DNA from: Takakia lepidozioides
Taxonomy: Eukaryota; Plantae; Bryophyta
NCBI GenBank assembly: GCA_030704615.1
Contig: CM060734.1
Span: 20,336,001 to 20,400,000, forward strand
DNA: 64,000 bases
Direction of reading: 5' to 3'
Under the pieces are notes generated by a model that worked only from the letters and a program-made list of their open reading frames with translations, ran no database searches and had not been told where the DNA came from. This document shows, one piece after another, positions 1 through 64,000 of the stretch (the stretch's first letter is position 1; every line of letters starts with the position of its first letter). A program made the translations under genes and the position numbers.

Positions 1-1
1 C

Positions 2-681
2 ATGCCAACAAAACCGGAGCGAGTACAAAAAGCAAGCGGGACTGTACAACCCTTGCCGATTCCAGAGGGGACTTGGGAAAGCGTCTCGATGGATTTCATG
101 ACTGCTATGCCGCTGTCAAAAGGATTCGATGCAATCATGGTGGTGGGGGATAGGTTCAGTAAAATGGGTCATTTCATCCTCACCAAGGAGACGGCAACGG
201 CGCAGGAGACAGGGCGACTTTACTTCGCCCACGTCTTAAAGCATCATGAAGTCCCGAAGGATATTGTCTCGGACCGGGATCCAAAGTTTACGAGTAAATT
301 TTGGAGGGCACTTTGGAAGAAGATGGGGACGAGGCTGAAGATGAGCACCGCCCCGACCTACGACTGCCGGCAAACAGCAAGGTGCACCCAGTATTCCATG
401 TCTCCCTTTTGAAGCCTTACTTCAAAGATGAAGCGCGTCCGAATCGGCATCAAGTGTTGCGTCCGCCACCTATGCTGTTGGATCATGAAAATGAACCTGA
501 GTACGAGGTGGAGGCAATACTTAAGTCGAGGAGGTTCAAGAACCGAGAAATGGAGTATCTCGTCAAACGGAAGGGCTATCATCATGTGGAGGCATCTTGG
601 GTGCGTGCCTCAGAAATGAGAAACGCATCCGAGGCGGTTGCAGCTTTCGAAGGGCGACCTCAAAAGCGGAAGAAACGTTGA
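2..681 (+). pseudogene. Ty3/Gypsy chromovirus integrase (internally deleted) plus C-terminal chromodomain
   Basis: Integrase core WESVSMDF...IVSDRDPKFTSKFW..L...GT.LKMSTA in ORF 2..412. It jumps to LP..SKVHPVFHVSLLK and chromodomain EYEVEAILKSR...EYLVKRKGY...ASW in ORF 301..681. The segment carrying the third catalytic residue is missing. Confidence 0.93.
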
Positions 682-715
682 TGGGGACATCAACCTTGGA
701 GCGTGGGGGAGGAAA

Positions 716-2422
716 TGCATGCTTAGCCTGGCTTAGCTAGCTTAGGAATCCGATTACAAAAACTTGTATTGTACAAAAATTTGTTATAAAGGAAATGGGT
801 TCCAAATGTTGTGCGTCCTATTTTGTTTGGAATGGTGATGCATGGTATGGTTGGCTAGTGTGTAGAATGCATGCTAGCTTATAAAAGTGGGAGAGGTAAA
901 TTGGGTCAATCGTGTGTTTGCGTAGTGCCGAAATCGGGTGACCCCCATCCAAGGGGCAAAGAAACTTGCGACTTCTTTGGGAGTTCACGTGCTAGTGCGC
1001 ACCTGGCGCGTGCGCGTACTATAACTGCGCTACCGAGGGGGTTGCCTTGTAGTGCGGGCTAACGCGGAAGCTACGTGCTTCCGTTCACGTACTATAATCG
1101 TTTAGCCTCGGGACGAAGTCGTAGTGCGGCTTCGGCGTGTTCCCGTACCTCAGGCCAGCATTCCAAGGTGGACCCAATTGTAGTGATTGGGGCGCACGGT
1201 TGGTTCAAGGTTAACCCTTGCTCAAGGTGATGCCAAAAGCGGCATCATGAGCGATCGCAAGCAATGTTGTTGCAGTAAGGCGATTCGATCCTCGGGGGGG
1301 ATCATTCCTTGGCCTTGAAGTAGGCCAAGAAGAGTGCACTGGGAGGAGCTGGAGAGGCTCCACCCTTGGCCGGGACTTGGAGGAAGTCGGCCGAACTAGC
1401 TAGTGGAGAGTAGAGTCAAGTGTGGGGTTTGGTTCTTTGCCATGGGACGCCATGGTACGGAAACAAACTCCTTGATGTGGGACGCCACAACTTGGATGTT
1501 CGTTTCTACAAAATGGACAAGTCGATGAGGACATCGACTCCCTGTTGGTAGGGGTGTGTGTCGCGGCCCTTTGCCTTGAGGGCAGGGGGTCGGGACACAT
1601 GAGGGGCTGCCCCTATGGTGGGGGCAGCGGCAGCGATAGGTATGGGGGGGGCTGAAGCACCCTTGAGTGCCCAAGGCACTCAAGGAGGCGGAGGCGCTCA
1701 CTAGGTGGAGCCCCGCACACCGGGTTGCGGTGGGGGGTGGCTCCACAAGGGGTGGTGGTAGCTTAGCGGGACTTAGTGGGGTGGCATAGGACTCACCATG
1801 GGGGCGGAGACCTCGTGGTGGGAGTCGTGGGGAGTCTTGGGACTCATCACGGTCCAGAGGGGCCGTGGTGAGTGGGCCAAGACTCACCGCGACTCATCAC
1901 CGGGAGTCGAGGGTTTTCGTGGTGGTTCGCCATAAAATGGCATGGCTGGTTGTGAAACCCCCGCGGACAGCTACAGAAGTATATATAAGGGGGAGTAGTG
2001 ACCCCGAGAACGGTGCAAGCCCGTTGGTGACCAAAAACTAGTGAGTAAGCGAGCGAGCCGGAAAGCGACCAAAGAGTGGGGAGCTGTTCCGGACTGCCAT
2101 CTACCAAAGGAAATTCTCCTAGGCCCAAATAGGTGGAGGGTTTAGTGGGAAGCGAAGGGGGGACCGTTATGTCCCGGTGAGCAGCCGAAGCTCCAAGTTG
2201 GCCCGGGCGGCCAGGTTGGGAGTCAGGCGCGCACATCGGAGCGAGTAACTATGACTTGAAGGGGAGCTTACCGAAGTGAGGTGCGCGACACAATTGCAAA
2301 TGTTGGGGACTTGGTCATTTTCATGTAGGAAATGGTTCTCATTTCTTTTATACAAAATCGATCTGCTTTATAATATGTTCTTGAAAACTTTATATGTTAG
2401 TTCTTGTTGATCCTAGTTATCA
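716..2422 (+). mobile_element. Probable 3' LTR of the chromovirus
   Basis: Follows the stop at 681 and a purine tract GGGGGAGGAAA (705-715). Starts TG at 716, has TATATAAG near 1982, and ends TTATCA at 2422 where the sequence character changes. The partner LTR is outside the window, so the ends are unconfirmed. Confidence 0.55.
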
Positions 2423-2624
2423 TTCCTGACGTGCCGTGGCGCTGACACGTCGGCCGTCACGTCCGACGTGCGTTACGTCACGTCGAATCCGGACGTTTAC
2501 CCACGTAATGTTTTTTTTTCATTTGACTTTTACGATTTACTTCTACTCTTTGTAATGACATGGCAACCACGGTGTAAAACAGACGTGGCCAATTATTAAT
2601 ATTTATTAATTATTTTTAAAAAAT

Positions 2625-3180
2625 GAGTCCGCCTATATTGGCGGTCGCATATAATTTATTATTTTTAATAAAAGCGACCGCCCATATTGGCGGTCGATTG
2701 TAATTTACTATTTTATTAAATTAAGTGACTGCCAGTATTGGCGGTCGCCGGTAATTTTTATTTTTAAATGAAGCGACCGCCCATATTGGCGGTCGTCCAT
2801 AAATTTTTTTTAATAAAATGAAACGACCGTCGAAATTGGCGGTCGCCCGTAATTTATTTATTTATAAATGAAGCGACCGCCCAAATTGGTGGTCGTCCGT
2901 AATTTATTTATTTATAAATGAAGCGACCGCCCCTATTGGCGGTCGCCCGTAATTTATTTATTTATAAATGAAGCGACCGCCCAAATTGGTGGTCGTCCGT
3001 AATTTATTTATTTTTAAATGAAGCGACCGCCCATATTTGCGGTCACCCGTAATTTATTTATTTTTAAATGAAGCGACTGCCCATATTGGCGGTCGCCCGT
3101 AATTTATTTATTTTTAAATGAAGCGACCGCCCATATTGGTGGTCGCTTGTATTTTATTACATTTTAAAATAAGCGGTCGC
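2625..3180. repeat. Array of about 11 units, 50-bp period, each with palindrome GCGACCGCC-N6-GGCGGTCGC and an AT-rich linker
   Basis: AAGCGAC(C/T)GC recurs at 2871, 2921, 2971, 3021, 3071 and 3121, with more degenerate units from about 2625. Confidence 0.95.
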
Positions 3181-3540
3181 GTGTTTTTTTTTTCCTTAGA
3201 AATCCGGGGACCCGCCGTGTGGCGTTTTGTTTTTTATTTTTAATCATGAAGCGGTGCCTCGGCCAGCCACGTGGCGAGGTGCCTCGGGTCAGGAAAAACG
3301 AAACAAATGGGATGGGGGGAGGTGGTTTTGAACCCTTGACCTCTCCCATGTGGGTACGCATGGCAAGGTGCGACTGGCCAGTTGCGCCGCGCTGACACGT
3401 GGCGAGGCGCCACTAGCTTGTCGCGCATTTTCAAGCATAATGCCATTAATTATTATTTTTTTGGGGGGGGGTGTGTGTGGGAGGCGCCTATATAAATCAA
3501 TCCCCCTTCTTTTTCTGATTACTTTTGCCCCTCTTGTGGT

Positions 3541-4927
3541 GTGGTTCCTTGGCCTCCTGTAGTCTTTTCGGACTTCGTTGCTGCCTTGGATAGGGTGAAA
3601 GAAGTGGTAGCGGATTATTTCAAGGGTAGGGACATGATGAGGCTGGAGAGTACTTATGTTAGGCATAGATGGGAGGGGTTTCAGATTTTCCAGCAAAATA
3701 TGGAGAGGAAAATGACAAACGCTTTGGCGGGGGCTAAGTGGATGGCGGACAGGGATAAGCCAAAGTTCAATCGGTGGATCCCAAACAGGGCGAAAGACGC
3801 CACGTGGAATTTGAGGCAGCTAATGAAGACATGGAAGGGTAGAACAACCGAGGGTCGAGTGTCCTCCGCCGAAGCCGAGTTAATGCGGCGTGTTGAGTAT
3901 TGGGCTTGCTCGGCAAGTCAGAATTCACATCGCCGGACTAGGGTTGTCCCTTGGAAGGCGGGATCATCGGGAGGGGGAGGCACAACTGGTCTTTATTACC
4001 TGAACTCTAATGCGAAGGTGGTAGAGATTGGCCCTTACAAAGAATGAGGGTATGCTAAGGTCCGTCACTGTAGGATTGTTAGCGATTCTAGAATACCGGA
4101 GCGTTGGGAGCTAGTGGGAAAAAAACCCAAGTCCAAAAATCCAGAAAAGACGTTGAGACAACATAACGACGAGTGTTTGGCAGTGAAGTTCCAGCATCCG
4201 GGTGTTATATCGTATTTTGCTGTGAATGCACGTGAGGTAGAGGGTTACACTCGCTGGTGGAATGGGGGGGCAATACGCGACATGATGAACCTTGACAAAA
4301 AATGAGACAACGATTCGGACAACAGGGTGATTTTGGAGCAAAGGGGAACGGAAGCAAAGTTCCAGGAATGCGATCGCTTACTTCGTTTCCGGAAAGTACG
4401 CAGTAAACTTGCATGGGCACTAGTGTGCATCATGGATGTTGTCCACAAGAACGGTGTCCTGCACAACGACTTGTCCCCCGACAACATCTTGTTGCATTTT
4501 CCAGATGACACCGATGATATCAAGATTGGGGTGTGTGATTTAGCCACCCCATTGGGCATACGCAAAGCCGCGCCGTACCAGTTTGAAAACCAAGACAAAC
4601 TGGACCAAGAACTCGCGAAAAGATGGTGGGTGGAAAAAGATATTGCATTGGTTTTCAATGCGAATGCCACGCCCCCCCCCCCCCCCCCAGGACATGACGT
4701 CGGAGGCCTTTGCCGTTGGGAAGATAGCGGTACGAATAAATGGCGGCATTCATTATGATCAAAGTATGTTCAAGGACCAATTTACGGGAGGTTGTTGGCA
4801 TTCAATGCTACAAAGATTGTACGACAACAACAAGAATGAGAGAGTCACATTAGCCCATGTAGTACTTCGGTTCATGGGCAAACCATTCAATTGCCCTGAG
4901 CCGAAAGACGTATATAGGACGGAGTAG
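3541..4927 (+). pseudogene. Intronless protein kinase-like gene with two in-frame stops and a frameshift
   Basis: ORFs 3541..4047, 4114..4305 and 4327..~4540 share one frame, then shift to 4583..4927. Motifs: Gly-loop-like IGPYKE*GYAKVR, LVGKK lysine, QHPGVI, NGGAIRD, catalytic loop HKNGVLHNDLSPDNILL, and IGVCD at the DFG position. TATATAAA at about 3488. Confidence 0.85.
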
Positions 4928-5138
4928 ACCATAGTCTCGTAGATATGACATTTCTAGCGGTACAATGGTTCTTTTATGAAGACATAACTCAATTTTGATC
5001 GTGTATGTAATAAATAAAGTCCCATTGTAAATACTACATTGCATATGCTCGACCCTGGCACCTGTCATCGCAACATAAATGGTTTGTGTACTGGCTCACT
5101 GTTTATATTTGTAATGTTCCAAGATTTCGGATAGGATT

Positions 5139-5413
5139 ATGAGAAAACGATGTATTAGTTCCGTAGGAGTTATACAACAAACATCTCCTCTCATTCAACT
5201 GTGCGACACTACCATGAGAGGCATGGATCGGAAAGTAATAGGTGCACATGCGACCTCCGAACGTTTGATACTAGGTCTCTACTTAAACGTGCGGAGGTCG
5301 CATATACACCTATTACTTTTTTATCCATGCCACTCATGGTAGTATCGCACAGTTGAATGAGATATGGAACGTTTGTTGTCCAACTCCTATGGATCCAATA
5401 TATCATTTTCTTA
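5139..5413. repeat. Fold-back inverted repeat 1, about 130-bp arms with a short loop near 5275
   Basis: TCTCATTCAACTGTGCGAcACTACCATGAG in the left arm pairs with CTCATGGTAGTaTCGCACAGTTGAATGAGA in the right arm. ORFs 5139..5342(+) and 5209..5406(-) translate to near-identical peptides. Confidence 0.92.
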
Positions 5414-5599
5414 GTACCCTGTCAGAAACATTGAAACATTCGCAGTTACAAACAGTGCCACAATACATGGCCGGTTTTGTTGAAATGACATTTGTGAGGT
5501 TCGAGCGTATGCAATTTATTATTTACAACGAAATTTTATTTACTCGGGGGACCGATATTGCTGTTGGAGCGCAACTGATGGTGCGAGTTCTCTATTGAT

Positions 5600-6000
5600 T
5601 GGAGCTGTCACAACCAATGTTAACAATCATATTTATGGTAAGGTGTTTCATACTATTGTTGTTCCTCTAGCTGAATTCTGTAGTACTCTTTTTGCTATTC
5701 CCATGTCAACGTCCTCTAAGACTGTCATGTTCAAACGGACGTATCAGCCACCCCGACCAGCTTGCAGGCTGCAGCCATGGCCCACCATAAATTGAATGAA
5801 TTAGAGATTTTGTGCGAAATTCTTGGTTTCATGTCCGTGGTGGCTGATACGGAATTCGGAATATGGCAGTCGCAGTGGACCTGATGTTGTTGGCATAGGA
5901 GTAGCAAAAGGATTCCCAAATAATTCTGCTACATGAACATCGGCAGTATGAAACACTTTGCAGTACATATGATTCTTTGATATTGTTTGCACGGATTATT
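5600..6000. repeat. Fold-back inverted repeat 2, more diverged, centre near 5800
   Basis: 5621-5710 aligns to the reverse complement of 5885-5975 (GTGTTTCATACT / AGTATGAAACAC core). Opposite-strand translations match: NHIYGKVFHT..V.LAEF vs NHMYCKVFHT..V.VAEL. Confidence 0.8.
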
Positions 6001-6289
6001 TGTGTTTGTGCTTTCAAGTGGCGAACATTTCCGCCATGGTGCGGAAAACGTGCATTGGCCACATTAAACGGTTGATGTGATACCATTTCACAAATGTATC
6101 ACATCGCATTTGTGAAAATGTATCACATGAACCGTTCCAAATGGCCTACGGGAGTCTTCGATGGGTACGAGATCAATGTGGCCTACGAGATCTGCTTCCA
6201 CCAACAAACATGTGATCATTTTAGAAGCGCTAGAACTTTGAAGCGACGATGGGCAAGGTTCTTCATCCAGATGTTCAACATGCTGAGGT

Positions 6290-6483
6290 CTTCTATAATA
6301 TCTCTTGCTTCGTAATGAGGTGCTTCTCCAACTCTTATTTTTCCAATGTTAATATCTTCCATCTGGAACGTATCCACACATGCGTATATAACTTAAAAAA
6401 CCAAATGACCATCAAAACTGGAAGCTGGGGATGAGGCTTATAAAAATTGAGATGGTCATTTGTTTTTTAAGGATTTCTGCACA
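6290..6483. repeat. Fold-back inverted repeat 3; its right arm is split by the family A insertion and resumes at 19495-19600
   Basis: CAAATGACCATC near 6405 pairs with GATGGTCATTTG near 6451. TGTTAATATCTTCCATCTGGAAC and TGCTTCTCCA pair with GTTCCAGGTGGAGAATATTAACA and TGGAGAAGCA beyond the TSD at 19495. Confidence 0.8.
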
Positions 6484-7602
6484 TGTCGCGCGGCTTTTAC
6501 TCACCCATCCCTTCGTTATCCGAGGCGGGAACTCCAAGATAGAAGAGTTGGAAATCTCTAAGCACTCAGCCCGCTCAGAACAATCAGTCATGACCTACAG
6601 CTAGTGTATCATGGGGGTATTTCCTATTTGTTTTCCTTCCCGCATTCATGTTAGCTAGTTATCTTACTGTTGGTATTTAAGTATCAGTTTGCTTCAGCAA
6701 TCTATCGGATTTCATCAACTCATCCATTCATTCCACAGCTTCACTCAGATCTCTCTACACAGTGTGTATGAAGTATGTATCAGATTAATATCTATCAAGT
6801 ATCAGGCTGAAGCCATGGTGTCTCTATTCTGCTCTACATTACAACTCTACTTCTTGCATTCAGCAAGTATCAACAGATCGTTCTCCTCCTACTCCGTGCT
6901 CTCCCTATTTCTCCTCAGAGATGCGTTCTCCGCTTCATTTCCAAGTCGTGATTTCCCCTCCCCGAAGTCCTTCCAGAAGTGATTCCCCAAGAAGTGATCA
7001 TTTTCCAGTCCTCGCACCTGGCTTTATCTTCCTACCCGTTGTTCTAACCGTTTCCCTCACTAACCGTCATCCGTGAACTAACATGTTCCATTCGCAGATG
7101 TTGTTCCCCACAGTCGTCCCATGTCCTGTTATCCGTTCCCTATGGTCGTGACAGCTGTGTCAAGTTGTGACTGGCTGTGTGAAACTGTGATGGGCTGTGA
7201 CTGGCTGTGCGACTGTATTGGGTTGTGCCAGGCTGTATCTAGCTGTGACTGGCTGTGCAACTGTGTCGGGCTGTGATTGGTTGTGCGAAGCTGTGACGGG
7301 TGTGTCGGACTGTGACGGACTGTGACGGGCTGTGTTGAACTATGATGGCTGTGTTGGCTGTGACGGGCTGTGTTGAACTGTGATGGACTGTGTTGGCTGT
7401 GACGGACTGTATTGAACTGTGATGGCTGTGTTGGCTGTGACGGTCTGTGTCGGGCTGTGATTGGCTGTGACGGGCTGTGTAACCCCACCCTAAAGTGTGC
7501 TGCTGTCACCCCTAAGGCTCCTGTTGGTCTCAGTCTGTGCAAAAATTAAGGGTACCCCACAGATCCCGTAAAAGTGCCCAAGTCCCAGACAGTCCTCTAA
7601 CA
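6484..7602 (-). repeat. 3' LTR of A1
   Basis: Direct repeat of 18403..19494. Contains a GGCTGTGA/TCACAGCC minisatellite at about 7150-7480. Confidence 0.95.
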
Positions 7603-7620
7603 TTACCCCTTCCCCTCTCA
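7603..7620 (-). promoter_or_regulatory. Polypurine tract of A1
   Basis: Minus strand GAGAGGGGAAGGGGTAA lies immediately before the TGTTAG start of the 3' LTR. Confidence 0.9.
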
Positions 7621-7639
7621 AAAAGCCGTGTCCTCACGG

Positions 7640-10600
7640 TTTTCTGTTTGGGATTAGCAAACCTTTGTGAGCGAGCACCCTTCTAACGTTGAGAGTCTCG
7701 TGAAGGACTCTGTGTGCAAGCCCGAGGTCTGTCACAGGTTGACGGAGATGATTGAACACTACCTGGATATGTCAGTCCCTCTGGAGGCTGATATCAAGGT
7801 AATCTTTCAGGCATAGGAGACCCCCGTCGCTTCTTCTCTGCCATCTGAATTGCATAGTCCTCTGCCATGTCAAAAGAGTCCGCTGAAGAAACAGTTGTAT
7901 CAGAATCCTCATCGCCTCTCAGGTGTTTTAACGGCCGAACTTTTTGTGGAATCCTCTGGGGCATACAATGTTGTCCCACCATGTTTGGAAGTTTAAACTG
8001 CAAAACTTGCTGTAAGCCCTGAATGGCAAAATTGGTGAAGACCCTGAGCTCCTTGTCTGTCCAGGTGAGTGGGGTACCAATGACTTGTGAATTGTGCAAG
8101 TATTTCCATGCCTCATGTCCCTTAAAGAAAATATCGTCAGGGCCGAATTTCTGTGTTGACAAATTGTTCCAGGCCGCATGAAACCATGAACGAATCTGAG
8201 AATCCTTTTGCATCATAACTTTTGCCTCATATAGGTACATATGAGGTGGCACTGAAGGTAAGACCCAATGATCCCCACTGGAATAACTCAGAAAGCGCGT
8301 TTGCATCTTCTGCTGCTCAATGTGATAACGTACCAGAAAACAAGCAGCGTAGTATAACCCGCAGCCCATGACAATACTTGCTACCTCTTTGGTCTTGGTA
8401 TAAATGAATCCATGTACAACTTGGAAGGCAATTAATTCCTTCAACATGGTACTTGCCTCATGCCAGTACTGCGCAAAGTGATGATCCTCAATTGGTCGAT
8501 TGTTCGGAAGAACTTTAGTCCTAGTTGCCACTGGCAGCCAAATGCGCATGATTTGATAGTAATGTGCCAACGACTGCGGAGGACTAAATTCCTTCCAAGC
8601 CAAATCAACACAATGGGAATTTGGTTGAAGGGCATAATCATAGCCCGACTGTACTCCTGTGCAGCAGGAGTTTTAGGTGGGTTAAAAGCAGCATTCCCCC
8701 ATACCTCAGGTTGTGGTGGTTGTGATGTAGCTGTAGTAACAACAGGGTCAACTACTGGCACAGTGACTTGTTGTGGTGTTGGTGGCACTGGCTCTTGTAC
8801 CATTGGCATCTCCTGCACCCCCTGCGAAGAAGACTGAAAAGCCAAAGTTCTGGCTTGTAAATAAGAAGCCATCAGCTGTTCCTCAGGTACAAAGACTCTT
8901 TTGTCGATATTTGAAGTGAGGTCCTCCACCTGAGTCTGCAGGCCGTCTACATCCTCCTGTAACTCCGCTATCCTACTATAGACATTGTCTATAGTAGTTG
9001 TGGCAATGTTCTGCACTTGCAGTCTGAGCTCATTCATCTCGCTTTGGGTGAGCTTTCGTGGTGCTTTGCCCTCCATCGGCCCTTGTGCTAACCAGACCTG
9101 CATAAGGTGGTTATCCACCAAGTTGCTTGTGGCACCCCTGAGAGTCTGCTCCTCTGTGAGCCTGTACACATCTATCTACTGCTATAAAGCCTCCATGCGC
9201 TTCGCACGAGGTTCAACCAAACTCGCATAGGCAGCAGCTAGATTATTGGCTTCTTTCCAAGCCTTGTTAGCCACAGAGAGTTCATTTCTATTTACCATGA
9301 GCGTTTGTTGCAACTCCAGGATGTACCTCTCTTGGTCAGCTTCAACCTACCTGTATTGCTTGAAAGTATTCTCATTGCGACAGATTGTATTCTTCATATC
9401 GACAATGAGTTTCGCTTGCTCGACATTCTCTGCCTCTGCCTTCGTACATCTTTCCGCTTGACTGTTAATTTCTATTGTAGCTTGGTCAAGCGTAGTTGTG
9501 AGTTGTGAGTGTAGCACATTGTATGGCCATCCTGTCATGCACTGTCTGCAACTCCGTATGTAGTGCATTCACTTCTTGCAACTTGCTTTCATGCTTCACC
9601 TGCATTTGGTATAGCTGTTGCTTATGTGCTTCGTGCAATTGGTCTTGCGCGAGGCCTGCCTCAATCAATTGTTCCTTGGCCAATTGCAAAGCAGCTTTTG
9701 TACTCTCTAAGTCTTGCTGTATCTTGAGAGTGACTTCCTCATCGACCTTGTTTGCACACTCAGTGGCAAGTCGAGCCTCAAACTCCTTCCTGAGTTCCTC
9801 CCTCAAAGCTGCCAATTGGGTAGTTGGAACATGGGATTTGACATAAGTGCCCAACAAATTAAGTGTCCTCCTTATAGAACTCATAAGCATGGCCTGTTGA
9901 GGGTCATCATGGTGAGCTTGCTGTTGTTCTCCCTGATCCTCAACAGTGTGATGTCTCACGAACCATTCAGGCCATTGCCCCACCAGATTTTCTTCCTGAA
10001 CCACTTCATCCGTCACAGGTGCTGCAGTGTCTTGACATTCTACCTGTGGTACCTCCGTCACAGGTGTGTATATTATATGCACAGCAGGGTTTCCCCTGGA
10101 CAACCGCTGTACCTTTGTAATCATTGTTTCCCTGACCAAACCAGAATTTTCATAGAGAAGGTCCCCCTTCTCAATTTCTGCCACCACCTGTTCTGTAGTG
10201 GGGATATCTAACCCTTCTTTCTCGTAATCTTTTCATCTCCTCTACCAGTGCGTTGTACATTATGTCCGCCCATGCTACCTCTTCTCCTCTCAGGGCTTTG
10301 AGTATTTCCTCTGTGAAGGATCTGCTCAAATACTGTTGGTTCTGTTTCATGGCAAACTGAACGTTCAATACCTGGCCTACCTCCCTTAGCCCTGGATAGA
10401 CGGCCTTGGTACAAGCATAACCCTGAGTTTTAAAGAAACTCCCTTCTTGGAATAAGTCCCCTATTTGTAGTCTTGCCATGTGCTCCTCCACATGCACCTG
10501 ACCTGATGGCAATTCAAACAATTGCTGTAGGTATAGGGGAGTAATTTCTAATTCAACTCCCTTCACCATTGTTGCTCCTGTCCTAGGCTCAAAGTTCTGC

Positions 10601-11400
10601 AAGAATTGTAACATATACTGCCTATGGTGCAATGTCCAATCTTTGCTTTGCAATCCTTCTAATCGCAGCTCCTTCAGTAACTGTACCGCCTGTGGAGTAG
10701 CAATCGTTTGTTTCTGCAAGATTGTGGTGCTCTTCACCCTGATTTCTTCCATTCCTCTCACTCTCTTCATTCTAGACCCACAGAAAGGGCTGTAACAATT
10801 GAAGAAATGTCTTCAGGGCACAAAGCATAAACGTATGGTTGCCACAAAATGCTATGGGTAATTTCTTGTAAGCCTGCGGGGCTTGCAAGCATCGATTAAG
10901 AGAAAAGATACTCTCTGTTCTTTTATCCACGTGCCACTGCGTAAGTAGTATCGTGAGCGTATAGTCTGTTAGTTCCTCCATAGCTTCAAAGCTATAGCAT
11001 TGATGGTCTGTCCCGTCGTGACGCCCGTTACTTGGAACGACGCCGACTCTTGCGCTTAAAATTCCTCCATTTTGATTCTGCTTCTGGCTTTTGATTGGCT
11101 GTAACTGCTGTGACTGGATTTTAGATTTCATTTCCTTCCATGGATTTTCCACTCTGGACTGTCCACTAGGATAGCACATGTGACATGGATTTCGCTTTTC
11201 GTACTTTTTTAAGGGTTCCGTTACCCTTTCCCCGTATGCATTAATGGGCCCATAATAAGTTAATGTGCCGGGTAGGTACTTTGACGGCCAATTTTGTCTT
11301 TTTCCTTGATGACAGTCGTTCTTGCAATCCATGTCCGGCTGTGTGTCTCGCCCTGGCGTCCACGTGTCCATTTCTACACGTGCCTTCGTCCACTTTTCCG
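7640..11400 (-). pseudogene. Long extra sense ORF downstream of pol in A1, fragmented: Zn-knuckle-like, plant-transposon-like domain, coiled coil, conserved C-terminal domain
   Basis: ORF pieces 10772..11530, 10171..10770, 9486..10187, 9347..9568, 8441..9169 and 7794..8603 are collinear with and similar to 55973..60246 in copy A2. Confidence 0.8.
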
Positions 11401-11459
11401 CTGGCCACTCTCCGGATGTTAACCCATGTCCACCTGTCACTGATCCTATGGATTGTGTA

Positions 11460-11700
11460 ACCCTAGTAGGCTGTGTTGTGCTGTGACAGGCTGTGTCATA
11501 CTGTGGTACGCTGAGATAGGCTGTGTGCATTGTGGTAAGCTGTGATATGACACGCTGTGGGGCTGTGATAGGCTGTGTTGCGCCATGCTGGGCTGTGATA
11601 TGTTGTGCGCCGTGCTGGGCTGTGATAGGCTGTGTCGCGCCGTGCTGTGATAGGCTGTGTTGCCCCTTGATGGGCTGTGATAGGCTGTGTCACGCCTATA
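11460..11700. repeat. GGCTGTGATA minisatellite between pol and the extra ORF
   Basis: Repeated GGGCTGTGATAGGCTGTG units. The equivalent block in A2 is at 54485-54660. Confidence 0.85.
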
Positions 11701-12170
11701 CTGCCCGCCCTGGTCATATACGCGCGGCCTAGCGACAAGTGCTCCATATTCTGTTAGTATCACTGGCGCAGCCCGTGACTGCTTTTGCGTTTCAACATGC
11801 AAATCATGCTGCAATGGTTTGTCATGGATACCACTATACCTCTTTAACTTATTGGCATTGACTCTTCCCAGCATCTCTTTGTTAATGGTTTGTAACATGG
11901 CGGTGTTGTTATCATACATCTTCTGTATGACATAAGGTCCTTTCCATGGTGATTTAAGCTTAGAAGCTTTAATCTTTCCCTTCTTCTGCAACCAGAGAAC
12001 CAAATCTCCCGTCTTTAAAGTCTTTAACTTGCCTTCATCAAACTGTTCCTTTCTCTTTATCTGAATTCTGGTCATGTTATCAGCTGCATCAGCACGTACT
12101 TCTTCCACATGGTATAATTCATGTTTCCTGACCTTAATTGAATCTTGCAATTCCATTCTCTTTCCCCATT
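11700..12170 (-). pseudogene. Integrase C-terminal tail (GPY/F module) of A1
   Basis: LKTGDLVLW...SKLKSPWKGPYVI...VNANKLKRY in ORF 11446..12156. Confidence 0.88.
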
Positions 12171-14728
12171 CGAGGAAACCAGCAGTTACCCATCACATTT
12201 CTATGAAGAAAGAGAGGGAGAAATGGAAATCCTAGAGGAACCAGCCACTGTGAGTTTACAGGATGAAGTGGTGACTGGTTGGACAATCACAGCTGATGAG
12301 CAGGTGAGGGAAGTGAATGTGGGAACTGAAGAGGAACCGAGGATGGTGAAGGTAGGAGCTGAATTGGAGCCAGAATTCTTTGAAGAAGCTAAGAGTTTGT
12401 TCAAATACAGAGATGTATTTGCTTGGAGCTATGAGGATCTAAAAGGGATACCACCTGAAATCTGTCAACATAAGATTGAACTGGAACCAGGATCAGTACC
12501 AATCAAGCACGCAAGGTACAGAATGAATCCCAACTATGCACAGAAGGTTGGAGAAGAGATCAAGAAGTTGGCTGAGGCTAAGTTTATATACCCAATAGAG
12601 TATACAACTTGGTTGTCACCCATTGTGATAGTTCCCAAGAAGAATGGTAAACTAAGAGTTTGTGTGAACTACAAGAAGCTGAATGCTTGTACGAAGAAAG
12701 ATCCTTTCTCATTGCCATTCACAGAAGCAGTATTGGACACTGTGGCAGGCCATGAGATGTACTCATTCATGGATGGCTTCAGTGGTTATAATCAAGTGCA
12801 AGTGGCAGAAGAAGACCAAGGAAAGACAGCTTTCATCACAGACTGGGGGTGCTTATGCATACAAAGTCATGCCCTTTGGACTTTGTAATGCACCAGCAAC
12901 CTTCAGAGAGTGATAAGTGAATCTTTTCATGAGTATCTGGATGATTTCATGCAGGTGTTCTTGGATGATTTCAGTGTGTACAGCTCTAAGAATGAGCACT
13001 GGCATAAATTGGAGTTATGTCTGGCCAGATGCAGGATGAGAGGTCTGGGCCTGAATCCAGATAAGTGTACTTTTTGTGTGAACTCAGGGGTGCTTCTGGG
13101 ACACATTGTGTGTAAGAGGGGCCTTCTTGTGGATCCCAGGAAAACAGAGGCCATTAAAGCCTCTCCACCACCAGTGAATGTTAAGAGTCTAAGGAGATTC
13201 CTTGGGCAAACCAGTTATTACAGAAGATTTGTCAGACGGTATGCACAGATAGCAGCACCATTGAGCAAACTTCTGAAGAAAGATGTAGTGTTTGCATGGA
13301 CACCTGAATGTCAACAGGCTTTTGAGGAACTTACATTGTCAGTAACAACTACACCTGTGCTGATTAATCCTCACTGGTAGGAAATATTTCATGTTCACTG
13401 TGATGCTTCTGGAGAAGCACTAGGAGCAGTGTTAGCCCAAAATGTTACAGGAAGGATAGATTCACCTGTGTACTATGCTAGCCGATTGATGAACAATGCC
13501 GAAAGAAATTATAGCACAACGGAAGAGAAGCATTGGCAATGATCTATGCGGTGAAGAAATTCAGGCATTACCTATTGGGCAAGAAGTTTATGTTCTATGT
13601 GGATCACCAGGCTCTGATATACCTAGTAAACAAACCTCTGATAAGCGGAAGAATAGCAAGATGGTTGATAATCTTGCACGAGTTTGAGTTCGAGGTTGTT
13701 TACAAGCCTGGGAGGCTGCATCTTGTGGCGGATCACTTGTCATAGTTATCAACAGGAGAACCAGCCACGGGAGTAGATGATCAATTACCAGATGCGAGTC
13801 TATTTGCAGTGGAGGTGCAGGGAAGTGCACATGACTGGTTAGATTGGCAGTGGCCAATCAGATACTACCTTGCTCATGGTCAGTGCCCACCAAGTTATGG
13901 AAAGGAGCAGAGAAAGAGAATTGCTATCAAGGCTCTACCTTACACTATGGTAGGGAGCAGAATGTATAAGCTAGGACCAGATGGAGTGCTGGAGCGATGC
14001 TTATACCCACCATGAAGTTAATAAAGTTTTGGAGGAAGTTCATAAAGGAGTGGCAGGAGGTCATTTTGGAGAAGAGACTACCAGTAGGAAGATACTACAT
14101 GCAGGTTACTGGTGGCCTACTTTGTTCAAAGATGTATACAAGTATTGTCAGAGTTGTGATGAATGTCAGAGACTAGGACCTTTGCAGAGATCTGGGAAGA
14201 TGGCTTTGCATCCTACAATGCCTACGGAACCATTTTAGAAATGGGGACTAGACTTTGTTGGACCAATTAACCCACCAGCCAAGAATACACAGAACAGGTA
14301 CATAATTACAGCCACTGATTATACTACGAAGTGGGTGGAAGCTAAAGCTTTGAGGGACAACACAGCCAAGTCCACAACAAGGTTCATGTATGAGAACATA
14401 CTTACACGATTTGGCTGTCCCTTGGAATTTATCAGTGATCAGGGAAGTCACTTCATTAATGAGACCATTGAATTATTGACTAAAGAGTTCATGATTGTGC
14501 ATAGGAAGAGTACAACATATTACCCACAGGGTAATGGGCAGGCAGAGGCTACCAACAAAATACTAGATACTATCTTGGCTAAGATAGTCAATGCAAACAG
14601 AACGGATTGGGATACAAAGCTGTTGACAGCTTTGTGGTCATACAAGACTTCATATAAAGTCACCACTAAGTATACACCATTCCAATTAGTTTATGGTATG
14701 GAAGCTTTACTTCCAGTGGAATTTCTGT
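12171..14728 (+). pseudogene. RT, RNase H and integrase core of A1, inverted relative to the rest of the element
   Basis: RT motifs SPIVIVPKKNGKLRVCVNY, SFMDGFSGYNQ, MPFGLCNAPATF, VFLDDF. RNase H CDAS...YYASR...VDHQAL. Integrase HHCC (H.GVAGGH...CQSCDECQ) and ISDQGSHF...YYPQGNGQAE. These are on the plus strand while the flanks are on minus. Confidence 0.95.
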
Positions 14729-14729
14729 T

Positions 14730-17700
14730 GCTGACACTACACCACAGCAGATACCTCTTAAACAACTTAGGCCTTCCAGCCGCATCTCTACAACCTGCTC
14801 CCACTCTGGGTGTGCAGCAAACAGGGTAGCTTTCTGCTCCTCATCCAGTCCTCCTCTCCAGTCATACTCTCTGACCCCTCGAGGTCTTCTCGTAGCAGGT
14901 AATCTACTAGATTTCTTTGTGGTAATTTGTATCTCGTGCATCCCATTATGCACGGTTAGTAACTGAGAATTCCAGTCATGGAATACCTTGGCCTATTTCA
15001 GCCACGGACGTCCCAATAATAAGGAGTAAGCCTCCATGACTTCATCCATCTTCAACACAGTTACTGTGATCATAAAGATCATCTTCTGTATCTGTATCTT
15101 AACTCCTCTTATCAATCCCAATGGTTGTACACTTCTTTGATCTGCCATTGTTATTGTAAATGGGGCTGGTTTCATGTTACTTAGACCAAGCTTCTTCCTT
15201 AATTGGTCTGTCATGATATTTACTCCAGAGCCTCCATCTATCAGTACATCAGTTAGTTCTGTGCTTCCAATTCTCAATTGGATTACTGGCATAGAATCAT
15301 CAAAGTCCATGACTGTTTCTCGCCCTTCCGGCTTCACATTATAACTGGTCACCTTGCTGTTCAGGTCTGTGTTTCCTGTCTCCTGGGCAATTCGATTGAT
15401 TGCTTGATACAGCCTGTGTCTACAATAAGGTGCCACAGCCAATAGCTGTCCAATGGTAATCTCTGCTTTGGTCTGGCATATTACTTCAGCCAAAGTCCTT
15501 CATTACTTTGCATGTCTGCAGCTTCTTTCTTCCTTTCATCCTCACTCACTTCTTCTTCTCCATCAGAATCAGAGGAATCTGCCACAGGAATATCAGTACT
15601 CTTCTGCATTTCCCTTATGGTATCTGCCACTTCCTTGTGCAGTTCCTTATCATCTCTCCAAGCCTCATCATCTTCAGGCATATCACTGCCATTTCCATTA
15701 TCATCATCTTCCTCAACTACTGGAGGTATTGGTTTGGCTTTGCTTCTTGTTACTATCATTGTACTTACTTCTGGTACAACACATGGCCTAACCATGTGAG
15801 CTGCCACCACTGGGCCCATTCACATGAGCTCTCATCTCATTCTGGTGTCTAATCCAGAATGAACAGGCTGCCTTGCGATGTCCTGGCTGATTACAATAGT
15901 AACACAGTTCTTCACCATTGGGTCCTCGCCCTTGGTCTGCTCTTGGATTATTTTTGTAATCCTGATTCCCTGGCTGGTAATTCCCCCTTGGATTACCCTG
16001 ATAGTTGCCTCTGGAAATTCCTTGGTAATTCCCTCTTGAATTACCTCTCCCTTCCATGCCATTGTTATAACCACCAGGCCTACCATAATGGTCCTGATCA
16101 TTGTTTCTTCTTGGCTGGGGCTGCACTTGATGCACCCTTACTTGCCTAGGTTCTCTTGCAGCTGTCCTTCTGTTGTAGTAACAATTCTCAGTACAATGGT
16201 TATCCATCTTACAGATAGTACAGTGTTTCTCCTTCATGTGGCATTCAGTGGTGGTATGGCCTTCATTCTGGCACTTTGCACACCAAACACCCTTCTCCCA
16301 ATGTGTTGCAGCCTCTGTGGCATACTTCTTCAAGATTTCTGCTAATCTTTTCTCATAGTTATCCCTCTTCAACTTCTCCTTTCTCTTACTCTTCCTTTTC
16401 AGTTCTTGCTCTTCTTCTTCATCTGACTCATCCTCATAGTCCTCATCATCCCTTTTCACTCTCCTGAGCATTCCCAATTGCTCAATTTTGTTTGCAGTTT
16501 CAAATGCCTCCTCCACTGTATTATGGGGTAACATATCCACTTTCTTTTGCAACTCTGGTCTTAGTCCACTCACAAACCAAGTCTTCTGTAAACCTGGTGC
16601 TGGTACAGCAGCCAGCTTTTTCATCATCAATTCCATCTTTCCATATACTCCTCAACAGTTTCATGCTTCTTTTGCTTTAACTGTTGTAAACTTCCATACA
16701 CTTCATCCTCAGTTTTACTTGTCTTGAACCTATTTCGGAATGTTGTATTCAAGCCATTCCAGGTTAGGAAATGATTATCAGGGAATCTTGCATACCATTC
16801 ACTTGCTTTCTTGATAAGTGAACAAGGAAACAATCTCATCTTGGCATCATCGCCATTCTCATTGTTCACTATATACATGTGCTCAAATTGGCTAATGTGT
16901 ACATCGGGATCCCCTTTTCCTGAATATATTGGAAAATGTGGTTTTGCCCGTGTTGGTTGTAACGCCATCTGTGGCCCTACCTTCTGCCCACTGACAGGTG
17001 TTGGCACCCTTGCTGGTGCTGGTTCTTCAGGACCTGTTGTTGTTGTGGTGGATCTTCCACCAAGTGGTGGCCCTTGAGCACTCCCTGCTACTGGCCCCAC
17101 GATATTCACAGTATTCCCAGCTCCAGTTGCACTACTTCCAACACTCCCTGTCCCCCCAGAGCCAGATCCAGGCAGCCCGCCTGATCCCCCTGAGCCGACA
17201 CTTTCGTTGGCCTGTGATCCAAGTGCTCCACTTGATCCAGGTCCAACGGGTTGGGATGTCCTGGTTGTAGTCTCAACCTCAGCTGTTGGTCTACTTCTTC
17301 ATACTCTTCCTCTTCCAATTTCTTCTCTCCATTTCATCCTCCAAGTTTTGCCCTTGGGTTTCTTCTTCACTCATGTAACTCAACTGCAATGGTGTTGGAG
17401 AGTCTGAACTCTCCGTTGGCTCTGCCACATCCTCTCCTCCTTCTTCACCTTCCGCTTCAGAAACTGGAGTTCCTGCTTTTGGTGTTCCATGCCAACTTTT
17501 ATCAAAGATTTATGTCAAATCTTTTATCCAGGGATGTACCTCAGATCTTTCACCTCGTGATTGATCTTCTTCCCATACCAATTCCCTTAATCTTTCTTGC
17601 AAAGAAAAAGAAGGAGTGGCATCCAACTCTAGTTCTTCCGGTATGGGTGATGTACTCTCTGATCTTATTGGTGTGAGAGGTCCAGATGATTCCCCTATGT

Positions 17701-18380
17701 CTATTCCTCTCTCCCAAAGATATGGATAATTAGCTTTCAGATAGCTTTCTTTTTGCTGAATATCTCTGGCGTCTAGCTTCTCTTTCATCACTCATGTCCC
17801 ATGTCTTTCATTTCTTTTAATGTGGCAATAACCAAAACTCTCTTCTGTAATATCTCTCGTATATGCCTGGGTTTCTTTCAAGCTTCAATGCACCCTTGGC
17901 TATACTAGAAGTCCATTACCATATAACCATATAGCAAACAAGTCTGGAAAGCTGTTCTTGGTGTGAGTTTGATCCACAAAATATCCTTTGGAATCCAATT
18001 CTTTACCAGTACAAGCTCTTCATGCATATGAGTATAAACATTCACTTTTCTTTCCTCCCAGCCTTCAAACTCTACTCGCTTAATGGATAGCAATGCTATC
18101 ACATAAACCAGTGTTGGTAACCAACATGCTCTTCCTCTACAGGCCACCTGATAAATCTTTATCACTCCTTTCTCCAGACCCCACTCAGGGTCAGCATCAT
18201 GCACTCTCTTAAGAATGTTTTCTTTACAACCGTCTGGCAATTCCAAGAACCTCTGAAAGAATCATTTGGACAATCTTTCCTTCTCAGTTTCACAGGGAAT
18301 TTGATTCACATCAAATTCCTTAATTCTCCATCCACCATGATCCCACCAGATGCCTGTCACATCTGGTTGTTCATGACCCA
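14730..18380 (-). pseudogene. gag with long N-terminal extension, and aspartic protease, of A1
   Basis: YSGKGDPDVHISQFE...LFPCSL...ASEWY gag domain. Three CCHC knuckles (CAKCQNEGHTTTEC, CTICKMDNHCTENC, CYYCNQPGHRKAAC). Protease VLIDGGSGVNIM...LLGRPWL. Confidence 0.92.
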
Positions 18381-18382
18381 GT

Positions 18383-18400
18383 TCCCCAGTATGGTCGCCA
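18383..18400 (-). promoter_or_regulatory. Primer binding site TGGCGACCATACTGGGGA, probably tRNA-Arg type
   Basis: Lies 2 nt inside the 5' LTR end and begins TGG. The tRNA assignment is from resemblance to plant tRNA-Arg 3' ends and was not computed. Confidence 0.8.
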
Positions 18401-18402
18401 AA

Positions 18403-19494
18403 TGTCGCGCGGCTTTTACTCACCCATCCCTTCGCTATCCGAGGCGGGAACTCCAAGATAGAAGAGCTGGAAATCTCTAAGCACTCAGCCCGCTCAGAAC
18501 AATCAGTCATGACCTACAACTAGTGTATCATGGGGGTGTTTCCTATTTGTTTTCCTTCCCGCATTTATGTTAGCTAGTTACCTTACTGTTGGTATTTAAG
18601 TATCAGTTTGCTTCAGCAATCTATCGGATTCCATCAACTCATCCATTCATTCCACAACTTCACTCAGATCTCTCTACACAGTGTGAGTATGAAGTATGTA
18701 TCAGATTAATATCTATCAAGTATCAGGCTGAAGCCATGGTATCTCTATTCTGCTCTACATTACAACTCTACTTCTTGCATTCAGCAAGTATCAACAGATC
18801 ATTCTCCTCCTACTCCGTGCTCTCCATCTTTCTACTCAGAGATCCGCTCTCCGCTTCAGTTCCAAGTTCTGACCCCCCCCCCCCCCCCCCCGAAGTCCTT
18901 CCAGAAGTGATCATCTTCCCCCAGAAGTGATGATTTTTCAATCCTCGCTCCTGGCTTTATCTTCCTACCCGTTGTTCTAACCGTTTCCCTCACTAACCGT
19001 CATCCGTGAACTAACATGTTCCATTTGCAGATGTTGTTCCCCACAGTCGTCCCCTGTCCTACTATCCGTTCCCTGGTCGTGACAGCTGTGTCAAGCTGTG
19101 ACTGGCTGTGTGAAACTGTGACTGGCTGTGCGACTGTGTTGGGTTGTGTCGGGCTGTGTCTAGCTGTGACTGGCTGTGCAACTATGTCGGGCTGTGACGG
19201 GTTGTGTCGGGCTGTAATTAGCTGTGCGAAGCTGTGACGGCTGTGTCTGACTGTGTCGGCTGTGTCGGACTGTGACAGACTGTGACGGGCTGTGTTGAAC
19301 TGTGATGGGCTGTGTTGAACTGTAATTGTTGTGTTGGCTGTGACGGGTTGTGTTGGCTGTGACGGGCTGTGTAACCCCACCCTAAAGTGCGCTGTTGTCA
19401 CCCCTAAGGCTCCTGTTGGTCTCAGTCTGTGCAAAAATTAAGGGTACCCCACAGATCCCGAAAAAGTGCCTAAGTCCTAGACAATCCTCTAACA
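18403..19494 (-). repeat. 5' LTR of A1
   Basis: Direct repeat of 6484..7602, adjacent to the PBS and flanked by TSD GCACA. Confidence 0.95.
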
Positions 19495-19649
19495 GCACAC
19501 ATATGAGGATCTGTTCCAGGTGGAGAATATTAACATATTGGATAAAGTGGACATGGAGAAGCACCGCATTACGAGGTAGGAGACACTACAGAAAGAGCTT
19601 CAAAAAGCATACCATATAACATGTCTCAATATAATCGAAGACGAAACCC

Positions 19650-21000
19650 CATTCATTCAATGGGCGATTGAATGGTTGCCCATCCAAATGATTTTCGTTT
19701 GCTTTCAATCTTTGCCACTATGTTCAACATACCATGTATCAGGTCCCGGACTAATATCAGATCAATCAAAATTCATGCGATGGCTCAACAGATGGTTGGC
19801 CATCGAAATGATTTTGTTTTGCTTTGAGACTTGGCCACTATGTTCAATGTGTAAGAGGCCCCAATAAAATGAAATCAATCAAAATTCGTTCAATGGGCCA
19901 ACGGATGGTTGTTCAAATGATTTTCGTTCGCTTTGAAACTTGGCCAATGTGTTCAATGTACCCTCTGATACGTCCCAATGTAATACGAGATCAATCGATT
20001 GTCCAATGAGGCGTTCACTTGTCATCTGGTTTTTGTTCAATGCGAAAAAGAAATCCTGCAATGCGTGCATGGCTATTGCACACATTGAACGGATGTGGTT
20101 GAAGCCCCTCTTTTGCCCGCATGTGCTTGAACATGTGCGGAGACACAACAGACGAATAAATCATTTGCCTCCCCATCGACGCGCTCCCCCCTCAAGCCAT
20201 TCACAAATTTTAATTGAATTTAAAATTATTTTAAGCCAATAAATAGGTTTGCACTACCTTTCAGTGGGGGTTTCTGTCACGTATCGATTTTGTTTCTGGC
20301 TCAATTTTGTTCTGCGGCTTCCAGTATCCCGCGGCTACTCCCCTGTCCAAATTTGGACCAATCAAAAATGCCCCCAAAAAAAAATGTTCTCTTCGTTCAC
20401 TATTGTAGAACTCTCTATGAAGAGTGCATGAAGTAGAACACAAATCAAGTTTGGAGTGCAAAACAGGGAAGAAATTGTGGTTTTGGGTCCAAATGAATTT
20501 TGATCGCTCCCAAATTTGGCACGCATGTTGCATATGGCTACATTACACACCCCATTAAAAAACGGAATGAAAAAAAAAATCGTGAGCACGCGAAACACAG
20601 TCCAACAGGTCCCAAAGCAATAGCAGCTCCAACATAATACATTCAATGGTTTTACGGATGGTTGCCCATCCAAATCATTTTTGTTAGCTTCCAAACTTTG
20701 CCAGCACGTTCCAGACACCCTATCACAGGTCCCGGACTAATATCAGATCAATCGAAATTCATTCAATGGCTCAACGGATGGTTGGCCATCGAAATGATTT
20801 TGGTTCGCTTTGAGACTTATCCACTATGTTCAATGTGCCATGTAAGAGGCCCCAAAATAATATGAGATCAATCGAAATTCAGTCAATAGGCCAACGGATG
20901 GTTGCCCATCCAAATGATTTTCGTTCGCTTTGAAACTTGGCCAGTGTGTTCAATGTACCCTCTGATACGTCCCAGTGTAATATGAGATCAATCGAAATTA
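19650..21000. repeat. Two blocks of three ~120-bp tandem units flanking a ~640-bp core
   Basis: TCAATCGAAATT at 20748, 20868 and 20988. The homologous block is at about 19650-20000. Both blocks end ...CCCTCTGATACGTCCCA.TGTAATA.GAGATCAATCGA. Confidence 0.9.
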
Positions 21001-22309
21001 TTTTGTGCTTTGAGAACTTTATGGGTATGTTCGTAGAAAGATCATAGATTTTTGCGAAATGATTATGAAATACGCAAGGACCAGGCGAAATTTGTTTGGA
21101 AGAGGACCGTTCGTAACTCGTTATAACTTATTTGTTAACATCAATTTTTCTTGTTCTCCAGCTTTCGGAGTTCATTGCAAATACCCATATACACGTCATG
21201 ACCAAATATGACACCATCGTAAATTTGTTTACAGGGTGAACTACTTCTTCCCCATCACACGAGTCACTAGAAGAAAAACACGGAATAACCACTCTGTTAA
21301 CCACTCATTTTGAGTGGTAAAAGACACTAAACCACTCTGGCCCCAGAGTGATGAAGAACCAGTGCATTAGGACAAGTGAGTGGTAGAAGACATTACGTGG
21401 CACCGGTGGTTAAGGACAGTGGTTCGAACCACTCACGTCCGGGTCCACTGTTAGCTGACGTGTCACAGTGGTAAATTAACCACTGTTGACATGTCAATGA
21501 CGTGTCACTGAGGTAAACCAACCACTTATGACGTGTCATAGTGGTAAAGTAACCACTTCCGTTTTGTAGTGGAGACGTGTAAGCCGGTGGTCCGTGGATG
21601 ATATTGGAGATTATGTCGACACGTGGCGACACTCTCAGCATGGTCACGTGTCGTGTGTCAGTGCTACGAAATGGATGGAGTGAAAAATTCAATGACTTCC
21701 GAAACCACTTGTTGAGTGACCACAAAATGACTCATAGAGTCATTCTATGAAAATGAGAATATACAATATCACTCACAGAGCGGTTATGTGAGTGGATGAC
21801 GTCTCTCAGCAGGTCATTGGAATGATTACCCACAGAGTGGTGTGTAAGCTATTTGAGTCATTCATGCTGTCTCTTTGAGTGGGAACTATGGATTTGAGTA
21901 ATTACTAACAGAGTGGTGTATAAGTGATTAGGAATACCACTGGAAGAATTATATGTGACTACTTATACCACTATACAAGTGGTAATGTAGGCAATTGTGT
22001 GCATTTGGCTACTCCCACAGTTTTAAATTATACCACTATTACAGTGATGTGCAAGTGATTATGAACATGACTAGAGGAACACATACCACTAGTGTAGTGT
22101 TTAAAGAAGTACCATTGGGGATTCAAGCTCCACAAAATAGAATAGAATCCCAGAGAGTTAAGTGCTGGAACACTGTCAACAAAATCCAGCCATGATAAAG
22201 CACTAAACCTAACTTCTACACGGCGTCTCCGCATGCATGCTAGGAACACTGAACTGTTTTCATGCATTTTTCTCACTGCCAGCAATGTCTATGCCCGGGC
22301 GAACAAAAT

Positions 22310-23700
22310 CTAAGCCCTCTTCATGTTCTTCTCTGGCCAAAGACAATTCAGACCAACGACATCCTCCAACATTGTTTGCGGTGGGACCTCTTCCTCGTTA
22401 GGGTGAGGCAAGACATAATTGGCAATATAGATATCATTCACAAAACCCGCCACAATCCCTCAGGTATAACACGGCAGTGATATGTCATCTTTGCCAGGCA
22501 CACCAGTGACAATTCACTGGCAGCCCGTGTCGTGGTAAATGAGGATCATACAGGCTGATTTTGTCCTTCAACTTAAACTGCACACAACACCCACCATAAA
22601 ACCCACATTAATCAACCCATGAAGACATACATGTACATTGAAAACTAGATAATGAGGACCGCCCAGTATAAGCAATCACTGAAAGTGTAGAGTACTTTTG
22701 GTAGCATAAGAATATCTGCCACTGTGGCAAGGGGTTGCCTTTGAAGGCGCCGTAGTTGGTGCACTGTCGGTGGCAGTATCAAGAGCGGCTTTCTCAGCCT
22801 GCAAACATCACGCCCAACACCCCTTAGCAGTTTCATTAGCAATGCATCTACTAATAGTTTGAAGTACCCAACATGTAAATGGCCACATTGTACAGAACTG
22901 ATAGCCAACAGGTGCATGCATGCTCACCTCTAGTACAAAAACTGTTGCATGGAGAGGTGCCTCCTGAAGGCCCACCTGACTCTTACTCCCGCTAGAACTT
23001 GGTGTTATGTCACCATTTGCATCAGTCAAGGATTTTGTGCCTTTGGCAGCAGTGGCTCTGGTTACACGCTCTCCTTTTCACATGTACTTCTTCTCAGCTC
23101 CCTTCACAATGGCTGGGGTAGGGTCCTCTACTTTAGTCCCCTTCTACATGCCAACAAAACAACAAGGTATAGTACATGAGTACGTCTTACCATACCTGAT
23201 GCATAGAATTCATGGCACACACCAATAAAAGGGGGGCCTGCCCACTGCCCACCAGCGGCGTTGCATGGAGGGCCCCAAGTTTGGGCACCTCCTTATACCC
23301 AAGCTCCTTGGGGTCCTCCATTGGACCCACTTGGAATCCATGACCACGTGTTCGTCGTCTGTGGAGGGGCCATGGGCTGCTGCCAGGTAGGTGCTCCTTG
23401 CTGCAGCCACGTTTGCCCACCTCTGGATTGCACCCATGGGCCATTCGGGCCTTGTTGCACCCATGTTGTAGGTGGACCAGTAGCATTCGCCACAGCCTCA
23501 GTTCCCCCTTCCTTGCGCGCTTTGATGCAGCCTAACACAAGCCCCCTCCACCCCACAAAGTTAGCAATGATGGAAAATAAGGTCAACCGGGCAACGAGCA
23601 AGGTCGGCAGTTCGTGAATGCACACAAACCTTGGCCCAACGTGCCAAGAAAAGTTTGGCATCCAATGGCGTGAATGCATGAAAAGTCATGCTCTGGCGCA
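22310..23700 (-). pseudogene. Degenerate CACTA TnpA-like (ORF2) gene, probably multi-exon
   Basis: Manual translation of about 22480-22310 gives YHCRVIPEGLWRV/VNDIYIANYVLPHPNEEEVPPQTMLEDVVGLNCLWP with one frameshift. This resembles the C-terminal LP.P....TL.D..G...LWP motif of CACTA ORF2 proteins. A Q/P/W/G-rich segment lies upstream at 23293..23679. Confidence 0.6.
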
Positions 23701-24696
23701 ATAGCAATGTCCCACATCCATTCAGTATTAAAACCCTAACACATGTTTCTAACCCTTTGAAATTTAATCCAGCAGTAAGCAAGTCAATACATAGTCCAAC
23801 TCGTAAGCCATTCATCTTTCTCACAAAGTTTCCAGGTCATTCACATTTAGGAAAGAACCAAGGTTTGATATATAACATTTACCACCATATATGCAGATTG
23901 TAAACTCATCACAAAAGCAGATTGCAGGCTGGAGATAAATCTCCGGAACCAGGCTCAAAGCATATCAGGTTCAAAATGAAACAATCAACCACTCATGCCT
24001 TAAGTTCACAAGCCAATCATAGTAGTAATAGGCTTGGTTATATAAACCAATCACCATCTCAGTCACTGTAAGCATATACATTTCATGAGCCATTCTCAAG
24101 CCTCTCCCTCACTCTCAGTCCAGCCCCACACACTCCTTCTTCCATCAGTTCATCACTCCAAAGATCATTCCTCCGCCATACACCCCAGCCTCTTACTCAC
24201 TTAGATTTACCCTAAACCTTGTTCGGTTCTGCCTCTATCTCTGCTTTACACAAAACTCTACCCTAAACCCTACACATCATGAAAATGCTCAATCGCTTCC
24301 ACAATCTGAGAGGAACCAATGGTGAGATTGTACTCATAAGACGTTGTTTGCCGTAGCCTTGTGGCCATTGACCCCGCGCCCAGTTTGAGCGGGAACAAAA
24401 GGAACAGAACCTACCTCTGTCAGGGGCTGACGTTGGTAGTAAGACTTACCTTCATATAAAGACCACACGTCCTCCTTCCAACTAAGTTCAGCAGATGTTC
24501 AACAATCCTTTCACCATCTCTTCACACAAGACATCCCCTACTTTAATGATTGTACCGCTGGCATGAGCAACATCTAAAGGCAGTACACCAGCAACACTTC
24601 ACCAGCAGAGACACCCATTCCATAGCACTCAAGCACTTTCATGACCTCCTACTGTAATTCAGAATGCTACTCCTTCTCCCATGAGTATCAAACCCC

Positions 24697-25032
24697 GCGA
24701 TCGCGGTTGTCCCACCATCGTGCATGCCTTCATGCCCCGATTCTAGGGCTTGAGTCCCTGTCTGCCCCCTATCCCACCAGCTCCGCTCGTCATTGTACAT
24801 TGAGAAAAGCCACACCTTGCGATCGCGTTGTCCCATCATCGTGCACGCCTTCATGCCCCGATTAGGTCTTGAGTCCCTGTCTGCCCCTATCCCACCAGCT
24901 TTGCTCGTCATTGTACATTGAGAAAAAGTCACACCTTGCGATCGCGGTTGTCCCACCATCGTGCACACCTTCATGCCCCGATTCTAGGTCTTGAGTCCAT
25001 GTCTGTCCCTATCCCACCAGCTCCGCTCGTCG
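24697..25032. repeat. Three ~120-bp tandem repeats inside the CACTA
   Basis: GCGATCGCG.TTGTCCCA.CATCGTGCA at about 24697, 24819 and 24938. Confidence 0.93.
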
Positions 25033-26223
25033 TCTCTCATGATCAGACTCGACACTATAAGAAAACAAACATAGCAATGTCATGTTTGTCTTTCACGATC
25101 AAACTCGACACAAAGAAAACAAACAGATGCCACAATGGCAGGGAAGACAAAAAAAAACGCGAAGTCCCCTCACTCATGACTGGATGGATGAATGTAGCGA
25201 TGGATGGATGGTTTTCCATCAACACACAAACCACTAAAGTTTTTCACCACAGAAGTAATACCAATCACTGATGTGTATGTAATCACTAATGCGTAACCAC
25301 TGGCCGAGTGGTTCCAGTTACTAAATGGTCTGTAACCACTCACTCTACACCACTCTCAAAGTGGTACCAATCAATGGGGGTTCTTTAACCACTCCAGATC
25401 TACGTATACTGTCCCCGTCCACGTGGAATAATTAGTTCATAATTAAATATATTTTGAAATGATAAATCTTAAATAAAAATTGAATTATTACACGTGGAGT
25501 AGCAAGTGGTTTCAATCACCTCCATCACTCAGGTGTCTTCAACCACTCACAACCCACCCCAGTAGTACCAATCACTCACGTGTATGTAACCACTCACAAA
25601 TGCCCACTTGAAAAGTGGTTCCAGTTACAAAAGGGTCTTAACCACTCACATTCCACCACTGTGCAAGTGATACCAATCACTGGGGGGTCTTTAACCACAC
25701 CAGATCTACATATACTATCCTCGTCCACGTGAAATAATATATTTTGAAATGATAAAAATATTTAAAAAAAATTATTATACGTGGAGTAGAAAGTGGTTTC
25801 AACCACTTCCCATCACTGAGGTGTCTTTAACCACTCATAATTTATCACTGTACCCGTCCATGTCGGATATTATCATTATTAATATAATATTTGACCAAAT
25901 GTCGAATAATAAATATAAAATTAAATATTACACGTGGATTACTCAGTGGTTGAAACCACTTCCAACCACTCCATATTTTGTCACCGTGGCATTTCATTGG
26001 AATTAACCACTACCATTACTTGGAGTGATTTATAGAGTGATAAAAGACGAGTGGTTAAGGGGGCCAGTGGTTATTCCGCGTTTTTCTTCTAGTGAGTGTA
26101 AATGTGAAGAAAACGCTGCTCATGCAATTGAAATTGGTAGGTGCCGCACATGTGCATTGTGTATTAACAAAATTGGTGATATACAAACTTGGCGGAATGC
26201 CATCACTGTGTTTTCAACAATAT

Positions 26224-28108
26224 TCAAGGTACAACAAAAATGCATATTGTATATGTACTATGCTGCCAGTCATTCAAAGCCCAGTCGTCACTGTCCGATG
26301 ATGTGGAATTTGATGCTGTGGCCTGATTTGCATTGCCAATTGTCAGAGCTTGCGACCGTGATCTCGTGGTCAATGAGAGACCCAATGACATGTGATCAAT
26401 TCTGGCCTGTATCCGCCTACTTCGCGGCGAAAGTTGATTTTCTTCACTCTCACGACGTGGCGGAGGTGGATCGAGAACAAGTGCTCGGGCTGCATGCAAA
26501 TCGGCAACGAGGCTGTCCACATCCGGCAATACAGCCCCCGAAACACGATGATAACGGTCTGTCCATAATCGCCTCCATTTCTCTGCAACTGCCTTGATGG
26601 TACTTTTGAAACTTTCCAACTATCTTTCGCGGGCCTTGTCCCTAATCATTGTGTCGTTTCGACGATAAGCCGCCTCGTACGCATTATTCATTCGGCGTTG
26701 ACATATTATAACATCTTCCAGTTCGGACAGCAACAAATGTCTCTCAATCGGTTGTCGGTCATACAATTCGTTCTCCTCCGGCACCCATGGAACCTGTGGG
26801 AGCCGGATAAACCTGGACCTTCTTTGACTCCAATGCCCTCCCAAATTGCGGCAAAACTTCTCTCTCTCCCACCAATCTCGAATACCTCCCACACGTATGG
26901 TTATCTCCGAATCAGATGTGACCCAGAAATACTGGGGATCTTTGATGTATGCCGGGTTTTTGGTATGTATGCCGTGCATCTCTCTGTCTGCATCCCATAC
27001 CAAGTTCTTGCCCCAATGCACACAATTCAGAAATGTGTATGGTAGCCCATCCAATGGGAGGTTGTATCGATTGTATTCAAAACCTATGGGCATCCGATCC
27101 TCCTAGCCCACCAGCTCATAGAAACGGCGATGGATTGGTGTACGGCATTCTGGGCAAGCGCTCGTCCGCAAGGCTTGCGGGATAAGATATGTGAGATGGA
27201 ACATATGTCCACATGATCCAAGCACATGACATCCCTCTGGGCCGTATAGATTCCTACACATCGAACAAACAATGCCATCTGATATCCATGACGGCAAAAC
27301 GCCTCGTGGTATCTCCTCCCTCTGGGCCGGTTTGATGTGGCCGGTCATCCTTCTTGTGGTGTCCCACTCTTCCTCTATCTCCAATTCCCAGTTTATGCTT
27401 CTGTTCGACCCCGAAATTTTGTGCTCACATCGATCGAACATAGAATCCACATCTGCCCCAATTGGTATATACCGGCGAACACGCTTGATGCGATGCGGAG
27501 ATCGTTATACCTTGCATGTTGGCATAAATGCTATCCACGCTACGGTTCGACATGCGTGCGACATGTTGCAAGCCTGACAGTGCCCGCTCTACCCGTGCTT
27601 CTCTGGAGGCCAAATGGGTCGCCCATTGTACCCAATTCTCCCAATCGCCAGTCAATGGGATCCATGCCAGAATCTCCAGCGTTTTGGACAAGCGTCATGC
27701 ACTTGTAATGACAATGTCCCGCTCCTTTGTAACGCAGTCGACATCTAATATCGGGTTCATCTTCGATTGAATGGCGACCCTCGAGCATTCCCAGGTTTCC
27801 AGTACTGGTTCTTTTCCTTTCCTCCTTCTCTCATCCGCAATTCGTTGTTCCTCAACCATGGTTTCATCGGCCACAGGGTCAAGAACGTCCGTAACTTCCT
27901 GAATGATGAGGTCAATACTGCGATCAGGCATCGCAAACTCCGCGTCCATGTCCACGACGTTTGTTCGATCCTCATTGTGGACAACAATGCCTTCATTGTT
28001 TGGAGGCATATCTTGCAATGTAGCTTCCAACTCGGCTATGCGCAGTGTTTGCCAGTCTAGTCGGTCCTGCAGGGTCCTGATTCGCTGGTCTCGAGAATAA
28101 GCCTACAT
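26224..28108 (-). pseudogene. Intronless RING-H2 zinc-finger gene (~600 codons), disrupted
   Basis: Contiguous ORFs 27695..28030, 27425..27691, 27103..27450, 26620..27093 and 26224..26619. RING motif CSMC-x15-CGHMFHLTY-x10-CPEC, with one Cys position occupied by Tyr. An ATG at 28108 is in frame with the first piece but followed by a stop. Confidence 0.8.
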
Positions 28109-28109
28109 T

Positions 28110-29413
28110 GGCTTATATTCCCCCCCCGCCCTCATTTCTCGGGCCACGTGCAGGGCGAATCTTCTTGAAGCGACCGCCAACCTGGCGGTCGCTCGATTTT
28201 CCGGGAAATAAAAAAAATAAGCGACCGCCAGAACTGGCGGTCGCTCCATTTTCCGGGAAAAAAAAAAAAACGACGCCACACAGGCGGTCGCTCCATTTTC
28301 TGGAAATAAAAAAAAAGCGACCGCCAACATGGACGGTCGCTTCATTTAAAAAAAATAAGCGACCGCCAACATAGACGGTCGCTTCATTTTAAAAATTAAA
28401 AAAAAAAAAAAAAAGTGACCGCCAACATTGGCGGTCGCTTCATTTGCAAAATATTTAGAATAAATAAGCGACCGCCAGCTTATATCCCCCCCCCGCCCTC
28501 ATTTCTCGGGCCACGTGCAGGGCGAATCTTCTAGAAGCGACCGCCAACCTGGCGGTCGCTCGATTTTCCGGAAAAATAAAAAATAAGCGACCGCCAGAAA
28601 CTGGTGGTCGCTCCATTTTCCGGGAAAAAAAAAAAAAAACGACCGCCACAACAAGCGGTCGCTCCATTTTCTGGAAATAAAAAAAATAAGCGACCGCCAA
28701 CATGGACGGTCGCTTCATTTAAAAAATTTAAAAAAAAATAAGCGACTGCCAACATCGGCGGTCGCTTCATTTAAAAAAAAAAAAAAAAAAAAAAAGTGAC
28801 GCCAACATTGGCAGTCGCTTCTTTTGCAAAATATTTAGAATAAATAAGCGACCGCCAGCTTATATCCCCCCCCCCGCCCTCATTCTCGGGCCACGTGCAG
28901 GGCGAATCTTCTAGAAGCGACGCCAACCTGGCGGTCGCTCGATCCGGAAAAATAAAAAAAAAAAAAAGCGACCGCCAGAACTGGCGGTCGCTCCATTTTC
29001 CGGGAAAAAAAAAAAAAAAAACGACCGCCACAACAGGCGGTCGCTCCATTTCTGGAAATAAAAAAAATAAGCGACCGCCAACATGGACGGTCGCTTCATT
29101 TAAAAAAATTTAAAAAATAAGCGACCGCCAACATTGGCGGTCGCTTCATTTGCAAAATATTTAGAATAAATAAACGACCGCTAGCTTATATCCCCCCCCG
29201 CCCTCATTTCTCGGGACGTGCAGGGCGAATCTTCTAGAAGCGACCGCCAAAACTGGCGGTCGCTCGATTTACGGAAAATAAAAAAATACTAGGGGGGTGG
29301 GCGCATTTTCGGGAAAAAAAAAAAAAAAACGACCGGGGGGGGGGGGCGGGGGCTCCATTTTGGGAAATAAAAAAAAATAAGGGGGGGGGGGGGGGGACGG
29401 TCTTTCACTTTCA

Positions 29414-29444
<31 letters not shown>

Positions 29445-30880
29445 ACAACAATTGGGGGGGTGGGTGGGGCAAACTATTTTAGAATAATAAGCGACCGCAA
29501 ACATAGGCGGTTGCTTTTTTTTTCAAAACTTTAAAAAAAAAAAAGCGACCGCAGACAAAGGCGGTCGCTTCATTTAAAAAAATAAGCGACCGCCAACATA
29601 GGCGGTCGCCTCATTTTAAATTTTTAAAAAAATAAGCGACTGCCAGCATAGGCGGTCGCTTCATTTTCAAAACATTTAAAATATATAAGCGACCGCCAAA
29701 ATAGGCGGTCGCTTCATTTTCAAATTTTTTTTAAAAAAAACGACCACAACATAGGTGGTCGCTTTATTTAAAAAAAATTTAAAAAAAATAAGCGACCGCC
29801 AACATAGGTGGTCGCTTCATTTTTAAAAAATTAAAAAAAAATAAGCGACCGCCAGCATAGGCGGTCGCTTCATTTTCAAAACATTTCAAATAAATAAGCG
29901 ACCGCCAACATAGGCGGTCGCTTCATTAAAAAAAATTAAAAAAAATAAGCGGACCGCCGGCATAGGCGGTCGCTTCATTTTCAAAACATTTAAAATAAAT
30001 AAGCGACTGCCACATAGGCGGTCGCCTCATTTTTAAAAAAATTTTAAAAAATAAGCGACGCCAGCATAGGCGGTTGCTTCATTTTCAAAACATTTAAAAT
30101 AAATAAGCGACCGCCAACATTGGCGGTCGCTTCATTATCAAAAACTTTAAAAAAAATAAGCGACCGCCAACAAAGGCGGTCGCTTCATAAAAAAATAAAT
30201 AAAAAAAATAAGCGACCGCCAGCATAGGCGGTCGCTTCAATTTCAAAACATTTAAAAATAAATAAGCGACCGCCAACATAGGGGGTCGCTTCATTTTCAA
30301 AAACTTAAAAAAAAAATAAGCGACCGCCAACATAGGCGGTCGCTTCATTTTCAAAAACTTTAAGAAAAAATAAGCGACCGCCAATATAGGCGGTCGCTTC
30401 ATTCCAAAATAATAAAAATAAAGGCGACCGCCAGTAATGGCGTTCGCCCATTTCCAAAAATAAAAAAAAAAAAGCGCCCGCCAGTAATGGCGGTCGCTGC
30501 ATCCTAAAAAATAACCATCACTACGATCGCCAGAAATGGCGGTCGCTGCATTTTGTAAAAACAAAAACTGCCAGTAATGGAAGTTAGTGATGGAGAATGA
30601 CTGGGGCTTAAATGCCCCCCCCCCCCCCTCGCTCCACGCGCAGGGCAGACCTCGTAGAAGCGACCGCCACCATGGCGGTCGCTCCATTTCGCCAAAAAAA
30701 AGAAAAAAAACGACCGCCAGTAATGGCGGTCGCCTACATTTTAAAAACAAAAAAAAACTTCAAGCGAAATGAGGGGAGGAATGTCCCGGAAGCTTATATG
30801 CCTCTCCCCCCGCCTCACTCCTCGCTCCATGCGCAGGTCACATTTAGTAGAAGTGACCACCACCTTGGCGGTCGCCCAAT
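28110..30880. repeat. Large GCGACCGCC-N6-GGCGGTCGC palindrome array with a 330-380 bp higher-order repeat (4 copies)
   Basis: Dozens of AAGCGACCGCCAACATAGGCGGTCGCTT units. CTTATAT.CCCCCCCGCCCTCATT recurs at about 28112, 28480, 28860 and 29185. Confidence 0.95.
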
Positions 30881-31425
30881 TTCAATAAAAATGAATGCAC
30901 AGTTGGAAGCATGGCACAATTGTTCTCTATTCCACAAACAAATCACCGAACACAAACATGAGCAAATGACGGTGCCTTTGGCCGACATTTTGGCTGGTAT
31001 ACACATGGGCAACATCTTTTATTTCACAACACATACACAACAGCAATACAAATGACAATGATCACATTGGTATTACTTCAGTACAGAAATATAAACATGT
31101 CCACTAAAAAGTGCGGATGCATGCCTACAGTTGTTTTGCTTCAATTTCTTCTACTGCTTCGACGGCGGGATGAAGAAGATCTTAATCCTAATGCTCCGAT
31201 GGGTTGAAAATCCGGGTCACCCTCGACTTCACCACCGTTGCCATGATCAGTGCTAGAATCGTCCTCCCTATCCGACCTCATATGTCCAGGCCTTTGAATC
31301 TGCAAGCGACATCGAACCACATTTAGTTCTCTCTGAGGTCGACTCCCGTTCCGGTCTTGAATACCATCCACGATATCTGGCCTGTTTGTGGGCCGATTGC
31401 CTACAAAAGGTTGGACTGTTCTCTG

Positions 31426-34148
31426 TCATTTACGGACTTGGGACGCAATCGAAGGTGGTCTTGAAGGAGGTACCGGAGAGGAGACTGACCAAGATAGACC
31501 GGCATTAGATGGTCCGGCATGTAAAGAACCACGGGTCTGCTGCGCAACATGTCGGTTAAGGTGGAATTGTAGTGGCAGGTTGTCATCATCTGAGGCTTCA
31601 ACCTCCGCCCGGTTCAATGCAACAGAATGATGCATGCGTGTGGAAAACAGATCAACCTTGTTGCTCCTTAATGCCCGCTGTGTTAATGGGGAGCTGGATC
31701 GGTTTTGACATTGTGGTGGAGCTGGTTGTATCGGTGAGGCATGATCCCGTCTCGTCGACTGTACAATGGGTTCGACACCATCGTTTGTATGAACAGGGTT
31801 GCGTACGTCGATCGGTCCTGGCAGTACATCACCCCTAAGCTCCATTGGGGCACTACCAGTGGCTTCAGCGTGTAGTGGGGGGCGAGGGTCGACCCCAACT
31901 TCATTTTGAGGACCATGTTTTGGGGATGACACAATTGCAGCTTCATCTTCATCTGCGATACGCACTTCTTCAAGAAGGTCATCAAAGGTCGGCTGGATAT
32001 AAGCATCATCCTCTGTGAATGTAAACGGGTCATACGCATTTTCGGGAGCATCATCGGATCCATCTTCACTATCGGAGGCATATGATTCCCTCTGAGATGA
32101 TTCTCTCTGAGGCTCAGTATCGTCATTCATTGAATCAGCCTCAGAAGCAGAGTCTTCGGAATGCAAATTTCTCTCATATCATGCTGCAGCATCATCCGCT
32201 GCCCTCTCACGTAGCAGTCGGCAATCGGTATACACATACACCAATTTGTCAGCCCTCGTGGGATTCAACCTGTTACGAATCTTGTTGTGAACAAATGAGT
32301 AACTGCTCCAATTGCGTTCGCAAGATGAAGCAGAGCACACTTGAGCAAGAATACGCTTCGCAATGAGAGCCAATGTTCTTGCTCCAGCTCCAATCAGATC
32401 CCACCATTCATGTGGCAGTATATTGAGCTCTTTTGGATCCGACATGTCCTCAAAAGGGTCGCGGCGATCTGAGAAGCATTGGTACTCGGATATAGCTCTC
32501 TCTGCATGGTTCGGCGGAGCCAGTCGCATGAGCACTCGCACGAGGCCGGCCTTGGCATCAGCGTCGTTTCGGAGCATGGTATTGTCGAGCAAGAATGGAT
32601 TGAGCAAAACCCCCGCATAATGCAAGTCTGTTCGAACCATCGAACGACGGTCGTAAAATGCATCCTCAGCACTGTCCGCAAGTTCAGGTTCCAAGGAGAA
32701 GGGAGGATGCCTCAAGGATTGGACGTGCTTCTCAAGATTTGCATTAGTAACCATGTCTTGCCCATTACTAGTTGCTTTCCATCAAACTCCCGCAAGACGA
32801 TTAACACCGGCTCAACCATATAAACAAAGTTTTCACATTTCTTCCAGAAATCATCACTACGAATGCTATTTCGAACTTTTCGACTTTTGCCCAATGACTT
32901 GGCTTTTCTGGAGTCCCGCAATGTCCGTGTGTACGCATCCCATTGAGGATCGATGATGGTGTGCTCTAGACTGCTCTTCGCCGTCACCAACCGATCCACT
33001 ATCAAGAAGTTAGTGGCAAAACGAGTTTCGCCTGGATTGCAAAGGCTGTATTTGGGTTTGTGCCTCCTATATATTGCCAAAGGGATGTGGTGTGTGCGGA
33101 TGAACGACACAACAGTCTTCGCTTGCTTGACAAGTTGTTTCACCCACTGTTCTTTTCCCCAATCTTCCAAAAAGAGGTCAAGGATATGAGCAACACAACC
33201 TTGATAGTACATATGGGGATAACGTGCCAACAACATGTCTGCAGTGTTTATCATGTTAGCGGCATTGTCTGTGCATATTTGCACGATTCTATCACTTCTG
33301 ACCTGATCGATGAAGTCCGTCAATAGTTGACATTGATAACGTCCATCTTTCTTCTCTCCGCTAGTGTCGACCGATCCCAATAATTGTTCCCCAGCTGGAC
33401 ATACGAGCATGACATTGAACAACGGTCTGTTTGTGACAGAACTCCAACCATCGGCACATATAGTGCTTCCATATTTTTTGATACACTCGCCCGTCCTATC
33501 GTTGACCTTTTGGGTAAGCTCGGTCATGGCGTCTTCTAGCAATCATGTGCGGAGATTGTGATAAGTCAGAGGCACGTACGTGGATCTGGACTCCGAAGTT
33601 GCTCTAACAGAAGAAACAAATGCCGGAAGCCTTGCCACATTAAATGGTATGTTGGCCTCGAAGAAAAATTGCGCCCATTTTTTATCCAACTGTCTTTTCG
33701 TAGACAAGTTAAGACCTTCTTGCATGGATTGCTGCCGTAATCCTCCACTCCTTTGATGTGTAGGGGTACAAAGAGGTGTTGAAGCAGATGTTAGTCCGGC
33801 ACAACCCATTTGTCCAAGGACACCCGAAGCCTCACAAGAGTCGCCCTAGGTACTAATCGGGGCATCCTGACGGGAAGATGGAGTGTTCTGCTCAGAGGTC
33901 ATGTCCAGATCCAAAGACATTGGAATATTGCCTCCACACTGGGCAAAATGGTTTTTTACCCGCATAGATGCTTTGGGGCATAAACCCACCCCAGCGCTCT
34001 TCACACCTTTATAGCCGAGGTGAGCGAGCAACCGATCCTTACGATAAGAAAGCTTTAATCTACATAGGTTGCACTCAACACTACCAGTGGCACTGACAGT
34101 GTTCGGGATTGCCGTATACCAAGGGCTCAATTCCTCCCTCATCTTCAC
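31426..34148 (-). pseudogene. hAT-superfamily transposase (BED finger, DUF659-type core, hATC dimerization domain, acidic tail), disrupted
   Basis: BED-like W...CNLC...RLLAHL...C; FFFEANIPFNVA; ICADGWS; QICTDNAANM; CVAHILDL; GETRFAT; WW...LALIAKRILAQVCSASSCERNWS...HNKIRNRL. Stops and a frameshift separate the pieces. Confidence 0.95.
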
Positions 34149-34574
34149 CCAATATCCACTCCCCTAGAACCTAACGATGCAAGCAACAAAAAACAGTCAC
34201 CTATAAATGAACGTGTTGTGAATGTAGAGTGCAATGCGATAGCCCAACACTTTTACACCTGTCAGCAACCCAAGTGAGTCGATGTGGGTTGTAGTGTTGA
34301 GCTTATACACAATTTGTTGAAGTGGCTTTGGTGGAAGCCACAACGGCAAAAGGTGGGCACCCTCCTCTTTGGCTACACTCTCGATCAATAGAAGAGAACA
34401 TTCAAAGCAACCTCAAGTGTTTGCTCCAAAAGAAGTGAGGAGCTTGGTGACCCTCCTCCCTTATATATGATCCAAGAGGGATGAAAGTGAAATGAAAGTG
34501 AAATGAATAAATGACGAACCAATAGCGCCCACCCAAAAAAGGCTGTACAACCATATTTGTTAATTTTCAAATTA

Positions 34575-36180
34575 AGCGACCGCTAATACTACGGTCCGTA
34601 TTTTTATTTTTTATAAAAAACAAGCAACCGCCACTACTGCGGTCGCTTTTATTTCTTTTCATTTTGTGCAATATTGCGGTCACTTCTATTTTGTATATTT
34701 TTAAATTTAAGCGACCGCCAAGATAGCGGTCGCTATTTCTTTTTTTAATTCGAAAAATAAAGCGACCGCCAGTGCGACCGCCAATCTTGCTTTTATTAAA
34801 AACAAATTTGAAGCGACCGCCAATATGGCGGTCGTTATTTCTTTTTCTATTTCGAAAAATAAAGTGACCGCCAGTGCGATCGCCAATCTTCCTTTAAAAA
34901 AAAAACAATTGAAGCGACCGCCAATACGGCGGTCGCTATTTCTTTTTTAATTTCGAAAAGCAAAGCGACCGCCATAATTGGCGGTTGCGTTCATTTTGTT
35001 AATTTTCAAAAATATCTTTGCCACCGTGCGACCGCCAATACAACAGTCGCTTGCTTTTTTTTAAAAATTAGGCGACCGCCAATACGACCGCCAATCTTGT
35101 TATTTTAAAACAATAAATTGAAGCGACCGCCAGCATAGCGGTCACTATTTATTTTTTAAATTCAAAAAATAAGGCGACCGCCAATCTTGCTTTAAAAAAA
35201 AAAACATTTGAAGCGACCGCCATATTTCTTTTTCTATTTCGAAAAATAAGGCGACCGCCAGTGCGACCGCCAATCTTGCTTTAAAAAAAATAAAAATTAA
35301 AGCGACCGTCAATACGGCGGATGCTATTTATTTTTTAGTTTTGAAAAACAAAGCGACCGCCATAATTGGCGGTCGCGTTCATTTTGTTAATTTTCAAAAA
35401 TATATTTGCCACCGTGCGACCGCCAATATGGCAGTCGCTTGTTTTTAAAAAAAAATTAGGCGACCGCCAATACGACCGCAATCTTGTTTTTTTAAAACAA
35501 TAAATTGAAGCGACCGCCAGCATAGCGGTCGCTATTTATTTTTTAAATTGGAAAAATAAGGCGACCGCCAGTGCGACCGCCAATCTTGTTTTAAAAAAAA
35601 AAACATTTGAAGCGACTGCCAGTGCGACCGCCAATCTTTCTTTTAAAATTTTTTTTTTGAAGCGACCGCCAATATGGCGGTCGCTATTTATTTTTTAATT
35701 TTGAAAAACAAAGCGAACGCCATAATTGGTGGTCGCGTTCATTTTGTTAATTTTCAAAAATGTATTTGTCACCGTGCGACCGTCAATACGGCAGTCGCTT
35801 GTTTTCTTTTTTAAATTAGGCGACCGCCAATACGACCGCCAATCTTGTTTTTTTAAAACAATAAATTGAAGCGACCGCCAGCATAGCGGTCGCTATTTGT
35901 TTTTTTAATTCGAAAAATAAGGCGACCACTAGTGCGACCGCCAATCTTGCTTTTAAAAAAAATAAATTTTGAAGCAACCGCCAATATGACAGTCGCTATT
36001 TCTTTTTCTATTTCGAAAAATAAGGCGACCGCCAGTGCGACCGCCAATCTTGCTTTTAAAATAAAAAAAATTGAAGCAACCGCCAATACTGCGATCGCTA
36101 TTTCTTTTTTAATTTTGAAAAACAAAGCGGATTGGCGGTCGTGTTCATTTTGTTAATTTTCAAAATGTATTTGCCACCGC
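34575..36180. repeat. Subterminal array of GCGACCGCC motifs in direct and inverted pairs
   Basis: Repeated AAGCGACCGCCA...GCGGTCGC and GCGACCGCCAGTGCGACCGCCAATCTT units with higher-order periodicity. Confidence 0.95.
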
Positions 36181-36720
36181 CACCGTGTCGGCGACGTGGC
36201 TGCTTAAGTGGCAGTATTTTACCTGGTATTATTTTTACCAGAATATTCCTCGAACCTGACGTGACGGAGGTCTCGTCAGCGTCAGGTCTGACGTGACCTG
36301 ATGCTGACTGACGGACGTGACGCTGATAACCGGGTTGTTGATAGCAGAGAATAAGGCTAATACTTTCCATAGGACCTAAGATTAGCCAGATTGGAGCCAG
36401 GATCATAAAATAGGAAGTTTTGAAAGTAGTTGTTTTTAAACTGGAGCAACAAAAGTCTATGATGTAGAATTATGTTTGGCTGATACGATTTGATCTATTT
36501 ACTTCTGCTAGTAAGATATCTGAATGGATTCTTCTTGAGTCATAAAATCAAGATTACTACAGCACTAGGAGTTTGTAGTTCTAGTAATTATTATTAATTT
36601 AAGTGAGTCAAGAATATATAATTGATTAGATCATTCTGATGAAAAGATCAGCCCAACAAACAATATTACTATAACCAAAAATAAAAGAAGAGAATCAAAA
36701 CTAACTATAGGAAAGTAGTG

Positions 36721-36940
36721 TGGCGGCTATTGGGGTTTGAAACCCCAACCTCGAATGTACGGGCGAAATCTCTAACCAATAAGTCCCTCAAGTTATATTC
36801 GAGACCAACCTTCCTATCTAAGTATTTATAGGGCTATTAGAAATATTCTGAACAAATAAGCAAAACTAAGCAAGTTGCAACTGGCAGGAATTGAACCCTC
36901 AACCTCGGAAGTATAAACTACCAGACTAACCATCAAACTA
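36721..36940 (-). other. Two degenerate tRNA-like motifs (A/B box) in the LTR-like region of B
   Basis: Minus strand TTGGTTAGAG...GAGGTTGGGGTTTCAAACCCC...CGCCA at 36721-36785. Minus strand TAGTTTGATGGTTAG...GAGGTTGAGGGTTCAATTCCTG at 36880-36940. Confidence 0.5.
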
Positions 36941-38006
36941 ATCTAGAGATGTTGTTACAAGAGGGTTTCTTTCAGTTATTTAATCACAATAGTCAAATCT
37001 CACTCTTTAACATGGCCTGGCAGTTAGAATTCTCTGTTTTCAAAAATCCATAAGTCCCTACTAGGTTCTTCAATTCACTTGCTGTAAAATAGAAGTTGTA
37101 ACCTAAGCTTTACTCAACAAGATCTTGGAATTAGTTTGTGAATCAAGGTCCATAAAAATGGTTTAGCTCAAATCATTCAAACATATATGTTTTGCAGCAT
37201 CAGTGCCATGGATATGACAGTCCCAAATTCTGCTAGCATATACCACCTACTTTAGACATTAATATCTCTTAACCTAGGCAAATACTAGTAAAAAACTAAA
37301 TAAATCAATATCCCTACCTTTTAAACGTAAATATATACATAAAATTATTCAAAAAGAAAACAAATAATTAAGTTGGTTGGTTGAAATTAAATTTTGTTGT
37401 TTGCTTAATAACTAATATTTACACTAGGCTATCTCTTTTAATATATATATGCGTATATGTATATATACATCTAAAAATCATAATTATTTATCCCGAAGTA
37501 ATTATACATTCGCCTGACTTATTTCTAGACTATTGTTTTCGTAAATACGTCAATGAGTTAGCACTAACTATTGGTTACAAATTACAAACGCAAACACTTA
37601 TAACATAGAAAATTTATAAATCCACACTAGCAGCACCCTTGGAGCTAGGCGGCGCCTTCGGGACCTAACCTGGCTTTGTCTAACACGAACCTTAAATTAA
37701 GTATGCAACTGTTAATGGGGTACATTAATGGTTGACATATTTTTTGTGCGTTTGCCGGGAGCTAGACTAGCTGCTTTGAATTCTTTAAAATCTTGCTTGT
37801 TGTTTTGATGATAAACTGTTTTATGAAGTATTCTCAACGATTGAAAATGACAGTGCTCGGAAAGAACAATGGTAGCAACGATCGGATGTGTCATTTGAGA
37901 GAACAGTACAAATGACATTACCACACTATCTCCTCGTGTCAATTAGGGGATGGGAGCCTTGATAATGTAGGCGACGCTAACATGATGAACCAACTAACAA
38001 AGATGA

Positions 38007-40861
38007 ATGTCGAATTCTGCTTCTAGCTTCCATCACAGTCCTAGTACAGATTCCGGAGGGACAGATCATAGACTTAGACGTAGAATATTTCGCGCAGCAA
38101 TTAGAGAAAGATTTTTTCAATTACCCAGAAGTACAGTTCAAGTAACAACATCTGAAGAAGAAACAGAGGAGACTTCGGTTAATCAACCCGTAGATCACCT
38201 GAATATAGATCTGAACGAATAAGACTCTGAAGGTTCTGAATCCTCAGTATCCTCTCTACCTTTAAGCCCAGCTAGACCCAGTAATCCAGCATCTAACCCA
38301 CCGCTAAGCCCAGGAGGTTCAATGGCGCAGCCACCGGCTTCAATGGCACAACCAATGGCGCAGCCACAACCACCACAGGCACCGGCACCTCCACCAGCAC
38401 CGCTTGCTCCAGATATCCCAATTGTGGTGCCGGCAGGTTTGGCTCCATTGCCACTACCGGGTCACTTGCCTTGGTTTTCTAGTGAACCACATGAAAACCC
38501 TGAATATTATGTCAAAAAAATTGTCCAAAGTTGTTACTCCAATCAGGATTTGGATAATGCTTATTGGTTGATCTGGTTCCCTGCAATTTTAAGGGGTAGG
38601 GCGTTGACTTGGTATTGGCAGCAAAACGGGGGTTCATTTCAACAATGGGCTCAATTTCGGGATACCTTTCTAAATCATTTCAGAGCAGCACATCAGTTTA
38701 CGAGTGTTCTTATGGCCCTTGCCAGATCAGACAGGGACCAAATGAGGAAGTTGCTGATTTTGAGACGCGTTTCAAAGAGCTAATGCGATCAGAATCCTCT
38801 AACACCCTTGGATGATGGGGTTATGAAAGATTGCTTTCTGAGTGGGTTACGAGAGGATATTCACTTGTTTGTGTTGCAACAGAGACCTGTTACATTAGCA
38901 GATGTGATCCACTCAGGGAAAGAACATGACAACATGCATCGTCAGGTACAACGTGCGAAGATGCCAGAGATGGCGTTTCCGATTAACCCTACGCTTGCAG
39001 TTTCGGAGGCACCTCCCCCGCCCTATTACAGGCCGACAATGACTGGAGGGATGGTTCCTGCTGCCACGATGACATCTGCAATGCCTTTGGTGGCTACCAC
39101 CACCCCCTCAAACCCAACAAGGCACTTTCAGTCAGTTCCTGCTGAATCATATACGGGATCCACTAGCAATGATCGGATGGGACATTTTGAGGAACAACTA
39201 ACATCTGTGTTGAGAGCTGTTGAGTCCATGGGGGATAGAGTTAGTGCCATTGGCCAGCAGGTTTCCAGTTATGTCCATCACAGGGATACTCAGGTTCCAT
39301 TAGCTGAGACGGGTCCTAATGCGTCCAAGTTATGGTGTTATAATTGTCGAGGGTCAGGTCATGATCCCCAACATTGTCCCAACCCGATCCAGGAAAGGGG
39401 ACCTCCTCCATCCCAGAATCCTCCACCAGGACAGGGATATAGGCCACGAAACCGTTATCCGCCATGTGGAAAGTGTGGTCGGTCCAGTCATAGAACAGAA
39501 GATTGTTGGAACAACGTCACATGTCTTCATTGTGGTTTAATAGGTCATCCTTTGGAGCGCTGTCGAACGAGAAATATTGAGAGGCCAAAACCTACAACCC
39601 AATGGCAAGTTGATCAGAATCTACGAGGTCAAAGAGCGCCATTTCTTGATTAATATAATCAGGTGCCTCCGGCAAATTTACCACCCCAACACGGGATGTA
39701 CTTTGCTCCGCAAATATTACAAAGAGATCCAAATTCCAATCCCCCAAAGCAATCTCAATTCAGTCATCAGCCTAGGGTGTCATTTACAAATCCTGTGATG
39801 CAGGAAACGCAAAGTCAACTTCCATGGCGACGATCTCAGGATGAGGGAAATCAAGGGTCCAATCAAGCATCGACATCCACACAACCTCTTCCACAAGCCG
39901 GGACTTCCTCTGGTCCAATCACGCAGAAGTTACCATCGCAACCTAATGTGTATTGGATACATGCCGAACTGTCAAGCATGCCAAAAGAGGAGGAACACGA
40001 GGAGAACACATGTGTGGTGATGACTCGCCAACAACGAGAGATGCTAGTACGAGCGCCGGAAGAGGTAATTCCAGAGGTTACACCTACTTCATCTTCGGAC
40101 AAAGAACCAATGGATTTTCAAGTTGTGAAGGATGATGTGACAAAAATTGCTACTACTCTTCACAATGAAAATGAAGCCAGTATCAGGAAGGGAAAGTTTG
40201 TGGTATTTGAAGGGAGTGACTCTCCGGGTAAGGTGTCCACTCCGTTGCCGTCACTAGTGATGCGACTGAAAATGTCAGCAGTCAAAATAGCTAACACTAC
40301 AGCGAAACGTCCTCAAACTCTGAAAATGAAGTCTACCACCATGAGATTTACCTATAAGCTTGAGCCCTATAACTTGATGCATGACCTGCGCCAAGTGCAG
40401 GCCAACATTTCAGTAGCTCAGCTTGTTGCTCTTGCCCCTACAGTCAGACAAGCCCTGAAGGCTTCATTGGTCAGGAAAAGACGAGAGAAATTTCCCAGTA
40501 TTGCATAATGTCAATGCAAGAATAGACCCTGGACCAATAGAGATTGAAGTGGAGATTGTAGACTGTTTTATTTAACATTGCTTGGTAAATGGTGGAAGCT
40601 CGGTGAACATCATGCCACTCTCCACAATGGAGAAACTAGGCTTACACATGACTGGTAAATCCCCATTGATTATCCGATTGGCAGATCAGCGAAGAATCAG
40701 GCCAGTGGGTCAAATTTCCAATCTTCAGATGCAATCCGGAGGTTCTGCATATACAATGGATTTCCAAGTCATTGAAATTCCGTCAGATGGATACTCGTAT
40801 GCATTACTGTTGGGCAGTCCATGGTTGGTTTAGGCTCAAGCATGTACAGACTGGGCTAAGG
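38007..40861 (+). pseudogene. gag and aspartic protease of element B
   Basis: FPAILRGRALTWY gag domain. Knuckles CYNCRGSGHDPQHC, CGKCGRSSHRTEDC and CLHCGLIGHPLERC. Protease VNGGSSVNIM...LADQR...LLGSPWL. Confidence 0.9.
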
Positions 40862-43444
40862 TGTCAAGTTATTTTACCACGAGTGTGAAGTTAGCTAGAA
40901 AATAGCTAGCTTTTATATATTGACATTTGGGATTGATCCAAGTGTCAATCCAGGGGCCAACACATGTTTGGGCACCTGACGTTGTTATCTTCACGGCAGA
41001 TCGCGGTGGGCTCATCTTTCTCGAGTTGAGCCTCACCGCGTCTAGCTATGGCGCCGTAGTGTGGATTCCCCATGGCGTGGGGTGCACTTGGCTCGACTTA
41101 ATATATGAGTGATGTTTTCATGTGCAAGCATGTGAGTTTGAGAGAGCTTGTGTGCTTGTATCATTCCTTTCCTTATCACTCAAGAAAGATCAGCTCGAGT
41201 CTATGAGTGCCAGGTTCGAGTTAGTTGTAGCACTTGTGTTTTCAGATCATGAGAAGCGGTTCAGCCTAGAATGCAGGGATCCGTGCATGAGCCTATCCTA
41301 AGTGGATAGAGTGCAAAGGCGAACAGGTTGCAGGTTTGCCATGGATAGAGAGGCGGGCAACCTATGTTGAAGAGCAGCGTTGCATAGCTCAACGCTATGG
41401 CAACCAAGTTTGGGCTTCTAGTGTGAAGTGGAGGAGATGCTGGCCACGAGTGGGCGAACTGGTGGTCATCTTCTTCAGCTGCAGGCCGAGTTAAAGAGCT
41501 GTAGAAATGTGGGCTGCGCATGGGAAACTAGCATATTGCAGGTTGGAGATGATATGATCAGCTCTAGGTATTTCTGCCCGAAACTAGTTGTTGCGGGTAG
41601 ATGAGGAGCAGCCGAATGGTGGAGCTGCGAGGGGATGCATCGCAACCCATTGGGAGCTTCAGCTCCAAGCTCATGAAGAGGTATGAGTGAAGAGAGGGGG
41701 CTGGTCCCTCTTGTGTGCAAATCAGTGCACTTGTGAAACATGTGCCGAGTTGGAGTTTCAATCTGAAACTCAGCAGTGTAAGGGCTCTTGGAGTGGCAAG
41801 AGCGGGGCTGGAAGAGCAGCAATGAGGCGCCCTAGAGCTAGGGGATATGCATGAGAAGTGCAGGTGCACCAAGTTTGTAAATGTGTGTATTTTCAGATTC
41901 GTTTTTGTGAGTTTCATGAAGAAAATGGAGCTTGTTGGGCAGCATATTGCTTGCTTGTTGAGTTTAGGGTGCCTCTGGTGGGTCGTGAGAGACCAAGAGA
42001 GTATGGCAGCAGGTCTGGTGGCTTCGCAGAAGCCATAGCTCGGCGACAGCAGGTGCAGGAGCAAACCCCAACTCGGAAAGAGCTCGGGAACGCGTGGGAA
42101 CGCGTGGGAACGCATGAGAACTCATTGGGAGTTCTAGGGAACGCAGGGAATAGTGGTCGTGATGGGCCGTTGGGGCGGTATCACGAGATACCACGAGCCC
42201 AGGTCGTGACTGTTGACCATGACCATTGACCGTGACCGTTGGAAGTCATGGTGCGGACACAACGGGTGGGCACGGTGACCAGATCGTGGGGATGGCGGGC
42301 CGTTAAGGCTCGTGGGAGTGGTACCACGGTGTATCACGGGGCAGCTCGTGGCCAACGAGCGCCTAGGGCGGGCCGTGAGGAGTCGTGGCGGTTGGAGCCA
42401 CGGAAGGCTGCGAACAGGCAGAATGAAAATAAAAAATAAAAAATAAAAAAATAAAAATCTTTTTTCACTCGTTTCGTGGGACCTTGATGGGGAGGCTGGG
42501 CTCTATAGAACAACGGTTTTGAGCTAGTTGATCCGGCAGAAAAGTCGGAATTGCCTCCTTGTTGCGTTTTAACAAAGGGGATTACTTCCCTGCAGGTAAT
42601 CTTTTCGGGTTTTCAGCCCAATTCTGAACTATGGGGGAGACCAGCCTGCAGGTAATTCCTTTGGACAGAATGTTGTTGGGGCCGATATGTACCTCTATTT
42701 GCTCCATTTTTGAACTTTCAACGAATGGCGTGGTTTCCTGAGGTGGTCCATTCTGAGGAATGGCTGGTGGACATAAGGAGGCACTGACAGACCCTGTGGA
42801 GGCTTGCATGGGGCCTTGGAGGCCAAGTTTCATGAGCTCGTGGAGGGTGGTTTGAGGAGTGTCTACAGGATGCTCTCATGGTCATGCAAGTGAGAGAAGA
42901 GAGGAAAAAAAGAGGGTGTTGGGATGAGAACGTGCTGGGGTTAGGCATTGCTTTAGCTTCTCTTCCTCGTAGTTTTCCACCTTCTCTGTAGGCCGAGACC
43001 TTTCCGTAGGTGGAGGCAATAGTCAGTCCGGGTTTGGGCTGGGGTGTCCTTGCAGGAGCGACACTTTGGAGAGATTTTTGGTGTGGGGGAGTTGTTGTTT
43101 TCATTCTTGCGTTTGGATCCCCTCCACACCTGCATTCTTGATTGTGCGCCATGCTAGTTTTGTGTGGGCGCTTGATTTTATAGGTGGTTGACTCGGGCTT
43201 GATCGCCGATCCAACCCTAGAGCATGTTGTCGATGGTGAGGTTGGGTTGATGACCAGTCAGACCATCTTTGTTTCTCTTGTGGTGAGGTTGGAGGTGATG
43301 ACCAGCCAACCATAGGAGTGCCTGTGGTGGATGCAGGTGCAGGTGCAGGTGCATGTGCAGGCTATGTTAGGAACCTAGTATTCCAAACCATAAGCCGCAT
43401 CAGGTTCTCTACCCGGATACCTTGTGGAGAGGGGGTTAGAGACA
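40862..43444 (+). repeat. Probable 5' LTR of element C
   Basis: TGTC...GACA ends and no credible ORF. It lies directly before gag. There is no second copy in the window to confirm it. Confidence 0.55.
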
Positions 43445-43483
43445 GGTTCATGACCGGTTGAGTGTCAGTTTGTCAACACGGAG

Positions 43484-45980
43484 GTGCCACTAGTTGTTGG
43501 GGAAAGTGCCGGTACAAGCACTAGCGATACTAGCGGGTATACGAGACGAGGTGTGCGGTTTAGGCCACCTTCACCTCCTGTGTCTTCTACGGAAGGTTCT
43601 GATTCGGATTGTGAATCAGGAGGACTCACACCGGCGGTGCAAGTTGTTTCCTTGCCATTGTTGTGGGACACAATGGAAGAGATGTATGGAGCCACCAAGG
43701 GGCCACGTAGGTACTCTGGGGCGGTGGGCACCATTGAGTTGGATGATTTTATCCAAGAGTTTGATAGTTGGTGTAACTTGCAGCAAATGCGCAATCCACA
43801 ATTGTTTACGCCTTTCATGGCATGGAAGAGGCTGTTTCAGCACCTTGAGGGGCCGCCCATGGATGATTACCATGAGTTTAGGCGGGGGCACGATGATGAG
43901 ATCGAGGAGTGGAGGATGTACTAGTCACCCGACTATGTCTCCATCACTAGATACTCTGGGGCCTCTTACATGGCACATTGAACATAGTGGCCAAGTCTCA
44001 AAGCGAACCAAAATCAATCGAAATTCGTTCAATGGGCCAACGGATGGTTGCCCATCCAAATGATTTTCGTTCGCTTTCACACCGGCAGCAGCCACACTGA
44101 CAGCTGCACCAGCAGCAGCAGCTACAACAGCAACTTCCACGAGCAGTAATGGGACTAGTGGTACAGCAACTACGACGTCCACCCAAGCTACTGCTGCACC
44201 AGCACCAGTGGCGGTGCCTGCCTTCAACCCTGTTGTGGAGTTCTTCAAAGAATTGAGAAGGAACTACCAAGGGCTGAGGACAGAGAAGTTGAGGAGCTTG
44301 CAAGAGTTCCAACGGAAGCCTACTGAGAGCTTGAGGGAGGCTTTCACTCGCATGAGGCGCTTGATTAATGTAACCCAAGGGGTTACGGAGGCTTAGGCAG
44401 TCCAGTTTTGGTATGGGATATTGGACAAGGAGCTGAGGAGAAGGGTGCGAAATGCAACTCTCCTACAAGTGGCCCAACCTATCTTAGCATATGTGTTTTT
44501 ACTGGCAGAGCGGATAGAGCTCAACATGGTAGAGGAACAAGTGGTCATGGTGGGATTTGCTAAGGAGGCACCACGGGGTAGTGGTGCTCCTAGCCAGCCA
44601 CTACCTCAACGTGCTCAAGACAACAAGGGGGCTCAGGCGAAGCCCAGGGAAGGACAGAGAGGACCTCAGATGCAGGGGTCTCTCCCTTCATTTGCTAGCC
44701 AACAACGGGCGGATGTGGTGTGCTGGATATGTAGAGGACCCCATGTCAAGAAGGATTGCCCAAAGGGAGACAATGGTTTGGCACCGGCACAGCCTGCACA
44801 GTTGCAGTGTGGGCATTGTGGCAAGTACGGGCATGGAGAGGCCCAGTGCTATGGTTTGCATCCTGAGTTGCGCCCAGCCCAGTTCCAAGGGAACAATGGT
44901 GGCCGGGGGCAAGGTGGAGCAGCCCAAAGAGGACAAGGTGGCTAGGCACGAGGTGCAGGCCAAGGGCAAGCTCAACATGGCCAAGGACGCGGAGGTCAGG
45001 GTGGTGACCAAGGCATGGCCGACCGGCTTCAACAGCTAGAGCATAAGCTCGCTGCCATGGCCACAGCTCAGGTGATACCAGCTCCAAGGCCGGATGGTCC
45101 ACCTCCTGCTCCTGAGGGAGGAGACTTGGGAGGCATGGGATTCATGTGCGGGGCAGCACTACCACTAGTGAGGGGTGCCACTACCACTACCACTATGGGT
45201 GGGGCACCACTACCACTAGTGTCGGGCAGCACTACCACTACCACTATATGCGGGGCAGGACTACCACTGGTGCAAGTGGAGTCAGCTGCGGCAGTGACTC
45301 AAGGAGCGGCACAAGTTTCTGAGCCACGGGGTGCGGAGGTGGAGTTGGATCCACAGCATGGGGAGGCAAGCCGTCAGGCCAGGCTTCCTCAGTCATTCAC
45401 ATTGGCGGAGACAGTGTCGACGCCGTCCATGGCACCTAGTTCTCGCCCGACTATTACCGAGGCGGAGGTTACTATGCCATTGGGGAGAGCTACACGGGCA
45501 GCACCACTACCTAGTGTTGCTAAGGCTACGGCAGCTAGTGTGCTGCTGGGGGCGGCCACATCTGTGTGCCAGGCTCCATTGTTCTCGGCTACCATGATTG
45601 CGACGCCGAGGGTAAGACCAGCTGAGGTGTTCAGGCTAGCAGCTACACTCTGTGAGAGTGGGGAGGTTACTTCATCTTTTGCGGAGATAGTGGGAGGTGT
45701 AGTGCCGGAGGGATCCTCGGATGTGAGGGTCAAGACTGCCACGGCAAGCTGCAGCTGCCAGGTTGATGGAGCTGCCAGCTAGGCCAGCCATTGAGCGCGC
45801 CATGGTGACACCTGGAGTTGTCATGTTAGACAACCAGAATGACATTTTCTGTTTGAGTGGACCGGCAACCAAGAGGTACCGGCCACTGCGAGTCTTGTTG
45901 GACTCGGGAGCTCAACCATTGATGCTGGGCAGAGCTGCTATTACAGGCTTGGGCCTCACGGAGGCGGATATGGAGCCGTG
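43484..45980 (+). pseudogene. gag and aspartic protease of element C
   Basis: RRYSG....ELDDFIQEFDSWC and FQRKPTESLREAFTRM gag motifs. Knuckles CWICRGPHVKKDC and CGHCGKYGHGEAQC. Protease VLLDSGAQPLM near 45895, truncated by a deletion near 45980. Confidence 0.85.
43950..44078. repeat. ~125-bp filler derived from the 120-bp repeat of 19.6-21.0 kb, inserted in gag of C
   Basis: GGGGCCTCTTACATGGCACATTGAACATAGTGG... is the reverse complement of the repeat. It is followed by forward TCAATCGAAATTCGTTCAATGGGCCAACGGATGG.... Confidence 0.9.
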
Positions 45981-46785
45981 CAGCAGTACCCTGAGTTGTT
46001 GCCGGTGTCTGTGGTTTGTGGATATCAGCAGGCCTTGCCAACAGACATCTCGTTGCTGGGGGCGCAAGATTTGGAACGGGTTGGCCCTGCCAAGGGCATT
46101 CATCAGCCGGGCATGGCAATGGATTGCGAGACTCGAGATCGGGTTTGTTTTGGGAGATGGTGCGGGTTTTGCGCCACTTTCAGCTTCATCAAGCTGTATC
46201 TCCAGCATACATCTTGGAGAATGTGCCACTGATGGGCGATTCTTGGGCCAGGGTGATGGCCAGTGTGCATCAAGTCCGGTCGTGGCTTGGGTCAACAGTG
46301 TTGCTGGATGCAGCTGCAGTAGGGTTGCAGGCTCATCGTCCACGGTTATGGTGGACTAACTTGATGCCACACGCACTACTCAAGCGTGCATTTGATGGGG
46401 TGCAGCGGCCAGCACACCTCACAATGGATAGCATTTTGGACACAGGGAGGCAGTCTCAGCGTGTGAGACACGATGACCATTCGCCTTTGGCAGTGGTCAA
46501 CAAGGTGGGTCAAGCACGAGCAGCACTACCTACACTGCTCAGCTTCCCAGGATCGCATGCTTTCCGGGATAGTGGACCTGGCCTCCTGTGGGATGCTCAG
46601 CTGCAGCAGTTAGTGGAGCCTAATGCCGACGAGCGAGAGCGGGCTATGGGTTTTTCCACTGGGACCACGGCGGTGCCTTCTCTTTCTGTGGCATCACGTC
46701 ATCAGGTGTTGGGGCAAGCGATGGATCTCAATTGCTTGACCTGGATTATCAGTTTGGCTATGGCTGAGCAACGTAGAGTGCAGAT
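45978..46785 (+). pseudogene. C5 cytosine DNA methyltransferase domain (DNMT3/DRM-like), N-terminally deleted
   Basis: Motif III-like ALPTDISLL. Motif IV GWPCQGHSSAG..GLRDSRSGLFWE. Motif VI YILENV. Motif VIII DAA....AHRPRLWWTN. Motif IX ERERAMGF..GTT. Motif X R..VLGQAMD. Motif I (FxGxG) is not present. Confidence 0.9.
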
Positions 46786-47810
46786 TGGGCATGCCAAGGT
46801 CTTTAGCACTCTGGACTTGCGGTCCGGATATCACCAGTTGCCAATCAAGGAGGCAGACAAGCAGAAGACGGCATTCTGGGGGATTAATGAGCAGGGGAAA
46901 GATTGCCTATATCAGTGGCGGTTCTTACCATTTGGGCTTAAGAACGCTCCTACAGAGTTCCAGAGAGTCATGGACAGGATTCTAGCAGGGGTAGACTTTG
47001 CTCGGTGCTACATAGATGACATCATCATCTTTAGTGCTACGGTGGAGGAGCACGAGAGACACCTTCAGGTGGTGTTTGAGCGCTTGAGAGCGCACGGATT
47101 GAAATTACATCTGGGGAAGTGCAAGTTCTTCCACAACCAGATTGAGGCCACATGATATATCATGGAGGATTGGGGGTGCAGCAGACTAAGGTAGAGGCCA
47201 TCGCACAGATTCCACGCCCCACGGATGTGAGTCGAGTTCGAGCTTTCATGGGGTTGGCAAACTACTATAGACGGTTTGTCAAGGGATTTAGTGCTATTGC
47301 AAAGGCTCTAACCAAGCTGACCAAGGTAGACCAGGAGTGACAATGGGAAGATGAGCAAGAGCGCGCCTTTCAGGAGCTCAAGGCGAGGTTGACCTCGGCG
47401 CCCATCTTGAGACGACCTATCAGGGGGGGTCCCTTTCAGTTGCATACAGATTGGAGCATGCTGGGCCTTGGAGCGGTGCTCATACAGGTGGATGATGAGG
47501 GAAGAGAGTTCGTAGTGGCTTATGCTAGCCGCTCGAACAACGCTGTAGAGTCTAAGTATAGCTCATATGAGGGGGAGTGCTTAGCTGCAGTGTGAGCCGT
47601 GGCATACTTCAGGTGCTATCTATACGGCAATCTCTTCACCCTTGTCTCGGATCACCAGCCACTCAATTGGTTGATGGAGTCAGACAAGCTTACAGGGAAG
47701 CTTGCACGGTGGGCACTTATACTTCTAGAGTATGACTTTCAGGTTGTGCATCGACCGGGTTTGGTCAATAGGGATGCGGATGGATTGAGTCGCAATCCAT
47801 GCATGAGCCA
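46786..47810 (+). pseudogene. Reverse transcriptase (N-terminus missing) and RNase H of element C
   Basis: RT motifs FSTLDLRSGYHQ, LPFGLKNAP, CYIDDII, FMGLANYYRRFV. RNase H motifs LHTDWS..GLGAVL, VAYASRS, YEGECLA, DHQPL, ADGLSR. Confidence 0.95.
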
Positions 47811-48144
47811 GCAGGATGACACTGGAGCTCAGTGGCATGGTGAGACGAATGAGGAGATGGTGTCAGGATCAACGACGCTACCGCGTGAGCGTATGAGCAT
47901 ACGCTCACACAACGATGACGTGGCGTGAGCCTACGCTCACGCAGCTGACGTGGCGCTGATGCTGACGTGGCGTGAGCCTGGTCCAGGTCATGCCACGTCA
48001 CCACAAAGAAGGTGGGCCTATAACCGTGGGGCCCCCAACTGCTGATATCACCACATGAAGGTGAAACGGATGAAGGGTTTCGGGCTTTCCTGGAGTTCAA
48101 CCTTCTGTTAACAGGAGCTTCATTTCCTAGAATTGAAATGAACT

Positions 48145-48303
48145 TTGTGTTAACACGAGGTTGTTTTCCTGGAACTAAAATCAACATCGTGTCAACACGA
48201 GGTATATTCGGAGAACTTCATATGAACGTCGTGTCAACACGAGGTTGATTCGGAGAACTTCATGTCAACCTCGTATTAACACGAGGTTGACATGAAGTTC
48301 TCC
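48145..48303. repeat. ~40-bp tandem units ending in a perfect 23-bp-arm hairpin
   Basis: GGAGAACTTCATGTCAACCTCGT-ATTAAC-ACGAGGTTGACATGAAGTTCTCC at 48252-48303. AACACGAGGT occurs 4 times. Confidence 0.9.
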
Positions 48304-48486
48304 AAATCCATACAACAAAGGACACGTCCCAGCATACTGGCAGTGAATTGCAAAAAACCTTAACAGAAGATTATCCAAGCATGTATATTCCCCATATGGC
48401 ACAAGGAAGCTACTTGATTTCTGAATCAAAATGTATGTGCCATGAGTGTCGGCGAGTCAAAACATGTCTATTCTAGCATGCATGAC

Positions 48487-49086
48487 CTATGGTCCCCTTG
48501 CCCAAGAAGAAGGAACTCGAACTGGCCTCTCAAGGACCTCCTGAGTGACCGGATGCCGATATTTGAACAAAATGTCAGCGGTTTCTGTCGCCCGGTTGAA
48601 ACTAACGAGGATGTCATGTTTATCGATAGCGCCCCCTTTGTAGAAGGACATTTTCACAGTGGGCCCTGTGTTCCCCTCCTCCTCATCCTCATAACTGAAG
48701 AGAATGTCCCCACTTTCCGAGCCAGTCCGTCCACGCGTGAAGTTTTCACCTATGCACTCATCATACGTCCACTCGCAATAATTCCAGCGATACAACAACG
48801 TTGTGTGTGATCTGTTCGGCTCCCACTCAAGCGGAAAGTCCAGGTCCATGATGCGTAGGAACCACCTGCTCCCCAGCCGGGGTCCAGGAGAATCGTGCAA
48901 TCCTGGAAGAAACTCCATTGCTCTCAGCTGGACAAGTCGAGGATCGTCCCTGTAAACATCTAGGAAGACAATGATGTCGTCTGCTTTCGGGACAATGACT
49001 CCCGTCTGGCGTCGATAGATGTGATTCGGGCACGACATGGCCTCACAACACAGCAAGAACACAGAGCAGGGAGGAGATGGGCACAA
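48487..49086 (-). CDS. Hypothetical protein (up to 199 aa; likely start near MSCPNHIY), unknown function
   Basis: Uninterrupted ORF with globular, non-repetitive composition. TATATCCC on the minus strand at about 49135 upstream. No family recognised. Confidence 0.45.
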   Translation of the reverse strand: MCPSPPCSVFLLCCEAMSCPNHIYRRQTGVIVPKADDIIVFLDVYRDDPRLVQLRAMEFLPGLHDSPGPRLGSRWFLRIMDLDFPLEWEPNRSHTTLLYRWNYCEWTYDECIGENFTRGRTGSESGDILFSYEDEEEGNTGPTVKMSFYKGGAIDKHDILVSFNRATETADILFKYRHPVTQEVLERPVRVPSSWARGP

Positions 49087-49278
49087 CAGAGAAGAGTGAA
49101 GAGCAAAATGAGAGCGAGGCCGGCGGAAGAGGGATATATCATTGCTGCACTGCCAATGTCGTATGCGGCAGAACTTCTATTTCCTCCGACATGTGTGCTT
49201 TTATTAGACAAATCCGCACCAGTTTCAGGAGAGTTTGCAAAACTCCCTCACCGTAAGGCGGGTATTTGCTCTCCGGAG

Positions 49279-49560
49279 CCCAATTTCGGCGCCGTTATTG
49301 GTTGCACTCCCCGGCCTTCAGCCGGGTATTTGGTTTCCGGACCCCAATTTTGGCGCCGTTATCGGCTGCACTCCGGTGGCTTCAGCCAAGTATTTGGTTT
49401 CCGGGGCCCAATTTCGGCGCCGTTATTGGCTGCACTCCGGAGGCTTCAACTGGTTATTTGGTTGGCGGAGCCCAATTTCGGCACCGTTATTGGCTTCACT
49501 CCCGAGCCTTCAGCCGGCTATTTCTTTTCCTGTGCCCAATTACGGCGCCGTTATACCCAA
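49279..49560. repeat. 64-bp tandem repeat, about 5 units
   Basis: CCCAATT..GGC.CCGTTAT at 49279, 49343, 49407, 49471 and 49535, with a remnant near 49668. Confidence 0.93.
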
Positions 49561-49952
49561 CCATCCTGCACTTCTGCAACAGTACTATCCACGGTTATAG
49601 GTCACCATTGCATTTTCGGAGTCTGCAAACCCGGATCCTAATTCCGCTTGCGTCCCTTCCTCTGGGGTAATTTCGGTGCCGTTATTGCCCAAAATTCAGT
49701 TTTTCTATGACCTGGCCTGGCGGTCCATGAGCTTGGGCTCCAAGTCATGAGCGGACACTGGTACTTATGAGCGGAGTGCTTCCAGCATAAGCGCGGAAAT
49801 CTTCGAAAACCTTCTCTTCTTATACTACTTTCGATTATTTTATAGTTTTGGGCCCGAAAAAAATCTGCCGAAATTCGAAGTGTGTTACTTTGCGGCTCAT
49901 GGGTGAGCCATGCCCACTCATGAGCTCATGAGCTCATGGAATAGCAACCCCC

Positions 49953-52900
49953 AGTACGACACCCATACCGGAAGAACTAGAGTTAGATGCTACTCCTTCT
50001 TATTCTTTGCAAGAAAGATTAAGGGAATTGGTATAGGAAGAAGATCAACCACAAGGTGAAAGATCTGAGGTACATCCCTGGATAAAAGATTTGACAGAAA
50101 TCTTTGATAAGAGTTGGCATGGAACACCAAAAGCAGGAACTCCAGTTTCTGAAACGGAAGATGAAGAAGGAGGAGAGGATGTGGCAGAGCCAACGGAGAG
50201 TTCAGACTCTCCAACACCATTGCAATTGAGTTACATGAGTGAAGAAGAAGAAACCCAAGGGCAGAACTTGGAAGATGAAAACAGAGAGAAGAAATTGGAA
50301 GATGAAGAGTATGAAGAAGTAGACCCAACAGCTGAGGTTGAGACTACAACCAGGACATCCCAACCCGTTGGACCTGGATCAAGTGGAGCACTTGGATCAC
50401 ATGCCAACGAAGGTGTCGGCTCAGGGGGGACAGGGAGTGTGGGAAGTAGTGCAACTGGAGCTGGGAATACTGTGAATATAGTGGGGCTAGTAGCAGGGAG
50501 TGCTTAGGGGCCAGCACTTGGTGGAAGTTCCACCACAACTACAACAGGTCCTCAAGGACCAGCACCAGCAAGGGGGCCAGCACCTGTCAGTGGGCAGGGG
50601 GTAGGGCCACAGATGGCGTTACAACCAACACAGGCAAAACCACCTTTTCCAATATATTCAGGAAAAGGGGATCCTGATGTACACATTAGCCAATTTGAGC
50701 ACATGTGTATTGTGAACAATGAGAATGACGATGATGCCAAAATGAGACTGTTTCCTTGTTCACTAATAAAGAAAGCAAATGAATGGTATGCAAGATTCCT
50801 TGATAATCATTTCCTAACCTGGAATGGCTTAAATACAACATTCCAAAATAGGTTCAGGACAAGTAAAACTGAGGATGAAGTGTATGGAAGTTTACAACAG
50901 TTAAAGCAAAAGAAGCATGAAACTGTTGAGGAGTATATGGAAAAGATGGAATTGATGATGAAAAAGTTGGCTGTTGTACCAGCGCCAGGATTACAGAAGA
51001 CTTGATTTGTGAGTGGGCTAAGACCAGAAAAGAAAGTGGATATGCTACCCCATAATACGGTGGAGGAGGCATTTGAAACAGCTAACAAAATTGAGCAATT
51101 GGGAATGCTCAGGAGAGAGAAAAGGGATGATGAGGACTCTGAGGATGAGTCAGATGAGGAAGAAGAGCAAGAGCTCAAGAGGAAGAGTAAGAGGAAGGAA
51201 AAGTTGAAGAGGGATAACTATGCAAAAAGATTGGAAGAAATTTTAAAGAAGTATGCCACAGAGGCTGCAACACGTTGGAGGAAGGGTGTTTGGTGTGCAA
51301 AATGCCAGAATGTAGGCCATACCACAGCTGAATGCCACATGAAGGAGAAACACTGTACTATCTGTAAAATGGATAACCATTCTACTGAGAATTGTTACTA
51401 CAACAGAAGAACAGCTGCAAGAGAACCTAGGCAAGTAAGGGTGCATCAAGTGCAGCCCCAGCCAAGAAGAAATAATGAACATGACCACTATGGAAGGCTT
51501 GGTGGTTATAACAATGGTATGGAAAGGAGAGGTAATCCAAAAGAGAATTACCAAGGCAATCCTAGAGGCAACTATCAGGGTAATCCAAGGGGGAATTACC
51601 AGCCAGGGAATTAGGATTATAGAAACAATCCCAGAACAGACCAAGGGCGAGGACCTAATGGGGAAGAACTGTGTTACTATTGTAATTAGGCAGGACATCG
51701 TAAGGCAGCCTGCCCATTCTAGATCAGACACCAGAATGAGATGAGAGCTCCTGTGAATGAGGGCCCAGTGGTGGCAGCTCACATGGTTAGGCCATGTGTT
51801 GTACCAGAAGTAAGTACAATGACAGTAACCAGAAGCAAAACTAAATTAATACCTCCAGTAGATGAGGAAGGTGATGATAAGGAAGATGGCAGTGATGTGC
51901 CTGAAGATGATGAGGCTTGGAGAGATGAGAGGGAACTGCACAAGGAAGTGGCAGATACTGTAAGGGAAATGCAGAAGAGTACTGATATCCCTATGGCAGA
52001 TTCCTCTGATTCTGGAAGAGAAGATGAAGAGAGTGAGGATGAAGGAAAGAAAGAAGCTGCAGAAGTGCAGAGTAATGAAGGGACTTTGGCTGAAGTAATA
52101 TGCCAGTCCAAAGCGGAGATTACCATTGGACAGCTATTGGCTGTGGCACCTCATTGTAGGCACAGGTTATATCAAGCAATTAATCAGATTGCTCATGTGA
52201 CAGGGAACACAGACCTGAATAGCAAGGTGAGAAGCTATATTGTGAAGCCGGAAGGGCAAGAAACAATCATGGACTTTGATGATTCTATGCCAGTAATCCA
52301 ATTGAGAATTGGAAGCACAGACTTGACTGATGTACTGATAGATGGAGGCTTTGGAGTGAATATCATAACAGACCAATTAAGGCAGAGGCTTGGTTTAAGT
52401 AACATGAAACCAGCCCCATTCACAGTAACAATGGCAGATCAAAGAAGTGTTCAGCCATTGGGTTTGATAAGAGGAGTTAAGATACAGATTCAAAAGATGA
52501 TCTTTAAGATCACAGTGATTGTGTTGAAAATGGATGATGTCATGGAAGCTTACTCCTTATTGCTGGGTCGACCATGGCTGAAAACATGCCAGGGTATTCC
52601 ATGACTAGAATTCCCAGTTACTAACTGTGCATGATGTGAAGCACAAGATAAAAATCACCACAAAGAAATCTAGTAGACTACCTGCTACGAGAAGACCTTG
52701 GGGAGTCAGAGAGTATGACTGGAGGAGAGGACTTGATGAGGAGCAAGAAGCTACCCTAATCGCTGCACACCACACCCGGAGTGGGAGCAGGTTGCAGAAA
52801 TGCAACTGGAGGGCCTAAGTTGTTTAAAAGGTATCTGATGTGGTGTAGTGACAGCAACATCAATTGAGGGTGAAACAAGCAGTTACCCACCACATTTCTA

Positions 52901-54425
52901 TGAAGAAAGAGAGGGAGAAATGGAAATCCTAGGAGAACCAACTACTGTGAGTTTACAGGATGAAGTAGTGACTGGTTGGACAATCACAGCTGATGAGCAG
53001 GTGAGAGAAGTGAATGTGGGAACTGAGGAGGAATCGAGAATGGTGAAAGTAGGGGCTGACTTGGAGCCAAAATTCTTTGAGGAAGCTAAGAGTCTGTTCA
53101 TCAAATACAGAGATGTATTTGCTTGGAGCTACAAGGATCTGAAAGGGATACCCCCTGAGATCTGTCAGCATAAGATTGAACTGGAACCAGGGTCAGTACC
53201 AATCAAACAGGCAAGGTACAGAATGAATCCCAACTATGCACAAAAGGTTGGGGAAGAGATCAAGAAGTTGGCTGAGGCTAAGTTTATATACCCGATAGAG
53301 TATACAACTTGGTTGTCACCCATTGTGATAGTTCCCAAGAAGAATGGCAAACTGAGAGTTTGTGTGAACTATAAGAAGTTGAATGCTTGTACGAAGAAAG
53401 ATCCTTTCTCTTTGCCATTTACAGCAGCGGTATTGGACACTGTGGCAGGCCATGAGATGTACTCATTCATGGATGGCTTCAATGGTTATAATCAAGTGCA
53501 AGTGGCAGAAGAAGACTAGGGAAAGATAGCTTTCATCACAGACTGGGGTGCTTATGCATACAAAGTCATGCCTTTTGGACTTTGTAATGCACTAGCAACC
53601 TTTCAGAGAGTGATAAGTGAATCTTTCCATGAGTATCTGGATGATTTCATGCAGGCGTTCTTAGATGATTTCAGTGTGTACAGCTCTAAGAGTGAGCACT
53701 TGCATAAATTGGAGTTACGTTTGGCCAGATGCAGGATGAGAGGTTTGGGCCTGAATCCAGAGAAGTGTACTTTCTGTGTGAACTCAGGGGTACTTTTGGG
53801 ACACAGTGTGTGTAAGAGGGGACTTCTTGTGGATCCCAGAAAGACAGAGGCCATTAAAGCCTCTCCACCACCAGTAAATGTTAAGAGTCTAAGGAGATTT
53901 CTTGGACAAACCAGTTATTACAGAAGATACAACTACACCTGTGCTGATTAACCCCCACTGGCATGTAGTGTTTCATGTTCACTGTGATGCCTCAGGAGAA
54001 GCATTGGGAGCAATATTAGCCCAAAATGTTACAGGAAACATAAATTCACCTGTGTATTATGCTAGCAAATGATGAACAATGCTGAAAGGAACTATAGCAC
54101 AACTGAAAGAGAAGGACTGACAATGATTTATGCAGTCAAGAAATTCAGGCATTACCTATTGGGAAGGAAGTTTATGTTTTATGTGGATCATCAGGCTCTG
54201 ATATATCTGGTGAACAAACCTTTGATAAGTGGAAGGATAGCAAGGTGGTTAATAATCTTGCACGAGTCTGAGTTCGAGGTTGTTTACAAGCCTGGTCGTT
54301 TGCATCTTGTGGCAGATCACTTGTCACGCCTATCAATAGGAGAGCCAGCCACAGGAGTAGACGACCAACTACCTGATGCGAGTTCATTTGCAGTGGAGAT
54401 ACAGGGAAGTGCAGATGACTAGTTA
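49953..54425 (+). pseudogene. gag-PR-RT-RNase H of A2
   Basis: Same motifs as A1, with many stops and a small deletion near 53927. Confidence 0.93.
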
Positions 54426-55992
54426 GTTCTGACGTTAACCCGCGTCCACCTGTCACTGACCCTATGGACTGTGTAACCCGCATGGACTGTGTTGGGCTGT
54501 GATAAGCTATGTCGGACTGTGGTGAACTGTGATAGGCTGAGTGACACTGCGATGGGCTGTGATAGGCTGTGTCACACTGTGATGGGCTGTGATAGGCTGT
54601 GTGGCACTGTGATGAACTGTGATAAGCTGTGTGACACTGTGATGGGTTGTGATAGCTATGCAAACACCTGTACTTCCCCCCTCGGTCATACACACTCGGC
54701 TTAGCGACAAGTGCTCCATACTCCATTGGTAGCACCAGCGCAACCCGTGACTGTTTTTGTGTTTTAACATGCAAATCGTGCTGCAATGGTTTGTCATGGA
54801 TACCACTGTATCCCTTCAACTTATTGGCATTGACTCTTCCCAACATTTCTTTGTTAATGGTTTGTAACATGGCGGTGTTATTATCATACATCTTCTGTAT
54901 GACATAAGGTCCTTTCCATGGTGATTTAAGCTTAGAAGCTTTAATCTTCCTCTTCTTCTGCAACCACAGTACCAAATCTCCCGTCTTAAAAGTCTTTAAT
55001 TCTGGTCATGTTATCTGCTGCATCAGCACGTACTTCCTCCACATGGTATAATTCATGTGTCCTGACTTTAATTGAATCTTCCAATTCCATTCTCCTTCCC
55101 CATTCAGTTCTCATAGTAGGTAACAAGAATTCCACTGGAAGTAAAGCTTACATACCATAAACTAACTGGAATGGTGTATACTTAGTGGTGACTTTATATG
55201 AAGTCCTGTATGACCACAAAGCTGTCAGCAGCTTTATATCCCAATCTGTTCTGTTCGCATTGACTATCTTAGCCAAGATAGTACATAGTATTTTGTTGAT
55301 GGCTTCTGCCTGCCCATTACCCTGTGGGTAATAAGTTGTACTTTTTATATGCACAATCATAAACTCTTTAGTCAATAATTCTATGGTCTCATTAATGAAG
55401 TGACTTCCCTGGTTACTGATAAATCGAAGGGGGCAGCCAAATCTTGTAAGTATGTTCTCATACAGGAACCTTGCTGTGGACTTAGCTGTGTTGTCCCTCA
55501 GAGCTTTAGCTTCCACCCACTTTGTAGTATAATCAGTGGCTGTGATTATGTACTTGTTATGTGCATTTCTGGCTGGTGGGTTAGTTGGTCCAACAAAGTT
55601 TAGTCCCCATTTCTGAAATGGTTCAGTAGGCATCGTAGGATGCAAAGCCATCTTTCCAGATCTCTGCAATGGTCCTAGCCTCTGACACTCATCACAACTC
55701 TTACAATACTTGTGTACATCCTTGAACAAAGTAGGCCACCAGTACCCTGCAAGTAGGATATTTCTACTGGTAGTCTCTTCTCCAAAATGACCTCCAGCCA
55801 CTCCTTTATGAACTTCCTCCAAAACTTTATTTACTTCATGGTGGTATAAGCATCGTTTAAGTAATCCATCAGGTCCTAGCTTATACATTCTGTCCCCTAC
55901 CATAGTGTAAGGTAAAGCCTTGATAGCAATTCTCTTCCTCTGCTCCTTCCCATAACTAGGTGGGCACTGTCCATGAGTAAGGTAGTATCTGA
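54426..55992 (-). pseudogene. Integrase and downstream minisatellite of A2, inverted
   Basis: ORF 55148..55903 (integrase HHCC and core) and ORF 54172..54975 (GPY tail) are on minus, inside a plus-strand element. Confidence 0.93.
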
Positions 55993-58900
55993 AAGAGAAG
56001 TTTGGAAGTCAAACTCGGAGAATGTGCCACGCGGACAGGGGAAGTCGGAGGCATGTCTAAAAACGAACACGTGGCCACTAGGGCGAAACACACCGCTGTG
56101 CATATATTGCAAAAGTGGGTATCATCATGCAAGAGGACAAATCGGGCCGTCAAAGTACCTACCCGGTACATCAGCCAAAACTATTTGTGGGCCCATTAAT
56201 GCATTCAGGGCAGGGGTAACGGAACCCTTTCCGAGTACAGAAAAGAGGGACTTTTGCCACATGTGCTGTCTTACTGGACATTCCAGGTGGGAATGTCCAC
56301 GGAGGGGGGTAGAATTAAAAAGTTACCTAAGCAAGCAACAGCCAATCAAGAGCGAGAATTTCATGCAGGTGGTTCCCTCCAAGAACAAGAACAAAAAATT
56401 GGAAGAGTTATGAGCGGAAGAGTCGGGATGGCTCCGAATAGCCCGTGTCTCGACGGGAGGGGCAATCAAAGCTATAGCTTTATAGCTATGGCAGATATAA
56501 CGGATTACACGCTCGCTTTACTTCTTATGCAGTGGCGCAAGGACGGACGAATTGAGAGTACATTCTCTCTCACTCGATACTTGCAAGCCCCACAGGCTTA
56601 CACGCACTTACCTGTTCCATTCTGTGCCAACCATACCTTTATGCTCTGTGCCCTGCAAGCTTTCCTTCAGCTGTTTCAAACAAGGCCTTTTTGTTTGTCT
56701 AGAATGAAGAGAGTGAGGGGAATGGAGGATATCAGGGTGAAGAGCACCACGATTCTGCAGAAGCAAACAATTGCTACACCGCAGGCAGTGCAGCTGCTGA
56801 GGGAGTTGCGATTGGAGGGGCTGCTACGCAAGGACTGGTCCTTGCATCATTGGCAGTATATGATTCAATTTCTTTAGAACTTTGAGCCTCGGACGGGAGT
56901 TACCCAGGTGAGGGGAGTAGATATAGCAATTACTCCCCAGTACTTGCAGCAATTGTTTGATTTGCCATCGGGTCATGTGGATGTGGATGAGCACAGGGCA
57001 AGATTGCAGATAGGGAATTTGTTCCAAGAAGGGAGTTTCTTTAAGACTCAAGGTTACGCTTGTACCAAAGCCGAGTACCCAGGGCTCAGAGAGGTTGGCC
57101 AAATATTGAACGTTCTGTTTGCCATGAAACAGAACCAACAATATTTGAGCAGGTCATTCACAGAGGGGAGAGGATGTAGCTTGGGCAGAGTTAATGTACA
57201 ATGGTCTGGTGGAAGAGATGAAGAGGTTACAGGGCACTGCTGCTAAGTCTCCGATCATTGTGTCTGGTCCAGTCATTGCCCAAATCATTCTTGACTCTTG
57301 CATACTTGATACTCGGGAACGTAAGGAGATGGGAGTGTTTGAGGCAGTAACCACTGTAATTGAAGAGCAGGGCTCTTCACATAGTGAGGGTGGACTGGCA
57401 GGGCAACACCAGTCTAAGAGACAGAAGCAGGGTATGACTGTAGTGGCGGATCCACTGGCTTCACGGAAACCGCAAGATGATGTTTCCCAAGCTCTTGTGC
57501 AGGATGGGGCACAGCAGTACAGAGGGCTGTTATTATTGGAAGCACGGCCTTTGGAGAGGGAAGAAGAAGTCACTTCGGTACCATAGCCATCACAGCCAGT
57601 TGCCTCAGTTGTCTCAGAGGTTCCACAGTTAGAACATGTTGTGATACCAGAGCCTATTGCTCTGGACGGAGAAAGGTTGGACATTCCCACTACAGAGCAG
57701 GTCGTGGCAGAAATTGAGAAGGGTGACCTTCTCTATGAAAACTCTGGCTTGGTAAGGGAATCAGTGGTTCCAGAGGTGCAGAGTTTGTCCAGGGAAATCC
57801 CTGCTGTGCATGTAATACCCACACCTGTGGCGGAGGTACCAGGGGTAGAATATAAGGACATTGTAGCACCTGTGGAGGATGAGGGGGTTCAGGAAGAGGA
57901 CCTGGTGGGACAATGGCCTGAATGGTTGGTGAAACATCACACTGTGGAGGATCAGGGAGAACAGCAACAAGTTCACCATGAAGACCCACAGCAGGCATGC
58001 TTATGAGTTCCATAAGCATGACACTCAATTTGTTGGGCACTTATGTGAAATCCCATGTTCCATCTACACAATTGGCAACTTTGAGGGAAGAACTCAGGAA
58101 GGAGTTTGAGACTAGACTTGCCACCGAGTGTACAAACAAGGTGGATGTGGAGGCCAACCTCAAGTTGCAAAAAGAATTGGAGGACACAAAGGCTGCCTTG
58201 GACATGGCTGAGGGGAATTTGATTGAAGCAGGTCTCGAGGAGGAGAAGTTGCATGAAGCACATAAGCAACAGTTATACCAATTGCAGGTGAAGCATGAGG
58301 GCAAGTTGCAGGAAGTGAACGTGCTACATACAGAGTTGGAGGTAGTTCATCAAAGAATGACCATACAGTGTGCCACACTAACAACTGCTCTGGAGCAAAC
58401 TGCATTAGAAGTTAACAGACAAGGGGAGAGATGTATGATGACAAAAGCTGAGATAATAGAGCAAGGGAAACTCATTGTTGATTTAAAGGCTACAATCTGT
58501 CGCAATGAGAATACTTTCCAACAGTACAGTCAGGTTGAGGCTGACCAGGAGAGGTACATCCTAGAGTTGCAGCAAACAGTCATGGTCAATAGAAATGAAC
58601 TCTCTGTGGCTAACAAGGCTTGGAAGGAAGCCAATAATCTGGCTGCTGCCTATGCGGGGCTGGTTGAACCTCATGCGAAACGCATGGAGGCTTTACAGCA
58701 GCAGTTAGATGTATACAAACTCAACGAGGAGCAGACTCTCAGGGGTTCCACACAGGACTTGGTGGATAATCACCTTATGCAGGTATGGTTAGCACAAGGG
58801 CTGGTAGAAGGCAAAGCACCAAGGAAGCTCACCCAGGGCGAGATGAATGATCTCAGATTGTAGGTGCAGAACATTGCCACAACTACTATAGACAATGTCT

Positions 58901-60240
58901 ACAGTAGGATAGCGGAGTTACAGGAGGATGTGGAAGGCCTGTAGACTCAAGTGGAAGACCTGAGTTCAAATATTGACAAGAGAGTCTTTGTTCCTGAGGA
59001 GCAGCTGATGGCTACTTATTTGCATGTCAAGACTCTAATTTTTCAGTCTTCTTTGCAGGGGGTGCAAGAGATGCCCATGGTAGAAGGGCCAGTGGTGTCA
59101 ATACCACAGCAGGTGCCTGTGCAGGTAGTTGACCCTGTTGCTATTACAGCAAAACCACAGCCTGAGGTACGGGGGGATGCTGCTTTTAACCCACCTAGGA
59201 CTCCTGCTGCACGGGAGTACAGTCGGGCTATGATTATGCTCTTCAACCAAATTCCCATTGTGCTGGATTTGGCTTGGAAGGAATTTAGTCCTCCACAGTC
59301 GTTGGCACATTACTACCAGATCATGCGCATTTGGTTGCCAGTGGCAACTCGGACTAAGGTTCTTCCGAACAATCGACCCATTGAGGATCATCACTTTGCA
59401 AGGTACTGGTCTGAGGCAGGCACCATGCTGAAGGAATTAATCGCCTTCCAGGTTGTACATGGGTACATCTATACTAAGACCAAGGAGGTATCTAGTATTG
59501 TCATGGGCTGTGGATTATACTATGCTGCTTGTTTCATGGCACATTATCACATTGAGCAGCAGAAGATGCAATCACGATTTCTGAGTTATTCCAGTGGGGA
59601 TCATTGGGTCTTACCTTCTGTGCCACCTCATATGTACCTGTATGATGCAAAGGTTATGATGCAGAAAGATTCCCAACTTCGTTCTTGGTTTAATTTGGCT
59701 TGGAACAACTTGACAATGGAGAAATTCGACCCTGATGATATTTTCTATAAGGGACATGAAGCCTGGAAATACTTACATTGTTCCAAAGTCATTGGCACAC
59801 CTCTCACCTATACGGCTAAGGAGTTCAGGGCGTTCACTCATTTTGCTTGCACGCGCTTACAGCAAGTAGTACAGTTTAAGCTTCCAGACATGGTGGGACA
59901 ACATTGTATGCCACGCAGGATTCCAGAGAAGCCACTTAAAGTTCATCCGTTAAAACACCTAAGGGGGGACAATGATTCTGATACTACTGGTTCTTCAGGG
60001 GACTCTTTGACATGGCAGAGGACTATGCACTTTAGATGGCAGAGAAGAAACGACAGGGATCTCCTATGCCTGAGAGGTTACCTCGTTATCAACCACAGGA
60101 GGGTCAGACATTTCCAGGTAGTGCTCAATCGCCTTCATCAGCCAGTGATAGGGCTCAGGCTCGCACACGGAGTCCTTCACGAGACTCTCACCGTCAGAAG
60201 GGTGCTCGCTCACAAAGGTTTGCTGATCCTAAACAGTAAA
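55993..60240 (+). pseudogene. Long extra sense ORF downstream of pol in A2
   Basis: Pieces from 55973..56413 (CHMCCLTGHSRWEC) through 58951..60246. Homologous to 7640..11400, and retains about 0.45 kb (57240-57680) that is absent from A1. Confidence 0.82.
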
Positions 60241-60277
60241 CCGTGAGGACACGGCTTTTTGAGAGGGGGAGGGGTAA

Positions 60278-61201
60278 TGTTAGGGGGTTGCTTGGGACTT
60301 AGACGCTTTTACGGGTTCTGTGGGGTACCCTTAATTTTTGCGCAGACTTACGGATGGTAGACTAAGACCAACAGGAGCCTTAAGGGTGGCAGGCGCAGGC
60401 TTTAGGGGGGGTAGACAGCCCGACACAGTCTATCACAGCTTCGCACAGCCAGTCACAGCCCGTCACAATCTATCACAGCTTCGCACAGCCAGTTACAACC
60501 CGACACAGCTTTACACAGCCAGTCACAGCTCACAACAGTCACAGCTCGGCACAGCTTGACACATCCTGTCACAGCGTATATGGGGAACATTTATCATTGA
60601 CAGGGAACGACTGTGTGGGAACAACATCTGCAGAGGGAACGTGTTACTTCAGGGGTGACAGTTAGTTAGTTAGGTGGTTAGAACAGTTTGCGGGTAGATT
60701 AGGCAGGGCGGCAACAGGAAGGGGATCACTTCTTGAGGAGCGCGACTTGGTCAAGGGAGGAGGAGACGAAACGGAGAGCGGAAACAGCAAAGAGGAGATG
60801 ATGACTTGATTGAGGCTTAATTCATGCAAGCTATAGAATCATACAGTAGGGTAGATTAGGGACACAATGGCATAGGCCTGATACTTGATTAATCTTAATC
60901 TGATACTTATTCGATACAAACATACTGTGTAGAGAGACATGAGAGAAGTTGTGGAATGAGTGCATGACTGATTGGAACTTGGTAGATACTGAAGCAATCT
61001 GATGCTTCAGTATACACAGTAAGGTAATTGATAACATGAAGGTAAGAAGGAATACAAATAGGAAGCACAACCATGATTCACTAGCTATAGGTCATGACTG
61101 ATTGTTTTGAGCGGGCTGAGTGCTTAGAGATATCCAACTCTTCTATCTTGGAGTTTCCACCTCGGATAACGAAGGAATGGGTGAGTAAAAGCCGCTTGAC
61201 A
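60278..61201 (+). repeat. 3' LTR of A2
   Basis: TGTTAG...TTGACA after the PPT. Clearly homologous to, but diverged from, the A1 LTRs. Confidence 0.92.
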
Positions 61202-64000
61202 GAGTAAGAAGAAAGAAAAGTTGAAGAGGGAAAACTATGAGAAAAGACTGGAGGAGATTTTGAAGAAGTATGCCACAGAGGCTGCAACACATTGGAGGGA
61301 GGGTGTTTGGTGTGCTAAATGTCAGAATGAAGGCCATACCACAGCTGAATGCCACATGAAGGAGAAACATTGTACTATCTGTAAAATGGATAACCGTTCT
61401 ATTGAGAATTGTTATTACAACATAAGGACAGCTACAAGAGAACCTAGGCAAGTAAGGGTGCATCAAGTGCAGCCCCAGCCAAGAAGAAACAATGATCAAG
61501 ACCACTATGGAAGGCCTGGTGGTTATAACAATGGTATGGCAGGGAGAGGTAATCCAAGAAGGAATTACCAGCCAGGGAATCAGGATTATAGAAATAATCC
61601 CAGAGTAGACCAAGGGAGAGGACCTAATGGGGAAGAACTGTGTTACTATTGTAACCACGCAGGACATCGTAAGGCAGCCTGTCCATTCTGGATCAGACAC
61701 CAGAATGAGATGAGAGCTCCTGTGAATGAGGGCCCAGTGGTGGCAGCTCACATGGTTAGGCCATGTTTTGTACCAGAAGTGAGTACAATGATAGTGACGA
61801 GAAGCAAAGCTAAACTAATACCTCTAGTGGATGAGGAAGAAGATGATAATGAGGATGGCAGTGATGTGCCTGAAAATGATGAGGCTTGGAGAGATGAGAA
61901 AAACTACATAGGAAGAATACTGATATCCCTATGGCAGATTCTTCTGAATCTAATAGAGAAGATGGAGAGGGTGAAGATGAAGTGAAGAAAGAAGTTACAC
62001 AAGTGCAGAGTAATGAAGGGACTCTGGCTGAAGTAATATGCCAGACCAAAGCTGAGATTACCATTGGACAGCTATTGGCTGTAGCACCTCATTGTAGGCA
62101 CAGACTGTATCAAGCAATTAATCAGATTGCTCATGTAACAGAGAACACAGACCTGAGCAGCAAGGTGACAAGTTATAATGTGAAGCCTGAGGGGCAAGAA
62201 ACAGTCATGGACTTTGATGATTCTATGCCAGTAATCCAATTGAGAATTGGAAGCACAGACTTGACTGATGTACTGATAGATGGAGGCTCAAGAGTGAATA
62301 TTACGACAGACCAATTAAGGCAGAAGCTTGGTCTGAGTAACATGAAACCAGCCCCATTTACAGTAACAATGGCAGATCAAAGGAGTGTACAGCCTTTAGG
62401 CTTGATAAGAGGAGTTAAGATACATATTCAGAAAATGATCTTTAAGATCACAGTGATTGTGTTGAAAATGGATGATGTTATGGAAGCTTACTCCTTATTG
62501 CTGGGTCGACCATGGTTGAAATAGGCTAGGGTATTCCATGATTGGAATTCCCAGTTACTGACTGTGCATGATGGGAAGCACAAGATACAAGTCACCACTA
62601 AGAAATCTAGTAGGCTACCTGCTACCAGAAGACCTCGTGGAGTCAGAGAGTATGACTGGAGGCGAGGACTTGATGAGGAGCAGGAGGCTACCCTGCTTGC
62701 TGCACACCCAGAGTGGGAGCAGGTTGCAAAAATGCAACTGGGAGGCCTGAGATGTTTTAAAGGTATCTGCTGTGGTGCAGTAACAACAACACCAATTGAG
62801 GGGGAAACAAGTAGTTACCCACCACATTTTTATGAGGAAAGAGAGGGAGAAATGGAAATCCTAGAAGAACCAGCTACAGTGAGTTTACAGGATGAAGTAG
62901 TGGCTGGATGGACAATCACAGCTGAAGAGTAGGTGAGAGACGTGAACGTAGGAACTGAGGAGGAACCAAGAATGGTGAAAGTAGGGGCTGACTTGGAGCC
63001 AGAATTCTTTGAGGAAGCTAAGAGCCTGTTTATCAAATACAAAGATGTATTTGTTTGGAGTTATGAGGATCTGAAAGGGATACCACCTGAGATTTGCCAG
63101 CATAAGATTGAACTGGAACCAGGGTCGGTACCAATCAAACAGGCTAGGTACATAATGAATCCTAACTATGCACAGAAGGTTGGGGAAGAGATCAAGAAGC
63201 TGGCTGAGGCTAAGTTCATATACCCAATAGAGTATACAACTTGGTTGTCACCCATTGTGATAGTTCCCAAGAAGAATGGCAAACTGAGAGTTTGTGTGAA
63301 CTATAAGAAGCTGAATGCATGTACAAAGAAAGATCATTTTCCTTTACCATTCACAGAAGCTGTACTGGACACCGTGGCAGGCCATGAGATGTACTCATTC
63401 ATGGATGGCTTTAGTGGGTATAATCAAGTGCAAGTGGCAGAAGAAGACTAGGGAAAGACAGCATTCATCACGGACTGGGGTGCTTATGCATACAAAGTCA
63501 TGTCTGGACTTTGTAATGCACCAGCAACTTTCGAGAGGGTGATAAGTGAATTTTTTCACGAGTATCTGGATGATTTCCTGCAAGTGTTCTTAGATGACTT
63601 CAGTGTGTATAGCTCTAAGAATGAGCACTTACAGAATTTGGAATTATGTTCGGCCACATGCAGGATGAGAGGTCTTGGGTTGAATCCAGAAAAGTGTACT
63701 TTCTATGTGAACTCAGGGGTACTTCTGGGACACATTGTGTGTAAGGGAGGACTGCTTGTGGATCCCAGAAAGACAGAGGCCATTAAAGCATCTCCACCAC
63801 CAGGAAATGTTAAAAGTCTAAGGAGATTCCTTGGACAAACCAGTTACTATAGAAGGTTTGTCAGACGGTATGCACAGATGGCAACACCTTTGAGCAAGCT
63901 TTTGAAGAAGGATGCAATATTTACATGGACAGCTGAATGTCAGCAGGCTTTTGATGAACTTACATTGTCAGTAACAACTACACCTGTGCTGATTAACCCT
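61202..64000 (+). pseudogene. Family A copy 3: gag (from mid-gene), protease and RT, running off the window
   Basis: Starts in mid-gag immediately after the A2 LTR. CCHC knuckles, DGGSRVNI protease and RT motifs as in A1 and A2. Confidence 0.93.

Follow-up and report, generated by a model that had tools for sequence, protein, structure and literature searches.

A dead Gypsy retrotransposon copy in Takakia lepidozioides, from a family whose DNMT3-type methyltransferase precedes a likely readthrough stop

Why retrotransposons keep the silencing enzyme of their hosts has been an open question since 2018, when the carriers then known were algae without genetics. The closest described element is KnitGypsy-Dnmt3 of Klebsormidium nitens (de Mendoza et al. 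2018; PMC5890265), which the accessible part of that paper treats as having been acquired within the K. nitens lineage; its enzyme produced no methylation in yeast, a result that the authors deem inconclusive. According to the same partial source, SymbioDIRS-Dnmt3 of Symbiodinium does methylate CG sites de novo in yeast. Plant enzymes PpDNMT3a/b are described in the accessible text of Yaari et al. 2019 (PMC6453930) as acting de novo on CG and CHH sites, and the available portion of Neumann et al. 2019 (PMC6317226) reports no retrotransposon lineage with a PHD finger or a methylase.

Here we analyse a window of 64,000 nucleotides from Takakia lepidozioides (contig CM060734.1, positions 20,336,001 to 20,400,000), which contains a member of a high-copy Ty3/Gypsy retrotransposon family carrying a cytosine methyltransferase (Table 1). 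On balance we favour the reading that this dead, truncated copy stems from a family whose DNMT3-type enzyme ends the Gag-protease frame at a likely read-through stop. The enzyme would then be produced at about the level of Gag, and newly made cDNA of the element would be its likely target for methylation.

Table 1. Parts of the element copy, in coordinates of the window
Feature	Position	Strand	Evidence
Probable 5' end and leader of the element	40862..43672	+	TGTC start, starts of relatives, contig depth
Gag, N-terminal part, one stop at 43922	43673..43951	+	74% identity to Marchantia P0007, residues 1-93
Piece of an unrelated high-copy repeat inserted into Gag	43952..44077	.	Depth spike, opposite-strand joints, loose ends
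Gag core and two zinc knuckles, stop at 44394	44223..44880	+	PF03732, tblastn to P0007/P0004, translation
ORF1 Gly/Gln-rich and spacer part, stop at 44943, frame change before 45745	44881..45744	+	
Aspartic protease, N-terminal half, LDSGA at 45898-45912	45745..45981	+	57% to P0007 586-664
DNMT piece preceding the catalytic loop	45978..46085	+	69-73% to P0007/P0001; loose ends at 46079/46085
DNMT3-type C5 cytosine methyltransferase, motifs IV, VI, VIII, IX and X, without stop or intron	46079..46783	+	PF00145
Reverse transcriptase (RT), C-terminal part, YIDD at 47009-47020	46784..47146	+	PF00078, E=1.3e-28
RT end and RNase H after a frameshift, stops at 47338 and 47593	47146..47869	+	PF17919, E=6.4e-26

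The copy is dead, as the first-pass annotation had judged from its deletions and stops: three deletions lie in or around the DNMT domain, five in-frame stops interrupt the frames, which shift near 45690-45745, 46085 and 47146, and the element ends abruptly at 47869, so that it extends from Gag to RNase H only and lacks the integrase, the PHD finger and the 3' repeats. At the probable 5' end, TGTC at 40862 coincides with the break in the protease frame of an unrelated Gypsy element; relatives start with TGTC or TGTT and have leaders of 1.5-2.9 kb, and the depth of sister contigs rises strongly from about 42900, copy number having been tested from 42500 onward. The Gag core matches PF03732 at E=0.0016, under the cut-off, and is followed by zinc knuckles at 44721-44759 and 44808-44849; the protease half matches PF13650 at E=0.1 only. 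The piece inserted into Gag resembles the repeat family (D20) found at 19685-20995 of the window.

The first deletion, of ~0.79 kb at 45977-45981, truncates the protease and removes DNMT motif I; ~263 codons are missing relative to the Marchantia protein P0007, and sister contigs show loose ends at 45977, 45978 and 45981. A short frameshifting deletion then separates the first DNMT piece from the rest of the domain, and the protease frame differs from that of DNMT and RT. The single frame without stop from 46079 to 47146, which had been taken to mean that DNMT and RT share one ORF, is real in this copy but does not describe the element, because it results from a third, copy-specific deletion of ~0.68 kb. 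Sister contigs of the same organism diverge from the window after 46781 and rejoin it before 46784-46787, with loose ends behind 46781 in runs X1, X3 and X5 and before 46784-46787 in runs X5 and X13. Relatives have ~0.68 kb more at this junction, the conserved stop included; what the window copy has lost there is the DNMT tail, the family's stop codon and the RT N-terminus. Sister copies of the window element were observed as short contigs only. Two runs guessed to be RNA yielded a few contigs 80-90% alike over Gag and RT-RNase H, and next to none over the DNMT.

All the methyltransferase motifs that the first-pass annotation had quoted between the protease LDSGA and the RT are in place (GWPCQ 46079-46093; ENV 46217-46225; AHRPRLWWTN 46331-46360; ERERAMGF 46631-46654; LGQAMD 46709-46726; RT motif LDLRSGYHQ 46811-46837), and the domain is intronless, as claimed. 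The proposed profile check gave a PF00145 match at 46022-46219 (E=4.1e-8; 33.5 bits, curated cut-off 22), while 46223-46792 searched alone gave none at E<=1. The copy retains motifs IV (PC), VI (ENV), VIII (R-x-R), IX and X and the target-recognition region. Of the original label 'DNMT3/DRM-type' only the first half survives: the motif order I-IV-VI-VIII-IX-X is unpermuted, with no DRM-type circular permutation. The Calypogeia relative P0001 has its best PDB sequence matches in DNMT3A/B (E 8e-11; DRM2, 2e-4), and a model of the domain of locus L017 (pLDDT 91.3) has DNMT3B/3A as top Foldseek matches (E 8.7e-20, TM 0.69-0.71 by query). Judged by its motif order and by these matches of relatives, the domain is of DNMT3 type and not DRM-like.

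With 1268 relatives at E<=0.001, the window DNMT is 72.6% identical to Calypogeia P0001 and 68-70% to Marchantia. It differs from relatives by dN 0.21-0.49 at saturated dS, and from eight loci by pN 0.19-0.36 against pS 0.73-0.80: the domain is maintained under purifying selection. A strict pattern for motif I is matched in 113 of 171 relatives' domains, and the motif is present in P0001, P0007 and L017. The catalytic motifs are conserved in the full domains, with G-[WPSF]-[PE]-C in 150 of the 171 and E-[NH]-x in 167, which argues against the proposal that the fold is retained for DNA binding or packaging and that methyl transfer is no longer important. The inactivity of the Klebsormidium enzyme in yeast would fit that proposal; SymbioDIRS-Dnmt3 enzymes, distant relatives, are active according to the accessible part of the same study (PMC5890265), and we regard it as improbable.

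Is the domain a property of the family, or a fragment of a host DNMT gene inserted once into this copy? Nothing but the broken junctions on its two sides would suit an insertion, and both are deletions relative to sister copies. Sister contigs carry the domain: over 45900-46950, run X1 contributes 10,488 contig pieces, which between them cover all 30 bins. The identical order Gag-PR-DNMT-RT-RH-INT-PHD is shown by 80 loci and likewise by named bryophyte proteins; the 80 loci and the window have no flanking DNA in common. In the RT tree and the DNMT tree alike, both built without K. nitens sequences and host DNMT3, the six rows of the stop-bearing group, the window among them, form one clade at 100/99. 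The congruence of the trees also speaks against a single insertion, which the 80-locus order and the sister contigs refute; its probability is negligible.

Relatives were found in Calypogeia, Marchantia, Sphagnum, Closterium and chlorophytes. The suggested extension of the system to land plants holds for the named relatives from Marchantia, Calypogeia and Sphagnum; searches for relatives returned no named Klebsormidium protein. An Atlas search with the DNMT piece yielded generic methylase clusters only, and one with another protein of the window gave no match. Relatives encode a DDE integrase (D-D-E) and, after it, a PHD finger. The DNMT lies between RNase H and integrase in a second branch, that of chlorophytes, and is fused to RT without a stop in other branches (P0101, P0127, P0129, P0134 and Closterium). 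Full-length ORF1 copies of Marchantia polymorpha are annotated as hypothetical genes; annotated ORF1 genes there include Mp_4g09160, Mp_Vg00370 and Mp_5g06330. Searches of the openly available literature turned up no description of this family in land plants and none of its conserved stop.

The DNMT had initially been placed inside Pol. In this branch it is instead the last part of a Gag-protease-DNMT ORF that ends at a conserved in-frame stop. TAG or TAA occupies one codon in 52 of 54 alignable loci, with CAACCC next in 50 of the 54; as near-copies from a single family, these loci do not count as independent. At this site L017 has TAG CAA CCA, L072, L074 and L075 have TAA CAA TCA and L062 has TAG TAG CCA, all of these being diverged lineages. 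UAG-CAR-YYA is the type I readthrough motif of plant viruses, as given in the accessible text of PMC3542737; the CAR-YYA hexamer is full in L017 and L072/L074/L075, departs from the CARYYA consensus at one base of six in the main family, where it ends in C, and is changed at the first base in L062. The stop and the RT leader are 17, 17, 21 and 28 codons apart with the frame kept every time, and RT, RNase H, integrase and PHD finger follow in that frame in relatives. Among the 2,163 codons of L017 are 2 stops, one of them the conserved stop, and ORF1 proteins of Marchantia, Calypogeia and many metagenomes terminate 94-149 residues past motif X. Two decayed lineages, L066/L067 and L077/L078, have no clear stop-CAR-YY, and L079/L080 have a different sequence at the site. 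Hairpins folded from the RNA behind the stop, without a shuffle control, differ in shape across three lineages. The stop-bearing stretch itself is deleted in the window copy; because that copy falls inside the stop-bearing clade in both trees, its own family probably has the stop.

How might the replication enzymes be made past such a stop? Gammaretroviruses have a gag-stop-pol arrangement, SIRE1 uses readthrough between pol and env, and Ogre elements splice out a stop for Pol. Tca2 is likewise described as a gag-stop-pol element. Splicing would leave the family and its DNMT as they are and make Pol by removal of the stop. A pyrimidine tract and AG about 30 nt past the stop in two lineages (13/14 and 11/14 bases) are compatible with it, as are the public gene models P0004, P0010 and P0029, which connect DNMT to RT across the stop region. 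The junctions of these models differ from one another, however, and the models may be pure predictions; the tract is weak (9/14) in L062 and L072/L074/L075, the frame is preserved despite four different linkers, and CAA-Y-Y is kept although synonymous sites are saturated. We therefore hold splicing to be unlikely, and think it quite probable that ribosomes occasionally read through the stop to yield the replication enzymes.

Since the DNMT ends the Gag-protease ORF before the stop, readthrough would imply that the enzyme is made in bulk, about as often as Gag. The stop-less fusions of other branches indicate that bulk expression is not needed family-wide. The protease would then free the DNMT inside the particle, where, as general retroelement biology has it, the new cDNA is the only DNA. 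There the enzyme may add de novo methylation to the cDNA at CG sites, CHH sites or both, by analogy with moss DNMT3b, a step towards which we lean, if narrowly. Speculatively, being methylated on arrival might let an insertion be mistaken for old, silent heterochromatin.

Sequence composition, whether taken as the CpG observed/expected ratio or at four-fold sites, shows no trace of self-methylation. The ratio is 0.49 in the window element, and neighbouring Gypsy copies that lack a DNMT have 0.16-0.17. At four-fold sites, the share of C preceding G amounts to 0.25 in the element, 0.05 and 0.30 in the neighbours and 0.09-0.77 in relatives. The missing loss of CpG that methylation in every cycle would leave would fit an enzyme that, guided by integrase and PHD finger, acts during or after integration on host chromatin instead of on free cDNA, with the target site, the inserted copy or competing elements as its substrate. 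The chromatin-reading PHD finger of the family and a bulk ORF1, which would put much enzyme outside particles, point the same way. Pfam scans of 30 and 12 relatives, however, detected neither DUF3444 nor another targeting domain with the DNMT, and the position between RNase H and integrase in the second branch ties the enzyme to the cDNA complex. Action on chromatin thus seems to us a rather doubtful alternative to methylation of the cDNA.

The relatives terminate in TG..CA with target duplications of 4 bp, and their repeats are arranged as A-coding-B-A-B (L057/L061, L060, L071, L074/L076) or A-coding-B, with a purine tract before B1; neither two identical LTRs nor a TGG-type tRNA primer site after A1 was found in them, and their A and B repeats gave no match in the window. 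L049 (B only) and L053 (B-A-B) weaken the idea of A-coding-B as a second integration product: they have ~3 kb of right flank in common at 95-98%, so that B-only forms can come from B1/B2 recombination or assembly collapse. The pairing of split repeats with a DDE integrase implies that replication departs from the standard LTR route.

A bolder reading, to which we give less than even odds, is that a green-lineage-wide clade of integrase-type elements with split, DIRS-like repeats captured DNMT3 once, anciently. Its land-plant branch would have combined a Gag-level enzyme with a leaky stop of plant-virus type, giving many methyltransferases per particle and an element that arrives self-methylated. 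The family is broader than the single-lineage capture of the published description, and the conserved stop suggests the level at which the enzyme is made. Its abundance in liverworts and peat moss, Marchantia included, makes cDNA methylation testable in a genetic model plant, and element copies may account for some of the 'DNMT3' genes counted in annotated bryophyte genomes.

Among known systems, type I readthrough of tobamoviruses and benyviruses, as covered by the accessible part of PMC3542737, resembles the proposed arrangement in that an in-frame stop with CAA-Y-Y sets a rare product apart from an abundant one; in the present family protease and DNMT precede the stop, the hexamer ends in C in the main family and readthrough is predicted. 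PpDNMT3a/b, in the available description, share the DNMT3-type catalytic domain in a non-flowering plant and are the best guide to the specificity of the element's enzyme, but have a C-terminal DUF3444, whereas the element's domain lacks it and lies within a retroelement polyprotein between protease and RT. SymbioDIRS-Dnmt3 likewise pairs a Dnmt3 in a retrotransposon with split repeats; it is, as far as its accessible description goes, a dinoflagellate tyrosine-recombinase element, unlike this family with its DDE integrase, TG..CA ends and 4-bp duplications. The nearest likeness in features is to KnitGypsy-Dnmt3, which in the accessible parts of its description has the same Gypsy domains and an intronless, unpermuted Dnmt3 under purifying selection, and DIRS-like A-coding-B-A-B repeats such as those of our relatives. 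KnitGypsy-Dnmt3 keeps DNMT, RT and RNase H in one ORF, whereas the window's branch has the conserved in-frame stop and other branches are fused; and the present family extends to liverworts, peat moss and, with the DNMT between RNase H and integrase, chlorophytes.

The DNMT3-type methyltransferase (DNMT) domain of the window element, a broken Ty3/Gypsy retrotransposon copy, is real by its motifs and profile match. Every motif that the first-pass annotation had listed, from protease through C5-MTase to RT, is present in canonical order (45898-47020), and PF00145 matches at 46022-46219 with E=4.1e-8, exceeding the curated cut-off; 46223-46792 searched alone against Pfam gave no methylase match. 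Reverse transcriptase (RT, E=1.3e-28) and RNase H (E=6.4e-26) are clear in Pfam, while Gag and protease match weakly there but align well to relatives. The domain is a feature of the whole element family: contigs of X1, a public sequencing run of the same organism, fall on 42500-48500 in 50,256 pieces, with high summed depth from ~42900 to 47870, and sister copies, which might have lacked the domain, cover it in 30/30 bins.

The copy is dead, as the first-pass annotation had called it: it carries five stops, frameshifts, a repeat insertion within Gag and a break at 47869 without integrase. Its 5' end probably lies at 40862; the 3' end is absent. At 38200-40861 (+) stands the Gag-protease portion of a further Gypsy-like element, broken at this probable 5' end. 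Sister contigs depart from the window sequence at 45977-45981, 46079-46085 and 46781-46787, and these loose ends mark three deletions private to the window copy, which judged against relatives measure ~0.79 kb, <30 nt and ~0.68 kb in order of position. The first took the remainder of the protease and DNMT motif I. It is solely the third, by chance in frame, that puts the DNMT and RT of this copy into one frame, so the single ORF described earlier is a product of private deletion; relatives have an in-frame stop in between.

There the DNMT runs on into a tail of ~75-115 codons that closes with the stop, behind which RT continues in unchanged frame. Among 54 loci alignable to the main-family probe L018, which count as one lineage because they are near-copies, the stop is TAG in 38, TAA in 14 and a sense codon in two, with CAACCC directly after it in 50/54; 17 codons separate it from an RT-leader tryptophan. 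Diverged lineages read TAG CAA CCA (L017, 17 codons to the same tryptophan), TAA CAA TCA (L072/L074/L075, 28 codons) and TAG TAG CCA (L062, 21 codons); three others, heavily decayed or interrupted at the junction, give no reading. The tobamovirus-type readthrough signal is given in the available text of PMC3542737 as UAG-CAR-YYA. Pol might instead be expressed by splicing out the stop: two lineages carry a pyrimidine tract and AG downstream of it, and three gene models are spliced across it. Splicing, though, requires neither a conserved frame nor a conserved hexamer. The stop region is deleted in the window copy; we infer that its own family has the stop, because the window element falls within the stop-bearing group in both the RT and the DNMT tree, with support 100/99. 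The RT tree was built from 40 rows picked by hand, with two window RTs that lack a DNMT as its root; the DNMT tree has 38 rows and a midpoint root.

Other branches carry DNMT fused to RT without a stop. A second architecture, RT-RNase H-DNMT-integrase-PHD, occurs in 58/198 proteins scanned, near-duplicates counted (P0032-P0053, P0136-P0191), including Haematococcus lacustris and Chlamydomonas eustigma, and forms one clade in both trees. These trees, built without host DNMT3 and DNMT-less relatives, would fit a single old DNMT capture with later relocation of the domain. The literature searched yielded no description of DNMT-bearing Gypsy elements of chlorophytes.

Protein searches that found the domain returned 54, 90 and 154 matches, and a HMMER scan 1268 proteins at E<=0.001. 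Relatives occur in Calypogeia fissa (72.6% over 234 residues), Marchantia polymorpha (many copies, <=70%), Sphagnum fallax, S. troendelagicum, Closterium, Haematococcus, Chlamydomonas eustigma and many metagenome contigs. Of 166 metagenome loci 80 were kept, and those sufficiently long show the order Gag-zinc knuckle-protease-DNMT-RT-RNase H-integrase-PHD; no flanking DNA is shared between them and the window element. P0201, a family member listed among the proteins of a 'Candidatus Obscuribacterales bacterium' MAG, is probably eukaryotic DNA inside a bacterial bin. The Gag frame is open for 70-100 codons 5' of the first ATG (window 43454-43672; metagenome loci L006, L017, L060, L061, L074), and a G-x-T-R-x-G-x-R-[FY] motif is kept there in the window and diverged relatives; a non-AUG start or unannotated N-terminus is possible.

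Of the earlier 'DNMT3/DRM-type' assignment the DNMT3 part stands: the Calypogeia protein is best matched among solved proteins by DNMT3A/B, and the predicted structure of the L017 domain (pLDDT 91.3) matches DNMT3B/3A. Against eight loci the window DNMT has pN 0.19-0.36 and, at saturated synonymous sites, pS 0.73-0.80, a pattern resembling that of RT and RNase H, if somewhat faster than both. Among near-identical copies of a single family dN/dS is 0.36-0.75, which agrees with post-insertion decay as the dominant process.

The terminal repeats are split. Among 34 loci matching the main family's repeats, eight end 3' in B-A(-B) and 12, with flank visible, end after the first B; this short form is probably derived, because one B-only copy has the same flank as a B-A-B copy. 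The layout is identical in the diverged L074/L076 family and shares A-coding-B-A-B with KnitGypsy-Dnmt3 of Klebsormidium as given in the available text of de Mendoza et al. (PMC5890265). Relatives start with TGTC and end with CA, and five of six insertions with both ends have a perfect 4-bp target duplication (the remaining one 3/4 bp). In the split-repeat loci (L057/L061, L060, L071, L074/L076, L019, L049, L039) no tRNA primer site was seen, and their junction suggests cleavage within circular or longer cDNA. Between the first B and second A of these integrase-type elements stand CA, two variable bases and TG, resembling a circle junction.

What could the element gain from its enzyme? Only the family's anatomy and the selection on it are shown. 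Most likely, full-length RNA would yield mostly Gag-protease-DNMT and, by rare readthrough, a longer product that also has RT, RNase H, integrase and PHD. Within the particle DNMT would be cut free by the protease, and the freed enzyme would methylate new cDNA ahead of integration. Against this route count the lack of a CpG signature of self-methylation in the composition of the window element or its relatives, and the absence of methylation by the Klebsormidium enzyme in yeast, a result that its authors regard as inconclusive in the available text of PMC5890265. The context may be other than CG, because moss DNMT3b, in the portion of PMC6453930 available, targets CG and CHH de novo.

Other features of the window
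Feature	Coordinates	Strand	Remarks
Gypsy family without DNMT, at least 3 copies	12100-17700, 49950-56000, 61000-64000	partly inverted	88-96% alike; CpG o/e 0.16-0.17
Repeat with long ORFs, 2 copies	7500-11100, 56400-60350	inverted	83-87% alike; no match in Pfam or Atlas
Arrays, ~50-bp units	2600-3200, 28100-30700, 34550-36130		palindromic core GCGACCGCC..GGCGGTCGC flanked by A/T tracts
hAT-type transposase remnant	31400-33550	(-)	DUF659, hAT dimerisation
Kinase-like frame, broken	3500-4770	(+)	weak Pkinase match, E=4e-5
229-codon open frame	48490-49176	(-)	just past truncation point of DNMT element; adjoins 64-bp tandem array 49198-49581; no Pfam match

No land-plant DNMT3-bearing Gypsy element is described in the literature searched, and a description may exist outside that scope; a 2025 paper (PMC12344493) cites, in its available portion, only the 2018 streptophyte and dinoflagellate cases. 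The known DNMT3-bearing Gypsy elements are those of Klebsormidium, where, as the available text of PMC5890265 has it, DNMT lies within the RT ORF, whereas relatives on the window element's branch place a stop between the two.
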